Below are positions 1 to 64,000 of a stretch of DNA of 64,000 nucleotides, piece by piece. The translations under genes were made by a program, and so were the position numbers. This stretch comes from Antechinus flavipes (lineage: Eukaryota), in contig NC_067399.1 of NCBI RefSeq assembly GCF_016432865.1, positions 1,922,001 through 1,986,000 of the forward strand, read 5' to 3'. The notes beneath the pieces were generated by a model. It saw only the letters and a list, made by a program, of their open reading frames with translations. It was not told the origin of the DNA and did not search any database. Positions within the stretch are counted from its first letter, which is position 1. Every line of letters starts with the position of its first letter.

Positions 1-1775
1 AAAAAATTTAAAAAAAAAAGTAAATTATCTGTCTTGGATCTATTTTCCAGCTCAATAATTTTTCCAACAAGATATTTTACATTGTTTTCTATTTTTTCAT
101 TCTTTTGGTTTTATTACATTGCTTCTTAATTTTTAAAGAAAATCATTACCTTCCATTTGCTCAATTCTAATTTCTAAGGAATTATTTTCTTAAGTGAACT
201 TTTGTATTTCCTTTTCCATTTGGCCAATTTTGCTTTTTAACACTTTTTTTCTTTTGCATCTCATTTCTCTTCCCATTTTTTCTTCTGTCTCTTCTATCTC
301 TGTTACTTGATTTTCAGAATCCCTTTTTGAGCTCTTCCATGGCCATAGACCATTTCTTCTTCTTTTCAGAGTCTTTGGATGTAGGAACTTTGACTTTGTT
401 TTCTTCGGAGCATGTTTTTATCCTTCTTGTCGTCATAGTAACTTTCTATGCTCAGAATCTTTTCCTGTTGTTTGCTCATGTTCCCCAGCCTATTATTTGC
501 ACTTTAACTCTTTGTTAAAGTAGGCCTCTGTGCAAAAATGTTTGTGGCAGCCCTTTTTGTAGTGGCAAGAAACTGGAACCTGAGAGGATGCCCATCAGCT
601 GGGGGTGGCTGAATAAGTTATGGCATATGAATGTTATGAAATATTATTGTTCTGTAAGAAACGATCAACACGATGATTTCAGAGAGGCCTGGAGAGACTT
701 ACGTGAATGGATACTGAGTGAAAGGAGCAGAAACAGGATATCATTGTACTCGGCAATAGCAAGATTATACAACGGTCAATTCTGATAGACATGACTCTTT
801 TCAACAATGAGATGATTGAGGCCAGTTCCAATGATCTTGTGATGAAGAGAGCCATCCACACCCAGAGAGAGACTGTGGGAACTGAGGGTGCATCACAACA
901 TGACATTCTCACTCTGTTGTTTGCTTGCTTTTTGTTTTTCTCTTTTTTTCCTTTTTGAGTGGATTTTTTTTTTTTTGTGCAGCAAGAGAATTGTACAAAT
1001 ATGTTTACACATATTGGATTTAACATATATTTTAACATAGTTAATATGTATTGGACTACCTGCCATCTAGGAGAGGGGGTGGGGGGAAGGAGGGGAAAAT
1101 CTGCTATGCAAGGGGCAATATTGAAAAATTATTTGTGCATATGTTTTGAAAATAAAAAGCTTTAAGAAATGATAAAATAGGCTTCTGTTTCCAGGGTGGA
1201 GGGTGCAATGGCCCAAGCAGGGATTTTTAACGTTTTCAGAGCTGCCCCAAGGGACCTGTAAGCTTTCAGTTCTTCCAAAGAGAAGCGTGTTTGAGCACTC
1301 TTTTCTGTTCTGTACCCTGAGGAGAATTGACGCTGCCCTGGGACTGTAAGATGCTGAAAGAGCCCTTCCTTAGTGCTAGTAAAGACACTTGCTCTGAGCT
1401 GAGGCCTTCAGAAGCTGCCCTGCCACTACCCACACCCACTCTTGGTTTGCTGGTTTCCCAAGGCCCTTTCCCTGCCGACCACCAAGTTATCATAGGTGTC
1501 TCTGGGTTGAGAGGTCTGGAAACTTCTGGTACTGATTCGGAGGCCCGAGGGCCACCGGTGCCTTTCTGGAGCCTGGGCTTCCTGTGCCTGACTGTGAGGA
1601 CTCCCACTCTGATTCAGCAGACCCTTCCTGCTGACCTTCTAAGTTTCTAAGTTGGCTGGAAAATTGATCCTCTGACCGTGTGGGTTTTGACTCTAAAATT
1701 TGTGTAGAATCATTATCAGAGGGGCTGGATGGCTTCCTGCCTTCCCTTTGCCATCTTGGCTCCGTTTCCTCCCAG
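1..1775 (-). mobile_element. Older LINE-1, 5' portion (5'UTR plus ORF1 region), interrupted by a younger L1 at 531-1173
   Basis: The minus strand at about 1775 reads GGAGCCAAGATGGC, a typical L1 5' start. The T-rich antisense ORF1-like sequence at 1-516 continues directly at 1188 once the nested insert is removed. Confidence 0.65.
531..1173 (+). mobile_element. 5'-truncated LINE-1 (ORF2 C-terminus plus 3'UTR) with target-site duplication
   Basis: ORF2 C-terminal motif (AALFVVARNW...CPS..WLNKLWHMNVMKYYCSVRND), 3'UTR with G-rich tract and AATAAA at about 1151. Flanks aaagtaggcctctg (517-530) and aaaataggcttctg (1174-1187) form a 14-bp TSD with 2 mismatches. Confidence 0.85.
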
Positions 1776-2692
1776 AAGGTCTTTCTCTGATCTCCAGCCA
1801 CCGGGAGTTCTAGAACTTCCTCTGGTCGTTAGGTGGTTCCAGGGCGGAATTCCCACCCAGAATGTCAGCGGGGGCTGCATCATTTGGGCGTGTGACCCCA
1901 TGTAGCGCAGAGTCTTCTGTCACCCAGGGGAGCGTTCAATCGAATTTAATTTAACAGGGAACGAAGCTGGCTAAGTTTGCCCGGCTCCAGGTCAATGGGA
2001 GGCCTTTGTGAGGGCCCTGGCCTCGTTCCGGGTGGCAGCTCTCAATGGCTGCCCCCAAAAGACCAATGGATTCCATGCAATTCTCAGCTGTCCTCAAGGG
2101 GTCTAGAATTGTGGTCTCTCCTCTAGAGCAATCCATGCCCTAAGAAAACAGTTGTTGGGCTTGCGGTGGAATCGAAATGACTTCTGAGGGCAGAGCAGAA
2201 GCTGGCCAACAAGCACTGGGCACTCCTAGGTGCCAGGCTCTGCTTTGGGTGCTGGATCCTGCTGGTCCAAGAGCAGGGTTGGGGGGAGGGCTCTGATTGT
2301 CCCCCTAAACCGCTTCCCTTTGGCCTCTGGGCCCATGGATTCAATTTCTCCTCCCTCTAGACTGTTTGGTGACTGCTGGGGGGTCTCCGGCCTTTCCTCC
2401 AACCATCCATCAAAGGGGTTTTCCTAGAGCACGCATGTGACCATGTCACCCCCTACTCAGTAAAAACTCCAGTGGCTTCCTTCCTCTTTGGCCTTCAGAG
2501 CCTTTCACAACCTGCCCTCCCCTTCCCACTTTCTTATACCTTGTGCCCACGGGTCTGCTTTGCCTCAGTGACACTGGCCTCTGGGCCGAGGCTCCGTCTC
2601 CCACCTCTGGGCATTTCTCCCGTGTTGCCTGTGCCTGCCACATTCTCCCTCCTTATCTCTGCCTCCTTCAGTTCTCCCCTAAAAGGATGCCT

Positions 2693-3535
2693 GCCCAGCC
2701 CCCTCAATCCCTGGGCTGGTTCTCTGGTGATTATTCTCACTTGTTCTGCCCCGGTTCCCTCGATCCCTGGGCTGGTTCTCTGGTGATTATTCTCACTTGT
2801 TCTGCCCTGGTTCCCTCAATCCTTGAGCTGGTTCTCTGGTGATTATTGTTGCCCGTTTTGACCTGGCCCCCTCGATCCTTGGGCTGGTTCTCTGGTGATT
2901 ATTGTCGCCTGTTCTGCCCCAGCTCCCTCGATCCCTGGGCTGGTTCTCTGGTGATCATTCTCACTTGTTCTGCCCCGGTTCTCTCGATCCCAGGGCTGGT
3001 TCTCTGGTGATCATTCTCACTTGTTCTGCCCCGGTTCTCTCGATCCCAGGGCTGGTTCTCTGGTGATCATTCTCACTTGTTCTGCCCCGGTTCTCTCGAT
3101 CCCAGGGCTGGTTCTTTGGTGATCATTCTCACTTGTTCTGCCCCGGTTCTCTCGATCCCAGGGCTGGTTCTTTGGTGATCATTCTCACTTGTTCTGCCCC
3201 AGCTCCCTTGATCCCAGGGCTGGTTCTCTGGTGATCATTCTCACTTGTTCTGCCCCGGTTCCCTCGATCCCCGGGCTGGTTCTCTGGTGATTATTCTCAC
3301 TTGTTCTGCCCCGGTTCCCTCGATCCCCGGGCTGGTTCTCTGGTGATTATTCTCACTTGTTCTGCCCCAGCTCCCTCGATCCCAGGGCTGGTTCTCTGGT
3401 GATTATTCTCACTTGTTCTGCCCCGGTTCTCTCGATCCCCGGGCTGGTTCTCTGGTGATTATTGTCGCCTGTTCTGGCCCAGCTCCCTCGATCCCAGGGC
3501 TGATTCTCTGGTGATTATTCTTGCTCATTCTGGCC
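2693..3535. repeat. 56-bp minisatellite, about 15 copies
   Basis: Unit ctctcgatcccagggctggttctctggtgatcattctcacttgttctgccccggtt; successive copies start at 2981 and 3037. Confidence 0.95.
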
Positions 3536-3804
3536 ATGGCTCGTTTGCACACAGTTGTTCACATATTGTCTCCTCCATCACTCTGTGAGCTCTCCTGGAC
3601 TGGAACTACCTTTGCATTTCTTAGCAGATTTCCCGACAGCAGACATTTATCACGCGCTTATTGGTTGCCTGACATATACTTTTCAAAACCTACGGAATTG
3701 AAGTTGAGTTGATCTTCTGGATTGTTTTTATATCAAAATGTCCAAGTCTTTATTTGTAAAGATCATAATTTTTAAAAAAATGAACCTTTAAGGAAGAAAA
3801 TTAG

Positions 3805-4140
3805 TTTGAGACTCCATCGACAAGCTCTGTGACCCTGGGCAAGTCACTTAATCTCCATTGCCTCAACGACCAAAAAAAAAAGACGACTTCATTGAATAAT
3901 GTAGGGGTAGAGGAGGGGAATGAGCACTTCTATGCTACTGACTGTTGCTAAGACATTTACTAGACCTCACAAAAACCCTGGGAGGGAGGTGCTCTTATGC
4001 TCCCCATTTGACAAGCAAGTCAAGGCACACAGAAGTGAAGTGACATATCCAGGGTCACCCAGCTTGGAAGCTTCTGAGGCAGGATTTGAATTCAGTCCTT
4101 CCTGACTGCAGGCCCAGAGGCCTGTACCGTGTGCGACCGC
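3805..4140. mobile_element. SINE fragments (CORE-SINE 3' part on +, MIR on -)
   Basis: tgtgaccctgggcaagtcactta core with A tail at 3805-3885; antisense MIR core and tRNA head (gatttgaattcag) at 3955-4140. Confidence 0.6.
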
Positions 4141-4739
4141 CCAGCTGCCTGCCTGAGGTAGTTACGGCTTTACTTTGTGCTAGGTCCCAAGACTTCAAGA
4201 AGTTTCTCTCCCTTTGGGGAGATGGCGTCAGGTGGGGGCGGGCAGGGATGTGCCCTGAAGTAGCCTGGAGAGACCGGGGAGAATCGTTCAGGCTGGTGGC
4301 TTGTATTGAGTTCCTCCTGTAGGCCAGGGCTGGGCGAAGTCATGGAATCAGGGCCTCAGAGCCAAAGGTGGAGGGTGGAGGCAGGGAGGATGTTCTGAGA
4401 CCCGAGGGGCCCTGCCTGGACTGGCAGGGCCCCGACTCCCCTTGCAGGAGAGTGGCCATTTCCAGGTCCTGAAAGGGATGTTTTCGGGGGTTCCGCATTT
4501 CCTGCCCCAGGCTCCCGGGGGCTCGGTCTCAAGGGGCCTGTGGATTGGGAAGGGGTTGCTCATCTTGTGGCTCCCTGGGTGCGAAGCATTTCCTTTTCCT
4601 TTGGCTGCAGTAACAGGACCCCCGACATTTTAGGGTATGGCTGCTGGAGGGCAGGGGTCCTGGGGAGAGACCAGGGCTCTTCTCTCATGCTAGTAAGTCG
4701 TCCCCAAGCGACCCGGCACTTCTCAGTTTCTAGGGTCCG

Positions 4740-4907
4740 TGAATGATCGTCAGCAGATCATGCCCACCCACCGCCCGCAGTGACCGAGGGGAGGGCTTGC
4801 CGAGATAGCCGCGCGCTCAGGGATCCAGGCGGGCTTTCGCGTCAACAGAGAGATCGCCCGGGAGTCGTGAACACGCTTTGGAGCCAGAACAGCCGGCGCC
4901 CTCAAAG
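4740..4907 (+). promoter_or_regulatory. WDCP: CpG-rich WDCP promoter and non-coding exon 1
   Basis: CpG-dense segment ending in donor AAG|GTAATC at 4907/4908. A 195-nt intron runs to the acceptor ttccAG at 5101-5102, just upstream of the ATG. TSS not determinable. Confidence 0.55.
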
Positions 4908-5121
4908 GTAATCGGGATCGTGGAACCAGCGGCGCGAGAGCCTAGGCGGTGTTCTCAGAATGAGGCGCCCGAGGTCAGCAGGGGCTGCGAGAGGCCTGGG
5001 GGGGTGGGGGCTTGGCCAGGGGGCAGGGATCTACCGGAGAGGGGCGCCGGGGGGCAGGGCCTCTCCCCGCGAGCCCCCTGCCACGGTCTTGTGTGATTCC
5101 AGGTGCCTTCCGGCGGGAAGG

Positions 5122-8100
5122 ATGGACTTGGGCAAGAGCAAGCTCCTGCGCACTGGCCTCAACGCCCTGTACCAGGCGATCCATCCCATCCACGGCATCG
5201 CCTGGACCGACGGCAAGCAGGTGATCCTGATGACGCTGCAGCTGCAGAACCAGGAGCCCAAGTTCGGGAACTCGCGCATCATCGGGCAGTTCGAGCACGT
5301 GCACGGGCTGACCTGGAGCCCCCCGGGTGTCAGCGGCAGCCCCACGCTGCTGGCGGTGCAGCACAAGAAGCACGTGACCGTGTGGCAGCTGTGCGCCAGC
5401 CCCTCGGAGCGGAGCAAGCTGCTGGTGTCGCAGACGTGCGAGATCGGGGAGCCCTTCCCCGTGCTGCCGCAGGGCTGCGTCTGGCACCCCCACAAGGCCA
5501 TCCTGACGGTGCTCACCAGCCGCGACGTCTCCGTGCTGCACTCGGTGCACTGCGACAACTCGCGGGTGAAGGCCGACCTGGTCAAGGTGCACGGCTTCGT
5601 GCACTGCGCCTGCTGGACCCGGGACGGCCAGCGGCTGGTGGTGGCCGTGGGCAGCGCGCTGCACTCCTTCACCTGGGACGAGGCGCAGAAGGCCCTGCAC
5701 CTGTGCTCCTGCTGCCCCGTGTTTGAGGTGGGCAGCCCCATCTGCTCCGTGCTGGCCACCGTGGACATGCAGATCGCCGTGGCCACCGAGCTCCCGCTGG
5801 ACAAGATCTGCAGCCTGGGCTCCATGGAGGCCCTGGAGATCTCCCCCTCGTCCCGGGCGGGCAGCACGCAGCCGCCCTTCACGGACCCCCGGAAGACCAC
5901 CGGCAACTCGGAGCCCTCCTCCTCCTCCTCCGCGTCCATCTCGTCTTCGTCCCTGGATTCCCTGGTGCTCTCTCAGATTCTGCCCAGGAGCTCCCGGTCA
6001 GACTCCAACTCGCTCTTCAACCTCCGAGACAAGGACTGCTTGTCTGCCATGGATCAGGACTCCTCCCATCTGGTCCTGGTGACCTTCGACAGGATGGTCA
6101 CCGCCACCCGCAAGGTGGGCATCCCCGGCATCCTGGTGCCGGACATGCTGGCCTTTGACCCCCGGTCGCAGGTGGTCGCCGTGGCCTCCAACATGTGCCA
6201 CATCATCCTGATCTACGCGCTGGGCTCCTCGCTGGCTCCCAGCGTCCAGTGCATCCGGCTGGAGTCCTGCGAGAGGCCCAAGGGCATCTGCTTCTTGTCC
6301 GACAAGCGCCTGCTGATCCTGGTGGGGAAGCAGAAGTTCACGGACCCCACCTTCCTGCCCTCCTCCAAGTCCGACCGCTACACCATCCGCCTGGTCATCA
6401 GGGAGATCAGCTTCGAGGAAGAGCCCTCCTGGAGGTCCGTCTGGAGCCAGCAGGACTTCTGCAACGTCAAGGTGACGCTGGGCATGCCCACCAAGAAGAA
6501 GCTGGGGGAGAGCCACTACCCTATCTTCTACCCCCCGCGGAAGGAGCTCCTCCTCCCCGGGAGCCTCACCATCCACTCGCGGACGAGCGGCAAGACCCTG
6601 ATCGAGGAGATCTCGGAGCCTTCCCAGAGCTCCAGGTTCAACTCGCCGCCGCCCCCCACCGCCGCCTCTGCAGAAAGGCCGGAGGCCGGCCCTGGCCTCC
6701 AGCCCGCGGCCCTCCCCAGCCCCCACGCCGGGCCAAACTCCCCGAAGAACCACTGCCGCCTGATCCACGAGCCCCTGAACCTTCCCCAGGGCCAAGCCGC
6801 CAGCAACGAGAAGGAGGAAAGTCGGCTGTGCGCGACGCTGGACAGGCTGTCCGGGAACTTCACAGACCTCCACCAGCGCCTCTCCGAGCTCCTCGAGCTC
6901 CTGCGCAACCAGAAGCAGTCGCCCGCCCCCACCAGTTACCCGCACTCTCAAGACCCATGTTTTCTTCTCATCACCTGCCAGGTAACTGGGGGAGCTTCCT
7001 CTGTCCCCCACCCCCTAGACGAGTGGAGTCCTGGGTGTGTTGGGGCGGGGGGCTCTCCCGATTTCTGTATTGGCATCTGCTTTGGTGACGGGCGGGAATC
7101 ACTCACGGTTGGTGAGCCGAACGGACCCTTCTGTTAGGATGAGCGTTTCTTTAATCGTTGGCAGGACGCAGAAAGCAGAGTGCGCTGGGAAGCCATTTTG
7201 AACCTTGAGGTCTGTGGTTTCTTTGGGTTTTCGGTTCCCGTGTCCGTGACTTGGGAGGTCCCTGTCCCGTCCCCCTGAAGCTTGTCCAGCATTCATCGGG
7301 CAGGGATCGGGCAGAGCTGGAGCAGGGGCTTCTCACCCCTCCCGCTAGGTCACTCCTCGGACGGGGATTCCCTTCACTGATGCAGATCGCAGCATAGCAC
7401 CCTAATACGATGCTGTAAGGTTTGCAGAGCACTTTGTGGATGGGGTTTCATCTGCGCCTCATTCTTCGCTGTTGGAGACGATTTTAGACAAATATTAAAT
7501 ATGGCGCCTTTTTTTTTTTTTTTTTTTTTAAAGTAAAAGAGGCTATTTTCATTTGGCCAACATGAGGAACCTTAGGTTAAAAATTCATTCTCTTTACTTT
7601 CTCTTGTTCATCCAGTTGTAAAAGAGATAGGAACCTTCTTGCAAGGAAGAAGCTATTTCTGATTGGAGTGGAAGGGTTCCTTTTCACATCCTTGTTAGGC
7701 AGGACCAGTGGCCGCCCAGGCGGCCCCACGGCTGGGGGCGAGCCTCTTCCAGAGCCCCGTGGAGTTCTATCGGGATGGCCCCTCGCTGGAATCCCAGAAC
7801 CTAACACGGCACTCATGGTGGGGGGGTAGGGGGGGAGGGAGTGACCGCGCAAGCAGGGGCTGGCCAGGAGCTGGGAGACGCACAAAAGCAGTGATCTGAG
7901 GAGAAATGGTATCTGGGAGGAAGATGGGACATAGCTCACTCTGACTGGGACAGGAAAATGTTCTTTCGAGTCAGTTCTGTTAAAACTTTCTTTGGGGGAA
8001 ATGGGGAGTTTCCATGAAAAAGTATTCATTTTGTGTGTGACAAAATATGGCTTAAATATTTTAAAGCTAATTTTAAAAAATCCTCATCTTTTACCTTAAT

Positions 8101-11100
8101 CGCCTCGTCTTGCTTGTCTTTCCCCCTTTCTGGTGCTTGAAGTCCGTTCCCAGGCAGAGGCTGAAGTTTGAGACCCTTTGAGGTTGCTTGAGGGGGCCCG
8201 GCCCAGGTTCGGGGGGCCACAGCGGCCCTATTGCTGGCTAACAGATTCTGTCCTTGGGCTTGAAGAAGCCCTCCTCCGCAGGCCCTGTGGTGGACAAGAG
8301 AGCGGTCCTTCTCTGCGAAGGCAAGTTGCGCCTGCAGATGGTCCAGCAGATGTTCGGTATCTCTTTGGTGGAGATGCAGCACGGTGAGTCGGTCTGGGGC
8401 TGGGAAGGGGCTGGGTAAGCCCAGCAAGCATTAAGCACCTGCTGTGTGCCCAGCACTGGGGGATAGGGGAATCAAAGGACAGAGCAGTTGGGGGGAGGGA
8501 CCTGCAGAAGGTGGGGCCTGGACTCGGAAGGAATGAAGAGGGAAAGAGCCCTAGAGCAGGGGGGAGGAGGCCAGGGGCTGTGGGAGAAGTTTGTACCTGA
8601 GCTCTCAGAAACATTGAGACAATAGGGAGAAATGCTGGATGTGATGGCCTAGAGGGTGATGAGGTCTGGTCGGTGAAGGAAAGCTTGCAGCAGGGAGAGA
8701 CTGGAGACAGGGGGCCCAGTCCCAGGTCGTGGTCATGAGGGTCTGAATGTGAGGAGGGGCTACGTCAGTGGAGAGAAGCGTTCGGACGAGGGAGATGTTG
8801 AGGGAGACGTGGCGAGAGGCGGTAAGGGACAGTGCTGGGGTTCAGAACCTGAAAATCCAAAGGAAGGGTGGGGCCTTGACAGAAAGATGCAAATTTGTAC
8901 CCTGGAAGTGCCAATCAGGAATTAATTGGAGATGAAATAGCCTTATCTTAAAGAACTAGTCATAGAATGAGTAATAATTCCACTGAAGAGAATGGCGATA
9001 ATGAGACAAGGAGCAAAGGCGGTAATCTCAGGGAAAATTATATCTCCAAATGCTTCCACCAATAAAGTAGAGGAAGATAAGAACAATGAACTGGGCATGA
9101 ATTAAAAAACATTGGAAATCCTAAAAATTAAAGCTGAAATTAATCGAGTTAAATGTAAGAAAGCCTTTGAATTTACAAATAATACTGAAGGCTTTATGAA
9201 AAAAAACCCAGTAAAATAGAAAAACCCTTTGTTAATTGATTAAAAGAAGAAAACCAAATCACTGGCATTAAAAATGAATACATTGCTAATGAAGATGAAA
9301 TCAAAGCAATTATAAGAGTTATTTAACCCAATTACATGCCAATAAATATGACAAGTTAAATGAAAAGGAAGAATACTTAACAAAAATATGTAAACTGCCT
9401 AACTTAGCAGAAGAAATAGAATATCAAAATAAACCTATTTTAGAAAAAGAAATTGAACAGGCAATGAGAAGAAAAAAGCATCAGGACCAGATAGATTTCG
9501 AATTCTACTATTCTGCTGTTCATTTAAAGATCAACTAGTTTAATCTTAAATAAGTTATAAGTTGTCACCAACAAAACCCTGCGAGAAGACAAAGTAAGAT
9601 ATACCCCATTTAAAGTAATGGTAGACGGCATAAATACCTAGAAAATATATCTGCCTAGATAAACCTCGTAACTACATGAATATAATTATAAAACAAATAA
9701 AATCAGATTGAAATAATGAGAAAAAGCATCAGTTGTTCATGGTGGGAAGAGCCAATATAATAAAAATGATAATTTTGCCTCAACTACTCTATTTATTTAA
9801 TACCATCCCAATTAAATTACTAAAAAAAATTTTTATTGAGCTAGAGAAAAATGAAACTAATTTGGAAGAACAAAAAGTCAAGAATATTAAAGGAACTAGT
9901 GAAAAATGTAAAGGAAGGAGTTTTAACATCAGATTTTAAACTATAAAGCAGTAATTACAAAAACTCTCTGGTACTGTTCATGCAATAGAAAGGTGGATCA
10001 ATGGAACAAAGTAAATGTACAGTGCTCAGTAAATAATTAGTAACTTTGGGTTTGACCAATGTATAAAGATTTAAGCTTTGGGGCTAAGAATTCACTGTAT
10101 GATAAGAAGAAAAATTTGTTGGGTAAGCTGGAAAGCACTGTCTGGCAGAAATTAGGTACGATCCAATATCTTATGGCATTTTTCAAGATAAAGTCAAAAT
10201 GGATACATGACCTAAATATAAAGAGAGCTATCACAAGCAAAATTGAACATGATATTAGATAACTTAAAATTAGAGCACAGATATGATCTAAAAGACTTAC
10301 GAATGGAAGAAGAATTTATGAATAAATTAGAGCATTGTAAAATGTAAAATGAATAGTTTTGATTATATTTAATTTTAAAAATTTGTACAAATGAAAACAA
10401 TATAGCCAAGATTAGAAAGAAAGCAGAAAACTTTGGGGGAAATTTTGTAGACACTTTCTCAGATAAATGTCTCATATCTCAAATATATAGAGAAGAATAT
10501 GAGTCATTGATAAATTGATAAATGGACAAAGGATATGAACAGGCAGTTTTGGGATAAAGAAATCAAAGCTATTTATAGTCACAAAAATGCTTTATATTAT
10601 TGATTAGAGAAATGCAGATTAAAACGACTCTGAAACACCATCTCTCAGATTGACTAAAATCATAAAATGGGAAAAAATGACAAATGTTGGAAGAGTTTGA
10701 AAAAAACTGAGACATTACACTGTTGGTAGAACCGTGAACTGATCCAACCATTTGGAGAGCAATCTGGAATTATGCCCAGAGTTATAAAACTGTGTATCCC
10801 CTTTGACCCAGTTATACCAATATTAGGTCTGTTTCCTGAAATGTTCAAGGAAAAAGAGAACCTATGTTCTAAAATGTTTATAGCGATTCTCTTTGTGGTG
10901 GCAAAGAACTGGAAATTGGAGGTTGCCCATCAGTTGGGGATTGGATGAACAAATTATGTTGTATGATTGACTACTGTGCTATAAGAAAGGATGAGCTCAT
11001 TGATCTTAGAAAAACATGGATAGACTTGCATGAAATAAGGGTGAAATGAGCAGAACCAAGGGAACATTGTATACATTAACAGCAACATTGTCCAAAGAAT

Positions 11101-12911
11101 CCACCTCCAGGGAAACAACTGATAGAGGAGTTTGCCTCTTGTGGTCTTGCATATATTTATAAATTTGTATCAAATGGTGGCCTTTTCTAGTCTGGAGTGG
11201 GGTGAGATGAAGGGAGAAAATTAATAAAAACAATTTTAAAAGAAATAAGCAAGTCTGGAAGAGAGAAACATTATTTGTATGGGGCATGTTGCATTTGAAT
11301 GGCCCCGTGGCTTCCCATCGGAATGTCCCGTAGGCACTTGGTGATTGGGGATAGAAGCTGGGAGGAGGGAGATCTTGGGGTGTTACATGTAGCGAGACGA
11401 TGAGGTCACCAAGAGAGGAGAGGAAGAAGAGACTGGAGGGCTCGGGACTTAACCCTGGGGGATACCTGTGGTTAGGGTATGAGCTAGAGAGGATCCAGAG
11501 GAGGAGTGGGCAGAGAGGGAGGAGGAAAGTCAGGAGAGGGTCCTAGAAACCCAGAAAAGTGTCTCTAGGAGTAGAGGGCGACCAGCAAGATCAAAAGCTG
11601 CAGGGAGGTCCGGGAGAAAGAGGATGGAGGGAGGGCCTCTGGATCTGGACACTAAGACGTCACTGGTCACTTTGGAGAGGGCAGTTTTGGTGGAAGGATC
11701 AGGTTGGAAGCCAGATGGCTTAAGAAGAGCAGGAGAGGAAGCGGAGGCCCCGCAGGGAGCTGGTGAGACACAACAGGCAGGAAAGGGGTTTGGGAGGATA
11801 GGAAGACCTGGGCATAAGTGGGAAGGAGCCAGCATAAGGGAGAATGAAGGGCAGTGAGAGATATGGCAGGGATGGTGGTGATCTGCTGGGGAAGATGGGA
11901 TGGCAGGGATGGTGGTGATCTGGAGGAAGCGGGATGGTAAAAGTGGTGGTGATCTGGAGGAGGGGGATGGCAGGGGATTTCTTGTGCAGACAGTGGGGTC
12001 TGCTTTGGTCAGGAGCGAGGCCATCTGGGAGATTGCAGTCAGGGGAGGAAGGGCAGGTGACTGGATAGACATCTGTCTCCAGGAACTTGTGAAGGGGAGG
12101 ATGGTATCCAATGGCGACTTGAGGAGAAGGCCGGGTCTTGGGACGGAGCAGGGGGTGGCTGGGGTGGCGGTGTGATGGCTCATGTGAACTGCCCTGCTTC
12201 AGGTCTTTCTCCCTCGCACCCCTGGAGACCTTCTGGATGATGACACGGAGGTCCTGGAGCTTCTCAGCTCCGGTCCAGAGGGGCCAGAAGGCCTCAGGCT
12301 GAATCTTGAGCCAAGGCTGCTCTGAAGCCCCTTGCCTCTTCACCATCTTTAGCCGTGTTTAGCTCTCACTGAAACTCTCTGCCTCAGTTTGCATCCCGGA
12401 GCTTTTGTGAGGTTCAAAAAGAGATTGGAAGCCAAAAGTGTGAGCGGCGAAGGCGGGTCCCAGGGCCAGGAACACTTTTTTGCGTACCCTGGCTGATGCT
12501 GCCGGACCCTCAGCGTGTGTGGAGATGGGGGTCTCGAGGGGTGCCGGGAGAGGCTCTGGCCTGAGAAGGGGGATCACAAGGGCAGAGTGTTTGAAAGCAA
12601 AACAGTCCGGGGACCTTTCCCCCGGCTGCAGGGGGCAGGAGCCGCGCACAGCCGGGCCCTCCTGGTGCCTTGGGCCAAGGGCAGGGGCTGCTCGTCAGGA
12701 GGAGGGCTGACTCCCCTCTCTTGGACTTCCAGGCTCCCTCTGGATCCTCCTTTCTGCCGACAGTGAAGGCTTCATCCCGTTAATCTTCTCAGCCTCCCAG
12801 GAGATCATCATCCGTGACGGCAGCGGCGGCGACGGCAGCGGCAGCAATAGCGCCAGTGCCAGCGCCAGCGCCAATGGCAGCGCCAACGGGCTGGGTTCCC
12901 CCACGCAGTGA
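5122..12911 (+). CDS. WDCP: WD repeat and coiled-coil containing protein (C2orf44), 718 aa; join(5122..6981,8266..8383,12733..12911)
   Basis: [34 protein letters not shown] matches the recalled human start [31 protein letters not shown]. Exon 3 encodes [23 protein letters not shown]; exon 4 encodes [31 protein letters not shown]. All junctions are GT-AG and in phase; stop TGA at 12909-12911. Confidence 0.95.
8420..8870 (-). mobile_element. L2 3' fragment
   Basis: Antisense L2 tail motif (aagcattaagcacctgctgtgtgcccagcactgg) followed by purine-rich L2-like sequence. Confidence 0.5.
8880..11250 (+). mobile_element. Decayed LINE-1 ORF2 and 3'UTR in WDCP intron 3
   Basis: A-rich; ORF2 peptides [26 protein letters not shown] and REMQIKTTL; multiple stops; AATAAA at about 11223. 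Confidence 0.9.
11310..12350 (-). mobile_element. L2 LINE ORF2 (reverse transcriptase) relic
   Basis: Minus-strand peptide [42 protein letters not shown] resembles the L2 RT motif STETALxKVxND...LDLSAAFD. Contains a small 22-23-bp repeat at about 11862-11975. Confidence 0.8.
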
Positions 12912-13974
12912 GTCGGCGTCCGTCTGCGGAGTGTGCATTTGCACCTGAGCGGTGCCCACCCCTCTGCGAGGCTATTCTGCGCCGTTGAGACGTCTGGCAC
13001 TCTCAGGGACAGTTGGGTCTGAAAGGGGCCGCTGTGTCACTTTGCAGAGAGACAGGAAGAATACAGTCTGGTGACGCTGCCGCCACCGCCACCAAGGAGT
13101 CTCTCTCTTTCTGTGGCTGCCACGGGGGCTGAGGGCGTCCAGGCCCAAGGAGGCTTGAGCTACGAGCCGGGGAGTCACGACCCCCGCCCGCCTCGGCTTC
13201 CTCACCTGTAAAATGGCCCTCGCCACGGCCCTCCCTGCCGGGCTGGTTTGTGAGGACTGTAAAAGCTTATCCCAGTACCTGGTACGCAATAGGCCAGTTC
13301 TGTTCCTTCTAGCACGCCCCGCCCCCAGTGCTCGGGCCTGGCTCCGCGAGGAGGGCGTCCGCGGGGTCCCCGCCTGTGGAGAGGAGGACACCAGGTGAAG
13401 ACCAGAGTGGGGGGAGCCGGGAGGGGAGAGCGGGAGGCGGCCCCGAGCTGAGTCCTGAGTGAGGGAACCTCCGGATGCTGAGAGGCAGAGGAAAAAGGGG
13501 GAGTGGGACGGCCCGGGCAGAGGGAAGTCACGGCCGACAGCTGGAAAGGGAGGCAGCTGGGAGAAGCCTGGGGGGGTGGGAGAGAGCATGTTTGCCCCTG
13601 GGGGTGATGTGCCCTGAGAAGGGGGGCAGGGTGGCCAGACTGGTGCTTCAGGAAGATCCCTGTGGTGGCTGGAGGGGGGAGAGATGGAGGCAGGCGGTGC
13701 TTCCCCCCCCTCCCCCCCCCGCCCCCACTGACTGCAGGAGTCCAGGCAGGGCCTGCACTGGGCTGGGGGCGGGTCAGAGGAAAGAGGAAGAGGAGGCCCT
13801 GACATGAGATGTGGAGGAGATGCAATGGCTGGGCCTGGAGGAGCTCCTGCTGCAGCCACATTGGTGCAAAACTTCTCCTTCCTCCTCATCCACACAGCCT
13901 CTCTTTGGGCGCTCAGCATTTCGTTTTTGAGCAGCTGCTGCTCTCCGATTTCTTGTTTCCTCTGTCTTTGGGAG

Positions 13975-14710
13975 ATCAGGAGGAGGAGGAAGGAGGAGAA
14001 GAAAGGAGGGAGAATAGAAGGAAATAGGGAAGAAGGAACAGGGGAGAATAGAGGAAGGAGAAAGGAAGGAAAGGAGGGAAGGATAGAAGGAAGGAAGAAG
14101 GGATAGATGGGAAGAGGGAATGATAGAGGGAAGGAAGGGAGATAAGAGGAAGAAAATGAGAATAGAGGAAGGAGGGAGGCTAAAAGGAAAGAAGGAAAGG
14201 AGGAGAGGAGAGAAGATGGAAGGAAGGAAAGAAGAGTGGCTATAAGGAAGGAATGAAAGGAGAGTAGAAGGAAGGAAGAAGAGATAGAGGGAAGAGAGAT
14301 GGAAGGAGAGAAGAAAGAGAAGGGGAAAGTAGATGAAGTAAAAAGGGATAAATAGAAAGAGGGGAGGATAGAGGGAGGGAAGGGAGATAGGAGGAAGAAA
14401 AGAATAATAGAGGAAGGAGAGAGGCTAAAAGGAAGGAAAGGAGGTGATGAGAGAAGATGGAAGAGAGGATAGAAGGAAGAAGATAAAGGGAAGGAAGGGA
14501 GATGGGAGGAAGGAAAGGAGAATAGGAGGAGGAAAGACAGAAGAGGGGAAAATAGATGGAGAGAAGATGGAAGAAAGGAAGGAAAGAATAGAAGGAAGGA
14601 GGGAAGGAGCAGGGAAGAGAGAGGAGAGGAGAATAGAGGAAGAAAGAGTTTGGAAGGATGAAAGGCAGAGAGAAGGGAGGAAGAAGGGGTAGAAAGGAAG
14701 GAGGAGGGGG
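13975..14710. repeat. Polypurine (GA-rich) low-complexity tract with an internal duplication of about 250-bp period
   Basis: Nearly pure A/G on +; the block aatagaggaagg..aggctaaaaggaa...gagaagatggaa recurs at about 14160 and about 14408. Confidence 0.9.
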
Positions 14711-16409
14711 CTTGCTCCAGCAGTTGCCAGGATGGCAGTGGGGGGCACGATTCCTCACCGGCTGCCACGCCTCCTCTGCTTCCTGCTGTTTCAGGGGCCT
14801 GGCTGTCTGTGCCCACGTACCCTCCCCTCCTCAGCGTGCCGCTCTCCTAGCAGCTCCTTTCTTTGGAGCCGGCCTGCCAGGCCTTGGCTTTGCTCCTGGA
14901 TGTTTCAAGACTCTCCTGGAGGCCCGTGGCCCTGGCCTCAGGACTTCCCAGGCGCTGAAGGCTGGTTTTCCCATGGACTCCCTTCTTGGGTTTTATTGCC
15001 CATGGATTGTGGTATCTTGGCTGCTGTTTCTCCCCTTGGTGTCTACTTTGGTGGGTGTCCAGAGGAAATCTTCTCTTCCCCTTTATCTTTTTTAAAAAAT
15101 AGGATTGTTGGCCCCCCTGTCGTTGTCACCCCTTTGCTAGCCAGTTCAGGCCCACAGCCTGTCACTTTTGTATTTAAACCCCACCTTTGTGGCCATTTGT
15201 CCGCCTCTCCAGGCCACCTTCCCCTTCGGCCTCCAGCCTGTGCACCTGGAGCCTCCCTTTCTTGAGTGATGGTGCCCCCCAGCAGCTTGTGCCCGCGGAC
15301 ATCGGGAGGCTCCAGGCTGATCAGGCGAAGCTCTGTGGCTCCAGGGCCTGGGAAGCTAGCCGAACGCTTTCCTCTTGTTCCTTGGGTCCTTCTCTGCCAT
15401 CCCTGGGCTCCCTCCCGAGCAGCCAGCTCTAGAAGAGGCTCAGGAAGGGCCTTGAAGTCATCTTTGAGCTGTAATGATGCAGGGGTTCTTTCCCTCTTCC
15501 ACCCGCTGCAACATTCTGGGGCTCTCCAGGATTCTGAAGAAGGTGGCCGGGTTCCCTCCCCATTGTCTGTGATAGGACCCATGGAGGATCCCGTAGGTCC
15601 CTGGGCCTCATACAGACCTCAGAGCCCACCCGGCCTCTCATAGAAGAGGGAAGGAAGGGGTGGTAAGTTGTTGTCTGAGCCAATGGCAGACGGGTCTGGT
15701 GACGGGACTGAACAGTTTAAGTCCTCTACAAGGATGTGCGCCTCTGGGCCAGGACCAGGGGACTGTCACCCCCTCCAGACTTTCCTGATGACCCTTTGGT
15801 CCTGTCGCTGCCACAGGCCTCAGATGCTAGGCCCTCTGACACACTCCTTCCCATGAGGTAGGGTCTGCATTTGATGAGTCTGGGGCCTCCCTCCCCCTCC
15901 TCTTCCTGAGCTATTTCTACTCTTTGAATGAATCTAAATGTGAGAGTTGAGAAACTGCCCTGGGATCCTTTCTGAGGCAGGCGGCCACCCTTGGCCATCT
16001 CCATCTTGGGGAAGAAAATGTCAGAGGATATGTGCAGGAGAGCTGAGCTCCAGGAGCCAAACCTTTTTGTTTACAAAAACATGGCTTTCCTTTTTGATTT
16101 TTCCTGTGCTTCAATCTGCTTGTTAAATTAAATTTTGATTCCTTTACTTTGATGAATTAAAATGATGTCTGCTCTGAATGAGTATCCCGCAAATGTTCTA
16201 CTTTAAAAAATAGTAAGTTTTATGGTTCCTGCCCTAATAAGGGGGGCTACCTACACCTTTGTCTCTGAGTGACCTGCAGATCACAAGTGTGGAAGGCCCA
16301 GGTTGCCCCTGGGAGACATGGAAGCTTTCTTATAAAAGAGACTGAACTTGCAACTCTTTCCACAATCTGCCTTCTTCCTGTGACAAAAGAGCATTGCCGA
16401 GCACAGAGG

Positions 16410-16630
16410 CAGTTACTCAATCCATCAATAAACATTAAGTGCTTTTTGTTTGCCAGGGACTGTGCTGAGAGCTAGAGATATAAAAACAAAAGGCAATCCC
16501 TGCCCTCAAGGAGCTTCTAGTCTAATGGGAGAGACAACATATACACATAACAACACCGCAAGGTAGATGTAGGGACACGAGACATGAGAAGCAAGGCTCT
16601 GGATTGAAGGGAGCTGGGGAAGGCTCCCTT
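16410..16630 (-). mobile_element. L2 3' end
   Basis: caataaacattaagtgc...tgccagggactgtgctgagagc...ccctgccctcaaggagctt, the antisense L2 tail. Confidence 0.65.
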
Positions 16631-16635
16631 TAGAG

Positions 16636-16839
16636 CAAGGCTGGGGATTCCTTTTTCTTTCAAGGGCCATTTAGATCTTTATGACATCATTCACGGCCCA
16701 TACAAAATTATCAGTACATGGAACTTAAGCAGTGAGAGGTTGCTGTACCTAGTTTTTGGCTAATTGTTGTCAGTAGTTGCTTTAACAAATGATTTCAAGG
16801 GCCATATATGGCCCACGGGCTGGAAGTTCCTCACCCATG
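16636..16839. mobile_element. hAT-Charlie type non-autonomous DNA transposon (MER-like)
   Basis: Degenerate TIRs caaggctggggatt / agttcctcacccatg; 8-bp flanks ctttagag (16628-16635) and ctgtagaa (16840-16847) fit the hAT-Charlie nTCTAGAn target preference. Confidence 0.6.
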
Positions 16840-17724
16840 CTGTAGAACAGGAGATTTTAGTGGAGATTCTAATAGAAGCCAGGGAGGTTATTACCTCCTA
16901 ATTGGGGGTGGGGGCTCAGATTTCTGCTCTTCAAAATAAAGGGAGGGGGCTAGTTGCCTTTTGAGAACCTTTTCAGCCTTAAATCTGGGATGCTAGGGGG
17001 CTAATTGGAGCCCACTTGCCAAGACTTTGAATGCTGGAAATTGGCTTCATTATGGGATTTACTTCTCACCACATAATCCCTATGGGATTCAAGGGCTTGA
17101 AGGGTGTGCCCAGGCCACACCACCAGACTTCCAACTTTCCCATTTTCAGGAAATGTCCCTGCCTCGTGGTCATGGGGGATTCCCTCCCTGTTTTGAATAT
17201 CTGAAAGGGTCCTTCCCCCCTCACCAGGAGACCTATAGCTCTTAGCCCTCCCAGAGTCCTATACTAAACCTTTACTGGGGTGAGTTACAACACATGGCAC
17301 AGCACTCAGATCAGCCCAGCCCAACATCCCTCACCTGCTGCCATAGACCCAGTGGAGGACACCCCCAGGATTCCTACCAAAAATCAAGACCATGCTTTCT
17401 GGCCCTCCTGAACCATCACATCTGGTCAAGGGAAGGAAGATGTGAGGCTGGGGGTGGGGCCCAGACAGACACAATACCCAGGAAGATGGCTGAACTCTGT
17501 TCTCTCTGCTGACCCACCCCCAGCATTGAATTTCTGGCCCAGGAAAGATTGGAATGGGGGGTTGACTGCTATCTGGTCTAGGCTATACTCCCGAATGAGG
17601 CAATGAAGGAATGGGATCATGTTGGCAGGCCCAATGGTTAGTTATACTCTCTAGTCCAAGAAACAGATCCTGGGACTAAATATTATATTATTAATATCTC
17701 CCTCTCCTGCCTCCTGACTCTACC

Positions 17725-20700
17725 AGTGAGTCAGCCAATCAACGAGCATGCATTGAGCACTTACTGTGTGCCAGCCATGTGCTAAGAGCTGGAAATGCAA
17801 GGACAGGTAAAAACAGTCCTTGCCTTCAAGGAGCAGCTAGTATCTAATGGTGGAAACAACATGAAAATGACTGTGTACAAACAAGATACATAAAGGATTA
17901 AACGACATAATCTGAGAGGAGAGGCACCAGCACTGAGGGGAATTGGGAAAAACTTTTGGATTGGAAAGGAAGGAGGAGGTCAAGTAATGGAGGGCTTTAA
18001 CATGGAGGATGTTGTATTTGTTCCTGGAGACCATGGGAATCCAGTGGAGTTTGTCAAGTAAGGAGTGACATGATCAAACCTGTGCTTTCAGAAAATCACT
18101 TTGGTAGCTGAATGGAGGATGGACTGGAGTGGGTAAAAACTTGAGGACAGCAACCCCCCAGCAACTGTTGCAACAACCTGGGCATTTGGTGACTAGGCTC
18201 CGTACCAGGGGGAAGGGAGGGAGAGAGGAGAGAATCTGAGAGATGCAGCAGAGGTGAAATGGATCAGAGATGCTGCAGAGGTGAAATGGACCAGAGATGC
18301 TGCAGAGGTGAAATGGATTGGAGATGTTGGAGAGGTGAAATGGACCAGAGATGCTGCAGAGGTGAAATGGATTGGAGATGTTGGAGAGGTGAAATGGACC
18401 AGAGATGTTGCAGAGGTGAAATGGATTGGAGATGTTGGAGAGGTGAAATGGACCAGAGATGTTGCAGAGGTGAAGTGGACCATAGATGCTGCAAAGGTGA
18501 AATGATCAGAGATGTTGCAGAGGTGAAATGGAGCAGAGATATTGCAGAGGTGAAATGGAGCAGAGATGCTGCAGAGGTGAAATGGATTGGAAATGTTGCA
18601 GAGGTAAAATGGATCAGAGATGCTACAGAGATGAAATTGACCAGAGATGTTGCAGAGGTAAAGTGGATCAGAGATGTTGCAGAGGTAAAGTGAATCATAG
18701 ATGCTACAGAGGTGAAATGGATGAGAGATGTTGGAGAGGTGAAATGGACCAGAGATGCTGCAGAGGTGAAATGTACCAGAGATGTTGCAGAGGTGAAATG
18801 GACCAGAGATGTTGCAGAGGTAAAGTGGATCACAGATGCTACAGAGGTGAAATGGATGAGAGATGTTGGAGAGTGAAATGGACCAGAGATGTTGCAGAGG
18901 TGAAATGGATCAGAGATGTTGGAGAGATGAAATGGACCAGAGATGTTGCAGAGGTGAAGTGGATCAGAGATGCTGCAAAGGTGAAATGGACCAGAAATGT
19001 TGCAGAGGTAAAGTGGATCAGACATGCTACAGAGGTGAAATGGATTGGAGATGCTGCAGAGGTGAAATGGACCAGATATGTTGCAGAGGTAAAGTGGATC
19101 AGACATGCTACAGAGATGAAATGGATTGGAAATGTTGGAGAAGTGAAATAGAGCAGAGATGCTGCAGAGGTGAAATGGACCAGAGATGCTGCAGAGGTGA
19201 AATGGACCAGAGATGTTGCAGAGGTGAAATGGATTGGAGATGTTGGAGAAGTGAAATGGACCATAGATGCTGCAGAGGTGAAATGGACCAGATATGTTGC
19301 AGAGGTAAAGTGGATCACAGATACTACAGAGGTGAAATGGATTGGAGATGTTGAAGTGAAATGGAGCAGAGATGTTGCAGAGGTAAAGTGGATCAGAGAT
19401 GCTACAGAGGTGAAATGGACCAGAGATGTTGGAGAAGTGAAATGGACCAGAGAAGCTGCAGAGATGAAATGGACTGGAGATGTTGGAGAAGTGAAATGGA
19501 CCAGAGATGTTGGAGAGGTGAAATAGAGCAGAGATGCTGCAGAGGTGAAATGGATCAGAAATGTTGGAGAGGTGAAATAGAACAGAGATGCTGCAGAGGT
19601 GAAATGGACCAGAGATGTTGCAGAGGTGAAATGGATTGGAGATGTTGGAGAAGTGAAATAGAGCAGAGATATTGGAGAAATGAAATGGATTGGAGATGCT
19701 GCAGAGGTGAAATGAATCAGAGATGTTGGAGAGGTAAAGTGGATCATAGATGCTACAGAAGTGAAATGGATTGGGGATGTTGAAGTGAAATGGACCAGAG
19801 ATGGTGCAGAGGTGAAATGGACCAGAGATGCTACAGAGGTGAAATGGAGCAGAGATGTTGCAGAGGTGAAATGGAGCAGAGATGTTGCAGAGGTGAAATG
19901 GAGCAGATATGTTGCAGAGATAAAGTGGATCACAGATGCTACAGAGGTGAAATGGACCAGAGATGGTGCAGAAGTGAAATGGACCAGATATGTTGCAGAG
20001 GTAAAGTGGACCACAGATGCTATAGAGGTGAAATGGACCAGAGATGTTGGAGAAGTGAAATGGAGTAGAGATGTTGGAGAGGTGAAATGGATCAGAGATG
20101 CCACAAAGGTGAAATGGATTGGAGATGTTGCAAAGGTGAAATGGACTAGAGATGTTGGGGAGGTGAAAAATCAGTAAGAAAGGCTACAGAAGTATTATCA
20201 GGCCTTGACACCATATTGGGTGATTGATAGAAAGGTAGAGGGGAAGGGTTAGGGGTAGAGATCCTAAGTTGTGGTTTGGACACATTGAGTTTCAGATGTT
20301 TACTGAACATCCAGTTGGAGATGAGAAACTGAGGCAGAATTGATTTGAGATTGATAGATCAGAGATGTTGGAGAGGTGAAATGGATCAGAGATGCTGATC
20401 TTCAGCATAGAGATGGTCATGAAACTCATAGAAGCTGATGAGGTCACCAGAAGAAGAGTCCAAGACAGAGTCCTTAGGGACACCTACAATTGCAGGACAC
20501 TGGGAGAACAACTAAAGAGCATACCTTGAATATCTGCCGATTAAGGAAAGACCAAACAAATGACATGGGAAGGGAGTAGCATTTTACTGCGTCCCAAGAA
20601 TCGAGAATAGGAGTCCTCTGGAAAAGCACTGGGAAGAATCCTTGGAGCATCGGAACCCAGATTCAGTTCAGCAGCTAGATATGGTTCCAGAGTGTGCTTG
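17725..20700 (-). mobile_element. L2 element split by an internal minisatellite expansion
   Basis: Antisense L2 tail at 17725 (caatcaacgagcatgcattgagcacttactgtgtgcc); L2-like sequence runs to about 18230 and resumes at 20180-20700. Confidence 0.7.
18230..20175. repeat. 21-bp minisatellite, roughly 90 copies
   Basis: Unit agagatgttgcagaggtgaaatggacc-like core repeating every 21 bp, with variant copies and occasional 18-20-bp units. Confidence 0.95.
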
Positions 20701-21584
20701 AGCAAACACATCTCCCTCCTTTTAGCAGAGATGCAGACTGCATAGCTATCATCAGGGGATTTTGCTGAACTTTTTCTGTTACATGACCTCCTCCCACCCC
20801 TCATCCACAGGCCAGTGATCTTCCCCTCCCTTTTAAATAGGTAAATCCTTTGCTTTAACCACCTCGCTCACTTAGTCTGGTCACGATTCAATTTCGGGAC
20901 TTTCCACTTCTTCCCCAGCTGCCTTGACTTTCTTGGGTACCCTCACGCTTCCTCCTTCCCTCTCCCTTTCCAGCTCTTTGCTTCCTGAGGGCAGGATCTG
21001 TCTTGCTTGCTTATCTTTGTTTCGCCTGCACTCAGCACCATACCTGGCACACAGTAAGCTTTTAACAAATGCTCTCCATATTGGAAGCAGCCATTTTTGC
21101 AAGGAGGAGGGACCATTAGAAATGGCCAGGATTTCAGAAGTAAGTGGCATCTGTGTAGACCAGTCTAGTGCCTCGGATTCCGAATCCTCCTAGACCAGCC
21201 AGCAGGAAGCAAAGGGTTTCTTGAGCCATGCTAGGGGAAAGGCTACTCAGCAAGGACATTCAGCCGGGCTCTGCTGCTCAGAGAGCTCCCCTCTGCACAT
21301 AGACATCAGCCGGCGGAGGCGGTGGCCCGAGCCCTCCGCCTCCCAGCAGACAAGTTCGAGACCCAAGAAGGAATCCAAGCACAGCCTCCCCAGTAGGGGG
21401 CGGACCTGCTATACCATCAGTACACCTTTATTTTTCGTTTTAAATCAGAAAAGGACACACTTCTTTGGTGCTGGGGCTGGGTGGGGGGGAGCGCACCTGC
21501 TTCAGTTTCTGCAAAACTGCGGCTTCTGCCTTTCTGAAACTTGGGGGGGGGGGGAAGAATTAGAACGCTGTTGGTCTTTGGCAG

Positions 21585-22420
21585 GTAATCACTCAATAAA
21601 CATTTATTAAACACCTGCTGTGTACAAAAAGACCCAGTCCCTGACCTTGAGAAGCTTACAGTCTAGTTGGGGGAGGTGGTAACGACAATATGCAAAACAA
21701 GTTAATGGGAAAGACACTGACATGAAGAAGGGTTAGGGAGGGCTTCCTGGAGAAGGGGGCTTTTTGAGGCGGGGCTTAAAGGAAGCAGGGGAATGGAGAA
21801 GGGAGAGTGTTCCAGGCCTGGGGGACACCAACGAGAATACCCAGAGCTGAGAGATGGGGGTCTTGTTGGCTGGGGTTACAGGACTAAAGAGTATACTTTG
21901 GGGTGTAAGAAGTCTGAAAGGAAGGAGGGGCTACATCGAGAGGGCGTTGGAGGCCAAGCAGAGAATTTTGTATTTGTTCTTGAGAGTGATAGGGAGCCAT
22001 TGAATTTTACTGAGCAGGAGGTGACAGGGAGAGGTCTCTGCTTTGGGAAAATCACTTGATTGGCCGGATGGAGGGTGGACTGGGATAGGGTCACTCCTGA
22101 GGCTGGCGGAGCCCCCAGAAGCCACTGCAGGGTTCCAGGTGTGAGGATGAGGGTCTGCCCCAGGGGAGGGCAGGTTCAGAGGGAGCGTCTGAGAGGCTGC
22201 CGAGGTGAAAGCACGGGCCTTGGCGCCACATTGGATAAGCCAGTGGGGGGAGGCAGGAAGAGTTCTTCAAGGATCCAGGGTGACTGTGAAGTGGGAGGTG
22301 GATGCTGCATTCAGAGCAGTGGGAAGGGAGGGGAAGGGGAGGGGCTTAGGAGATCCACATCATGGCCTTGTGGAAATGTCTTTGGCCATATGGAATGGAA
22401 ATAAGGGAAATGTCTTTCAA
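21585..22420 (-). mobile_element. L2 3' region
   Basis: aataaacatttattaaacacctgctgtgt tail followed by the ttgagagtgatagggagccattg...atcacttgat motif. Confidence 0.65.
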
Positions 22421-22439
22421 GTTCCACCAAAGGGCTGTA

Positions 22440-22905
22440 GCCCAGCTACCTGGCAGCTCTAGGGAGGGGTACCCAGCAGCTCTGGGGATGGGTACCTGGC
22501 AGCTCTAGGGAGGGGTACCTGGCAGCCATGGGCACAAATACCTGGTAGTTCTGGGGATGGGTACCTGGCAGCTCTAGGGATGGGTGCCTGGCAGCTGCGG
22601 GCAAGATACCTGGCAGCTTTGGGGATGGCCGCCTGGCAGCTGTGGGGATGGGTACCTGGCAGCTTTAGGAATGGGTACCTGGCAGCTGTGGGCACAAATA
22701 CCTGGTAGTTCTGGGGATGGGTACCTGGCAGCTCTGGGGATGGGTGCCTGGCAGCTCTGGGGATGGGTACCTGGCAGCTCTGGGGATGGGTGCCTGGCAG
22801 CTCTGGGGATGGGTACCTGGCAGCTACGGGCAAGATACCTGGCAGCTCTGGGGATGGCCGCCTGGCAGCTGTGGGGATGGGTACCTGGCAGCTGTGGGTA
22901 TGACC
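22440..22905. repeat. 23-bp minisatellite with variant units, about 20 copies
   Basis: Unit tggggatgggtacctggcagctc alternating with the gtgcc variant and gggcaagatacc / gggcacaaatacc variants. Confidence 0.9.
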
Positions 22906-23063
22906 AGAGGCTGACAGGCTCCGGGGAAGCACCAGCCTGAGCACTGGCATGGGATTACCTTCCCCCTTCAAATGCCGAGCCCCGTCCTTCTTAAAGCCCG
23001 GCAGAACCCGGCTGGGAACTAGAGTCCTAGGCCTTCGTCAGGCGTGGCGCTGCTGGGTCAGGC

Positions 23064-26000
23064 TCAGGGACCCTCGGTCAAAGCGGTGGCTCCACTTTGG
23101 GCTCTGCTGGGACTGGGGGTCCTGGACACGGGCACCTCGTTCCTATGGGAGGAGAAGAGGGAGAAGAGAGCCAAGCTGAGGGGGGGCTCCCGCTCCCACC
23201 GGCCCCCGTGCCCTCTCTCCGAACCGGGCCCCCTCTCTCTCCACCCCACCCCATTTGCTCAAACCCTGAGGACAAGATGGCCCCCTCCGTTCCCCAAGCA
23301 GCTCCTCCACCAGCCCCCGCTTCATCTCCTAGCCAACTGCCCCCCCATTTTGTCTCCCCTAACTATTCTCTCTTGCTGCTGCTTTGGGTCTGCCCAGCTC
23401 TGAATCCTGGGCCCTCGCTGACCACTACCCTTCTCTCTCCCCGGTTCCCCTTCTCCCCGAGCCCCAGGTCAGCGCGACCAGGCTGGGAGTGCGTCGGGCC
23501 CGCGCGTGTCCGCTCCCGCTGCCCACCTCAGCGCGTCCAGCTCGCGGGCGATCTCCTGGCGCCGCTGCTCGGTGATGGGGTACGCCGACAGGATGGCCAG
23601 CCCCAGCAACACCATGCTGGTGGGGACGGCTCCGATCAGGACCTTGAGCGCCAGCACCGCCTGCTCAGACTGCTTACAGGCGCCGGACTCGTACCCTGCG
23701 AAGCTGAGACGCCCCCGTAAAGCCTCCGCCCTCCCCGGCTCGGGGCCCACAGCGGGGGCCCCCGAGGACAGGGTGTCCCTGTGAGACGGGACCGGGGAGG
23801 GAGGGTGGGGGCCAGGGGGCTGACTCGGCGGAAGGGATCTGTCTCGGGATCTCCCCAAGCCCTGGGACATGAGGCGGGCAGATCGGCCAGGGATGAGCCC
23901 AAACACTCCAGAAAGGAAGCTGAGGGAGCTCCCTGGGCCCCAAGGCTGCATAAGGAAGCCAGGCGCCCCCAGCCCCCTGACCCTGCTGGGCCCCCAGGCC
24001 CCCTCAGACCCCCTGGTCGCCCCTGGGCCCCCGCCCAGCCTCAGTCACTCACTCCAGGCTCAGGGTGGAGATGCCCAGGGCCCCGGCCCCCGACAGCTTG
24101 GTGAAGAAGACATAGGAAGAGTAGAAGATGGTTTCCAGGCCTTTCGGAGCAGGTTTCTGGAGCCTGAAGTCATCCACAACATCGGGCAGCATGGACCTGG
24201 GACAGAGCCCCCCAGTGTCTGTGACCCCCGGGGGCCTCCCCGCGAGCGCCCCCTTCCCCCTCTCTGTCCCACCCCGGGGCATCTGCGGGGGAGAGCGCCA
24301 GGCCCAGAGTCAGGAAACCGCGAGTTGGGATGGGTTCCTCCCCTGCTTGGGCCTCCCTCCCCGGCCATCCAGAGGGCAGTGAGGGGAGGATTGTGGGACG
24401 CTCAGCACGGGCCTGGGCACACAGGAGGGGCCACGTGCCCCCCACCCCGGGCCAGAAGCTCCGGGGCCTCCGCCATTCCCAGCCTCCCCAGCCTGTCTGG
24501 GCACTGACCGGACCCTTCCAGCTTGCCTTTGCCAATCCCAGAGCCCCGCTCCGGTCCTGCCCGCCTGCCTTCGATGCCCCTGCCCCGGCCCACCCGGAGG
24601 AGCCTGGCCCCGGCCACCTACCAGGGCAGCAGCGAGGCCACGGCAATGCTGGCACCGGACACGAAGGCCATGCTGTAGGCCACGGGGGCGGTGGGCACGG
24701 CTGCCAGCAGGAGCGCAGAGGGCACCATGGCCTGTGGAGGGGAGGGGGCCGTCAGAGGCCGCCTGAACCCCCCCTCAGCTGGGCCCCCTCCCGCTCACTC
24801 ACCCCGATCCCGCAGGCTGCGGTCTTCTTCCCCACTTTCTGCAGGAACCATTCCCAGAAGGGGGTGCTCAGGACAGCTGCCACCTTGGGGGGCGGGGAAC
24901 CGGGCTGTCGTCACCATGGGGGGCAGGGAGCTCCAAGCCCACCACCGCCTCCCACTGGTGACCAACACCTGCTGTGCGGGGCCTCCCCCCCCATACCCTG
25001 CTCCCTCCCCCATCCCCCGCCTCAGGGCCCCCCTCACCAGCACCAGCAGCACCAGGTTCTGCGTGTGGCTGTGCAGGGGGCCCGCGTGGGTGCAGAACAG
25101 GACCAGATAGCTCTGCTGAACCTGTGGGGGCGGGAGGCCAGCGGCTGTCGGGGGACCCCAGAACCCCGGCCCCTCCCGCTGCCCCTCCCCCCCGCCCGGG
25201 GTCCTGGGGGAGCCTTCTGGAGGGGGGGGAGAAGTCTCGGCCTTCAGGCACCTTCGCAGCCTCCTCCCCTCACTCGGGCCATCCCGGGGCTCTCCGAGGG
25301 CGGGGCGGGTTGGGGGAAGGGGCCGGGCCGGAGGTACCTGGACGGCGGCGGAGATGAAGAGGAAGGCAGCCACGAGCCGCTGGTAGGGCTGGTGCCGGAG
25401 GGTGCGGCCGAGCCCCTGGAGGAAGGAGAGCCCCTGGCGCTGGAGGCCGCCGAGATCTGGAGGCCGCGGCAGGCAGGGGTTAGAAGAGTGCCCGCCCCGG
25501 GTTCCCCCGTTCGTCCCCGGGTCCCCCGCCCGCCTCCCCCGTCACCGTCTTCCTCGGAGGTCCCCAGGGCCAGCAGGGCCGCGCACAGGGGGTAGGTTCC
25601 CGCGACGACCCCGGCGGCGATCATGTAGAGCTGGCTCTGTGGGAACGGCACGGTCACCAGGGGGCGCCTCGGCCCGCCCCCGCCGCTCCCCCAGAAGGGC
25701 CCCGGCTCACCGTGTGCGGAGGGGTACCCGAGCCCAGGGAGGGCGGCGGGGCCGTGAGGTTGGCCTCCGGGCACGTGGGGGCCTCGTGGGCGCCGGCCAC
25801 GATGAGACCGTGGGCAGTGGCTCCAATCAGCGTGCCGGCCATCTCCGCGGTCATCCCTGGGGGGGGGGGGAGGGGAAGAACAGGGCCAGGGTCACGAGCT
25901 CACCCCTCCTCCACCCAGCCCCCAAAGTGAGCCTCAGGAGTGACCAGGAAGCCCTCAGCCTCATCCAGGCTCCCTCCCCTTCCCCGAGAACGGGGCTGTC

Positions 26001-27934
26001 TTCTGCCTTTGTGTTTCTAGTGCTTGGCACACAGTAGGCACTTAATAGTTGCTCATCAAGTTAGGGAGCCCCGGACAACCCCAGCCCCGCCCCCCCTTCT
26101 CCCCCACTCACGATAGGCAGTGGCCGAATCTCTCTCCTGCTGGTCCCGAGTGAGGAACATGGTGAGGGCGGAGTAGGGGACCTGGAGCAGCTGGAGGAGG
26201 GGGCGCGTCAGCGCCTCCGAGGGAGGCACCCCCCCCCCCCGCCCAGCGCCGAGGGGAGCACTCACCGTGGACAGCGCCTGGAAGAGGCAGTAGAAGGCCC
26301 CGTACCAGAGCGCCCGCAGCCGGCCCACGGTGGGCAGGAACCACAGCAAGAAGTAGGTGAGGGCCAGGAAGGGCGAGCAGCTCAGGATCCTGGGGGGCGG
26401 GAGGGTGAGCCGGCCTCCGTCCTGAGGGGCGGGCCCCTACCTCCCCCGCCCCCCTCCCGGGGGCCCGGGATCGCAAGGCGCCCTCCCCCCCGGGGCTCAC
26501 CAGGGGGTCAGGCGGCCCAGGCGGGTCCGCGGGCTCCGGCTGACGAGGAATCCGGCCGCGGGATCGGCCGCCGCCCCCGACAGCTTTCCCGCGAACAGGA
26601 CGAGCGAGGCTTGGGCCGCGGGGATCTGGGGCCAGAAGAACAGAAGTGAGAGGGCGCCGGGCCTTCCCGGGAGGGGGCGCTCTGGGCGGGGGCGGGATGC
26701 TCTGGGGGGAGGGGGCGCTCGGGCAGGGGGCGTGCTCTGAGCCGGGGAGAAGGGACTCTGGCGGGGAAGGGGGGCGCTGGGCGGGGGGGGGAACTCTCTG
26801 GCCGGGGAGGGGGGCTCTGGGCGGGGGGGGGGTGCGGCGGGAGGCCCTCACCCTGGCCACATCCAGCAGGAAGAGCTGCAGGTAAAAGGCTGCGGCGCTG
26901 GAGGCTGCCTGGTTGGGGGCTCCCCCAATGCTGTAACAGAGCTTAGAGATCACTGAAAGGCGCCCGCCGGGACCGCCCTGGGGAGAGACGAATGTCAGCG
27001 CGCCCGCCCCCTCACGGGGTCCCGGGTTCAGAGCGGGCGGGAACATCTGGTCCGCGGACTCCCGCTTCCTCCGGGGCAGCGCCGGCTCCTTGGCGGGGGG
27101 GGGACTCCTAATAAATGCTCAATTAATGGGATCGAGTGAGCGGAAGAAGGGCAGAGAGCAAAGCCCTGTCTTGAGGGACTCCAAGGCCAAGAGCGGGCGG
27201 AGGCCCGGATAGAGTTGGGTCCAGCCCCGGGGTCCCGGCCCCTGCTCTCTCTGGGAACCTCACGAGCCTCCGGACACAGGGCGGCCGCCGCTCCCGTTGG
27301 GACGGTCCCGCTTCGGTTCCTACTTAGGGAATGTTTGAGCGTGAGTGTGAAAATGAGTGCGTGCATAAAGATGTGTGAGCGTGCCTGAGTGAGCAAGTGA
27401 GTGTGCGTGAGTGTGAGAATGTGTGAGATCTCAGGCAAGGCGGGTGCTCCAGCAGAGGCTCCCCCCGCGCCCCCCAGCTGGGTGAGAGGGCGGCCCGCTG
27501 GAGCCGAGCCCCGTGGCCCCCCTCGGCCTCGGGACTACGGAGAAGCTGCGGGGGGAAGCGTCCTGGGGAGGAGGGGGCGCCCGGGGGCCCCACCAGCCGC
27601 CCCAGCCCGTCCCTGGGCCCCAGCTAGCCGCTTATCTCGCCCTCACACTTCCCCAGCCAGGGAAAGCCAAGTCATGGGCAGCGGGGGTGGGGTAGGGGGG
27701 GAGAGCCCCCAGGCTCCGAGAAAGCATCGCCCTCCTCCCGCTCGGGGGCCCGCCGCCCGCGGCTGCCTCCCGGTACTCGCGGGAAACTGTGCGGGGAAGA
27801 AGCCCGCCCGGCCCCGCCGCTCTTCCTCCGGACGCTGCCCCCCCGCCCCTGCCCCCTGCCTTCACCTGAGGGGGCTCCTCCTCTTTCTCGAGGATCTGGG
27901 GGCCTGGGTCGCGGTCCCGAGTGGAAGCTGCCAT
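23064..27934 (-). CDS. MFSD2B: MFS lysolipid/sphingosine-1-phosphate exporter, 517 aa; complement join(27866..27934,26852..26977,26501..26625,26266..26389,26112..26190,25711..25856,25546..25636,25338..25456,25038..25121,24803..24883,24622..24731,24053..24196,23527..23703,23064..23142)
   Basis: Peptides [71 protein letters not shown] and [16 protein letters not shown]. All 13 introns are GT-AG and phase-consistent, total 1554 nt. Position between WDCP and UBXN2A indicates the 2B paralog. The first and last exons are inferred from splice signals and are less certain. Confidence 0.93.
27631..27652 (-). promoter_or_regulatory. Adjacent GATA (AGATAAG) and ETS (GGAAGTG) motifs in MFSD2B intron 1
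   Basis: Plus strand cttatct at 27631-27637 and cacttcc at 27646-27652; motif match only. Confidence 0.35.
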
Positions 27935-28604
27935 CCGGCCGCCGCCTCTGCCTCGGTGTCGCGGCCACCAGGAGCGCGAGCTCCTCTTCTTCTGAAGCCG
28001 CAGCTTCGGGGCGGGGCTGGAGAGGGCGGGGCAGGAGGGGGCGGGAGGACCCCCGCCCCCCAGAATGCTCCGGAGAGGAGGAGGCTGCCAGGGGTGGAGC
28101 CGGGGTTCTGGGGAGCGGAGAGGGCCCAACGAAGGCCGGCTTGGCCGTCCCGGGGCCCGCTGGGCGTTCGTGGCGCACCTGCCCTTTTCTGGGCCTTAAC
28201 TCTCCTTCCCGTCGAGGTTGGGGTGAAGGCAGAGCCGGGACCTGGGCTGGGCCCCGGGCCTGGCGTGGGAGAAGCAGCGGGGGGAGGGGGGCAGAAGAGG
28301 GGAGAGGGGAGTGAGGGGGGCGCGGCCCAAGAGCCAGGCCCTGCGGGCAGGGAGGGAGCGCCCGCGGCAGGATGGCCGGGCGGCCGGGGAAAGGCACGTG
28401 CGGGAGGCTGGAAAGGCCCGAGTCGAGGAACCCTTCAAGGGAGACAACTCAATGAAAGCAAAATGTGGGAAGTGGCTAGGCCCGTGTGCCAGGCCCAGCA
28501 CAGAGTGCCGCCCTCAGGGAGACTGGGGGGAGGGGCAGGCTCCGGGCCGCAGGGCACCGGCTCCCTCACCCGCTTCCCCTTCCCCAACGGGGACCGTTTT
28601 TCCT

Positions 28605-28925
28605 GGCTGCCCCCCCCAGTGCCCCTGGCTGCCCCCCCCAGTGCCCCTGGCTGCCCCCCCTGCCCCTGGCTGCTGCCCCCACTGCCCTTGGCTGCTCCCC
28701 CCACTGCCCCTGGCTGCCCCCCCCAGTGCCCCTGGCTGCCCCCTCCCCAGTGCCCCTGGCTGCCCCCCCCAGTGCCCCTGGCTGCCCCCCCTGCCCCTGG
28801 CTGCCCCCCTGCCCCTGGCTGCCCCCCCTGCCCCTGGCTGCCCCCCCCACTGCCCCTGGCTGCCCCCCCCACTGCCCCTGGCTGCTCCCCCCCCAGTACC
28901 CCTGGCTGCTCCCCCTCCCCAGTGC
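28605..28925. repeat. C-rich tandem repeat (gcccctggctgccccccc core, about 17-22-bp units)
   Basis: Directly visible; the minus strand has repeated G4-G8 runs. Confidence 0.9.
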
Positions 28926-28959
28926 CCCTCCTCATTTCCACCTCCAGATTCCCTGGCAT

Positions 28960-29270
28960 CTTAAGAAAAGGATATATGTGTGTGTTTTACACACGCACAT
29001 ATATAGACATTTTATTACATAATTTTTTCACACAGACACATGTATATTTACACACACATATTACATACACATATTTTACGCACATATATAGACGTATTTT
29101 ATACACATAGAAACATTTCACACACACAAAGACAAATGTATATTTTACACCAAATATACAGAGACATTACACACCCGGACGCATTTTTTGCACACACACT
29201 ATATATATATATATTTTACACACATAGATATATCACGCACACGCAATATACGTACATCTCACACACACAC
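28960..29270. repeat. Degenerate (CA/TA)n microsatellite
   Basis: Runs such as acacacatatatagacat. Confidence 0.85.
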
Positions 29271-29964
29271 CTTAAAGAAAGGCCAGACCCAGGCCGAGTC
29301 CCACCGCGCGAGCTTTCCCTCGGTTCCCCGGATGGAAGGTGGGAATCCTCGCAGCGCCCCCCGGGGTTGCGGGGAGGGCCGTGGGAAGTCACCCTGAAGC
29401 AGCCCCGGGCGCAGAGTAGGGACCACGTCCTCGCGCCCTTTCCCTTCCGCTGAGTGACGCGGCCCCCGCGGGGACTGAGGTGGCGGGAGTGCGGGGCACA
29501 GGTCCGGAGGAGCCGAGATCCGGTCCAACCCCAGCCGCCTCCAGCTGTGTGAGGCCGGCCCGCCCTTGATCTCCATTGACTTCAGTTTCCTTCATTGGAA
29601 AACGGGCTTTTCCGGGAGCGACCGGACTCGGACAAGGGCTTCGGGTCTGGGCCGGGGGAGGCGCCGGGCGGTTGCCGTGTCTAGAGAAAGGCGCCCCCGG
29701 GCCACCACCGGACTTGGGCCCTGCGGGTCCTAGCGATTCCGTTCCCGCCTCCCCCGGCCGGGCTTGTTCTTCCGTGGGTTCGCCCGAGGGCTCCAGCCCC
29801 CCTCCCCCGAGCCTCCCAGGGCTCTCTCCACACAGGGCTCGCCCGGGGACCGCGGGTCTCCCCCCAGAGTCTGTGGGTCTCCCCGCTCTCAGCGCCGGCC
29901 CCGAGGCAGCCACACCCGGAATGCAGGCGCTTTCTCTGGGTTTTCAGCGTGAGCGCTGACCCAG

Positions 29965-30200
29965 GTGCTCACTCACACACACAACTCACACACTCATACA
30001 CACACTCTCACACTCACACACTCAGACATACACACACTCTCACACTCACACACTCAGACATACACACATTCTCACACACACATACATTCACACACTCTCA
30101 CACTCACACTCAGACACACACATTCTCACACACACACTCACATACACACTCACTCATATACACTCAGTCTCACATGCTCACTCTCACACATTCACTCGCA
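29965..30200. repeat. Degenerate (CA/CT)n microsatellite
   Basis: cacacactctcacactcacacactcag runs. Confidence 0.9.
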
Positions 30201-30250
30201 GACCCCCCTCCCCCTCCAACACAGACAGAGGCACTGGGCAGTTTCCTAAC

Positions 30251-30256
30251 TTTATT
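30251..30256 (-). terminator. UBXN2A: Probable UBXN2A polyadenylation signal (AATAAA on minus)
   Basis: tttatt on plus, 1.3 kb past the stop codon, followed on the minus strand by a GT-rich tract that could act as a downstream element. Confidence 0.5.
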
Positions 30257-31556
30257 TAGAACACCGAGTCTCCACACCCAACGATGGCCGAGGAGAGGGG
30301 GAGGCCGCGGCCGCGTCAGAAGCCCACGTGGGGATCACTTCCCGACGAGCCCTTCCGGACTGAAGGGACATCCCCGATGCCTTCCCGGTGACCGTCGTCC
30401 TAAACGCTTTAAGGCACTGAAGTCCGCCCCCTGCTCCTCGCGGCCGCTGCGCTGCAAAGGGTCTCACGGGGCCTTCCGAGATGGAAGGGCGAGGTCCCCA
30501 AGGCCCGGCAGGGGCCGCTCCCTGTCCAGCCCACGTGGTCCCGTGGTGGGTCCGCCCGGTGCACTGGAAGCTCGATGGGCTTTAACTCCTCCTCCCGATT
30601 CGGACCCACGGGCGGCTCTCGAGCCCGGGTGGGAGTGGTCTGCGCAGTTCCAGGGGGTTCCCGCCGGAGGCTCAGAGCCCCACTCCCCCTGAGGGCCGGC
30701 CAGCGGGCGCTCCCTCCTCCCGAGGAGCTCCTGCCCGTCCCCGGGCATTCTGCCAATGCCGAGGGAGGGAACAAACTGCCGAGCGGAGCGGGAACCAACC
30801 GCCAGGGCTGTGGCAGGTCCTCCAGCAAGGCGGCCTCCTCCACATCCCCGAGGGACCTGGCACGGGGGCTTGGGGGCGCCCGCTGTCCTATACGCCGGGA
30901 GCAAAGCGCTGCTCCCCTGAGGGTTTCTGGGGGTTCTCAGCAATGTAAGGAAGGGCGAGCCATGCTGCGGGTGCGGGATGGACGGGACAGGAGGAAGGCT
31001 CGGGGTCCCTTGCAGCATTTTCCAGGAGCACGAAGCCCACAAGAGCCTGCGCCATGTGGGGCTCCCTGCAAAGGAGGGAGGGGCCTCGGCCGTTTGGGGG
31101 CTCAGCTCCTGTTTCTTTCTCTGACTTAATTGCTCACACTTAGAGTCGCCACAAAGAAAGAACCTGGGGGGGGGGGGCAGGGAGCTCAGCCACCGCGCCC
31201 CCTGGAGGTCCAGACAGGAGCCGGCCTGTTTGATGGGCGGGCAGAGGGGGACCCTGAGGAGCGGCCCCTTGTGGGGGCAGAGGGACACCACAGGGAGCTT
31301 GTTGGACCCGAGGCTCGGGCCCAGGGCCAGGAGAAGAGGAAGCATCTACCATTTCCAAGAGTCACCTAGAACGGGCCGGACCTAAGACCTGCGCCGTCCA
31401 TCTGCTTCCCGCCGTCCATCTGCTTCCCGCCGTCCAGCCGCACCCCGCCGCTCCCGGCTCCCGGCCACGATCTTGGGGAGGAAAGGGCCGGGAGGTGCCG
31501 GAGAGCGTCTGCCAGAGCTCAGGCGGGCCAGGGGCCCCCCGCCAGTGGCTCCGGGG

Positions 31557-34500
31557 CTAGGACAGGCCCTGGAGGGCGGCGTGAGGGGCCTGGCGCCTCT
31601 GGATGACCACGGCGTTCTGCAGCTCCGCCTCCTCCAGCGTGAGGGCGTCGTCCAGCAGCCTGAGGCCCGGAAGGGCAGTGACCAGCGCGAAGGGCCGACT
31701 CCCCTGGGGGCCTTCGTACTTCCGGATGAAGTCCCGGACGTGGCTCACCCTGGCGAGGGAGGAGGCAGAATGAGCGAGCGTCCGTCCCAGCCCTTCCCCC
31801 AGGGCCTGTCGGCCTCCCTTTCTCTGTCCCCCAGGACAAAGGACCCTCTCCTACCTCCCTTCCCCGCCCCCCCCCACCCCCCTCGGTTCAGGCACGGCTT
31901 CCTGAAATCTGCCCCCGCCCTCCGAGCTTCCCCCTCCGAGCGACCTCGTGTTGGCTTAACTGCCCAAGTTATTCCCTGTCCTTGGTGGAGCGGAAGACCC
32001 CGTCCTGCCCCGTGTCCGCACTGCCCGCACCGGGCCGGCCCCACCGGTGCTTGTGAACATGAAACCGAGGGCAGACGGCCGCCCTGCTGGGGTTCACACG
32101 GGCCCTCCGAGTCACCCGGCGCTGCCCTCTCTGACCCTGCTCCGGCCACGGACTCCCATCCACTGGCAAAGGGGGGTCCTCCTCCCCTGCCCGGAGCCTA
32201 ATGGGGGAGAGCTCGTGCGGATCCAGCTTCTGCGGCTGGGGTGGGCCCGCTGCCGCTCCTTCTCCGGGAGCGAGGGGCCCCGGGCGTCCGGTGGGGCCCC
32301 AGGACCAGCGCCGACTCCTCCGCAGCTGCAGGGGAGCGAGCCTCCCGCCGGCCCCTTCCTGCCGTTTTCCCTCCATCCCTTGGGGGTCCTGGATTCTGGG
32401 AGAGGTTTCCTTCAGGTGTGTGACTGGCGTGGCGCTGAGGGAGTGCGCCCCTCTTCTGCCGGAAGAGCCCAACCATGAGGCAGCACCGTCTCTTCTTATT
32501 TTTAGTTCTTTTGCTGAGGTAGTTGGGGTTAAGTGACTTGCCCAGGGTCAGGCAGCAGGAAGCGTCGGGTCCTCCTGACTTAAGGGCCGGGCCCTAGCCA
32601 CCGCACCACTGGCTGCCCAGTCTCTAATTACCCAGGCTGTCTTCCACCGGCCCTCCATGCTGCCCGCGCACCTCCGTGGGCCCGACACGTCACGCGGTTC
32701 CTAGTTTTCCGGGTGAGATCTCTCTGGCTCTCCGGCCCAGACTCGGACACCGCTGAATCGCTCCCGCTTCTCCCTGAGCTGCGCCGTGTGTTCTCCGGCC
32801 TCCCCCTCATGTCTCACTGCTGGGGCCCTTCGCCCCGGGGCCTGCTGGGACGCCTGCCGCGGGTGACTGCGCCCCTCGGGGCTTGGACACGGCCTTTTCC
32901 GGGGGAGAGCGCCAGGCGGCCATCCCACAACCCTCGGCCCCAATGGTCGTTGCATCCGGGAGTGGCGGGAGGGCGGCCGCCTTTGTCAAAAGCTTCGGGT
33001 CTAGTGACGTCCCCCGGTGGTCTCAATGTTAGGGATGAGCTCGTGGGGCCTTCACGGGGGGCTGAGGTGGTTGCTATGGAAACAGCTGACTGAGAGTTGC
33101 AATTTTTTGCTGCTTAAATGCGGCTGCTGATTGGCTGGAAAGGGCCCCTCCCTCCAGTGCCGCTGGAGCTGCTGATGGGGGCCCTCTCCTGAGCTCTGCC
33201 TTCCTCCTTCAGAATAAGGAACCTCCCCCGAGGGTAATGGAGTCACACCCCAGTTCAGGTGAGAAGCCAAGAGTTCCTTACAGAGTTCCTGCGGCCTCCA
33301 GGCTGGTCCCTCCCCCTCTTCCTGGGCCAGCAAATTCTCTCTTCAGCCAAGCTGAGTGTCAGAGACCCAGACCCCCGACCTGGCCCCCAGCCCAACCCCT
33401 ACAGCCTGAATCCCCAGCCCAGATCCCCGGCCAGGACCCCCCCCTCTAATCTCCACAGTCTGTACCCCTGGTGACCCCCAGCCCAGCACACACCTGTGGG
33501 ACACATTGAACCTCTGCACGAGCCTCTTCCCATCGGCGAGCCAGATCTGGACGCTGGTGATGGGCTCCGAGGGATTCAAGGGGACAGAACTCGGAGGCTT
33601 CGGGTGCCCGGAGTCCCCACTGCTTACCCTGGAAACTATTCTCGGGGTAGCGCTACGGGAGAAGGGGAAAGACTGGAGCCCAGAACTCGGTGCCGCCGGC
33701 TCTCCCGGGGGTGTGGGGGCCGCCAGAGTGGGGAGGGTCTCTGCACAAAGAAGGCTGGAGAGGCCACGGGAGCCCCACCTCCATGCCCTGAGGGAAAGCC
33801 TGTGGGCAACTTCTTCCCCAGGCCCAAGGGGGCTCCCCGCCTACCTCCCCAGCCGGTGGCCCAGCCCTGAGAAGGGCTGGAAGGCGGGCTTCTTGGACAC
33901 ATAGACCTCCTTCTTCTTGTCCTCCACCTTCACGTCCACCTCCTCCTTGTCAAACATGCCCTGCAGCTCCAGGGGCAGCTCCCTGGGGGAGAGCAGAAGT
34001 CAGGGCAAAGTCAGCCCAAGAGCACTCATGGGAGAATCATGGCAGGAACGAGGAAGGGCGACTCCTCCCACAGGAGAGGACCGGGCCTTCTGTGGAGCCA
34101 GAGGCCACCAGGCCCAAACGTCAGCTCCAGGGAAGCCCCCGCAATGCCTGGAAGGTGCCAGGGAGCGAGCCCAGAAGGTCCGGGGCTACCCGGTTCTGCA
34201 TGGCCTCCGGAGCCCTTCGTCCTCCCCTCCTGGACTCCTCTGCTGACCATCCTCTCTCCCGTCCCAGCACTGGCCCCCCTGGCTTCCTTTATATCCCAGC
34301 CAAGTCCCCCCTCCTATGGGGAAGCGTTCCCCAGCTCCTCCTCATTACCTCCCGGCCACAGAGATCTCCGTGGTATGGCAAAGGAGAGGGGGAGGAGAAA
34401 GGATCCACAGGCAGGACCCCTGGCCCTCTCTGGGCTCCCAAATGGAGGCCAGGCAGTGGACTTGGAGCTTCCTTCACCCTTGTATTCTTGGCAGGACTTC

Positions 34501-37447
34501 CTTCATTTCCGGGACGGACGCAGCAGTGATCTCGGGCCTCCCACCACCCCCAGGGACTCTGGGACAAGAGAGGGGCAACCAAAAGCCCCCCCCCCCCCAT
34601 CTTCAGACATTTGGTCACCAGCTCCCTGGAGGCTCTGTCCTGGCCACATACCCCTTCCTGATGGCGTTCAGGAACTGCTGGCTGGCCCCGTCCCCATAAC
34701 TGCGGAACTCATCGTTCACGGTGAACCCGTTCTTCCAGAGCTTAATGCTTACATCAGCCTGTAAGAGTCCACAAGGGAAACTGAGACAGTCAGGCCGGTC
34801 ACCCCCAGGGTTACCTGCTGGGGAGAGGCACTGGGAAAGAGCCAGCGGGGCCCACCTTGGACATTCTACTGGGAATCATCTCCCTGGCCCCTGCAAACAG
34901 AGCCACTCCCTATGGCAAAGGGATTCCCCCGAAGCCCCAAGAAGTGCCCTCAGCTCGGGGAGGCAGAACCCGACAATCCCCCAGGCTGGGAACGAGAGCT
35001 GGGGCTCCCACATGCGGCCCCAAAGCTGGGCAATCCCAGCAGCCACACGGTATGATCCACACCGGGGCTTGCCCCCCAACACCGTCCAGGCAGGCTGTTT
35101 CCCTCTCAGGCTTCAGCGTGTCCCTGGGAAATCGGGGCCAAGCACAACGGGGCTAACCCAACACCCGCTTCTCCCAGCCTTCTCTGGGAGCCACGTCCCA
35201 GACGGGCCATCCTCTGCTGCCCTGGCCCCAGCCTCTGGATGTCCCCCACCCCAGACACTGCACTTTCTGGGCATCTCCCTGGAGGGTGCTGCCCCAAAAG
35301 GAGGGGAGAGGAGCAGGTGGCTCTAATCTGGGGGCCCCCACCTCCCATAGTGGGGGGCTGCTCTAGCCTGGGGTCCCCGCCTCCCATGGTGGGGAACTGC
35401 TCGAGTCTGGGGTCCTTGTCTCCCATAGTGGGGGGCGGCTCTAGTCCGGGGCCCCTGCCTCCTGTGGTGGGGAGCTGCTCTGGCCCTCCAGCCCCCATAA
35501 CTTCCTGCAAAAGTCCCACCTCATCCTTGGGTGGGAGCTAAGTTTTGGAGGCCAGCAGCGACTGGACCAAAAGTTGGGACTGGGCACTAACACCCACCTG
35601 TCTTCTGTCGGCGGAGGGCAAGCACTCAGTGCCAACCTTCTGGGCTTCCTCCAAGAGGCTGTCGAAGAGCAGCTCGCAGCTTTTGGCCTGGCCACCATGG
35701 AGGGGCTGCCCTTCGGCGCCAGACTCACAAACCCTGTGGAGGCAAGGAGACCCTTACAGAAATATGGCCACGAGCCCCATCTTCACAGCCCCTTCAGCAC
35801 CCTGGTCAGCGCCTCCACAGGCCAATGACCGTGATTCCTTCCTAGCAGCCCCTTCAGCACCATGGTCAGTACCCCCATAACAAGGATATGGCCATGATTC
35901 TCCTCCTAGCACCCTGGTCAGCGCCTCCACAGGCCAATGACCGTGATTCCTTCCTAGCAGCCCCTTCAGCACCATGGTCAGTACCCCCATAACAAGGATA
36001 TGGCCATGATTCTCCTCCTAGCACCCTGGTCAGAGCCCCCGCAGGACAATGGCCATGATTCCCCGCCTAACAGCCCTCTCAGCACCCTGGTCAGCTTCCC
36101 CCCCCCCCCCCCCCAGCAGCCCCATTCAGCACCTTGGTCAGCGCCCCCAAAGGATAATGGCCATGATTCCCCTCCTGACAGCCCCCCAGCTCCCTGTCAT
36201 CACCCCCACAACAGGGATGTGGCCATGACACTCCCCCCCCCACCCCGCCCTCTCAGCACCCCGAACCCAATCTCCATGTCCAGCCATTCAAGCCCCCATA
36301 CATGGAAATTAGCAGGAAGCAGATTTTAGTTACAAATTTAGCTTTTTTTCAAGGACTCAGACCCCTGGAAATACTTGGGGAGGGCGGGACCACCACTCCC
36401 AGTCCCAGAGAGGAGCCCAGGCTTGGAGGGAGCCAGCAGCCTCACTGCCCACTCCAAGCAGGTTTTGGGTTTCTCCCCGGAAGGGCTTCTTTGGGCCCTT
36501 CCCAGAATTCAGGCAGTGCCCCTTGTAGGCATCCCACAGACCCCTTTGGCTGCCCCCAGACCACTGACTTTTCTGCAGGGGGGAGGGGCTCCCTCCAGGC
36601 CCAGTAGGCAGGAGAGGGGCTCTGGGTCGGGGCAGGGGGATGCTGGGGGGCCATCCACTCACTAGCACTGTATATAGAAAAGAATGGGCCATGGGAGCGG
36701 ACAGTGAAGAAGTTTGAGGGCACATGGCCCTTCGTTTCTCATTTCCTGGCACGGGCGCTGCTCACGTGGAGGAAGCACTGGCCGGCTGACGCCAAAGTTT
36801 CCCTTAATGCAGGCGGAAGGACACCTGCCCGACAAAGCAGTCTATTGGTCAAAGATCCTCCAGAGACGGCCGCTGGTGCAGGGGGTGGAGTGCTGGGCGT
36901 CGAGTCAGGAGTTCAAATTCAGCCTTAGACACTTCCTAGCTGTGTGAGTCTGGGAAAGTCACTGCACCTCTGTCTACCTCAGTTTTATCAACTGTAAAAT
37001 GGGGATCATTAACAGCACCTGTATCTCAGGTTTGTTGTGAGGATCAAAAATATAGTTGTAGAGAGCGCTAGCACGTTGGTGCACAGTGGGGGCTCTGGAC
37101 CTGCCTGCTGCTTTCCCTTCCCCTTTCCCCTATGAGCCCCAGAGACTTTGAAATTGTCCATATTACTGGGAGAATCTGGGTGAGGAGGCACCTGAAAGGG
37201 AAACCGAGGCAGGGAGAAAAAACCTGTGCCTCTCACAGGAGCCCTCAAACTCCAAAGCCTGTCACCAGTAAGCAAATGGCAGCTGGCCCAGAGACATTTC
37301 CAGCTCCGGCTCCCAAAGGACACGGGGTGCAACCCAGTAGAAACAAAGAGTACCTGAGGGCTGGGGAAGGGGGAAGGGAAGCCCCGGCCGGGCCCTCCTC
37401 ACTCACCAGTCTTCTCGAAGGCTTTCTAGCTTCTCCACCTCCTTCAT
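31557..37447 (-). CDS. UBXN2A: UBX domain protein 2A (SEP domain, SHP box, UBX), 257 aa; complement join(37407..37447,35598..35733,34652..34758,33845..33982,33494..33652,31557..31749)
   Basis: MKEVEKLESLREDW / VCESG / IKLWKNGFTVNDEFRSYGDGASQQFLNAIRKG / ELPLELQGMFDKEEVDVKVEDK...FSGLGHRLGS / EPITSVQIWLADGKRLVQRFNVSHR / VSHVRDFI...TLEEAELQNAVVIQR. GT-AG junctions in phase, 774 nt. The first coding exon has 14 nt of UTR after an acceptor at 37462-37463. Confidence 0.95.
32490..32615 (-). mobile_element. CORE-SINE (marsupial type)
   Basis: gaggtagttggggttaagtgacttgcccagggtc...ggtcctcctgact...ccaccgcaccactggctgccc. Confidence 0.65.
35340..35480. repeat. Short tandem repeat of about 37-39 bp, 3-4 copies
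   Basis: ctcccatagtggggggctgctctagcctggggtcccc-like units in UBXN2A intron. Confidence 0.65.
35757..36270. repeat. Tandem repeat with 112-bp dimer period built from about 55-60-bp monomers
   Basis: gcaccctggtcagcgcctccacaggccaatg starts at 35797 and 35909; diverged monomers continue to about 36270. Confidence 0.85.
36885..37080 (+). mobile_element. MIR SINE
   Basis: gagtcaggagttcaaattcagcc...ctgtgtgagtctgggaaagtcact...ctgtaaaatggggat core. Confidence 0.8.
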
Positions 37448-40400
37448 CCTGGCGGCCCCAGCTGAAACATGAAAGGAGAAGGCCACGTCAACAACAGTGC
37501 CCCTTCCCGATTCCGCCCCCGAGCCGCCATCCCTCAGACCGCAAGCCGTTTCTCCCCACGCAGAGAAGTGGTCGGAGGCTCTCGAGGGAAGGACTGCAGA
37601 GAGAATGGCCCATCCAGACCGCCCGGCTTCCCCCGCGGCCGCCCCTGGTGAAGATCCCGAGGAGTGGGCACAGCCACCCTCTGCTGGTGGAGCAGCAGGG
37701 CCGGAAGCTCGGGACGCGGGCTGCGATGAGGAATTCCTTTAGCACCTCGATGCTTCTAGTGGCATTTAAAAAAAATTAGTTAAGAACCAGAAACAAAGCA
37801 GAAGCCCCTGGAGAGAAGTACAACTAAACAAGCGCAGGGATGCGAGCGTGATGTGGTCAGACTGTGCCGTGAGGGTGGCAAGGGTGATGGTTAGAGAAAC
37901 CCGAGGAAAGGCCGCCTGAACAGATGCAGGGGGAGGCAGCCGAGCCACAAAAAGGGCTCCTCCGGTGAGCAGCAAGAAAGTCACGTGCCCCTTCACAGGC
38001 CTAAGGAGGGCCTGGCTCGGCCCTACGCACTCTTAGAGCCATGGCTCTTTAAAATCCCCTTCGTTCTGTGGGCCGACGCTTGGGGAAGGGGGGTGTGTAA
38101 GAAAGAGAGGCTCTCAATAGAAGTGGACTTTTACCCAAGGGCAGCCAGGTTCCTCCTTCCCGCACTGCGGGAGAAGGCTCAGCGTGGCAGACGCCACAGA
38201 CCCTGTCAGCTTCTCTGAGGGCGGCTTCATTGGACCACACTGCTCCCCCTTCTCCCCTTCATCCCAAATGACAGCTCACAGGGGACGGGATGATACAAGT
38301 GGCAACAAAAGTGGCGTGAATTTGAAAATGATACTGTTTTTAAGGACCGTCCCAGACCCTCAGGGAGCCTGGGAGCCACTGGTCTTCATCCCTCCCAACG
38401 ATGACCTTTCCGGTCGTCACCTCACTCCACACTGCAGCATTTACTTATCAGTGCTCCGTGAGAGCAACGAGTCTCTCCCCAAACCCGTTCCGACCGTGAA
38501 GTCAGAATCCAGCCAATGGGGGGCTGGTTCCCGAAGAGGGAGCAAAGCGAAGCAGAGTGAGATGGCTCCTCTGCCCTTCCGGGCCCTCCCCCCTCCCCAC
38601 TGAGGTACCAGGGACCAGCAGCTGAGGAGGAAAGGGAGCATCCGAAGGGGGACACGCAGGGCCCCGCCCCCCCTGAGCTGAGGGCGAGGAGGACAAAGGC
38701 GGGCAGGGGCGAGGAGGACCAAGGCTGGCAGGGAGCGAGGAGGACCAAGGCTGGCAGTGGTCAGGTGACCGCAGGAATGGGAGGGATTAGGGACAGGATG
38801 AGTAGATTACAAAGAGGCTGGGGAAGAATTCTCAAAAGAATGGTAAGCCATTTACATAAGATTGCTCAGGACACCAATAACAGTGAGATAAAAGGAAAAC
38901 AAAGTTAAGCCAGCAAAGGGATAAAAAAGACAAAAGATGGGAGGCTCCAAGAGATGAAAAGAATGTAGAAGAAAAGAATATTCCTGGGCCACAAACTAGC
39001 AGTCAGGAAGACAAGAAACAATGTCTTAAGTTAATTTAATTAAACTTCATTACTTAAGTAAACAAAAGGGAGAAAATGCTGTAAATCCTGACCAAGACTG
39101 GCCCTGGAGAAGAGTAAATTAGGGAATAAAAAAATAGCCTCTTCAAGGTTAATGAAACCCTTTGCAAATAGGATCCCATTATCTTGGGAGTTAGGGGCTA
39201 TCATTAATCCCCTTTGTTCCAGAAGAGGAAACTTAGGCTGAGGGAGAGTGACTATGGCCATATTGAACTCAAATCTTCTGGGCTTAAGCTTAGGGTCCTA
39301 ACCACAGCCTCACGTGGCTATTCAGGTCCCAGGATGCCCAGGCCCTGGGAATGCAAATGTACAAGCGGGACAGGTTCTGCCTCAAGGAGCTTCCATTCTC
39401 GGTATGATTTCCTGCTCCGACATAGAGGTGACTTCGGCATAGATCTGATGGGCGGGCGAGTCTGCACTTGTGTCCAGTCCTAGAGCAGAACTCCAAATGG
39501 GAGGCAAGAGAGAAGGGCAGGAGCAAAACGGCCACAAAAGCCCCATCTGCCAGGCAGGAGCTGGCTTTGTAAAGTGCGCCTTCCCCGCTTCCTAACAGGA
39601 CTAAAGGGCTCTGGATGGGAACACGCTGCCACATACGGTGGACTTGGCTGAGTTCTGCTTTTGGAAAATTCCCTTTAAAAGTCTTCGCTCTAAGGAGTGG
39701 CTCCCTGCGAGAGCGAAGGGCTATATTAAGAAATGGAGGCGAGATAAAAACAAAAGATTAAGAAGCAAAGATGAAAGGAGTCAGATGCAACTGGGCTAAT
39801 AATAGCATTTACCTTCACAGGACTGGGATGAGGAGCAAGTGAGATAAGGAGATGAAAGCTTCTGGCAGGCTGGCTGCTGGAGACTGGCCTTCTTTGCCTA
39901 CAAAAGCTGAGGCAGCCAAGGGAAGGAGGCACCCGGTAATGGGGGTGAGAGGGCCAGAGGATTTTGGGCATGAGGAGGAGCAGGAAGATGAGGAGGGGAA
40001 AAAGAGAGGGGGGAGAAGAGGAAAAGGGGAGGAGGAGGAAGAAGGAGGGAGAGGAAGGAGAGGGAAAGGGGAAGAGGAGGAAGATAGCTGTTCCAACAAG
40101 TGAACACTCAGGAGTCCATAGGGATGAGCTCCCAAGAGAGTGTCTGGCGACCCCAGATCTGGTAAATGGCACACTTGGGTTCAGAACTCCCTCTTGGATG
40201 CCTGGGACAGAGAAGGACCCAGAGCGGGGATCCATAGGACCTTATGAAACAGCACTCCAGCCTGGAGGAGGCTACAGGCTTCCAAGGGGGGTGTCCTGGG
40301 CTCCCGAGGCATAAAACTGAAGGTGGCACCTTCAGGCGCCTCCCAGCCTCCAGCCACTGACTAGGAGACCTGAGGTGCAAATCCTGCTGTCCATGGTGCT

Positions 40401-41974
40401 GATCCCGCTCACAGAAATCCCCCTCTCTCCCCCCAGTTTGGATCTCTGAATCACACCCTGAGAGGGGGAGGGAGCACAAGTGAGCTTTGGGAAAGAAAAG
40501 GTCTCAGTTACACACTGAAAAGTCGTTCCACATAATCACAGGATTAAAGTGGGCCCATTCCGATGCAACCAACCCACTGGCTAAGCTCGGCAGGGGAAGG
40601 TCCCGTTGGGCGCTGCCCCGTGACTCGGGCCCGCTTTGTCCACTCCACCCTCTGACCGCGGCCAGCTCGCTAACCTCAGCCAAGGACCAGGCACTTGGAG
40701 GGTGAGGGCCCGGAAGAGCTGAGCTCGGGGAGCAGGGAGGCCGTTCCCTGGGCCTCGTTTGGGAGAAAGAAGGGCTCGGCCCCCAGAACTCTGCCACTTT
40801 CGTGATGCCCCGGGGCCAGATCCCCCAATAAGCAACCTGGGCCAGTCAGACATGCTTCTCTCCCCATTCCTCGGGCAAAATGTTCTCTCGTGGCCTTTAG
40901 CAAGATTAGCACAGAAGCAGGAAGACCTGTCTCTGCGAGTGTGAACAAAGGAGGAGGAGGAGGAAGGGGAGAAGGATGAAGAGTGGAAAAGGAGAGGAGG
41001 GGGAAAAAGGGGAGGAGCAGGAGGAGGACAGGGTTTCCAGCTTGGTCTGACTATTAGCTTCTCCTGAGGACTGAGGGGCAGCCTGGAGCCCTACAGAATC
41101 ATGGGCATATATTCCTGCTCTGTGAGAGGGCCTCGAAGGGAGCCCCTGCTGGCCTCAGAGGCAGCTCTGGGGCCTTAACGTTCAAGGGCAAGGAGGTGGG
41201 GCAGAAGCCACTGGCAGCAGACAGGGCCGCCCCTCACACTGGGGCCAGGATCCTGCTGCCCCTCCAGGCTGCCAGCCTCCTTCTCCGGATTTGACTTCAA
41301 GGCTTCCGTGGTTGGCTAATGGCCCTCCTCCCCTAAAATACAAGGTATGGGAGGGTGGGACTGCCTTTCTCTGGGCTCCAGGGAACCGGGGAGGCTCCAA
41401 CACTGGCCACAGCACGAAAACATCTTCGTCCTCCTCTTTGTTTCTATCCTGGACAAGAGCTGGGCTTTCTTCTTTTTGTGAAGATCAGAAAATCAGAATC
41501 TGAGGCAGAAAGGGCCGTTTGCATCAGCTGCTCCAGCTTCCAGCAGGCCGCTCTCTGGGGCCACTCAGAACCAAAGGAAACGCTCTTCTGCGGGACGGAC
41601 ATTGCCCTCTCAAGCCTTTCTTCCTCCAGCCTAAATCAAAATCCGTGGACTTCCCCCGAGTTGTGTATGGGGGTCAGGTCCGTTTGCTCTCCCAGGGACC
41701 TTCCAGCTTAACTACCACAGGATCTTCCAAACATTACCCTGCAGAGGCTAAAGGAGCTAATATCCCCTCTTGGGCTGACCTTTGGCTCCTGGTTTTCCCA
41801 GAAAGAGGAGACCCTGAGGCAGGCAGCCATTCCCTGGCGCTCAAAGTTCAGCAGAATTCAAACCTCGTGGGGACCTGGCCAAGCAAAGAGAGCTCCTAGG
41901 TGGCCGAAAGTCACAAGCCTTAGAGGGGAGCCCTGTTCCATCACCCACTAAATCTTAATGCAGTTTCCCAAGCC

Positions 41975-42200
41975 TATGGTTTCCCTCCTTGTTTCATTAT
42001 GTTCAACTCTTTGTGACCCAAAACCATTGGGATTTTCTCTGTAGAGATTCTGCAATGATCTGCCATTTCCTTCTCCAGCTCACTGTACAGATGAAGAAAC
42101 TGAGTCAGACAGGGGAGTGACTTGCCCAGGACCACACAGCTCCTAAGTGTCTGAAACTGGATTTGAACTCAGGGCTTCCCGACTACATTGGTATCTTCTA
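41975..42200 (-). mobile_element. MAR1-like SINE
   Basis: ttcaactctttgtgaccc...tttccttctccagctc...acagatgaagaaactgag...ggatttgaactcagg. Confidence 0.7.
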
Positions 42201-42449
42201 CTGTACCGAGTGATGATCTTTCTAAATGAAGGTCTGATGACGTCATTGCCCTGCACGTAAAACCAGCCTAGGGCCTCCCGGACCAAATACAAAGTGCTCT
42301 GTGGGCATTCAAAGCCCCTCAGGACTTCCCTCCCCATTCTTCATTGCTCTGGTCTGAAACACTCTTCCTCCTCCCCTCTGCTTCCCAGCTCCCTGTAAGT
42401 CCCTTTTAGAGGAAGCCAGTGCTGATCTCCCTCCTTCTGCCTATTATTT

Positions 42450-45180
42450 CACATTTGTCCGTAGTCCACTGTGCTCACAGAGGACCAAAGGTCAGCACTG
42501 TGTCAGAGGCAAGTCGGCCGATCAGACCCACAGAAGTTGGGGCCGTTCTGCCGCTGGTCGGACGCAGGGTCCTCGTGAACCCTGGGGAGCTTTTCTGATG
42601 TTGCACATCTTGGTTTTCTTCTGAGCCGATCTCATCCTGCTTTGCTCCTAGGGCACGGCCCCTTCCCTGATGAGAGTGGTCCTGGGCCAGGGTCTCTCGT
42701 GTGATACAATCGATTCTGAAGTTCTTAAGGGAGACCTTGCGAGTGTCGCTTCTTCTAGCCTCCCCGCGAGCATTTGTCCATTCTCTGTAAAAGAGTCTTT
42801 TTGGCAAGATATTGGGCATTCGAGCAACAGTCAGCCCGTCCGAGCTGGGCCCTTTGCAGTGGGTTCGAGTGCTCGGCATTCAACAAGGGAAAGGACTTGT
42901 GCTGTTGGTGAGCTGCAGAACCTTCCCAAGTTCCCAAGGTAATCCAGATGGTTTTGGTTTCCTGGCACGACACAGGCAGACCGTCCATACAACAGCCGTC
43001 GGGACAGGGGCTCAGTAAACTTCCAGCTGGGTGGTCAGTCTAATATCTTCTCTCCCCCACACTTTCCTTCGGAGCCTTCCAAACACTGAACCTGCCCCGA
43101 CTGTGGGTCAACCTCATTATCACTGTGGACATTTCCAGAAAGTATCCCGCCAGGGTAAGGGAGCTCATTCACTTTTCCATTTGCTGCAACCATTGGGCCC
43201 CGTGTGGAGGGTGGAGCACCCATGTGTTCTTGGTGTTCATCATCATTAGGGAGGAGAAGAGACTCGTCCATACGCGGTGTTGCTGCTCAGGGCACTGCTC
43301 AGGGCACGAGGTTGCTCCACAATCAGCCAGGAACCAGGAACAGTCACCCACCAGCTCTTCCTTGGCCTTCCTTTAGGCTGGAAGCGTTTTCAAGCGACAT
43401 CATTTAGCATGGGTGTGGCGGCTGACTCCAGGCCCTTTCATCCTCCCTGAAGGCATCTAACACTGTTGAACTCCAAGCTAAAAAGCATGGAAGTGGGAGG
43501 GCTTCCACTGGTGAGAAAGTGAAAAGGCACCATTCACCACCCAAGCCCCAGGCCAGCGTGCTGCCAGGAAACATAAACCTGGCGGCCTTCTCCAAGTGAC
43601 AGACCTCGATACCCTCTTCCTAAGCTCTCTTGATGACAGTGTCAAAGCCTTGGTAAGATGTACAAGTGTCGTGTCCAGACCTCTGAGCTGTTCCTGACGT
43701 TTCTCCTGGAGCCGTCGGGCAGCAAACCACCATCGACGGTTCCTCGACCCTTTCTGAAGCTACGCTGGCTCCCGGGGAGATGACCTTCTTCCAGATGCAG
43801 GATCAGCCACGGAAAAGGACTGGCAAGAATCTTGCCAGCGATGACCAAGAGAGCTCTCCCCACGACTGTCACAGGCCAATCCGTTTCCTTTGCTTTATAG
43901 AGATGGACAATGGAGGTCTTGAACTCCAGCGGGCCAACCTCCTCTCGCTATATAACCCAGAAGACTTCAGTTAGCTTTTGTATTAGCAATGGATCCCCCA
44001 ACCTTGTGAATCTCCGCTGGAACAGAACCGTACCAGGAGCTTTGTCCCATGAAAGGAGCCCGATGGCACTGAAAATCTCTTCTTCAGTTGGAGATCTGTC
44101 TAGAGAGGGACTGACTGAGGTCAGGTAACCGAGGTAAAGGGTCAATGGCTCAGCCTTGCTCCACGATGTTCTGTCACTATGGAAGTTCCCAGGATCATGT
44201 CCTTGTGACTAATCATGTGGCTGCATCAGCGCGAGTATTTGAGATGTATCATAGCCCTTTGCTCCATAACCAGCCTTCAGGACATCGTAAAAACACTGGA
44301 GTGTTGCCGTCAGCATAAGGGAGTTCCATCCCCTTCTGGCTGAGTCAAGAGTCCTGCAGCTGTTTAAGTTTCCACAGCACTTTACTTCTGGTGGAACTGA
44401 ATGCTGCCTTCTTAGAGAGACGGAGGCGCAATTCTGCCGCTAAACGCTGGGAGTTCTTGTTTCTCATTGAGCAGCTTCTGAATCTCCAACATTTTCATCA
44501 AAGCCGACTCGATGTTCGCAAGGGTTCTGGCCTGGAGGAGTAAATACGGCGCCATACGTCAGGTCTCCGAAAGCTGCCCGCTCCTTGTCGGCTCCACTGT
44601 TGCCAAGCACGTGCTGGCTCAGCTTTCCCTTCAACCCGGCGACAAACTGCTCCCCTAGAGGAGTGCTTGACGTTCCGCTTCTCTCTGTCTTCAGGTTGGT
44701 GCTTTCGTTGAATGTGAACATTCAGCTTGAAAAGGCTGATCTGTGATCAGCTGGCACTCTGCGCCCATCTTGCCTCCGTCACTCTCGCACCAGTTGTCTC
44801 TCCTCTCCACGATCACCTGCCACTGTTTGCTGCGAGGGGCAGCGTCTGGGATGAGGAGGTCGTGGGGCGAATGAAACTTCAGCAACCACTGATGTTGCCG
44901 TTTCCAACGCCATTCCCCCCAAGGCCTCCCTGGTCGTCTGGGCCCACTCTAGCACTAACGTCACCCGGAACGATAGGCTCGTCCCCTTCCGGCACACTGA
45001 TGGCAAGGGTCTCTGGGTTTCGGACCTCACCAGGGTCTGTCACGGTGGGAGCACAGAGGATGGTGGCGTGGCTTTTCCCACAATGGCGACCGCACTGTCC
45101 AAGATCTCTTGCAGCAAAAGCTGGTCCCTTGCAGTTTTCCCCGATTTCATGCACACACCTGAGTGGGTGGGATCATCTTG
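42450..45180 (-). mobile_element. Decayed RTE-clade LINE, about 2.7 kb (endonuclease remnant through C-terminus)
   Basis: Minus-strand peptides: IVPGDVSARVG (APE), PTEEEIFSAIGLLSWDKAPG, LLVIAGKILA...LPGSQRSFRKGRGTVD (RT), and RMPNILPKRLFY...KVSLKNFRIDCITRETLAQD (RTE C-terminus). Many frameshifts. Confidence 0.9.
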
Positions 45181-46109
45181 GCTGAAAGGGCTGGATTTAT
45201 TTTGGTTTCAGTCTCAGGGCGGCTTCCTTGGCTGCTGCAGGAATCGGGCTAGAGCTAGGATAGGTGACGCATATGGTTATTAGGGCCCCTTTTCCAGGCC
45301 CTTCTTCACCCCAGGAGGTGAGCAGCAGCTGCTCACACCCCCGGGGGCTGTTCCCAAGGAGAAAACGACCCTCTGGCTGTGCCGGCCGGGATGGCAGCTC
45401 CCGGTGCTTCTGCCCCAGCCCTCTTGTCTCTTACCAGCTGGCCCGGGACTTGGAGATAAGCAGACAAAGTACGAAGGTGTGGGCCAGGCCCTCTGACTTG
45501 TGCATAAATTGAATTTAAGGGAGGCAGTCACTCAGAGTGACAATTCCAATGGCGGGACGGAAGTCAGGATGAGCAGCAAAGGCTTGGGGTGCAGCAGAGG
45601 ACCCTGGGATCTCCCCTATATCCCAAGCCTCCGCCTTCCTCAGCCCCTGCTTTAGCGCATTAGGGCCACAGACCAAACTTTCTCCCCCACCCTTTCTGGG
45701 GGGATCTCTTCACAGGTTTGGGGCAGACGTTCCCTTAACTCACTCACAGGTTTGCATCTCTCAGTGACCCCTGACCAGGTTCAGACCTTCTGCTGGGATG
45801 TGGCTGCTGCACATGCTGCAGCCACAGGAGAACTGAGTGGATCTGGTGGACAGCCCCTGGGGAAGACTGCTGGGGGGGGAGGGCGTGACGGTCCTCCCCC
45901 AGAGGGGCCAGACTTGGGCAAACCTCCCCTGATTACTCCTCTCTTCCAACTGGCCTAACGCCTGTGTGTTTGCTGGTCTCCTCCATGAGGCTGAGGGCCC
46001 TCTGGAGGTAGGGGCTGTCTTTGTGTCCCTAGTACTTAGCACACACAGTGTCCGGCACTTAGTAGGCACCTACCGAATGCTTCCGAGCGGCTCCTCTTGG
46101 GCTCTTGTT

Positions 46110-46720
46110 ATGGCAAGCTTCATGTTGTGATACTATTTGTGGTCAAGCCCACGCCTCTCTTTTTGCCCCAATCAAGAAAAACAGAAGAAACTTAGCAACA
46201 TCAGTAAGAGCGTGCGTCTTATAGCCTTTAAGGTTAGCAAGGGATGGGACAAATACTCGTTTTTCACTTCACCTAGTGAACGCTTTGAGAAAATTTCGGG
46301 GAGCGCTGGGAACAGCTTGCTTCTGGAGCCATGAGAGCCGAGGTGGGGCTGGAGCAACAGTGGCCAGAGAGCTCCGAGCCAACAAGTTTGACACAAACAA
46401 AACCAAAGCGCCTCAGACAATGAGGAAACCGAGAACTGGGGGAAATCCTTGCACACGTAAGCGGGGCCTGAAGTCCAAGACACATGTAAGCAAATACAAA
46501 ATGTGAAAATGCAACAGAAACAAATACTCCAGCTCCGACAAGACCTAGCCCTAAGTACGACAGCCACACAGACGCGTGTAAGCGTATGGGGAGAGATGTG
46601 TACAAACTCACGCATACATGTCCACCCCCGACGGACCAGACGCCACCCCTCCTCAGAGACTTGCCATCTCACCAACGACCCTCAGGAGAGAAGTCAGGGA
46701 AGCGGACGGCGCTGGCCCAG
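46110..46720 (+). mobile_element. Highly diverged L1 ORF2 fragment
   Basis: NKFDTNKTKAPQTMRKPRTGGNPCT..KRGLKSKTH resembles the marsupial L1 ORF2 segment KSFCTNKTNAAKIRRE.ENW....KGLISKIY; aligned by eye only. Confidence 0.45.
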
Positions 46721-47810
46721 CAGGCACGGCGGGCGGAAGCCGCGGACCACTGGGGAGCGACGATGTGCTCTAAAGGCCCCCGTCTCTCTCCCGTCCCAGG
46801 ACTGGGAAGAGGGACGGATGCCAGACAGATGTGCGACAGACTGACCATTTCCCGGGACCCAAAGCAGCTACTGTGAGTGGGGAGGGGCCTGAAGCTCTGT
46901 GCTGGAGAGAACAGAGAAGCAGGGACTGATGCAGCAGGTGCGGGAGAAGGGCAATAACAGAAACGGCGGGGAGATCCAAAGCCAAGGACCGTTGTCTAGG
47001 ATCCAGTCTGGCCCGGAACCAGAAAGGACTCCGAGCAATTAGAAACCTCATGGCGGAGGTGGGGGGCCGCGGAGGTGACAAGCTGAATGCAGACTCTTAA
47101 GGGAGCCGTCCTTGGGTAAGGAATGGATGGATGGAGGGGGAGGAAGCATGTGAAAATGACCACAACAGAGAGCAACGCTCATTTGAAAACACCTGGGCTT
47201 CTCCTGTGGGTGGGAGGGGCCCCATCCCCCCAGTGCCAAAGAGGAGACAAGGAGGAATTGGGGGAGGGGCTGCAGGCAGACTGGCCCAGATGCCTGGGGA
47301 GGGCGGCTGGCTTCTCCAACCCCTGGGAAGGGTGGGGTGACTCCCCCTCCGTGCCCATCCTGACCCTCCTTCAGAAAACGTGCTGCTCAGAACCGCCCCG
47401 TTCCGGGGGTCCCCAATCCCCCTCCCCCCCAGGTCTCTTGTCCACTTCCCCAAGCCAGGGAGCCGCCCTCTGACCCGGCCTGTACGCTGCTGACTCCTCT
47501 CCTCGCCCGGCCCACAGGCTGACTCGCCACCAACTTCCCCGGCCTCCCCGGCTCCGCTCCAGGCGCTCTGGCCCCGGGGTCTCCCAGCCTCGGTGGCTTT
47601 CCCGGGCCCGGGCCGGCTGGGGCGGGGGTGTGCCCAAAAGGGCCTCCCAGGAGCTCCGGGGGCAACCTGGCCCCCGCCCCCCAATTCCTGGTTCGGATCT
47701 CGTCGGACCGCTGCGTCTGCAGGCTCTGTCCCGCTCCCCAGCCCTGGAAGCAGTCCCCTCCCTTCCCCCACAAGCCCCTCCCCGCCGCCGCCGCTCGGCC
47801 CCTTCCTCAC

Positions 47811-48010
47811 CCCAGTCGTTCGCGTCTGCACCGCTGGGACTCCCTTCAATTTTCCAATCCGATCCCTCAGATCGGACCTTTGCTTCTTCTCCTCCTCCTC
47901 CTCCTCCTCTTCCTCCTCGGCCTCTGCCTCTGGGTTCCGGGCCAGACGTGCACGAGCGTGCGCCGCCCCGGCGGAGGCGGGAGCGAGCGAGCGGCGGGCT
48001 AGGGTGGGCG
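47811..48010 (-). other. UBXN2A: Candidate non-coding first exon of UBXN2A
   Basis: CpG-island segment with a (GGA)n run, ending in donor TGGG|GTGAGG at 47811/47810. The first coding exon has an acceptor and needs an upstream exon. Inference only. Confidence 0.3.
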
Positions 48011-48639
48011 GCCCACGCCCCCACGGGAGCCCAGGTTGGGGTGGGGGGGACTGCTGAGTCCCGCCCCGGCTCTGCTCTGCGCGTCCCGGGCCCGCGGGCG
48101 CGGTGTCCGGCCCCAGACGCGGAAGGGCCGTCCCGGGGTGACCTTCGGCTCAGTGAGCCCCGGCTTCGACCGGACCGGGCTCTGACTTCCTGCTCTGGGC
48201 CGGGCGAAGGGCGGGGGGAGGAGGGAGGCGGAACCGGTGAATCCAAAGAGTCTGGAATCCAGAGCAGATACGGGGCTGGGGCCGTGGGTGACTGCGCAGC
48301 GAAGGACAGGGCCCCTGGGGCCTGGGGAAGGGGCGCTTGGGGGCGAGCTGCGGAGCTCTGCTGGACGTCGGGTCCGAGAGGGCTGAGGGACGGCTGGAGC
48401 TGGAGCTCCGCGGGCAGTGCAGAGAGGGTCGTGGCGTCCAGGGGAGCGGAAGAGGAGAGAGGTCGCCCAGGGCCCCTGGGCCCTGCTTGGGGCCACCTGC
48501 TTGGGGGGGTGTCCTGGGCCCCGAGAGCAAAGAGAAGCCCCAGGAGGTCATGGTGGATAGTATGCCGAGAACAGGCGACTGCCACCCGGGCCACTTGGGA
48601 GAGTGGGCTCGGGAGGGTGGGCTCGGCTTGTGGGCGCTA

Positions 48640-48770
48640 AGGAGAGACGGAGAGGATGTTGTACTGTTAGAGTGCAGGCCCGGAGACCGGAGGGACCCGA
48701 GTTCAAATTCAGCCTCTGACAATGAATTGTGTGAACCTGGACAAGGCCCTTAGCCCCAGTTGCCTGGAGA
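48640..48770 (+). mobile_element. tRNA-derived CORE-SINE
   Basis: ggacccgagttcaaattcagcctctgac...tgtgtgaacctggacaagg...ccccagttgcct. Confidence 0.6.
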
Positions 48771-49849
48771 ATTAAGGGGGAGGAGAGAGTCCGGGCTCTC
48801 GTGTAGACTCGGGCAGAAAAGGGAGCAGGGACAAGCGCGGGGATGGCAGGGTCAGTGAGGGGGGCATGGGGGGCATGGGCGCGTCCTTGCACACTCAGGA
48901 GAGGGGCCCCGGGCAGGGGGGGAGGGGCTGGAGCGTCCCCCTGAGCCTTCCTCGGCTCTCCTCCGGAGGCCCGGGACCTGCCTAAGGACATGGCGCTCCC
49001 AGGATGCCGGCAGACTGGGCTTCCTTTAGAATCCTCTGCATTTTATTGCGTGAGTCCTTCAGCGCCCCTGGCCCGGACCCTTCCCTCGAACGACTCCACA
49101 CAAGAGCCTGGGTGAGCTCCGGGCGGGAGCATCTCCGGGACGTGCCGGGGGCCCCACCCGGGGGCTCAGGACCGACCCTTCACAGCGTAGTTTTGACAAC
49201 TTGCGGCGGGTGCTCGGGCGGGCCCTCCCCCGGGCGGGTGGGGGCGGGGCCGGGGCAGTGTCCTGCGGCTCTCCCTCGGGGCCTCGTCGGTAAAGAAGGG
49301 GCCCTGGCGATCCCGGGAGCCTCTCGGGCCCCCCCTGCCCCTGTGGCGGCCCTCTCTGGGGCCGGGCCCCCTCGGCCGTCCCTCCCCCTTTCTCCCTGAG
49401 AGACCTCAGTTTTCACATCTGTCAGACCTGCTAGTCCAGGGCCTCCCGCCACCATAGAGAGGAGACGCGCCAGAACTAGAGCGCCGGGCTGCGCCGGGGC
49501 GGGGCCTAAGTCGGAGAGAGCAACGCCGATGCGCACGCGCGGCTCACGCGCTGCGGGCGGCGCGCACGCACCTCTTATTTCCGCGCTCTCAGCTGCGCGC
49601 GCAAGTACGCCCCGTTACGCCGCTGACGCACGGCTCGCGCCGTTACGCACGCACGCCCCCAGGCCCCCGTCCCGTCTCGTCCCGTCCCGCGGGCGTCGGG
49701 AGCGCGCGCGCCAGAGAAAGGGGAACGATGGCGACTCCACTGGGCCGCTCCCGAGGCCGCTGACAAGGCGGCGGGGCCGGGGCCGGGCCGGGGCCTGCGC
49801 TGCTGCCCAGCGCCCGCGGGCCCGAGCAGCGAGGCGAGCCGGGGCTGCC

Positions 49850-50077
49850 ATGGTGAACACCCGGAAGAGCGCTCTGCGCCTCCTGGGCGGAAAGGCGGCC
49901 GGGTCCGGGTCCGGAGGGGCCGGCGGGGCGGCCGGCGGCACAGCCGGGTCCGGAGGCGGGCACTTCATCTCGTCCCGCACGCGCTCCTCCAAGAGCCGCG
50001 CGGCCGGAGCCAAGGCGGGCCCGGGGGCGGCGGCGACGGCGGCCGGAGCTGGAGCCGGGGACCTGGACGACGCCCGG
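49850..50077 (+). CDS. ATAD2B: ATPase family AAA domain containing 2B, coding exon 1 (76 codons); later exons not found in this window
   Basis: MVNTRKSALRLLGGK...HFISSRTRSSKSRAA...DLDDAR matches the recalled human MVNTRKSSLRLLGSK...HFISSRTRSSKTRAA...TLDEAR. Kozak gctgccATGG; donor CGG|GTAAGA at 50077/50078. Confidence 0.93.
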
Positions 50078-51314
50078 GTAAGAGCCCGGACCCCTGCCGG
50101 CCGGCACTTATCGAGCGCCTGCTGTTTGCCCGGCTCTCCGGGGCGTACGGGGGGCGGCCTGGGGTGTGGGCGCTTCCTTCTCCCCTGTGCCCCCGCGGCC
50201 CCCTCGTAGTGCTCTCTGCCCCCGGCTGTGGCGGAGTGAACCCCCTTTCCCCCGACGGCCTTCCTTCCTCGACCTCCCCCAGCTGTCGGGTCGCGCTCTC
50301 CCCCGTCCTGGCTCGAGCTTCTGCGCCCATTGTAGCGGCGAGAACGCCGGGGCCCGGAGCGCCCTGGGAGCTCGTTGGCGCTGCCCGGCCTGTCGCAGCT
50401 TGCGGCCCCACGGTAGGGCTGTGCCCGGGCCCCCGCACGCCCCGGGGATCCCGTGTTCCCCCCTCCCCGCGCGGGGGGCAGAGGCCGTGAGCAGACGGGC
50501 CCCCCGAGTTAGGGCCCTCTCACGGGGGAGGGCAGCGGCTGCCACGCGCTTCCTCCTCGCCAAAGCATCGAGGCTCAATGACGGGCTCCCCCAGCGCCGA
50601 GAAGGGGGCGCTTGCTCAGCGGGGCCCGAGGCGGGCGGGCCGAGGGTCTGGCAGCATTCGCACTCGGGCCCTGGGCCCGCCGCCTTCCCGCCGCCTTCCC
50701 CCGCCGGTTTCATTTTTTGTGCGCGCAGGGATCCGCTTTCCCCAAAATAGAGAGATTCCGGCCGGCCCGTTGGGGGCCGGCGGGGTGAGCTTGGCCCAAG
50801 GGAGCGGCCTTCTCCCGGGGCTCCCACTGGGGGGCGGCGGCACGGGGGCCCTCCGGGAGTCGGGCAGTAGTGAAGGCCCGCGGTTCCAGCGGGGGAGGGG
50901 GCGGGAGCCCCTGCGGGCACCCCTCCCCGTGTGGCCCCCAGAGGGAGCTGTGGAGGCGCGGGGAGCACCCGGGCGCCTCTGAGGGCCGGAGCCTCGCCCG
51001 CATCTTGGCATTGGCCGGGTGCCAGGGGCCGCCTCAAGGAGCTTCTTGCGCCAGTGAGCGGGCAGAGTCTGGGCTGGTACCGGTTTGCCCTCCCAGTCTT
51101 CGCCCACCTTTCCTGACCGCCCCCTCCCCCTCAGAGAAGGAATAAGAAGGGGCGAAAGCCCCAGCCCGGCCAGAGTTAAGCAACAGGTTGGCCAGATGGG
51201 CTCCAGACGCGCCCCACCTCTGCCGGGAGGGGCTGAGTCAGGAGTCTTGCGCCACTTCGGCCTCTTGGGTTGACATTGTTGTCTAATGATGGTTTTCCTG
51301 GTTCCTGGGGCGGC

Positions 51315-52880
51315 TTCTGGGGAGGCTCCCCCCCGTCCCCCCAAGGTTCCCCCAAGGTTCCCTTTGGCTGCCTCTGTCACTGTTAGGAACGGCTTCCGGG
51401 GAGGCTCCCCCCCTGTCCCCCCAAGGTTCCCCCAAGGTTCCCTTTGGCTGCCTCTGTCACTGTTAGGAACGGCTTCCGGGGAGGCTCCCCCCCTGTTCCC
51501 CCAAGGTTCCCTTGGCTGCCTCTGTCACTGTTAGGAACGGCTTCCGGGGAGGCTCCCCCCCTGTCCCCCCAAGGTTCCCCCAAGGTTCCCTTTGGCTGCC
51601 TCTGTCACTGTTAGGAACAGCTTCCGGGGAGGCTCCCCTCCTGTCCCCCCAAGGTTCCCCCCAAGGTTCCCTTTGGCTGCCTCTGTTAGTGTTCCCCCCT
51701 GTCCCCCCGAGGTTCCCTTTGGCTGCCTCTGTTAGTGTTCCCCCCTGTCCCCCCCAGGTTCCCTTTGGCTGCCTCTGTTAGTGTTAGGAACGGCTTCCGG
51801 GGAGGCTCCCCCCCGTCCCCCCAAGGTTCCCCCAAGGTTCCCTTTGGCTGCCTCTGTCACTGTTAGGAACGGCTTCCGGGGAGGCTCCCCCCCTGTCCCC
51901 CCAAGGTTCCCCCCAAGGTTCCCTTTGGCTGCCTCTGTCACTGTTAGGAACGGCTTCCGGGGAGGCTCCCCCCCTGTTCCCCCAAGGTTCCCTTTGGCTG
52001 CCTCTGTCACTGTTAGGAACGGCTTCCGGGGAGGCTCCCCCCCTGTCCCCCCAAGGTTCCCCCCAAGGTTCCCTTTGGCTGCCTCTGTCACTGTTAGGAA
52101 CGGCTTCCGGGGAGGCTCCCCCCCTGTCCCCCCAAGGTTCCCCCTGAGGTTCCCTTTGGCTGCCTCTGTTAGTGTTCCCCCCGTCCCCCTGAGGTTCCCT
52201 TTGGCTGCCTCTGTTAGTGTTCCCCCCAAGGTTCCCCCCCAGGTTCCCTTTGGCTGCCTCTGTTAGTGTTAGGAACGGCTTCGGGGAGGCTCCCCCCCGT
52301 CCCCCCAGGTTCCCCCCAAGGTTCCCTTTGGCTGCCTCTGTCACTGTTAGGAACGGCTTCCGGGGAGGCTCCCCCCCTGTCCCCCCAAGGTTCCCCCCAA
52401 GGTTCCCTTTGGCTGCCTCTGTCACTGTTAGGAACGGCTTCCGGGGAGGCTCCCCCCCTGTTCCCCCAAGGTTCCCTTTGGCTGCCTCTGTCACTGTTAG
52501 GAACGGCTTCCGGGGAGGCTCCCCCCCTGTTCCCCCAAGGTTCCCTTTGGCTGCCTCTGTCACTGTTAGGAACGGCTTCCGGGGAGGCTCCCCCCCTGTC
52601 CCCCCAAGGTTCCCCCTGAGGTTCCTTTGGCTGCCTCTGTTAGTGTTCCCCCCTGTCCCCCCCAGGTTCCCTTTGGCTGCCTCTGTTAGTGTTAGGAACG
52701 GCTTCCGGGGAGGCTCCCCCCCGTCCCCCCAAGGTTCCCCCAAGGTTCCCTTTGGCTGCCTCTGTCACTGTTAGGAACGGCTTCCGGGGAGGCTCCCCCC
52801 CTGTCCCCCCAAGGTTCCCCCCGAGGTTCCCTTTGGCTGCCTCTGTCACTGTTAGGAACGGCTTCCGGGGAGGCTCCCTG
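51315..52880. repeat. VNTR of about 69-80-bp units with about 37-bp truncated variants, in ATAD2B intron 1
   Basis: Unit gttccctttggctgcctctgtcactgttaggaacggcttccggggaggctccccccctgtccccccaag(gttccccccaag); copies start at 51357 and 51437. Confidence 0.95.
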
Positions 52881-53047
52881 CTTGACCTCCTCCGAGCCTT
52901 CACGTTGAGCGGCCGGCCCCGTAATAATGCTTGCCTGGGTTCCGAGTCTCGGTTCTCTGACTGTCTCTGGGAAAGGAGCTGCCCGAAATGTCCGGGGGCC
53001 CAGGGGCCTCTGCTCTGTGCTCCCCGTGGGACACCCGGGGACTTCCG

Positions 53048-53488
53048 TGTAATGGGCTGAGGCTTGAGTTGATGCACTGAGGTCCCAAGCACATGAGGCT
53101 AAATAGTAATTGGACCATACTCTATTAATAGATAAGCTTGGAGAGAGAATGGCCCCCACCCACTCTTTGTGCAAGTCCTGATGTGTTGTATAGGAAATGA
53201 CGATTTTGGTGGGTGGAGGCAGGGGAGTGGAGAAGGAAGGGGAGGAGAGACCTTTGGGACGGCCATTGCCTCAGTTGCCGACACAGTTGCCTCCATGGTT
53301 GCCTCGGCTCGCGTCGCTCTCTCTTAGCTGGCTTCCTGTCGCAACTGCCTATATTTGCTATCGCAATCTTTCTTGCCTATATTTGCTATAGCAATCTTTA
53401 TTCACCTCTTCGCTTCAATAAATATTGAAGATTTTCCCCTTAACCTGAATTCCTGACTCCGGCTGACTTTAAATACGCGGTCATTACA
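53048..53488 (+). mobile_element. Complete ERV2 (betaretrovirus-like) LTR, 441 bp
   Basis: TGTAATG...CATTACA terminal inverted repeat; AATAAA at 53417-53422; followed by tt and a PBS. Confidence 0.92.
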
Positions 53489-53490
53489 TT

Positions 53491-53508
53491 TGGCGCCCAA
53501 CGTGGGGC
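53491..53508 (+). other. Primer binding site for tRNA-Lys1,2
   Basis: TGGCGCCCAACGTGGGGC, the 18-nt complement of the tRNA-Lys(CUU) 3' end used by betaretroviruses. Confidence 0.93.
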
Positions 53509-53509
53509 T

Positions 53510-53984
53510 AAAGCTGCCTCAGATTCACCCCGCCCTTGAGCCTCACTTAAGTCTTCATGCCCTGTGGGGATATGGCCATTAATCTGTTCTTTGTCTTCCT
53601 CCTTTACCTCAGGCTTCCGCATTTGGCCATTCTTAGAGTTTTTTCCTTTTCTCCTAAAACTAGTACGGTATTTTAAGGCCATCTGTATCGTATTATATAA
53701 ATAGAATGCCTCGAAGGGAACTGACTGAGAGTTGTCAATGTTATAATCAGAGATCTGTTGACCAACCAATGCCCAGTTACCCAGAGAGATTTGCTCTTCC
53801 TCTAAGAACCCAGGGGAGGTAAGTTTTAATGTACTCAAAAGTTTAGCTGCGTGTTCCAAGATACAACTAGCCCTTCCTCTTCTATCAGGTCACGCAGGCT
53901 TTTTATAACACCACTCCTGGGTGGGGCAGGGGTTGGGGGGTTTGGGGTGGGGGATGGAGAATCTTTACCTAGGATCTGTCCCAT
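53510..53984 (-). pseudogene. gag: Inverted, truncated ERV gag 5' end (matrix domain) with one frameshift
   Basis: ATG at 53984: MGQILGKDSPSP...SLRDLIEEEGLVVSW, a 1-nt frameshift, then HAAKLLSTLKLTSPGFLEEEQISLGNWALVGQQI...VPFEAFYLYNTIQMAL. This resembles betaretroviral MA (MGQ start, PWF.EE...W..VG pattern). The 3' breakpoint is uncertain. Confidence 0.8.
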
Positions 53985-54005
53985 TTCAGCCAAAAAGTTA
54001 CTGCG

Positions 54006-54118
54006 TTGAAGTCAAGAGGAAGGGGAGGAGATGGCTCAGTGGATAGAGCACTAGCCTTGAAGTCAAGAGGACCTGAGTTCAAATCCAGCCTCAGACACTT
54101 AACAAACAGTAAAAGTAA
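54006..54118 (+). mobile_element. tRNA-derived SINE head inside the ERV remnant
   Basis: A-box tggctcagtgg and B-box gagttcaaatcc; the 15-mer ttgaagtcaagagga occurs twice (about 54006 and about 54056). Confidence 0.75.
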
Positions 54119-54119
54119 G

Positions 54120-54356
54120 TGGAGGCAACCGTGGCAATGGCAGTCCCAAAAGTCTCTCCTTCCCCTTCCTTCTCCACTCCCCTGCCTCCACCCACCAAAA
54201 TCGTCATTTCCTATACAACACATCAGGACTTGCACAAAGAGTGGGTGGGGGCCATTCTCTCTCCAAGCTTATCTATTAATAGAGTATGGTCCAATTACTA
54301 TTTAGCCTCATGTGCTTGGGACCTCAGTGCATCAACTCAAGCCTCAGCCCATTACA
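54120..54356 (-). mobile_element. Inverted partial LTR (U3 5' end) of the same ERV
   Basis: 54161-54356 is the exact reverse complement of 53048-53243; flanked on the right by cttccg (54357-54362). Confidence 0.92.
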
Positions 54357-57300
54357 CTTCCGGGCCCGGGTCCCGGCTGCTCTCCAGGAGGACCGGTCCC
54401 CCCTCAGAAACGCATCTCTTTTCTCACCCTCAGGAAAGAGGAGCCGTTGCCCGCAGGCTGTGCAGCCCGGGGAGATGCCCGCCCGTGTCGGTGCCCGCTC
54501 TGGGCCTGTCAGCAGGGCGTGAGCTTGGGCCGGCAGGCGGGGGCGCCCGTCCCCTGACTCTTTGTCAGCTGCTGGAAGGCTCTTGGTCTCAAACCCCTGA
54601 GTCACTGATTTCATTCGAGGCTCTTTTCTCCAGTCTCGTTCCTTGGTTCCGTTGTCAGTGCAGACCCGCTTTTTCGGGTGTTTAAGCCCCCGCTCCCCCC
54701 AGATTCTTCCCTGCCCTCGGCAGGTCCGAGCTGCCGTCGCCCTCGGAGAGCTGACGGGCGCTTCCCTCCTTTGTGCCCTAGTTGTGGCGCGGGGAGTCCC
54801 TCCCGGTGCTCACCCCGTGGCGCTTGACGGGCCCGGCATCCGGGAGCGCTGCTGAGTGGGTTTGAGGGGCGCTGCTTTGTGGGCCAGTGTGAGGTCGGGG
54901 ATCGCCGGGCGTCCACTTTTTCCCATTAAACCCTGTCCTTTGGCAACTGCCTTGAGCAAGATGGGAAGCCCAAGGTCATTGCGGTAGTCTGCGGCAGCGA
55001 AGGGGGGAGGGGGACCTCATGGCCCAGCTAGCTGCATGACCCGGACAAGCCCCTTGTCCCTCTTCCCCCAAGTTTTCTCACCTGTAAAGTGAGACGCAGA
55101 AGGGCAGGGCCCACACTCCAAGCTCTCTGCCAAGAAAGTGGGTCTCAGAGACCGGGCCGGGACCGGAAGAGTCTGGGGGCCTGGCCTGGGGGGATTCTGA
55201 GGGTGGGGGAGCCGCTCACTGCAGAGAAGGCTGCCTGTGGCTGCCGCGGAGACCCGGGCCTCTGGCTGGGCCGTTCTGGGACGCCGGCTCCAGTGGTGAG
55301 GCCGGGGTGCGGCCGGAGTCGCCGCCTGCAGCTCCAGATCCTCCGCTCCCTTTGGGAAGGCGGGAAAAGGAGCGCCCGCGGTCGGGGCAGACAAGTGTCC
55401 GAACCGGCCAGCCTGAGGCGCAGCCGGGCTTCCTGGGGCTCCCTGCGGAGGCCCAGCCCGGGTGGTCGGTGCCGGGAGCCTTTCGTAGCCCACTATCCTA
55501 TTGCATCCCTTCCTCTTCCAGCTTGTTCTAAGCCTTTCTTGTCCTTCGTTAGGGCGTTGGGGTGCTCCCTCTCCACCCTGAGGGACAGCCCCTGGTGGGG
55601 TCAGGGTCATCCGGAGCAGCGCGTGGGGCAGCCCAGCATGGGAGAAGACTGGGGAGGTTCTGGAAGGCTTTGAATGCCATGTGGAGGGTTGGAGATCTGG
55701 TCCTGAGGCCAGAGCGAGCCGCAGGCGTTTAGGAGTGGGGACGGCGGTTCTGCCGTGGTCAGAAAGTGAAGGGTCTGAGAAGAGGGGCCTCGAAGGCCAG
55801 ATCGCTGACAGCTGACAGAGTGAGCCCCGGAGGACGGCACCTGAGCTGGGAGAGGGGGCAGAGTTCCGGGGAAAGAGCCTCCACTTGGGGACGATGGGAA
55901 GGCAGGAGAGAAATCGGGCCTGGACAAGGCCGTGGGAGGATCCGGAGACGCTGGTCAGGCCAAATGGCCAAGAGGCCAGAGGGGAGCCCAGTCTGGTCCT
56001 GAGAGGCCCTGCGGCTGGGGGGCATCCAGCAGGGGGGAGGGGGAACCTGGAGAAAATGGGGGCAAGGTCGGATGACTGGTAGGGAGGGAGAGGGATGTGG
56101 GGGAGAAGGGAGCAGAGGTCGTAGCTGTCTCGGGGGGTGATTGGGAGAAGTGGGGTGCAGCGAACAGAAGGGGTCGGCAGTGAGATACCTAGGAGACAGG
56201 AGACAGGGAGGGAAAGGAGGGAAATGTGCAGAAGGGCCCTTCTCTGGCCTTAAAAACAAGCCCTTTTCCACGTGGGGGCTGCCGGGGAGCCACGCCAGGG
56301 CGCTCAGGAGCAGCTCCGGAGGGATGGCTTCCGTGGCTGCAGAGACCAGTTCACAATTAGAGAAGCCCCCTTCCCCCCGAAGCTCTCGCGATCCCCCGGC
56401 TCCCTCAGCGCGCCTGTGTCTGAGGCCGCTGTCCGGCCCCCTCCCACCCTGCCGGTGCCCTTTAACCTCACGCCCCATCCCGCACCCTTTGCGTTTTGTT
56501 TGTGGGGCTCCCCCATGAGGTTGTGAGCCCATCGGGGCAGGCTCTGTTTTTTGCCCCCTTTTGCTTCCCCCGCCCTTAGCACAGTGCCTGGCACACAGTA
56601 GGAGCTTGATAAATGCTTGTTGACCCATTGACTTTCTGCAGCTCTGCCTCCTCTGACCGTCCTGTGACGGGGAACTCAGGGTCCTTCTGCAGCTGGTCAG
56701 GGACGGTCGGAACTTTGGGGGGGCTGGCCTCAGCGCTCTGGGACACAAGCCCACCCCGGCCAGTTTGCCCGTTCCTTTTTTGAAAGTCGGGGAAACGGTC
56801 GCTTCTCTTTGCTCCGGCTGGCCCTGGCTGGACTCTGGAAGCCCCTCGGGGAGGTCAGCCTTCCCGCCCCCCAGGTGTCATGGACCGGGGGCCTCAGACT
56901 TGTGCCCGGCCAGCCTGCGGCACGGGCCTGCGCTGGGGGCCAACTTCCTCGCCCCCGCTCGCCTTCGTTGGGTGATGGGTTGGGGCGTGGGGTTGCTAGA
57001 CCTCAGACGGGGCCCTGGGCCGGGCACGGACACTTCACGAGCTTGTTCCTCACGGGGACTCGGGGTCCAGCTGCGAGGCCGGAAGGAGCCGGGTCAAGTT
57101 CCTTCTTGACTTGGCTCCGTTCACCCGGAGGAGAAGCTGCAGACACGAGGAGCCTTTCTGTGGGAGAAGGTGGGCAGCCCCCTGGATGTCCGCCCGCAGG
57201 ACGCCGCCCTGACACGCTGCCCGGCTCTGGCCCTTCGTGCGCCTGCCAGGTCACCTCTGTGCAGATTAACTGGACCGGTTCCCGAAGGCCCCTTTGGTGG

Positions 57301-57934
57301 GTGGGCGGCGCTCACCGTGCTCTGGACAGTGGACTTGCCTCCTGATTCGTGGGGGCCACAGCGCACGAGCAGGGGGCTCTGCCAGGTTCAGGGCTTGGAT
57401 GTCATTGGTGGGCAAGAGCCAGCCCAGGGACTGCCCGCCCCCAAGGAGCTCTCCCCATCTTGGACCCAGACCGGATTCTCCGACCTGAGGGAGAGAGGTC
57501 GCCTCGGGCCTCCCCGTGTCTCCCGGGGCCTCCCTGCTCCCAACTACGGGCAGAAGGCCGTGGAGCAGGGGGATCGCTCCAGGCAGACCTGCTTCTGATG
57601 TGGGCAGAGACCCCTTTGGGGGAGGGGCCGCAGGTGCTGATGGAGCCCACACTCTGTCACGGTCTGCGGAAGGGCGGCCCCGCGGGCGTCAGGTGCCAGG
57701 TGGGCAGACCATGGTCTGGGCAGCTTATCCTGGTGGGAGCCACCGGCAGCCTGTGTGTGTGTGTGGGGGGTGAGTGTGAGCATCAGCCCTTTGTAAGCTG
57801 GGGCCCTGGGTCGTGGCCGGCCTTTGACTTGGTGAGCGCCTTCTCGCGCCGGGCGAAGTTGTCGAGAACCCCGGTGACTTTGTGCTTCTCCGAGCCGCGT
57901 CGGGCGCAGTCTCTGTTGCCACCATTGCCTCAGG

Positions 57935-58072
57935 GCTCCCGCGGCTCTCGGGGCTCCCGCGGCTCTCGGGGCTCCTGCGGCTCTCGGGGCTCTCGGGGCT
58001 CCCGCGGCTCTTGGGGCTCTCGGGGCTCTCGCGGCTCTCGGGGCTCCCGCGGCTCTCGGGGCTCTCGGGGCT
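57935..58072. repeat. 9-bp tandem repeat (cggggctct / cgcggctct)
   Basis: About 15 copies, directly visible. Confidence 0.9.
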
Positions 58073-58279
58073 GGTTGTTTCCGGGCCCCCTCGGGCCCTG
58101 TGGGTTTTGGTTTCCTCTTTGGCCGGGTTACGCTTCTGCCTTACGCCGGCGTGGGTCGGCTGTCCCTGCTTTACCCCTGATCCCTGGGAAAGGTCTCGAG
58201 CCGATCACGTCGGCTCTTGGGTTTAGGTCCGTCGGGTCACAGAAAGACCCATTTATTCCTTTGCTTTCTAGCACTGTCT

Positions 58280-58415
58280 TTTTTTAAGCTGAGGCAATTG
58301 GGGTTGAGTGAGTTGCCCAGGGTCCCACAGCCAGGAAGGGTTTCTGAGGCAGGACTCGAACTCGGGTCCTCCTGACCTCAGGGCTCTAACCACTGCAGCA
58401 CCTAGCGGCCCCTGC
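58280..58415 (-). mobile_element. CORE-SINE (marsupial type)
   Basis: T tail, gaggcaattggggttgagtgagttgcccagggtc...gaactcgggtcctcctgac...ccactgcagcacctagcggcccc. Confidence 0.75.
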
Positions 58416-61400
58416 CTGCTCGCATTCTGACAGAAGTGGCCCTTGTCAACGGAAAAGGATTTTGGGAAAAAGGATCTTTGGGCGCCTGTGACGAGCGCGT
58501 GGCTTTTATCATTTTTGCTGAGTTTCCGTTTGAATGTGTGTTGGCTGAGTGGGGTCGGGGGGTGATGAGCGGGGTCAGTGTGGCGCCCTTCCTTGCTTGC
58601 GTGGTGTCTCCAGTGAACACAGTAGGGCCTCAGCGCAGTTCCTGACCTTGAAGGAGCCTGGCGGTTCAGGGGCCGCAGGGGCCTTGGAGGGGAGAGGAGG
58701 AGGGGGTTACTAAGGCCCCGAGGCAGGAGGAGCCTTCTCACTTGGCCAAGCCAGGACCCCTGAGGGTCAGAGCCTGGGGTCAAGGGGTCCAACGAGGGGG
58801 CTCCCGGGCAGGAGGGACAAGCAGGAATGGCTGCTGAGGACTCCTGGGTGGATGGGGGGGGTCAGACGACGCCCGGCTTTGGGTGGGAAGGGGAGAGTCC
58901 TCTCCAGGAGGGTCGGGTCAGAGCCACCACCTCGGGCAGGGAGAGGGTGTGAGGCCTCCGAGACTGGCAGGGCGGGAAGATCTGAGGGGACCCTGTGTGG
59001 GTGCGGTCACCCTGGGAGAGTGCCGGGGGCCTGAGGCAGAGCTGGGAGGAGCCTGAGGAGTAACTGGTCAGACGGGTGAGGCCGCCGGGAAAGGGGGGTC
59101 AGCGCTGACAGGGGTGGCTGAGGGGGGACGGGGGAGCCCAGACGTGTTGGGACAGGGAGGCAGGTGGCTGAGAAGCAGGGGGGGCAGGGCTGTGGAACCC
59201 AGGGGATTGGCTGAGGGTGGGAGGGGGGCCAGAGGGGCCGGGGGCAGGGGTGGACTGGAGGTGGGAAGGGGGAGCGGTGGGCCCTGGCAGGTCAGCTCTA
59301 TATCAGGCACCATAGGAAGGGAAGAGGGTGTCTGTCCCCAGCAAAGGCAGGGACCGGGAACAGGCTCTGGGGGAAAGGAGACAGAAAGGTGGGGGGCCCA
59401 GCCTCTTTGTGGCCGGGGCTGGGAACACACCCGGGGCGTCAGAGACCGAGAGCTGGGGCCGGAAGGGAGAGCAGCAGGCCTCGAGGTGCGCCAGGAGGAG
59501 AGAGGTCCTCGCACCGGGAGGGCCTGCGGCGCCCTCGGGCCCTGGAAGAACCGGCCGAATGGCAGGCCTCGAGGAGGGGTCCTTGCAAGGCACCGACACG
59601 CAGGGCCCTCGAGGGCAGGGGCTTCCCGGCTCCCCACTTTTCCTGTTAGCACGGGGCGCACGGGGGTGCTGGGGTGTGTGACCCCGGTTTTAGCCAAGAG
59701 CTGGGGGAGGAGGGATTCAAGCTCGGCAACTGGCCAGCATCCTCCCCGCCCCTTTCTGGAGAGCACCCCCGTGTGGGCCGCTGGGAGGGTCCCGTCCGGT
59801 GAGGTCCCCCAGGGCTGGGGGCTCGTTCCGTCTGCGGGAGGCGCCCGTCAGGCCCCAGAGAGCGGCACGGGAGGAATCCCTGCCACGTCATGCTTTGCTT
59901 TTGCTCCTCCCTTTCCATTGTGTCAGGTGGCACAATGGGGTCTGTGCCCCCTTTGGGGTCTTCTTGGCAGAGCTCCTGAAGCTCCTCAGCCCCTTTTATA
60001 GATGAGGAAACCGAGGCAGCTGGGGTGAAGCCCCGTGGCTGGTCAGGGAGGCCCAGCTTGAACTTGGGCACAGAATTCCATCCACTCGCTGCCCAGATCT
60101 GCGGTGGACAGGCCAAGGGGGCCAGATAGGACGAGGGAGTGACCCTGGCCTCCGCCCCTGCCCGACTTCTGGAGGGTGACGCTGGGCGGCCGGCAGGGCC
60201 CGGAGGAAGGACCTGGGGGCGTCTGCAGGATCCTTCTGTGGCAGGGCCGGCCTCCCGGGGCGTCGGGCCCAGGCCGGATGATCTTCGGTGGGGACGAGAG
60301 GGGCGGCCGTGGGTCTCGAGCCTGTGGAGGGTCAGTGAGAACATAGCTCATCTCTGACCAGAGGTTCTGCGGGTATGTTTTTGTAACTGGGGTCTTCCTC
60401 CTGGTAACCCTGGGGGAGCCTATGATGCAGGGCGGCCAGGGGGCACAGGGGGCAGGGGCAGCTCTGGTCTCCCTCCCTCTCGTGCATCGCTGTGGGTGTG
60501 CGCAGGGAGCAGGGACACGGTGGGCATTTTGGCTGGGCTGCCGAGGGAGGGGGGAGAAGGGACCCGCTGGGGCTGCAAGATGGGGAGGGCTTCAGGAGCG
60601 CCCGGGACACAGAGGGAGAAGACCCCCACAGTCAGATAGGCCCTTAGAGGAGGTGTGGGTCAGATGGCCCAAGAGGGAGCTGAGGGCTGGCTGCGGCAAA
60701 AGCCCCACGGAGGCTGGGGGGCCCCGAAGGCCGAGAGCGGGGGCTTCCTGAGCGCTCCCTCCTGGCGCCCCTGGCAGGGCAGGTGCAGCTGGTTTGTCCG
60801 GGCCCGGTCTTGGCAGCTGCCCTTGGCAACTGCCCCGACCTGTTTTTAGCTGGCGTTTCAAGCCCTTCCAGGACTCTGGGCTGGGAGTGTTCTGTGGTTT
60901 ATCACGTAGAAACTGTGGCTGTAGAAGCTCTCAAGGGGAGGCCTCAGGCCGGGGCTTCAGGACCCCAGCCCCAGGGCCCGAGGGCCGCAGAATGTCACAA
61001 AGGGGGCGCTGGGGGGCGCGGCGCAGCCATCACTGAGCGTTTGTGCGTGTTCTCTGCAGGGGAGACGTCGGGCCCCTCGGGTCCGAGCAGTGGCTCTTTG
61101 TGCTTTGTCCGGGGTGCGCGGAGGGGGGATTGTGGGTGGGAAGTGACTAGACTCCTCTGACTAGTGAGGGAGAGCCAGTGGTAGGGCTGGGGGGGCCATC
61201 TGCGGGCCGTCATGGGATTCACCTTCCAGCTCCCATGAAAAGGGCCCTCCGCTCCAGGAGAAGGGGGCTGCAGGTCCCCCTGGATGAGGGGTCTGGCAGG
61301 ACCTTAGGAGGATGACCTTGAGAGGGGTTCTGGGAGGAGGCGGGACCCGAGGCAGAGTTTGGGTGTCTGGGAGTTGCCCGAGTGCGCACGCCTCCTGCTG

Positions 61401-62994
61401 GGAGCCTCCTGGGGCTCTCCCTGGTTGGTGAGCCTTCTTCGGGAAGTTAACTCTCCTTTTAAAACAACGGGCTCCCTTGGGTCCGCCTGATGTTTCCACG
61501 CGGTGACTTTGGGAGGACACAGACCCTGGCGACTGGGCCCTTTGTGGACAGACAGTGGAGTTCTGGGATGGGCGAGTGAGGGGATCAGACTGTCCCTAGC
61601 GACCTGCCACGAGGAGTGACGTTCTGGATTCCGCCTAGCCCCCTCCCTTCGGTGGTGTCCTCTTCACTCGGGTCTCCCCTTTAGAACGTCAGCACCTTGG
61701 GGTCGCAGACCCGTCTCTTTGGCTCCCTTTTGTGTGGGGGTGAGGGACGGCCTGCAGGAAGTGCTTTGTGGACACTTGGGGCTCGGCTCCTGGTCTCTTA
61801 GCCCTCCCAAGATGGGGCGGAGGGGGCGGGGTCTTGGTTAAGCCCCGTTTCGGCGGGACCACTTTCTGGTGCTCCCTGCCGGTTCTTGGCTTTTGGTTAC
61901 CGGGTTTCCCGGGAGCCTCGGTTCTAGTTCTCCCTCGGCTGGTCGCCTCTTTGTTCTTTAACCGGCGCTGGCGGCTTTGATGCCGGCCACTTTATAGTCT
62001 GGCCTGAAGTCTGGGCCGGCCTTTTATCCCCGGCCTGCGTCACTTGGAGTGATCTCTTAGAGTTCGTTTCATCTTAGCAAGATCTGCACGGCCCCCCCTC
62101 TGTAATTGGGCAACGCGCTAGTAAAAGCTGCGCTAATTGTGAGAAGGCGGTGGTTTGTGCTGAGTACGCTCCTTTCAGTCGGGAGCACCGAGCGTCCTTC
62201 CCGATCTGTCGTTACCGTTGGCTGTTTCTTTAAGGAACGCTTTATAATTGGATCCCAGCGTGTGTGCTTTGGGAGGTTGTACCCCGATATTTTATGCATT
62301 TTGTAGTTAATTGGGTGCGATTTCCCTTCCTATTGTCGCCTCTTAGGTTTTGTTGATATAAAAATGGATTTGATTTTTGAGGATTATTGTGGCCTGTGAC
62401 ACTGATTAATTATGTCAACTATCCTGTTTGCTGATTCCCTGGGACTTTCTAATGTTTAACATTCATTTTTCTAGTGCAGTTTCCTAATTTTCTCACGGTG
62501 CCAGCAAACAGAAATCGCTGGTCTCTGTAGCTTGTCTTCATGCCTTTACTTTGTCTCTCATCTTGTTGTTGTTTCCCAAACTCCATTCGGCAAGAACCGG
62601 GGAATGGAGCTGGGTGGGAGGCAGGGCTAGTGCAATGCGCACGCCTCCTCATTCACCCCAGCATTTATCGGGTGCGCGGACGGTGATCGCATTTACACAC
62701 TTTTGATGTTTTAAAATGTCCCCGTTTGATTCTCACGGACGGTTTTTAGCATTGATAAATGACGTGTTTTGTCCAAGGCTTCTTTTGAGCTACCATCATG
62801 GGTCGGGGCCCCGGGGACGCTGCGAACACGTACGAAGCTGGAAGTAACAGATAGGGCCGGTAGAAATTATGGTCAGTTTGGAGAGCACAAACCAAAGACA
62901 CAGATGGAGAGTTAATGAGTGGGTCTGAGGAGAGGAGAAGGAGAGAAACGGGAACAAAGCGGGCGGAAACATGATGATGAAACAACTCAAAATT

Positions 62995-63115
62995 TCTGGG
63001 ACAGAGCCCCAGGAGGACCTGAGATCAAATCTGGCCTCAGACACAGAACACTTCTTAGCTGTGGGACTCTGGGCAAGTCACTTAGCCCCAATTGCCTCAA
63101 CAGGAAAAAAAAGTT
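62995..63115 (+). mobile_element. CORE-SINE (marsupial type)
   Basis: ggaggacctgagatcaaatctggcctcagacac...gggcaagtcacttagccccaattgcctc followed by an A tail. Confidence 0.75.
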
Positions 63116-63149
63116 CTGGGACGGACCTATAGCAATTCTCGGGGATTAA

Positions 63150-63600
63150 AAAAGTTCAAATTTGTTTTATTTTTGGCTCTGCGCTTCCTGTCTCTCCTTC
63201 CTCTCTACGGAAAACAACAATAACAGAGTGAAAAACCAAACCCCAAGAGAAATATGTGTGGTCCATCAAAGGCCTTCCCGCCGACGGGTCCAGAACAAGG
63301 CTTCCGGTGTCTGGGGGAGGGCGCGGGACTCTCGGTGAGCCCCTGCTGCTGCGCCAGGCCTTCGGGCCGGCCGGATTTCCCAAGGCTCTCCCTGTGCTCT
63401 TCTTTTTAAAAACGGCCCTGGCCAGAATGGAAAAGGACAAGATGAATAAACTGAATATTCTCTGACAAGGCCAGAATACCCCCCAAAAGCTCTTAAATGA
63501 ATCAGATGAAAATGGGGGTTACACATGGGAGGAGAAATGAGGGAGCAAAACGAAGGAGACTCTGGAAATCGTTAATAAAAGGAAAGCTGCCTCTTTAAGA
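63150..63600 (-). mobile_element. Probable old L1 3'UTR fragment
   Basis: Resembles an antisense marsupial L1 3' end (aacaataacagagtgaaaaaccaaacccc..aaatatgtgtggtc); by eye only. Confidence 0.35.
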
Positions 63601-64000
63601 AGCCATTCTGCCAGAAGAGACAGGGAAGTCATGGCACTACGCTGGGAAGCGGGGGGATCTCGGGGCTCAGGCTGGCGGCTTCCCTGGAACTCCCAAGGGA
63701 GCGCACTTTCTTTCCTTCCTGACTCCTTCCCCCGCACCCGGGCACCTGGCTTGGGGCCAGCTTTGGCTATCTCTCCGTCCCGGAACTGGGTTCCTGCTGG
63801 GGTGGGGGGTTGTGCCCCTCACCCACTGGTGCTTCTTGAGGTTTCTGGGAGGAGGGCTAGTCCCGGTCCTTTGGGGTGGATCGTCGCGTCCAGAAGCACT
63901 ACGGGAAGGCCCCCCTTCTGATAGGCTGAACTGGACTCTTTGGTTTCTTATCCAGAGTGCCAAGGGGGTTGGACTGGAGGCCGCCCTGCCCCTCCTCCCC

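Follow-up and report, generated by a model that had tools for sequence, protein, structure and literature searches.

How can a retroviral insertion end in U3 on both sides and still lie between short direct repeats of the kind that integrase makes? The question is raised by a 1,309-bp insert at positions 53048-54356 of the window, the 64-kb stretch of Antechinus flavipes DNA analysed here. It is bordered by CTTCCG on the left (53042-53047) and on the right (54357-54362), which form a direct repeat: among lengths of 4-9 nt the flanks match at 6 only, and at none of these lengths do they match as reverse complements. Two random 6-mers would be identical by chance with p ~1.1e-3 (flank composition) or 5e-4 (window composition). 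The first-pass annotation had placed a full LTR(+), a PBS, gag(-), a SINE head and a partial LTR(-) between these repeats, with U3 at either end, and this structure was confirmed. Copying of host DNA into an inverted duplication, or fold-back copying into the flank, was rejected, since apart from a 7-nt match the flanks are not reverse complements of each other and are otherwise unrelated.

Inverted repeats are a problem for long-read assembly, so a fold-back chimeric read, or two ERV copies mis-joined beside a GC-rich minisatellite, could produce such a structure. A 1.5-kb minisatellite does end about 170 nt upstream of the element, and the family to which we assign it, MEBrv 3, is high-copy (PMC11334065). 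A fold-back, however, would have mirrored the flank too, whereas the flanks share only the direct 6-mer; moreover, the arms are not identical throughout, the junctions fall at biologically defined positions and the window contains no N. We therefore consider an assembly artefact very improbable.

Judged by its sequence, the insert is a relic of MEBrv 3, an env-less, high-copy betaretroviral ERV family of Dasyuridae (Harding et al. 2024, PMC11334065). Its left part is a complete LTR of 441 nt (53048-53488, plus strand), with U3, R and U5 and TG...CA ends, attributed to the family by eye against the PMC11334065 supplement; it carries TATA-like motifs at 53350 and 53378 and AATAAA at 53417. After a gap of 2 nt follows an 18-nt PBS (53491-53508, plus strand), identical to the 18-mer found 3' of the LTR in the MEBrv 1 record. 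On the opposite strand lies the 5' part of gag (53509-53984; matrix and linker, ~158 codons), with its ATG at 53984 and a frameshift near 53856, preceded by the last ~24 nt of the gag leader (53985-54008, minus strand; by eye against the MEBrv 3 record). We take the PBS to be of the tRNA-Lys(CUU) type.

The antisense gag matches PF02337 (Gag_p10) with E 3.6e-4, below the Pfam cut-off, and retroviral matrix proteins make up all nine PDB matches at E<=1, M-PMV ranking first (E 0.023). In the protein collection it matches Gag P0001 (E 1.7e-30, 60% identity) starting at Gag Met1, and the N-terminus of this protein resembles that of MEBrv 3 Gag in the published record. LTR, leader and gag were all homologous, by eye only, to the family representative dvERV6989, a diverged quoll copy, not the true parent, with an imperfect PBS and a different LTR. 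A dasyurid host is indicated by the WDCP exon in the window, which shares 596/619 positions (96%) with Sarcophilus, against about 70% for other Australian marsupials. Next to WDCP, an MFS_2 gene and a SEP-domain gene lies a probable coding exon 1 of ATAD2B (49850-50077, plus strand), so assigned on the basis of its N-terminal motif; a donor-like site follows at 50078. The element, 3 kb downstream in the same orientation, is probably in intron 1 of this gene, of which exon 2 was not located.

Both termini of the insert are TG...CA U3 ends. The right terminus is identical at 12/12 nt to the reverse complement of the U3 start and shares only the last 7/12 nt with the U5 end, a match which exists because the LTR carries its own 7-bp terminal inverted repeat; an ordinary U5 end on the right was thus rejected. 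The right arm (54120-54356, minus strand) consists of 237 nt of U3 without TATA or polyA motif, and the right half of the element also lacks R, U5, the PBS and the remaining leader. An unprocessed PPT junction was rejected at either end, as neither flank corresponds by eye to the PPT in the family record. Instead of the direct LTRs of a canonical provirus, with one U3 and one U5 end, the insert thus has two U3 ends, together with TG...CA termini and a TSD of family length: the published MEBrv 3 representative has by eye a TSD of 6 bp, at nt 23-28 and 7281-7286 of its record (PMC11334065), and 6 bp is also given for the betaretrovirus MMTV (PMC3790719). These features support the proposal that integrase inserted a DNA with two U3 termini, and the companion argument, that no single simple inversion explains the structure, is likewise supported.

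When the arm is aligned with the left LTR, the outer 195 nt are identical and five differences follow within the next 38 nt. The probability that 5/5 differences fall in the last 38 of 233 nt is ~9e-5, for a window picked post hoc, and two of the four substitutions show the state of the MEBrv 3 representative (by eye, in the published record). This suggests that two parental LTRs contributed to the element.

The inner junction is equally well defined. The sequence switches to antisense gag at the last PBS base (nt 18) through a 7-nt complementarity: the last 7 nt of the PBS (53502-53508) read as gag on the opposite strand. The first-pass annotation had noted the PBS and the inverted gag but had overlooked this complementarity, which is the main clue. 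The same 7-mer occurs by eye at the homologous gag position of the MEBrv 3 record (quoll representative, nt 1104-1110), and the retained part of gag contains no other site with 5-8 nt of complementarity. Gag P0001, with PPEEQ directly after the join, does not show the 7-mer, which counts against the mispriming explanation preferred below. A join within 2 nt of PBS nt 18 has p ~7e-4 if placed uniformly in a 7.3-kb element.

This position also bears on bimolecular integration, in which one intasome would have taken the U3 ends of two viral DNAs whose free ends were later joined by the host after long resection, or two insertions at the same 6-mer would have collapsed. Two parental LTRs are indicated here, and inverted LTR-element tandems with the target motif at their junction are described for Drosophila in the available part of PMC5932611. 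Between two 7.3-kb copies, however, ~1,000 inverted microhomologies of 8 nt are expected, so that a join exactly at the PBS end would be an unlikely choice (p ~7e-4), and the target 6-mer does not recur inside the element. We regard bimolecular integration as quite unlikely. The suggestion that two full molecules were placed tail-to-tail and later collapsed is less likely, because the internal join coincides with the last base of the 18-nt PBS, at which an intermediate of reverse transcription stops.

Our preferred explanation, to which we give a probability of about 0.7, is mispriming of strong-stop DNA on another plus-sense strand, which gave a U3-U3 DNA that was integrated normally, at the one locus known. 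Reverse transcription would first have produced plus-strand strong-stop DNA, U3-R-U5 with 18 nt of PBS, an anatomy that the left 461 nt of the element match exactly. Its last 7 nt would then have annealed to the 7-mer in sense-strand gag and not to the minus-strand copy of the PBS. As partner the model assumes another plus-sense strand, begun at a PPT-defined U3 end of its own and probably supplied by a different member of the family packaged alongside; extension of each strand on the other would have yielded a linear DNA with U3 at either end. Integrase would finally have processed either end to CA and inserted the DNA across cuts staggered by 6 bp; the end structure and the TSD are the visible traces of this step. 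The relic is then probably a dead-on-arrival MEBrv 3 integrant from a faulty second strand transfer. The 7-nt duplex is weak, which counts against mispriming. PMC3187697 reports that plus-strand synthesis runs on into the tRNA and that template switches without homology occur together with deletions and insertions; it also gives non-homologous switching as at least 1000-fold rarer than homologous, which speaks against the model. Intermolecular strong-stop transfer has been proposed for asymmetric HIV LTRs (PMC9278108, in part).

In place of a second R, U5, PBS and leader the element has a patch that would require a step separate from mispriming. A 15-nt piece (54006-54020, plus strand) is an exact duplicate of SINE sequence at 54057-54071, and a second 15-nt piece (54017-54031, plus strand), overlapping the first by 4 nt, is an exact copy of left LTR positions 53234-53248. 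They lead into the head of a tRNA-derived marsupial SINE without its body (about 54029-54103, plus strand), which is followed by 16 nt (54104-54119) before the right arm; the 16-mer at 54103-54118 has no second match in the window with up to 3 mismatches. The SINE head has a tRNA-like Rfam match of 27.5 bits, below gathering, and is matched by six further SINE copies of the window (82-92% over 26-46 nt); a tRNA gene was rejected, with 0 genes found by ARAGORN. None of the 62,678 15-mers outside the element is shared with the LTR (0/549 for pure purine or pyrimidine ones), and blastn and tblastn found no second LTR or gag copy and no other ERV pieces in the 64-kb window. The patch may come from a hop of reverse transcriptase onto co-packaged SINE RNA, with which its polarity fits, from an already rearranged donor, or from later repair of an initially longer, unstable inverted repeat. 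It requires at least three further switches, which lie outside the predictions of the model.

Short templated pieces and clustered changes near a junction are typical of MMBIR/FoSTeS repair, and both are present in the element. A normal provirus could have been rearranged by such multi-switch repair after integration, with its old TSD kept, the copying passing from the PBS to the opposite gag strand, then to SINE and LTR pieces, then to U3, and rejoining the 3' LTR end via the 7-bp inverted repeat of the LTR. It is this repeat, overlooked by the first-pass annotation, that leaves the route available; since U3 and U5 end in the same 7 nt, the right end by itself is no proof of integrase action. 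In addition, the PBS/gag 7-mer would be an inverted repeat in any MEBrv 3 provirus, as far as the published record represents them. Against this, both outer joins would have had to coincide precisely with points at which viral intermediates end, PBS nt 18 and the terminal 7 nt of the LTR; an arm copied from the 5' LTR of the provirus itself would lack the variants common to another family member (as seen in the MEBrv 3 record), and annealing of direct LTRs to a solo LTR is an easier repair of a provirus. We hold this route to be unlikely.

If strong-stop mispriming is the correct explanation, the locus is a natural germ-line record of a single concerted reaction in which betaretroviral integrase accepted a pair of U3 ends, and mispriming on a plus-sense strand can still yield an integrable product. 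The arms are predicted to pair end to end (-725 kcal/mol for the whole element, without shuffle control), and a host pre-mRNA across the element would likely contain a duplex of more than 230 bp and antisense gag. Lying in sense in the probable ATAD2B intron, the element could thus be a source of long double-stranded RNA and of antisense gag RNA, and could supply a polyA signal within the intron. A single dead copy with predicted effects only would be a curiosity. Because MEBrv 3 carries the misprime site in its own sequence, similar integrants may recur, and a doubtful extension is that this most abundant dasyurid ERV repeatedly yields U3-U3 integrants with the same junction, an overlooked germ-line class planting sources of hairpin and antisense-gag RNA in host transcripts. 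Such integrants would supply small-RNA triggers that the host could turn on an active ERV of its own. They would be missed by programs in which direct LTRs are a requirement, and inverted U3 pairs with a TSD and a PBS-end join go unreported by ERV annotation pipelines.

In the literature searched, where subscription journals and older J Virol are thinly covered, no natural U3-U3 integrant is described except for a passing mention in fish (PMC5210030), and the term U3-U3 is absent among the matches listed. The available parts of PMC12312487, PMC2939329, PMC6894440 and PMC12789967 contain no precedent, and among the matches examined the uses of "inverted LTR" include vector constructs, DIRS-1 and the sentence on the guppy. 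That sentence concerns a foamy-like ERV reported with an "inverted LTR", in a passage without ends, TSD or mechanism (PMC5210030), so that it may or may not be a precedent. The published MEBrv 1 and 3 records label their 3' LTR as "complement"; this is no precedent, as the MEBrv 3 sequence reads direct.

Non-autonomous LTR retroelements have two direct R, a PBS and a PPT and are copied in trans. In contrast to TRIM, ETn or recKoRV types, the relic has one R, a right arm without R and U5, and no PPT beside either U3; for this reason canonical reverse transcription cannot reproduce it. Terminal inverted repeats (237-nt arms) and a 6-bp TSD recall a TIR transposon or MITE, but here the arms consist of U3 from a retrovirus, and excision is not an activity of integrase. 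The element has neither pol nor env, whereas the clades of PMC11334065 are defined by RT phylogeny and loss of env. It is present once in the 64-kb window, and none of 340 scanned ORFs, from a total of 341 with at least 80 aa, matched a reverse transcriptase, integrase or transposase family (the 341st, the gag frame, was searched separately with PF02337; 478 ORFs of 45-79 aa lay outside the search). It is probably not a TIR transposon, and the idea of a self-copying TIR-like or non-autonomous class was not supported. DIRS elements are not known to make a TSD. DIRS-1 likewise has inverted LTRs around a retroelement, but uses a tyrosine recombinase and circular intermediates according to the available part of PMC5633606, whereas the relic has a betaretroviral matrix, a PBS and a TSD.

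Other likenesses are found among LTR-element integrants. In defective HIV-1 proviruses errors of reverse transcription, including intermolecular strong-stop transfer, are also integrated, and 2/78 non-clonal proviruses carry inversions; the LTRs of such defective proviruses stay direct, with one U3 and one U5 end, and none with two U3 ends is described in the available part of PMC9278108. Half-site integrations too join viral DNA to more viral DNA in either orientation, with one host-repaired end, often truncated, and large duplications or deletions (PMC5041404, in part), whereas here both ends are CA and the repeat is an exact 6 bp. The inverted Rover tandems similarly combine, at a single site, two halves of LTR elements that face opposite ways, but by double insertion with the target motif kept at the junction (PMC5932611, in part), and the relic has no internal target copy. 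With the published MEBrv 3, of 7.3 kb with direct LTRs and gag-pro-pol, it shares both LTR ends, the end of the leader, the 5' region of gag, the 6-bp TSD and the host family, as far as the record goes, and it differs in its 1.3-kb length, inverted U3 ends, truncated antisense gag and SINE patch.

The first-pass annotation had described an endogenous retrovirus with a U3 end at both termini, and this structure was borne out: an insert of 1,309 bp, at 53048-54356, lies between direct copies of CTTCCG. Among the lengths tested (4-9 nt), the direct copies match at 6 only, no length in the same range gives reverse-complement agreement of the flanks, and the chance of two matching 6-mers in the flanks is about 1 × 10−3. 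The direct target-site duplication (TSD) argues against an assembly artefact, which we consider very improbable. On the left stands a complete LTR of 441 nt that contains TATA-like motifs and AATAAA; after a further 2 nt comes an 18-nt PBS. The interior comprises antisense gag (53509-53984), a leader of about 24 nt, a patch of short templated pieces and the head of a SINE. Of the 12 terminal nt on the right, all 12 agree with the reverse-complemented U3 start and 7 with the U5 end; the right arm (54120-54356, 237 nt) stops before the TATA-like motifs and is therefore U3 only. A 38-nt piece identical to the U3 start of the element is followed by the PPT in the MEBrv 2 record of the PMC11334065 supplement; neither flank of the element is that PPT, which indicates that both ends were processed, as by an integrase. 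No second copy of the element was found within the window.

A perfect 7-nt inverted repeat (53033-53039 and 54365-54371) brackets the TSD symmetrically at a spacing of 2 nt, and a small hairpin could thus form at the inferred empty site; of 7,564 flank positions, 1 has a centred repeat of this kind, the pattern having been spotted post hoc. Upstream, a GC-rich minisatellite (about 51300-52880) ends about 170 nt before the element; the 6-mer of the TSD also occurs in its units, which are 69-81 nt long.

To judge from its sequence, the gag encodes a betaretroviral matrix: it scores E = 3.6 × 10−4 against the Gag_p10 profile, below the cut-off, its best PDB match is the M-PMV matrix (E = 0.023), and it is 60% identical to the Gag that it matches in the protein collection (P0001). 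A frameshift is present near 53856, and the reading ends at about codon 158. Comparison by eye with the representative of MEBrv 3 in the supplement of Harding et al. 2024 (PMC11334065), a quoll copy with a TSD that is likewise 6 bp, reveals homology at the start and end of the LTR, the end of the leader and the 5′ region of gag. MEBrv 3 is the env-less, majority ERV of Dasyuridae, with recent activity in quoll, dunnart and antechinus (PMC11334065), and the element reads as derived from it.

At the switch from PBS to antisense gag, the final 7 nt of the PBS (53502-53508) are gag codons on the opposite strand. The part of the tRNA primer copied in plus-strand synthesis is 18 nt. From its start at the PPT, this synthesis proceeds through U3-R-U5 into part of the primer, after which the strand has to switch to the PBS of the minus strand (PMC3187697). 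In the element, the left 461 nt have the anatomy of this plus-strand strong-stop intermediate, with antisense gag starting at its final base. By eye, the same 7-mer is found at the homologous gag position of the quoll representative (nt 1104-1110), so the complementarity between PBS and gag is older than the join. If a join were placed at random along a 7.3-kb element, the probability of its lying no more than 2 nt from the PBS end would be about 7 × 10−4, and some 1,000 further inverted microhomologies of 8 nt are to be expected between two copies. We infer that the strong-stop DNA acted as primer on a plus-sense strand. Against such mispriming count the shortness of the pairing duplex, the use of a representative that is not the true parent, and the collection Gag, in which the motif is not seen at the protein level. 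In the MEBrv 3 record (nt ~499-520), the PBS of the representative diverges from the 18-mer of the element after about 12 nt; speculatively, such a mismatch in the genomic PBS could make the regular second strand transfer less efficient and mispriming more likely.

The best model, with a probability of about 0.7, has two plus-sense strands, each begun at a PPT-defined U3 end, which would have paired through the 7-mer and been extended on each other, both U3 ends then being joined by integrase with a 6-bp stagger. Multi-switch repair after integration could draw on the terminal 7 nt common to U3 and U5, but it requires both outer joins to coincide with ends of viral intermediates and is unlikely; a bimolecular integration that later collapsed would leave the join at the PBS end unexplained, and is slightly less likely still.

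The patch between leader and SINE contains two exact 15-mers overlapping by 4 nt, one duplicating the SINE interior and the other copying the left LTR (53234-53248); outside the element, 0 of 62,678 15-mers match the LTR. The arrangement looks like repeated template switching. A hop of reverse transcriptase onto SINE RNA could have produced it, since, followed along the strand that begins at the right U3 end, the SINE has the sense of cDNA and stops close to the SINE 5′ end; equally, the patch could have been inherited from a donor already rearranged, or an inverted repeat that was longer at first could have undergone later repair. The core claim is unchanged by this choice, because it rests on the two ends and the PBS/gag junction. 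The SINE head is directed into the antisense U3 arm. With the first T4 run at 54419, Pol III transcription from the head (54029-54422) would yield about 390 nt of RNA antisense to U3.

The two arms are identical over 195 nt and then show 5 differences in 38 nt, a clustering with p of about 9 × 10−5 that is overstated, the interval having been chosen post hoc. By eye, two of the four substitutions have the state of the quoll representative, which suggests that the right arm came from a second family member rather than by later mutation. With 0 differences in 195 nt, arm divergence is below 1.5% (95%), indicating a young insertion, unless conversion homogenised the arms.

The gene region around the element is GC-rich and dense in minisatellites. 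The host genes are WDCP (4912-7134, forward strand), an MFS_2 transporter gene (23472-26436, reverse strand), from synteny presumably MFSD2B, and a SEP-domain gene (34618-34875, reverse strand), which we take, also from synteny, to be UBXN2A. The WDCP exon shares 96% identity with Tasmanian devil and about 70% with the other Australian marsupials compared, which places the host among the dasyurids, probably as a species other than the devil. An ATAD2B-type start motif at 49850 (forward strand) probably marks exon 1 of a gene that synteny also leads us to call ATAD2B; the element lies 3 kb downstream, in sense, probably in intron 1. Two ordinary SINE copies (58279-58374 and 63010-63110) are in opposite orientation and 78% identical over 101 nt, and a 9-bp tandem repeat (57929-58072) has a probably spurious match to Pfam collagen.

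As far as can be shown, the element is a single dead copy. It would gain interest if the junction recurs or if a hairpin of its inverted arms were a source of small RNAs; recurrence at other loci is plausible because the 7-mer is encoded by the family, at odds well below even.

Compared with known systems, the element differs from a canonical provirus, a self-copying non-autonomous LTR element, a DIRS element and a half-site integrant as described in PMC5041404. The likeness to a TIR element proposed in the first-pass annotation is outward only. Strand-transfer errors were studied in older virology literature, and an earlier precedent for a two-U3 integrant may exist; a search with most older and subscription virology literature outside its scope gave a single brief mention, of an 'inverted LTR' in a guppy ERV (PMC5210030). 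In the consulted part of PMC9278108, HIV proviruses have asymmetric LTRs or inversions, whereas none has the two-U3 form of the element. From nt 9671 onward, the MEBrv 2 record in the PMC11334065 supplement continues beyond its 3′ LTR with a U3 start of MEBrv 3 type in inverted orientation, which agrees with the element at 38 of 38 nt, and then with the PPT and upstream sequence; this tail is a nested insertion, of which the consulted text of that paper makes no mention. The element behaves like an aberrant provirus, a real-looking and unusual structure of specific proposed origin that is a variant of those already known.

What the first reader, a model, noticed from the sequence alone, without database searches (positions are those of the whole stretch)
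53488..53560. Strand switch lies at or just after the PBS, like a captured plus-strand strong-stop DNA
Seen: the plus-sense viral part is U3-R-U5 plus the 18-nt PBS, and the minus-strand gag frame stays open right through to the PBS. Established: plus-strand strong-stop DNA ends after copying 18 nt of primer tRNA. Inference: a failed second strand transfer, in which the strong-stop 3' end primed on a plus-sense template in gag, copied back through the leader, then jumped to U3 DNA to create the second U3 end. I cannot fix the breakpoint exactly; it lies between 53509 and roughly 53560 or somewhat beyond.
Basis: inference. Interest (0 to 1): 0.7.

Follow-up and report, generated by a model that had tools for sequence, protein, structure and literature searches.

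The report
SINE parasite hijacks failed retroviral copying
This 1.3-kb insertion in a marsupial genome has two retroviral left ends facing each other and flips direction exactly where a copy of the primer tRNA ends; it is likely a fossil of a retroviral copying step that fails again and again in this virus family, and its far end belongs to a family of hundreds of short SINE-virus hybrids that likely spread by borrowing the virus's copying and integration enzymes.

Summary
Confirmed and extended. The insertion (53048-54356, 6-bp target duplication, empty site in other individuals) switches strand inside a 7-nt overlap (53502-53508) between the PBS 3' end and gag; no leader intervenes. Its PBS is the tRNA-Lys(CTT) copy, not the family's mismatched PBS. 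Of 78 LTR ends with this tRNA-type PBS only 14 continue normally (family-type PBS: 40 of 40); 38 turn antisense at the only three GCCCCAC sites of the mapped copy, 15 read on into the tRNA. The six gag-site copies are not one clade: the error recurs. The far end is not a bare jump to U3 DNA but a multi-copy unit, SINE head plus antisense U3 (460 head matches; 165 with the commonest join), usually between two U3 ends with 6-bp duplications. A sharp 5' limit 15 nt before the A box, a T4 at U3 187 in 37 of 57 units, helper-derived distal arms and successive subfamilies suggest a Pol III RNA that hijacks the virus's plus strand and integrase. That RNA is inferred, not seen. Ten paper searches found no such element; Dfam/Repbase not checked. 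The scan earlier noted one other LTR-capped capture in this genome, not this.

The parts
53042..53047 (.). left copy of the 6-bp target-site duplication
   Evidence: one copy only in the empty-site contigs of runs X1 and X3 (table 8)
53048..53488 (+). complete LTR (U3-R-U5), TG...CA, of an env-less class II-like ERV
   Evidence: 99.8% and 99.3% to the two LTRs of map copy L063
53491..53508 (+). PBS identical to the complement of the last 18 nt of tRNA-Lys(CTT); differs from the family PBS
   Evidence: family type at 301 LTR ends
53502..53508 (.). 7-nt microhomology where the strand switches
   Evidence: same join in L002, L003, L004, L039, L098
53502..54004 (-). gag 5' part (matrix) and about 20 nt of leader, inverted; start codon at 53984; frameshifted near 53855
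   Evidence: 99.4% to ordinary copies, map 1122 to about 619
54005..54005 (.). base that fits neither leader nor SINE, inside a 4-of-5 microsimilarity at the second join
54006..54020 (+). 15-nt repeat of an inner SINE stretch (second copy at 54058), likely a short hop to another SINE RNA via AGGA
   Evidence: like hops in L052, L053, L054, L055, L096, L114
54017..54031 (+). 15-nt head identical to U3 187-201 sense, the predicted RNA 5' end and strand-transfer handle
54032..54105 (+). tRNA-related SINE head with A-box-like (54032-54042) and B-box-like (54075-54086) motifs
   Evidence: Rfam tRNA 54025-54093, 27.5 bits, under the gathering score of 29, E 0.0034; box consensus recalled
54106..54123 (+). 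short linker that defines the shortest subfamily of the unit
54124..54356 (-). second U3 end (U3 232 to 1), inverted; identical to the left LTR over 1-195, five differences in 195-226
54357..54362 (.). right copy of the target-site duplication

Best explanation
[quoted passage not shown] Steps. (1) Shown: the family PBS differs from tRNA-Lys(CTT) by an extra base and at the last two bases, so the tRNA-copied 3' end cannot pair at the normal landing site. (2) Inferred: that free end pairs by its last 7 nt with GCCCCAC in plus-sense viral RNA and is extended backwards (strand A: LTR, PBS, gag antisense). (3) Inferred: a second PPT-primed plus strand stalls near U3 187-200, switches to the 3' end of the SINE-U3 RNA and runs off its 5' end (strand B: U3, SINE antisense). 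(4) Inferred: A and B join by their 3' ends and fill in, giving DNA with two U3 ends that integrase inserts. (5) Inferred: without strand A, strand B pairs by its last 15 nt with U3 187-201 and copies back to the U3 start, which rebuilds the commonest 530-620-bp form; this form puts the 15-nt head in front of the A box again, so the unit would renew itself as a non-autonomous element of the ERV.
For: PBS as strand marker: tRNA sequence goes into the plus strand, viral PBS into the minus strand (PMC4549124); strong stop needs m1A58 (PMC8599865 abstract). 14 of 78 tRNA-type PBS ends continue into leader, against 40 of 40 family-type ends, Fisher p 6e-20. 38 of 39 antisense interior joins at the three 7-nt sites, used 31:6:1, the order of their 30-nt duplex energies. 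15 of 78 read on into tRNA-Lys for 37-58 nt, 4 with A in place of T at the first base, so this tRNA is the primer. Six gag-site copies need 6 changes on the tree, AU p 0.0002, and have different far ends. L073 and L086 hold two such strands joined tail to tail. Unit: 211, 460 and 165 pattern matches, reversed-pattern controls 0; perfect 6-bp duplication in 33 of 42 two-ended elements; head match to U3 never between 17 and 39 nt in 44 rows; first T4 at U3 186-188 in 37 of 57 units; arms differ at 0.008 per site in U3 1-187 and 0.068 in 188-226 in 18 elements and share private variants; plus strands ending at U3 186-189 in 7 loci; CORE-bearing forms go with the older helper type in 10 of 11, the shortest form with the youngest in 9 of 12. 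Empty site in runs X1 and X3.
Against: By energy the normal landing site still wins (-23.0 kcal/mol against -10 to -13 for the three sites, DNA parameters), so the mispriming must be kinetic, which is untested; a 6-nt site with a similar 30-nt energy (2291) is unused. 18 of 57 units, the window's included, have no T4 inside. 5 of 42 elements show no duplication. Five elements integrated with one end cut at U3 186-189, so a second U3 end is not strictly needed. Whether the gag template was RNA or plus-strand DNA is not resolved. Arm identity could partly come from gene conversion between inverted arms. 301 family-type against 14 normal tRNA-type ends is far from the 50:50 expected from PMC4549124 and is unexplained. 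Three far joins at the RT site fall at 3350/3351, so a few may share an origin or a stop site; 7 of 28 such loci ran past the fetched DNA.
Confidence: 0.72

Rival explanations
1. The PBS/gag join arose once and was then copied; the window is a descendant.
For: Six loci share the join to the base; L002 and L004 keep PPT and a 3' LTR and could be transcribed.
Against: Not one clade on 33 rows, AU p 0.0002 (bootstrap not settled, three rows under half filled); far ends all differ; L002 has the opposite layout; two other GCCCCAC sites give the same kind of join.
Confidence: 0.04
2. Auto-integration or a rearrangement in the chromosome after insertion inverted gag.
For: Auto-integration makes inversions in LTR retrotransposon particles (PMC7197481 passages); inverted repeats can recombine.
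Against: The join lies 20 nt past the U5 CA, after a tRNA-type PBS, not at a processed LTR end; those inversions were spread along the element, these sit at three sites; both outer ends meet an intact duplication and a clean empty site.
Confidence: 0.03
3. The strong-stop mispriming is right, but the SINE-U3 unit does not renew itself: one or a few abundant RNAs (or an antisense Pol II transcript) are captured again and again and every copy is a dead end.
For: No RNA seen; about two thirds of sampled units have irregular far ends; host RNA capture by LTR machinery through microsimilarity is known (PMC5131818 passages).
Against: The RNA's inferred 5' head is U3 187-201 sense, which stands before the A box only in copies made by the cycle itself; nested linker deletions define several subfamilies that track helper age; A/B boxes and a T4 bracket exactly the part not derived from the helper.
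Confidence: 0.2

Closest known systems
Aberrant retroviral strand transfer (Pulsinelli and Temin 1991, title only from the reference list of PMC9278108; asymmetric-LTR HIV-1 proviruses, PMC9278108 passages)
   Same: Errors at the strand-transfer steps, with template switching between the two packaged RNAs, leave defective integrated copies.
   Different: Here the error is fixed in the germline dozens of times, is tied to a family-wide PBS mismatch, goes to three 7-nt sites, inverts polarity and gives two U3 ends. The 1991 paper was not held, so I cannot say whether it describes plus-strand mispriming on RNA.
MEBrv 3, env-less betaretrovirus-like ERVs of dasyurid marsupials (PMC11334065, passages and section 10)
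   Same: About 7 kb, gag-pro-pol, no env frame, near-identical LTRs, class II-like pol.
   Different: No sequence comparison made. The paper's main text has 0 occurrences of 'primer binding', 'PBS', 'tRNA' or 'inverted'.
WSINE1 / marsupial CORE-SINEs (PMC3403934 passages; PMC4408412 passages and section 13)
   Same: tRNA-related head; the long forms keep a CORE-like stretch and an A-rich tail (the WSINE1 label is recalled, no reference sequence compared).
   Different: WSINE1 ends in a poly(A) tail, is expected to be LINE1-propagated and is reported inactive for about 30 My in dasyurids; this unit ends in retroviral U3 termini with fixed 6-bp duplications, and copies are 94-100% alike.
LTR-mediated retrocopies (Tan et al. 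2016, PMC5131818 passages)
   Same: Host RNA captured by RT template switches at short similarities, then inserted by integrase; some are copied again.
   Different: Those keep two direct LTRs, PBS and PPT; this unit has inverted U3 ends, no PBS, PPT, R or U5, and its own predicted Pol III promoter. 0 occurrences of 'SINE' or 'inverted' in that text.
TRIM and Cassandra mini LTR retrotransposons; MITEs (recalled)
   Same: Short, non-coding, moved in trans; Cassandra carries Pol III (5S) sequence; MITEs have inverted ends.
   Different: TRIM/Cassandra have direct LTRs with PBS and PPT; MITEs move as DNA by a transposase. Here the inverted ends are integrase attachment sites and the middle shows marks of reverse transcription.

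Membership tests
captured plus-strand strong-stop DNA | U3-R-U5 followed by exactly 18 nt complementary to the primer tRNA | tested here: met
captured plus-strand strong-stop DNA | PBS follows the tRNA, not the viral genome | tested here: met
   tRNA-type in the window; family type at 301 ends; 41 of 41 tRNA-pattern matches are the standard type
captured plus-strand strong-stop DNA | no leader after the PBS | tested here: met
class II (beta-like) ERV as helper | gag-pro-pol with RT, RNase H, integrase; pol nearest to betaretroviral structures | tested here: met
   Pfam domains in L063; top PDB hits 7sr6, 7usf, 3jca (their identity as HERV-K RT and MMTV integrase is recalled)
class II (beta-like) ERV as helper | tRNA-Lys primer and 6-bp duplication (recalled as typical) | tested here: met
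MEBrv 3 | about 7.3 kb, no env frame, near-identical LTRs | tested here: met
   L063 spans 64-7046, no frame of 100 aa between pol and the 3' LTR
MEBrv 3 | RT groups with MEBrv 3 sequences | not tested
   no reference sequences obtained; supplements not opened
auto-integration product | join at a processed LTR end (CA) | tested here: not met
   join 20 nt beyond the U5 CA
LINE-dependent SINE (WSINE1) | tRNA-related head with internal A and B boxes | tested here: met
   Rfam tRNA match just under the gathering score; box motifs recalled
LINE-dependent SINE (WSINE1) | 3' A tail next to a duplication of variable length | tested here: not met
   ends are TG...CA U3 termini; 33 of 42 with exact 6-bp duplication
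TRIM / Cassandra / LTR-mediated retrocopy | two direct LTRs with PBS and PPT inside | tested here: not met
   commonest form has inverted U3 arms and neither signal; a minority (L136, L223, L224) carry direct U3 pieces and a PPT
MITE | terminal inverted repeats and fixed-length duplication | tested here: met
MITE | ends shared with a DNA transposon; copies move unchanged as DNA | tested here: not met
   ends are the ERV's U3; arms are renewed from the helper and far ends vary
Pol III-transcribed retroelement | RNA with the predicted start and end exists | not testable with these tools
   only assembled contigs were offered

The most novel reading that the evidence does not exclude
A SINE that had lost its LINE partner came back to life as a parasite of an endogenous retrovirus: an RNA of about 185 nt or more, made by Pol III, with no PBS, PPT or R, captures the virus's nascent plus strand by a short antisense-U3 tail, rebuilds two U3 ends through a 15-nt handle, is inserted by the viral integrase, and has spread to hundreds of sites in successive subfamilies. 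It was born from, and still caps, the failed second strand transfers that the family's mismatched PBS provokes. This would be a new class of mobile element: SINE promoter, MITE-like shape, retroviral enzymes.
Probability: 0.6. Interest if true: 0.93.

Novelty: categorically new. Interest (0 to 1): 0.85.

Why it matters
First, the genome holds a countable fossil record of reverse transcription going wrong: the PBS mismatch marks each strand's origin, so mispriming, tRNA read-through and one-ended integration can be tallied in a natural germline. This bears on how a retrovirus keeps a mismatched PBS, and on what integrase accepts. Second, SINEs are taken to depend on LINEs; a SINE-derived element that moves with retroviral RT and integrase, in a lineage where its SINE parent is reported long dead (PMC4408412), would be a new route of transposon parasitism and a possible natural interfering RNA against the ERV. 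Third, these insertions are very young (this one is absent from other individuals' contigs) and would be misread as solo LTRs, SINEs or DNA transposons by standard annotation. The rating 'categorically new' refers to the SINE-U3 unit; the PBS/gag join alone is a new variant of known strand-transfer errors.

Tried and rejected
Assembly artefact: rejected by matching duplications at many loci and the clean empty site; no laid contig spans the whole filled allele, which says nothing either way. Single origin, auto-integration and chromosomal inversion: see rivals. A variant tRNA matching the family PBS: 0 of 41 matches (one exact pattern only). Simple thermodynamics as the cause of mispriming: not supported. 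A master unit that keeps the antisense PPT and is primed directly by the PPT RNA: only 1 of 42 elements (L162) has it, so not adopted. The unit as a variant LTR flanking an internal region in pairs: five close pairs were fetched and proved to be tandem duplications or complex single events. Presence of the unit in more distant species: the second laying of runs returned nothing, so this is open; small word shares in organisms C-G are no evidence. Runs X5 and X6 (organism B) show joins between U3 and the SINE head (table 5) but with short sides. Pfam on eight long frames elsewhere in the window: one real gene, seven blank. Sequence look-up among earlier findings: nothing. Paper searches that found no description of either phenomenon; the library lacks most subscription and older papers, and no supplements, Dfam or Repbase entries were seen, any of which could hold the element under another name.

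Full report
Scope. The window is G000:C2:1922001-1986000. The host is a marsupial, probably a dasyurid (inferred from the SINE type and the env-less beta-like ERV; the SINE label is recalled). All comparisons are between single natural copies; L063 serves as the coordinate map (LTRs 64-504 and 6606-7046; gag, pro and pol domains; no env frame).

The observation. The element runs from TG at 53048 to CA at 54356 between two copies of a 6-bp sequence. Contigs of runs X1 and X3 join the flanks with one copy of it, so the insertion is real, bounded to the base and absent from some chromosomes; X5 and X6 do not cover the flanks. From the left: a full LTR, TT, an 18-nt PBS, then gag antisense. Against ordinary copies the gag match starts at 53502, so the last 7 nt of the PBS are also gag antisense and no leader lies between. 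The open minus frame is gag matrix, but its start codon at 53984 is out of frame because of a one-base gap near 53855. Gag antisense and about 20 nt of leader end at 54004; then come one odd base, a 15-nt repeat, a SINE head and antisense U3 232 to 1.

The PBS tells which strand it was. The plus-strand PBS is copied from the tRNA and the minus-strand PBS from the viral RNA (PMC4549124, first 10,000 of 17,379 characters read), and the stop at 18 nt needs m1A58 (PMC8599865, abstract). This family's PBS has an extra base and differs at the last two positions: 301 LTR ends carry it, and a pattern that allowed for a matching tRNA found 41 matches, all of the standard type; ARAGORN called tRNA-Lys(CTT) in 5 of 15 loci scanned. 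The window has the tRNA type. All 78 exact tRNA-type ends were fetched (the 130 one-mismatch rows were not): 14 continue into leader, 38 turn antisense at GCCCCAC sites (31 sites in 28 loci in RT, 6 in gag, 1 near the gag start), 15 read on into the tRNA, 11 go elsewhere (4 SINE head, 2 antisense U3, 1 antisense interior with 4-nt overlap, 3 sense interior, 1 unmapped). The first 40 of the 301 family-type ends all continue into leader (p 6e-20). The map has exactly three plus-sense sites that pair with the last 7 nt, out of 6071 positions, and all three are used. With the family PBS the tRNA copy pairs over 16 bases but leaves its last two free; the normal duplex is still the more stable, so I infer that what matters is a paired 3' end that RT can extend.

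Recurrent, not inherited. The six gag-site copies (window, L002, L003, L004, L039, L098) need 6 changes on a tree of 33 rows (L036 had no match, L065 was left out, bootstrap not settled), and holding them together is rejected, p-AU 0.0002. Their far ends differ: full second inverted LTR (L003, L098), return to pol and a direct 3' LTR (L004), the reverse layout (L002), the SINE unit (window). At the RT site 21 of 28 loci show their far join; these differ, apart from three near 3350. L073 and L086 are two misprimed strands joined tail to tail. Auto-integration (PMC7197481 passages) joins at processed LTR ends and scatters; this does neither.

The far end is a family. The stretch 54008-54140 matched 40 scored candidates at 94-99%. 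Patterns give 211 matches for the shorter forms, 460 for the U3-derived head plus A box and 165 for head joined to longer U3, reversed controls 0; matches are not copy numbers. In 30 loci chosen by the 3' pattern, 11 rows (10 elements) have the form U3(1-201) / SINE head / antisense U3; the others join the unit to full LTRs, tRNA read-throughs or viral interior (likewise). Of 42 two-ended elements 33 have an exact 6-bp duplication, 3 one mismatch, 1 five bases, 5 none.

Why I infer a Pol III RNA that hijacks the plus strand. (a) 5' end: in 44 rows chosen without regard to the head (8 of them false hits at 0-1 nt), the match to U3 before the A box is 16 nt or less in 41 and 40 or more in 3, never between: a run-off end about 15 nt before the A box. 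(b) 3' end: the first T4 lies at U3 186-188 in 37 of 57 units, elsewhere in 2, absent in 18, the window's included; some copies stop right there (L225, L131). (c) Source of the arms: in 18 elements whose left arm covers the region, the two arms differ at 0.008 per site in U3 1-187 and 0.068 in 188-226; across 41 elements arms are closer within than between elements, 0 of 5000 permutations, three misaligned rows kept in; in the window the arms are identical over 1-195. So the distal arm comes from the same helper as the left LTR, and only the proximal part and the SINE from the RNA. (d) Plus strands often end at U3 186-189 (7 loci), where the switch would occur. (e) The head is U3 187-201 sense, which stands before the A box only in the commonest product, so templates were likely transcribed from earlier products. 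(f) Nested linker deletions define subfamilies; CORE-bearing forms go with the older helper type in 10 of 11, the shortest with the youngest in 9 of 12 (48 units). None of this shows the RNA itself; the runs on offer were contigs.

How the window's copy likely formed. Strand A: strong-stop DNA misprimed at the gag site and extended back to just before the start codon. Strand B: U3 from the same helper, switched to the shortest-subfamily RNA, run off, hopped briefly to another SINE RNA. A and B met at a 4-of-5 microsimilarity, filled in, and were integrated through two U3 ends. Shown: the parts, joins, PBS type, recurrence, duplications. Inferred: the order, the RNA nature of the templates, Pol III transcription and self-renewal.

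Comparison with what is known. The helper fits the description of MEBrv 3 (PMC11334065, passages and section 10) but was not compared by sequence. WSINE1 is described as poly(A)-tailed, LINE1-dependent and inactive for about 30 My in dasyurids (PMC3403934 passages; PMC4408412 passages and section 13). LTR-mediated retrocopies keep direct LTRs (PMC5131818 passages; lead from earlier finding e1-9285193). Strand-transfer errors are known (PMC9278108 passages; Pulsinelli and Temin 1991, title only). TRIM, Cassandra and MITE features are recalled. The unit fails a defining feature of each. Ten searches found no description; older and subscription papers, supplements, Dfam and Repbase were not seen.

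Verdict. Observation confirmed; first reading right at the PBS join (about 0.9) and wrong at the far end; whole mechanism 0.72; self-renewing SINE parasite of an ERV, undescribed, about 0.6. Interest 0.85.

Noticed in passing
L024, L027, L028, L035, L038, L042, L044, L075, L078, L082, L087, L091, L103, L104: LTR plus PBS runs on for 37-58 nt into the complement of tRNA-Lys(CTT); 4 of 15 carry A instead of T opposite position 58, a fossil of misreading at the modified base; two copy the whole tRNA.
   Followed up: yes
G000 genome-wide: 301 LTR ends with the mismatched family PBS against 14 normal copies with the tRNA-type PBS, far from the 50:50 expected; the mismatch is somehow kept. Unexplained; the two patterns differ slightly in tolerance.
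   Followed up: partly
L024, L099, L136, L224, L226: Elements whose right end stops at U3 186-189 with no CA yet have 6-bp duplications: one-ended integrations at a plus-strand stall in front of a purine tract.
   Followed up: partly
L003, L098, L033, L080: Mini-proviruses with two inverted LTR ends and exact 6-bp duplications, without the SINE unit.
   Followed up: yes
L156:1087-2110: SINE with CORE and tail joined to a whole antisense LTR: a possible early form of the unit.
   Followed up: partly
L136, L223, L224, L222: Direct-repeat forms: U3(1-201), SINE head, a 3' viral stretch with PPT, then U3 again; they look like TRIM-type offshoots of the unit.
   Followed up: partly
L133:1426-1615: The predicted RNA folds with its two ends in a long stem, z -4.3 against shuffles; this follows from the inverted arms.
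   Followed up: partly
one-mismatch rows: Related LTR types with other end sequences also carry the tRNA-type PBS and, loci, read-through copies; not classified.
   Followed up: no
window 51214-52902: GC-rich minisatellite (units of about 69-81 bp) just left of the insertion; several other VNTRs in the window.
   Followed up: no
window 4912-7137 (+): Long exon of a WDCP-family host gene (Pfam E 3.9e-279).
   Followed up: no
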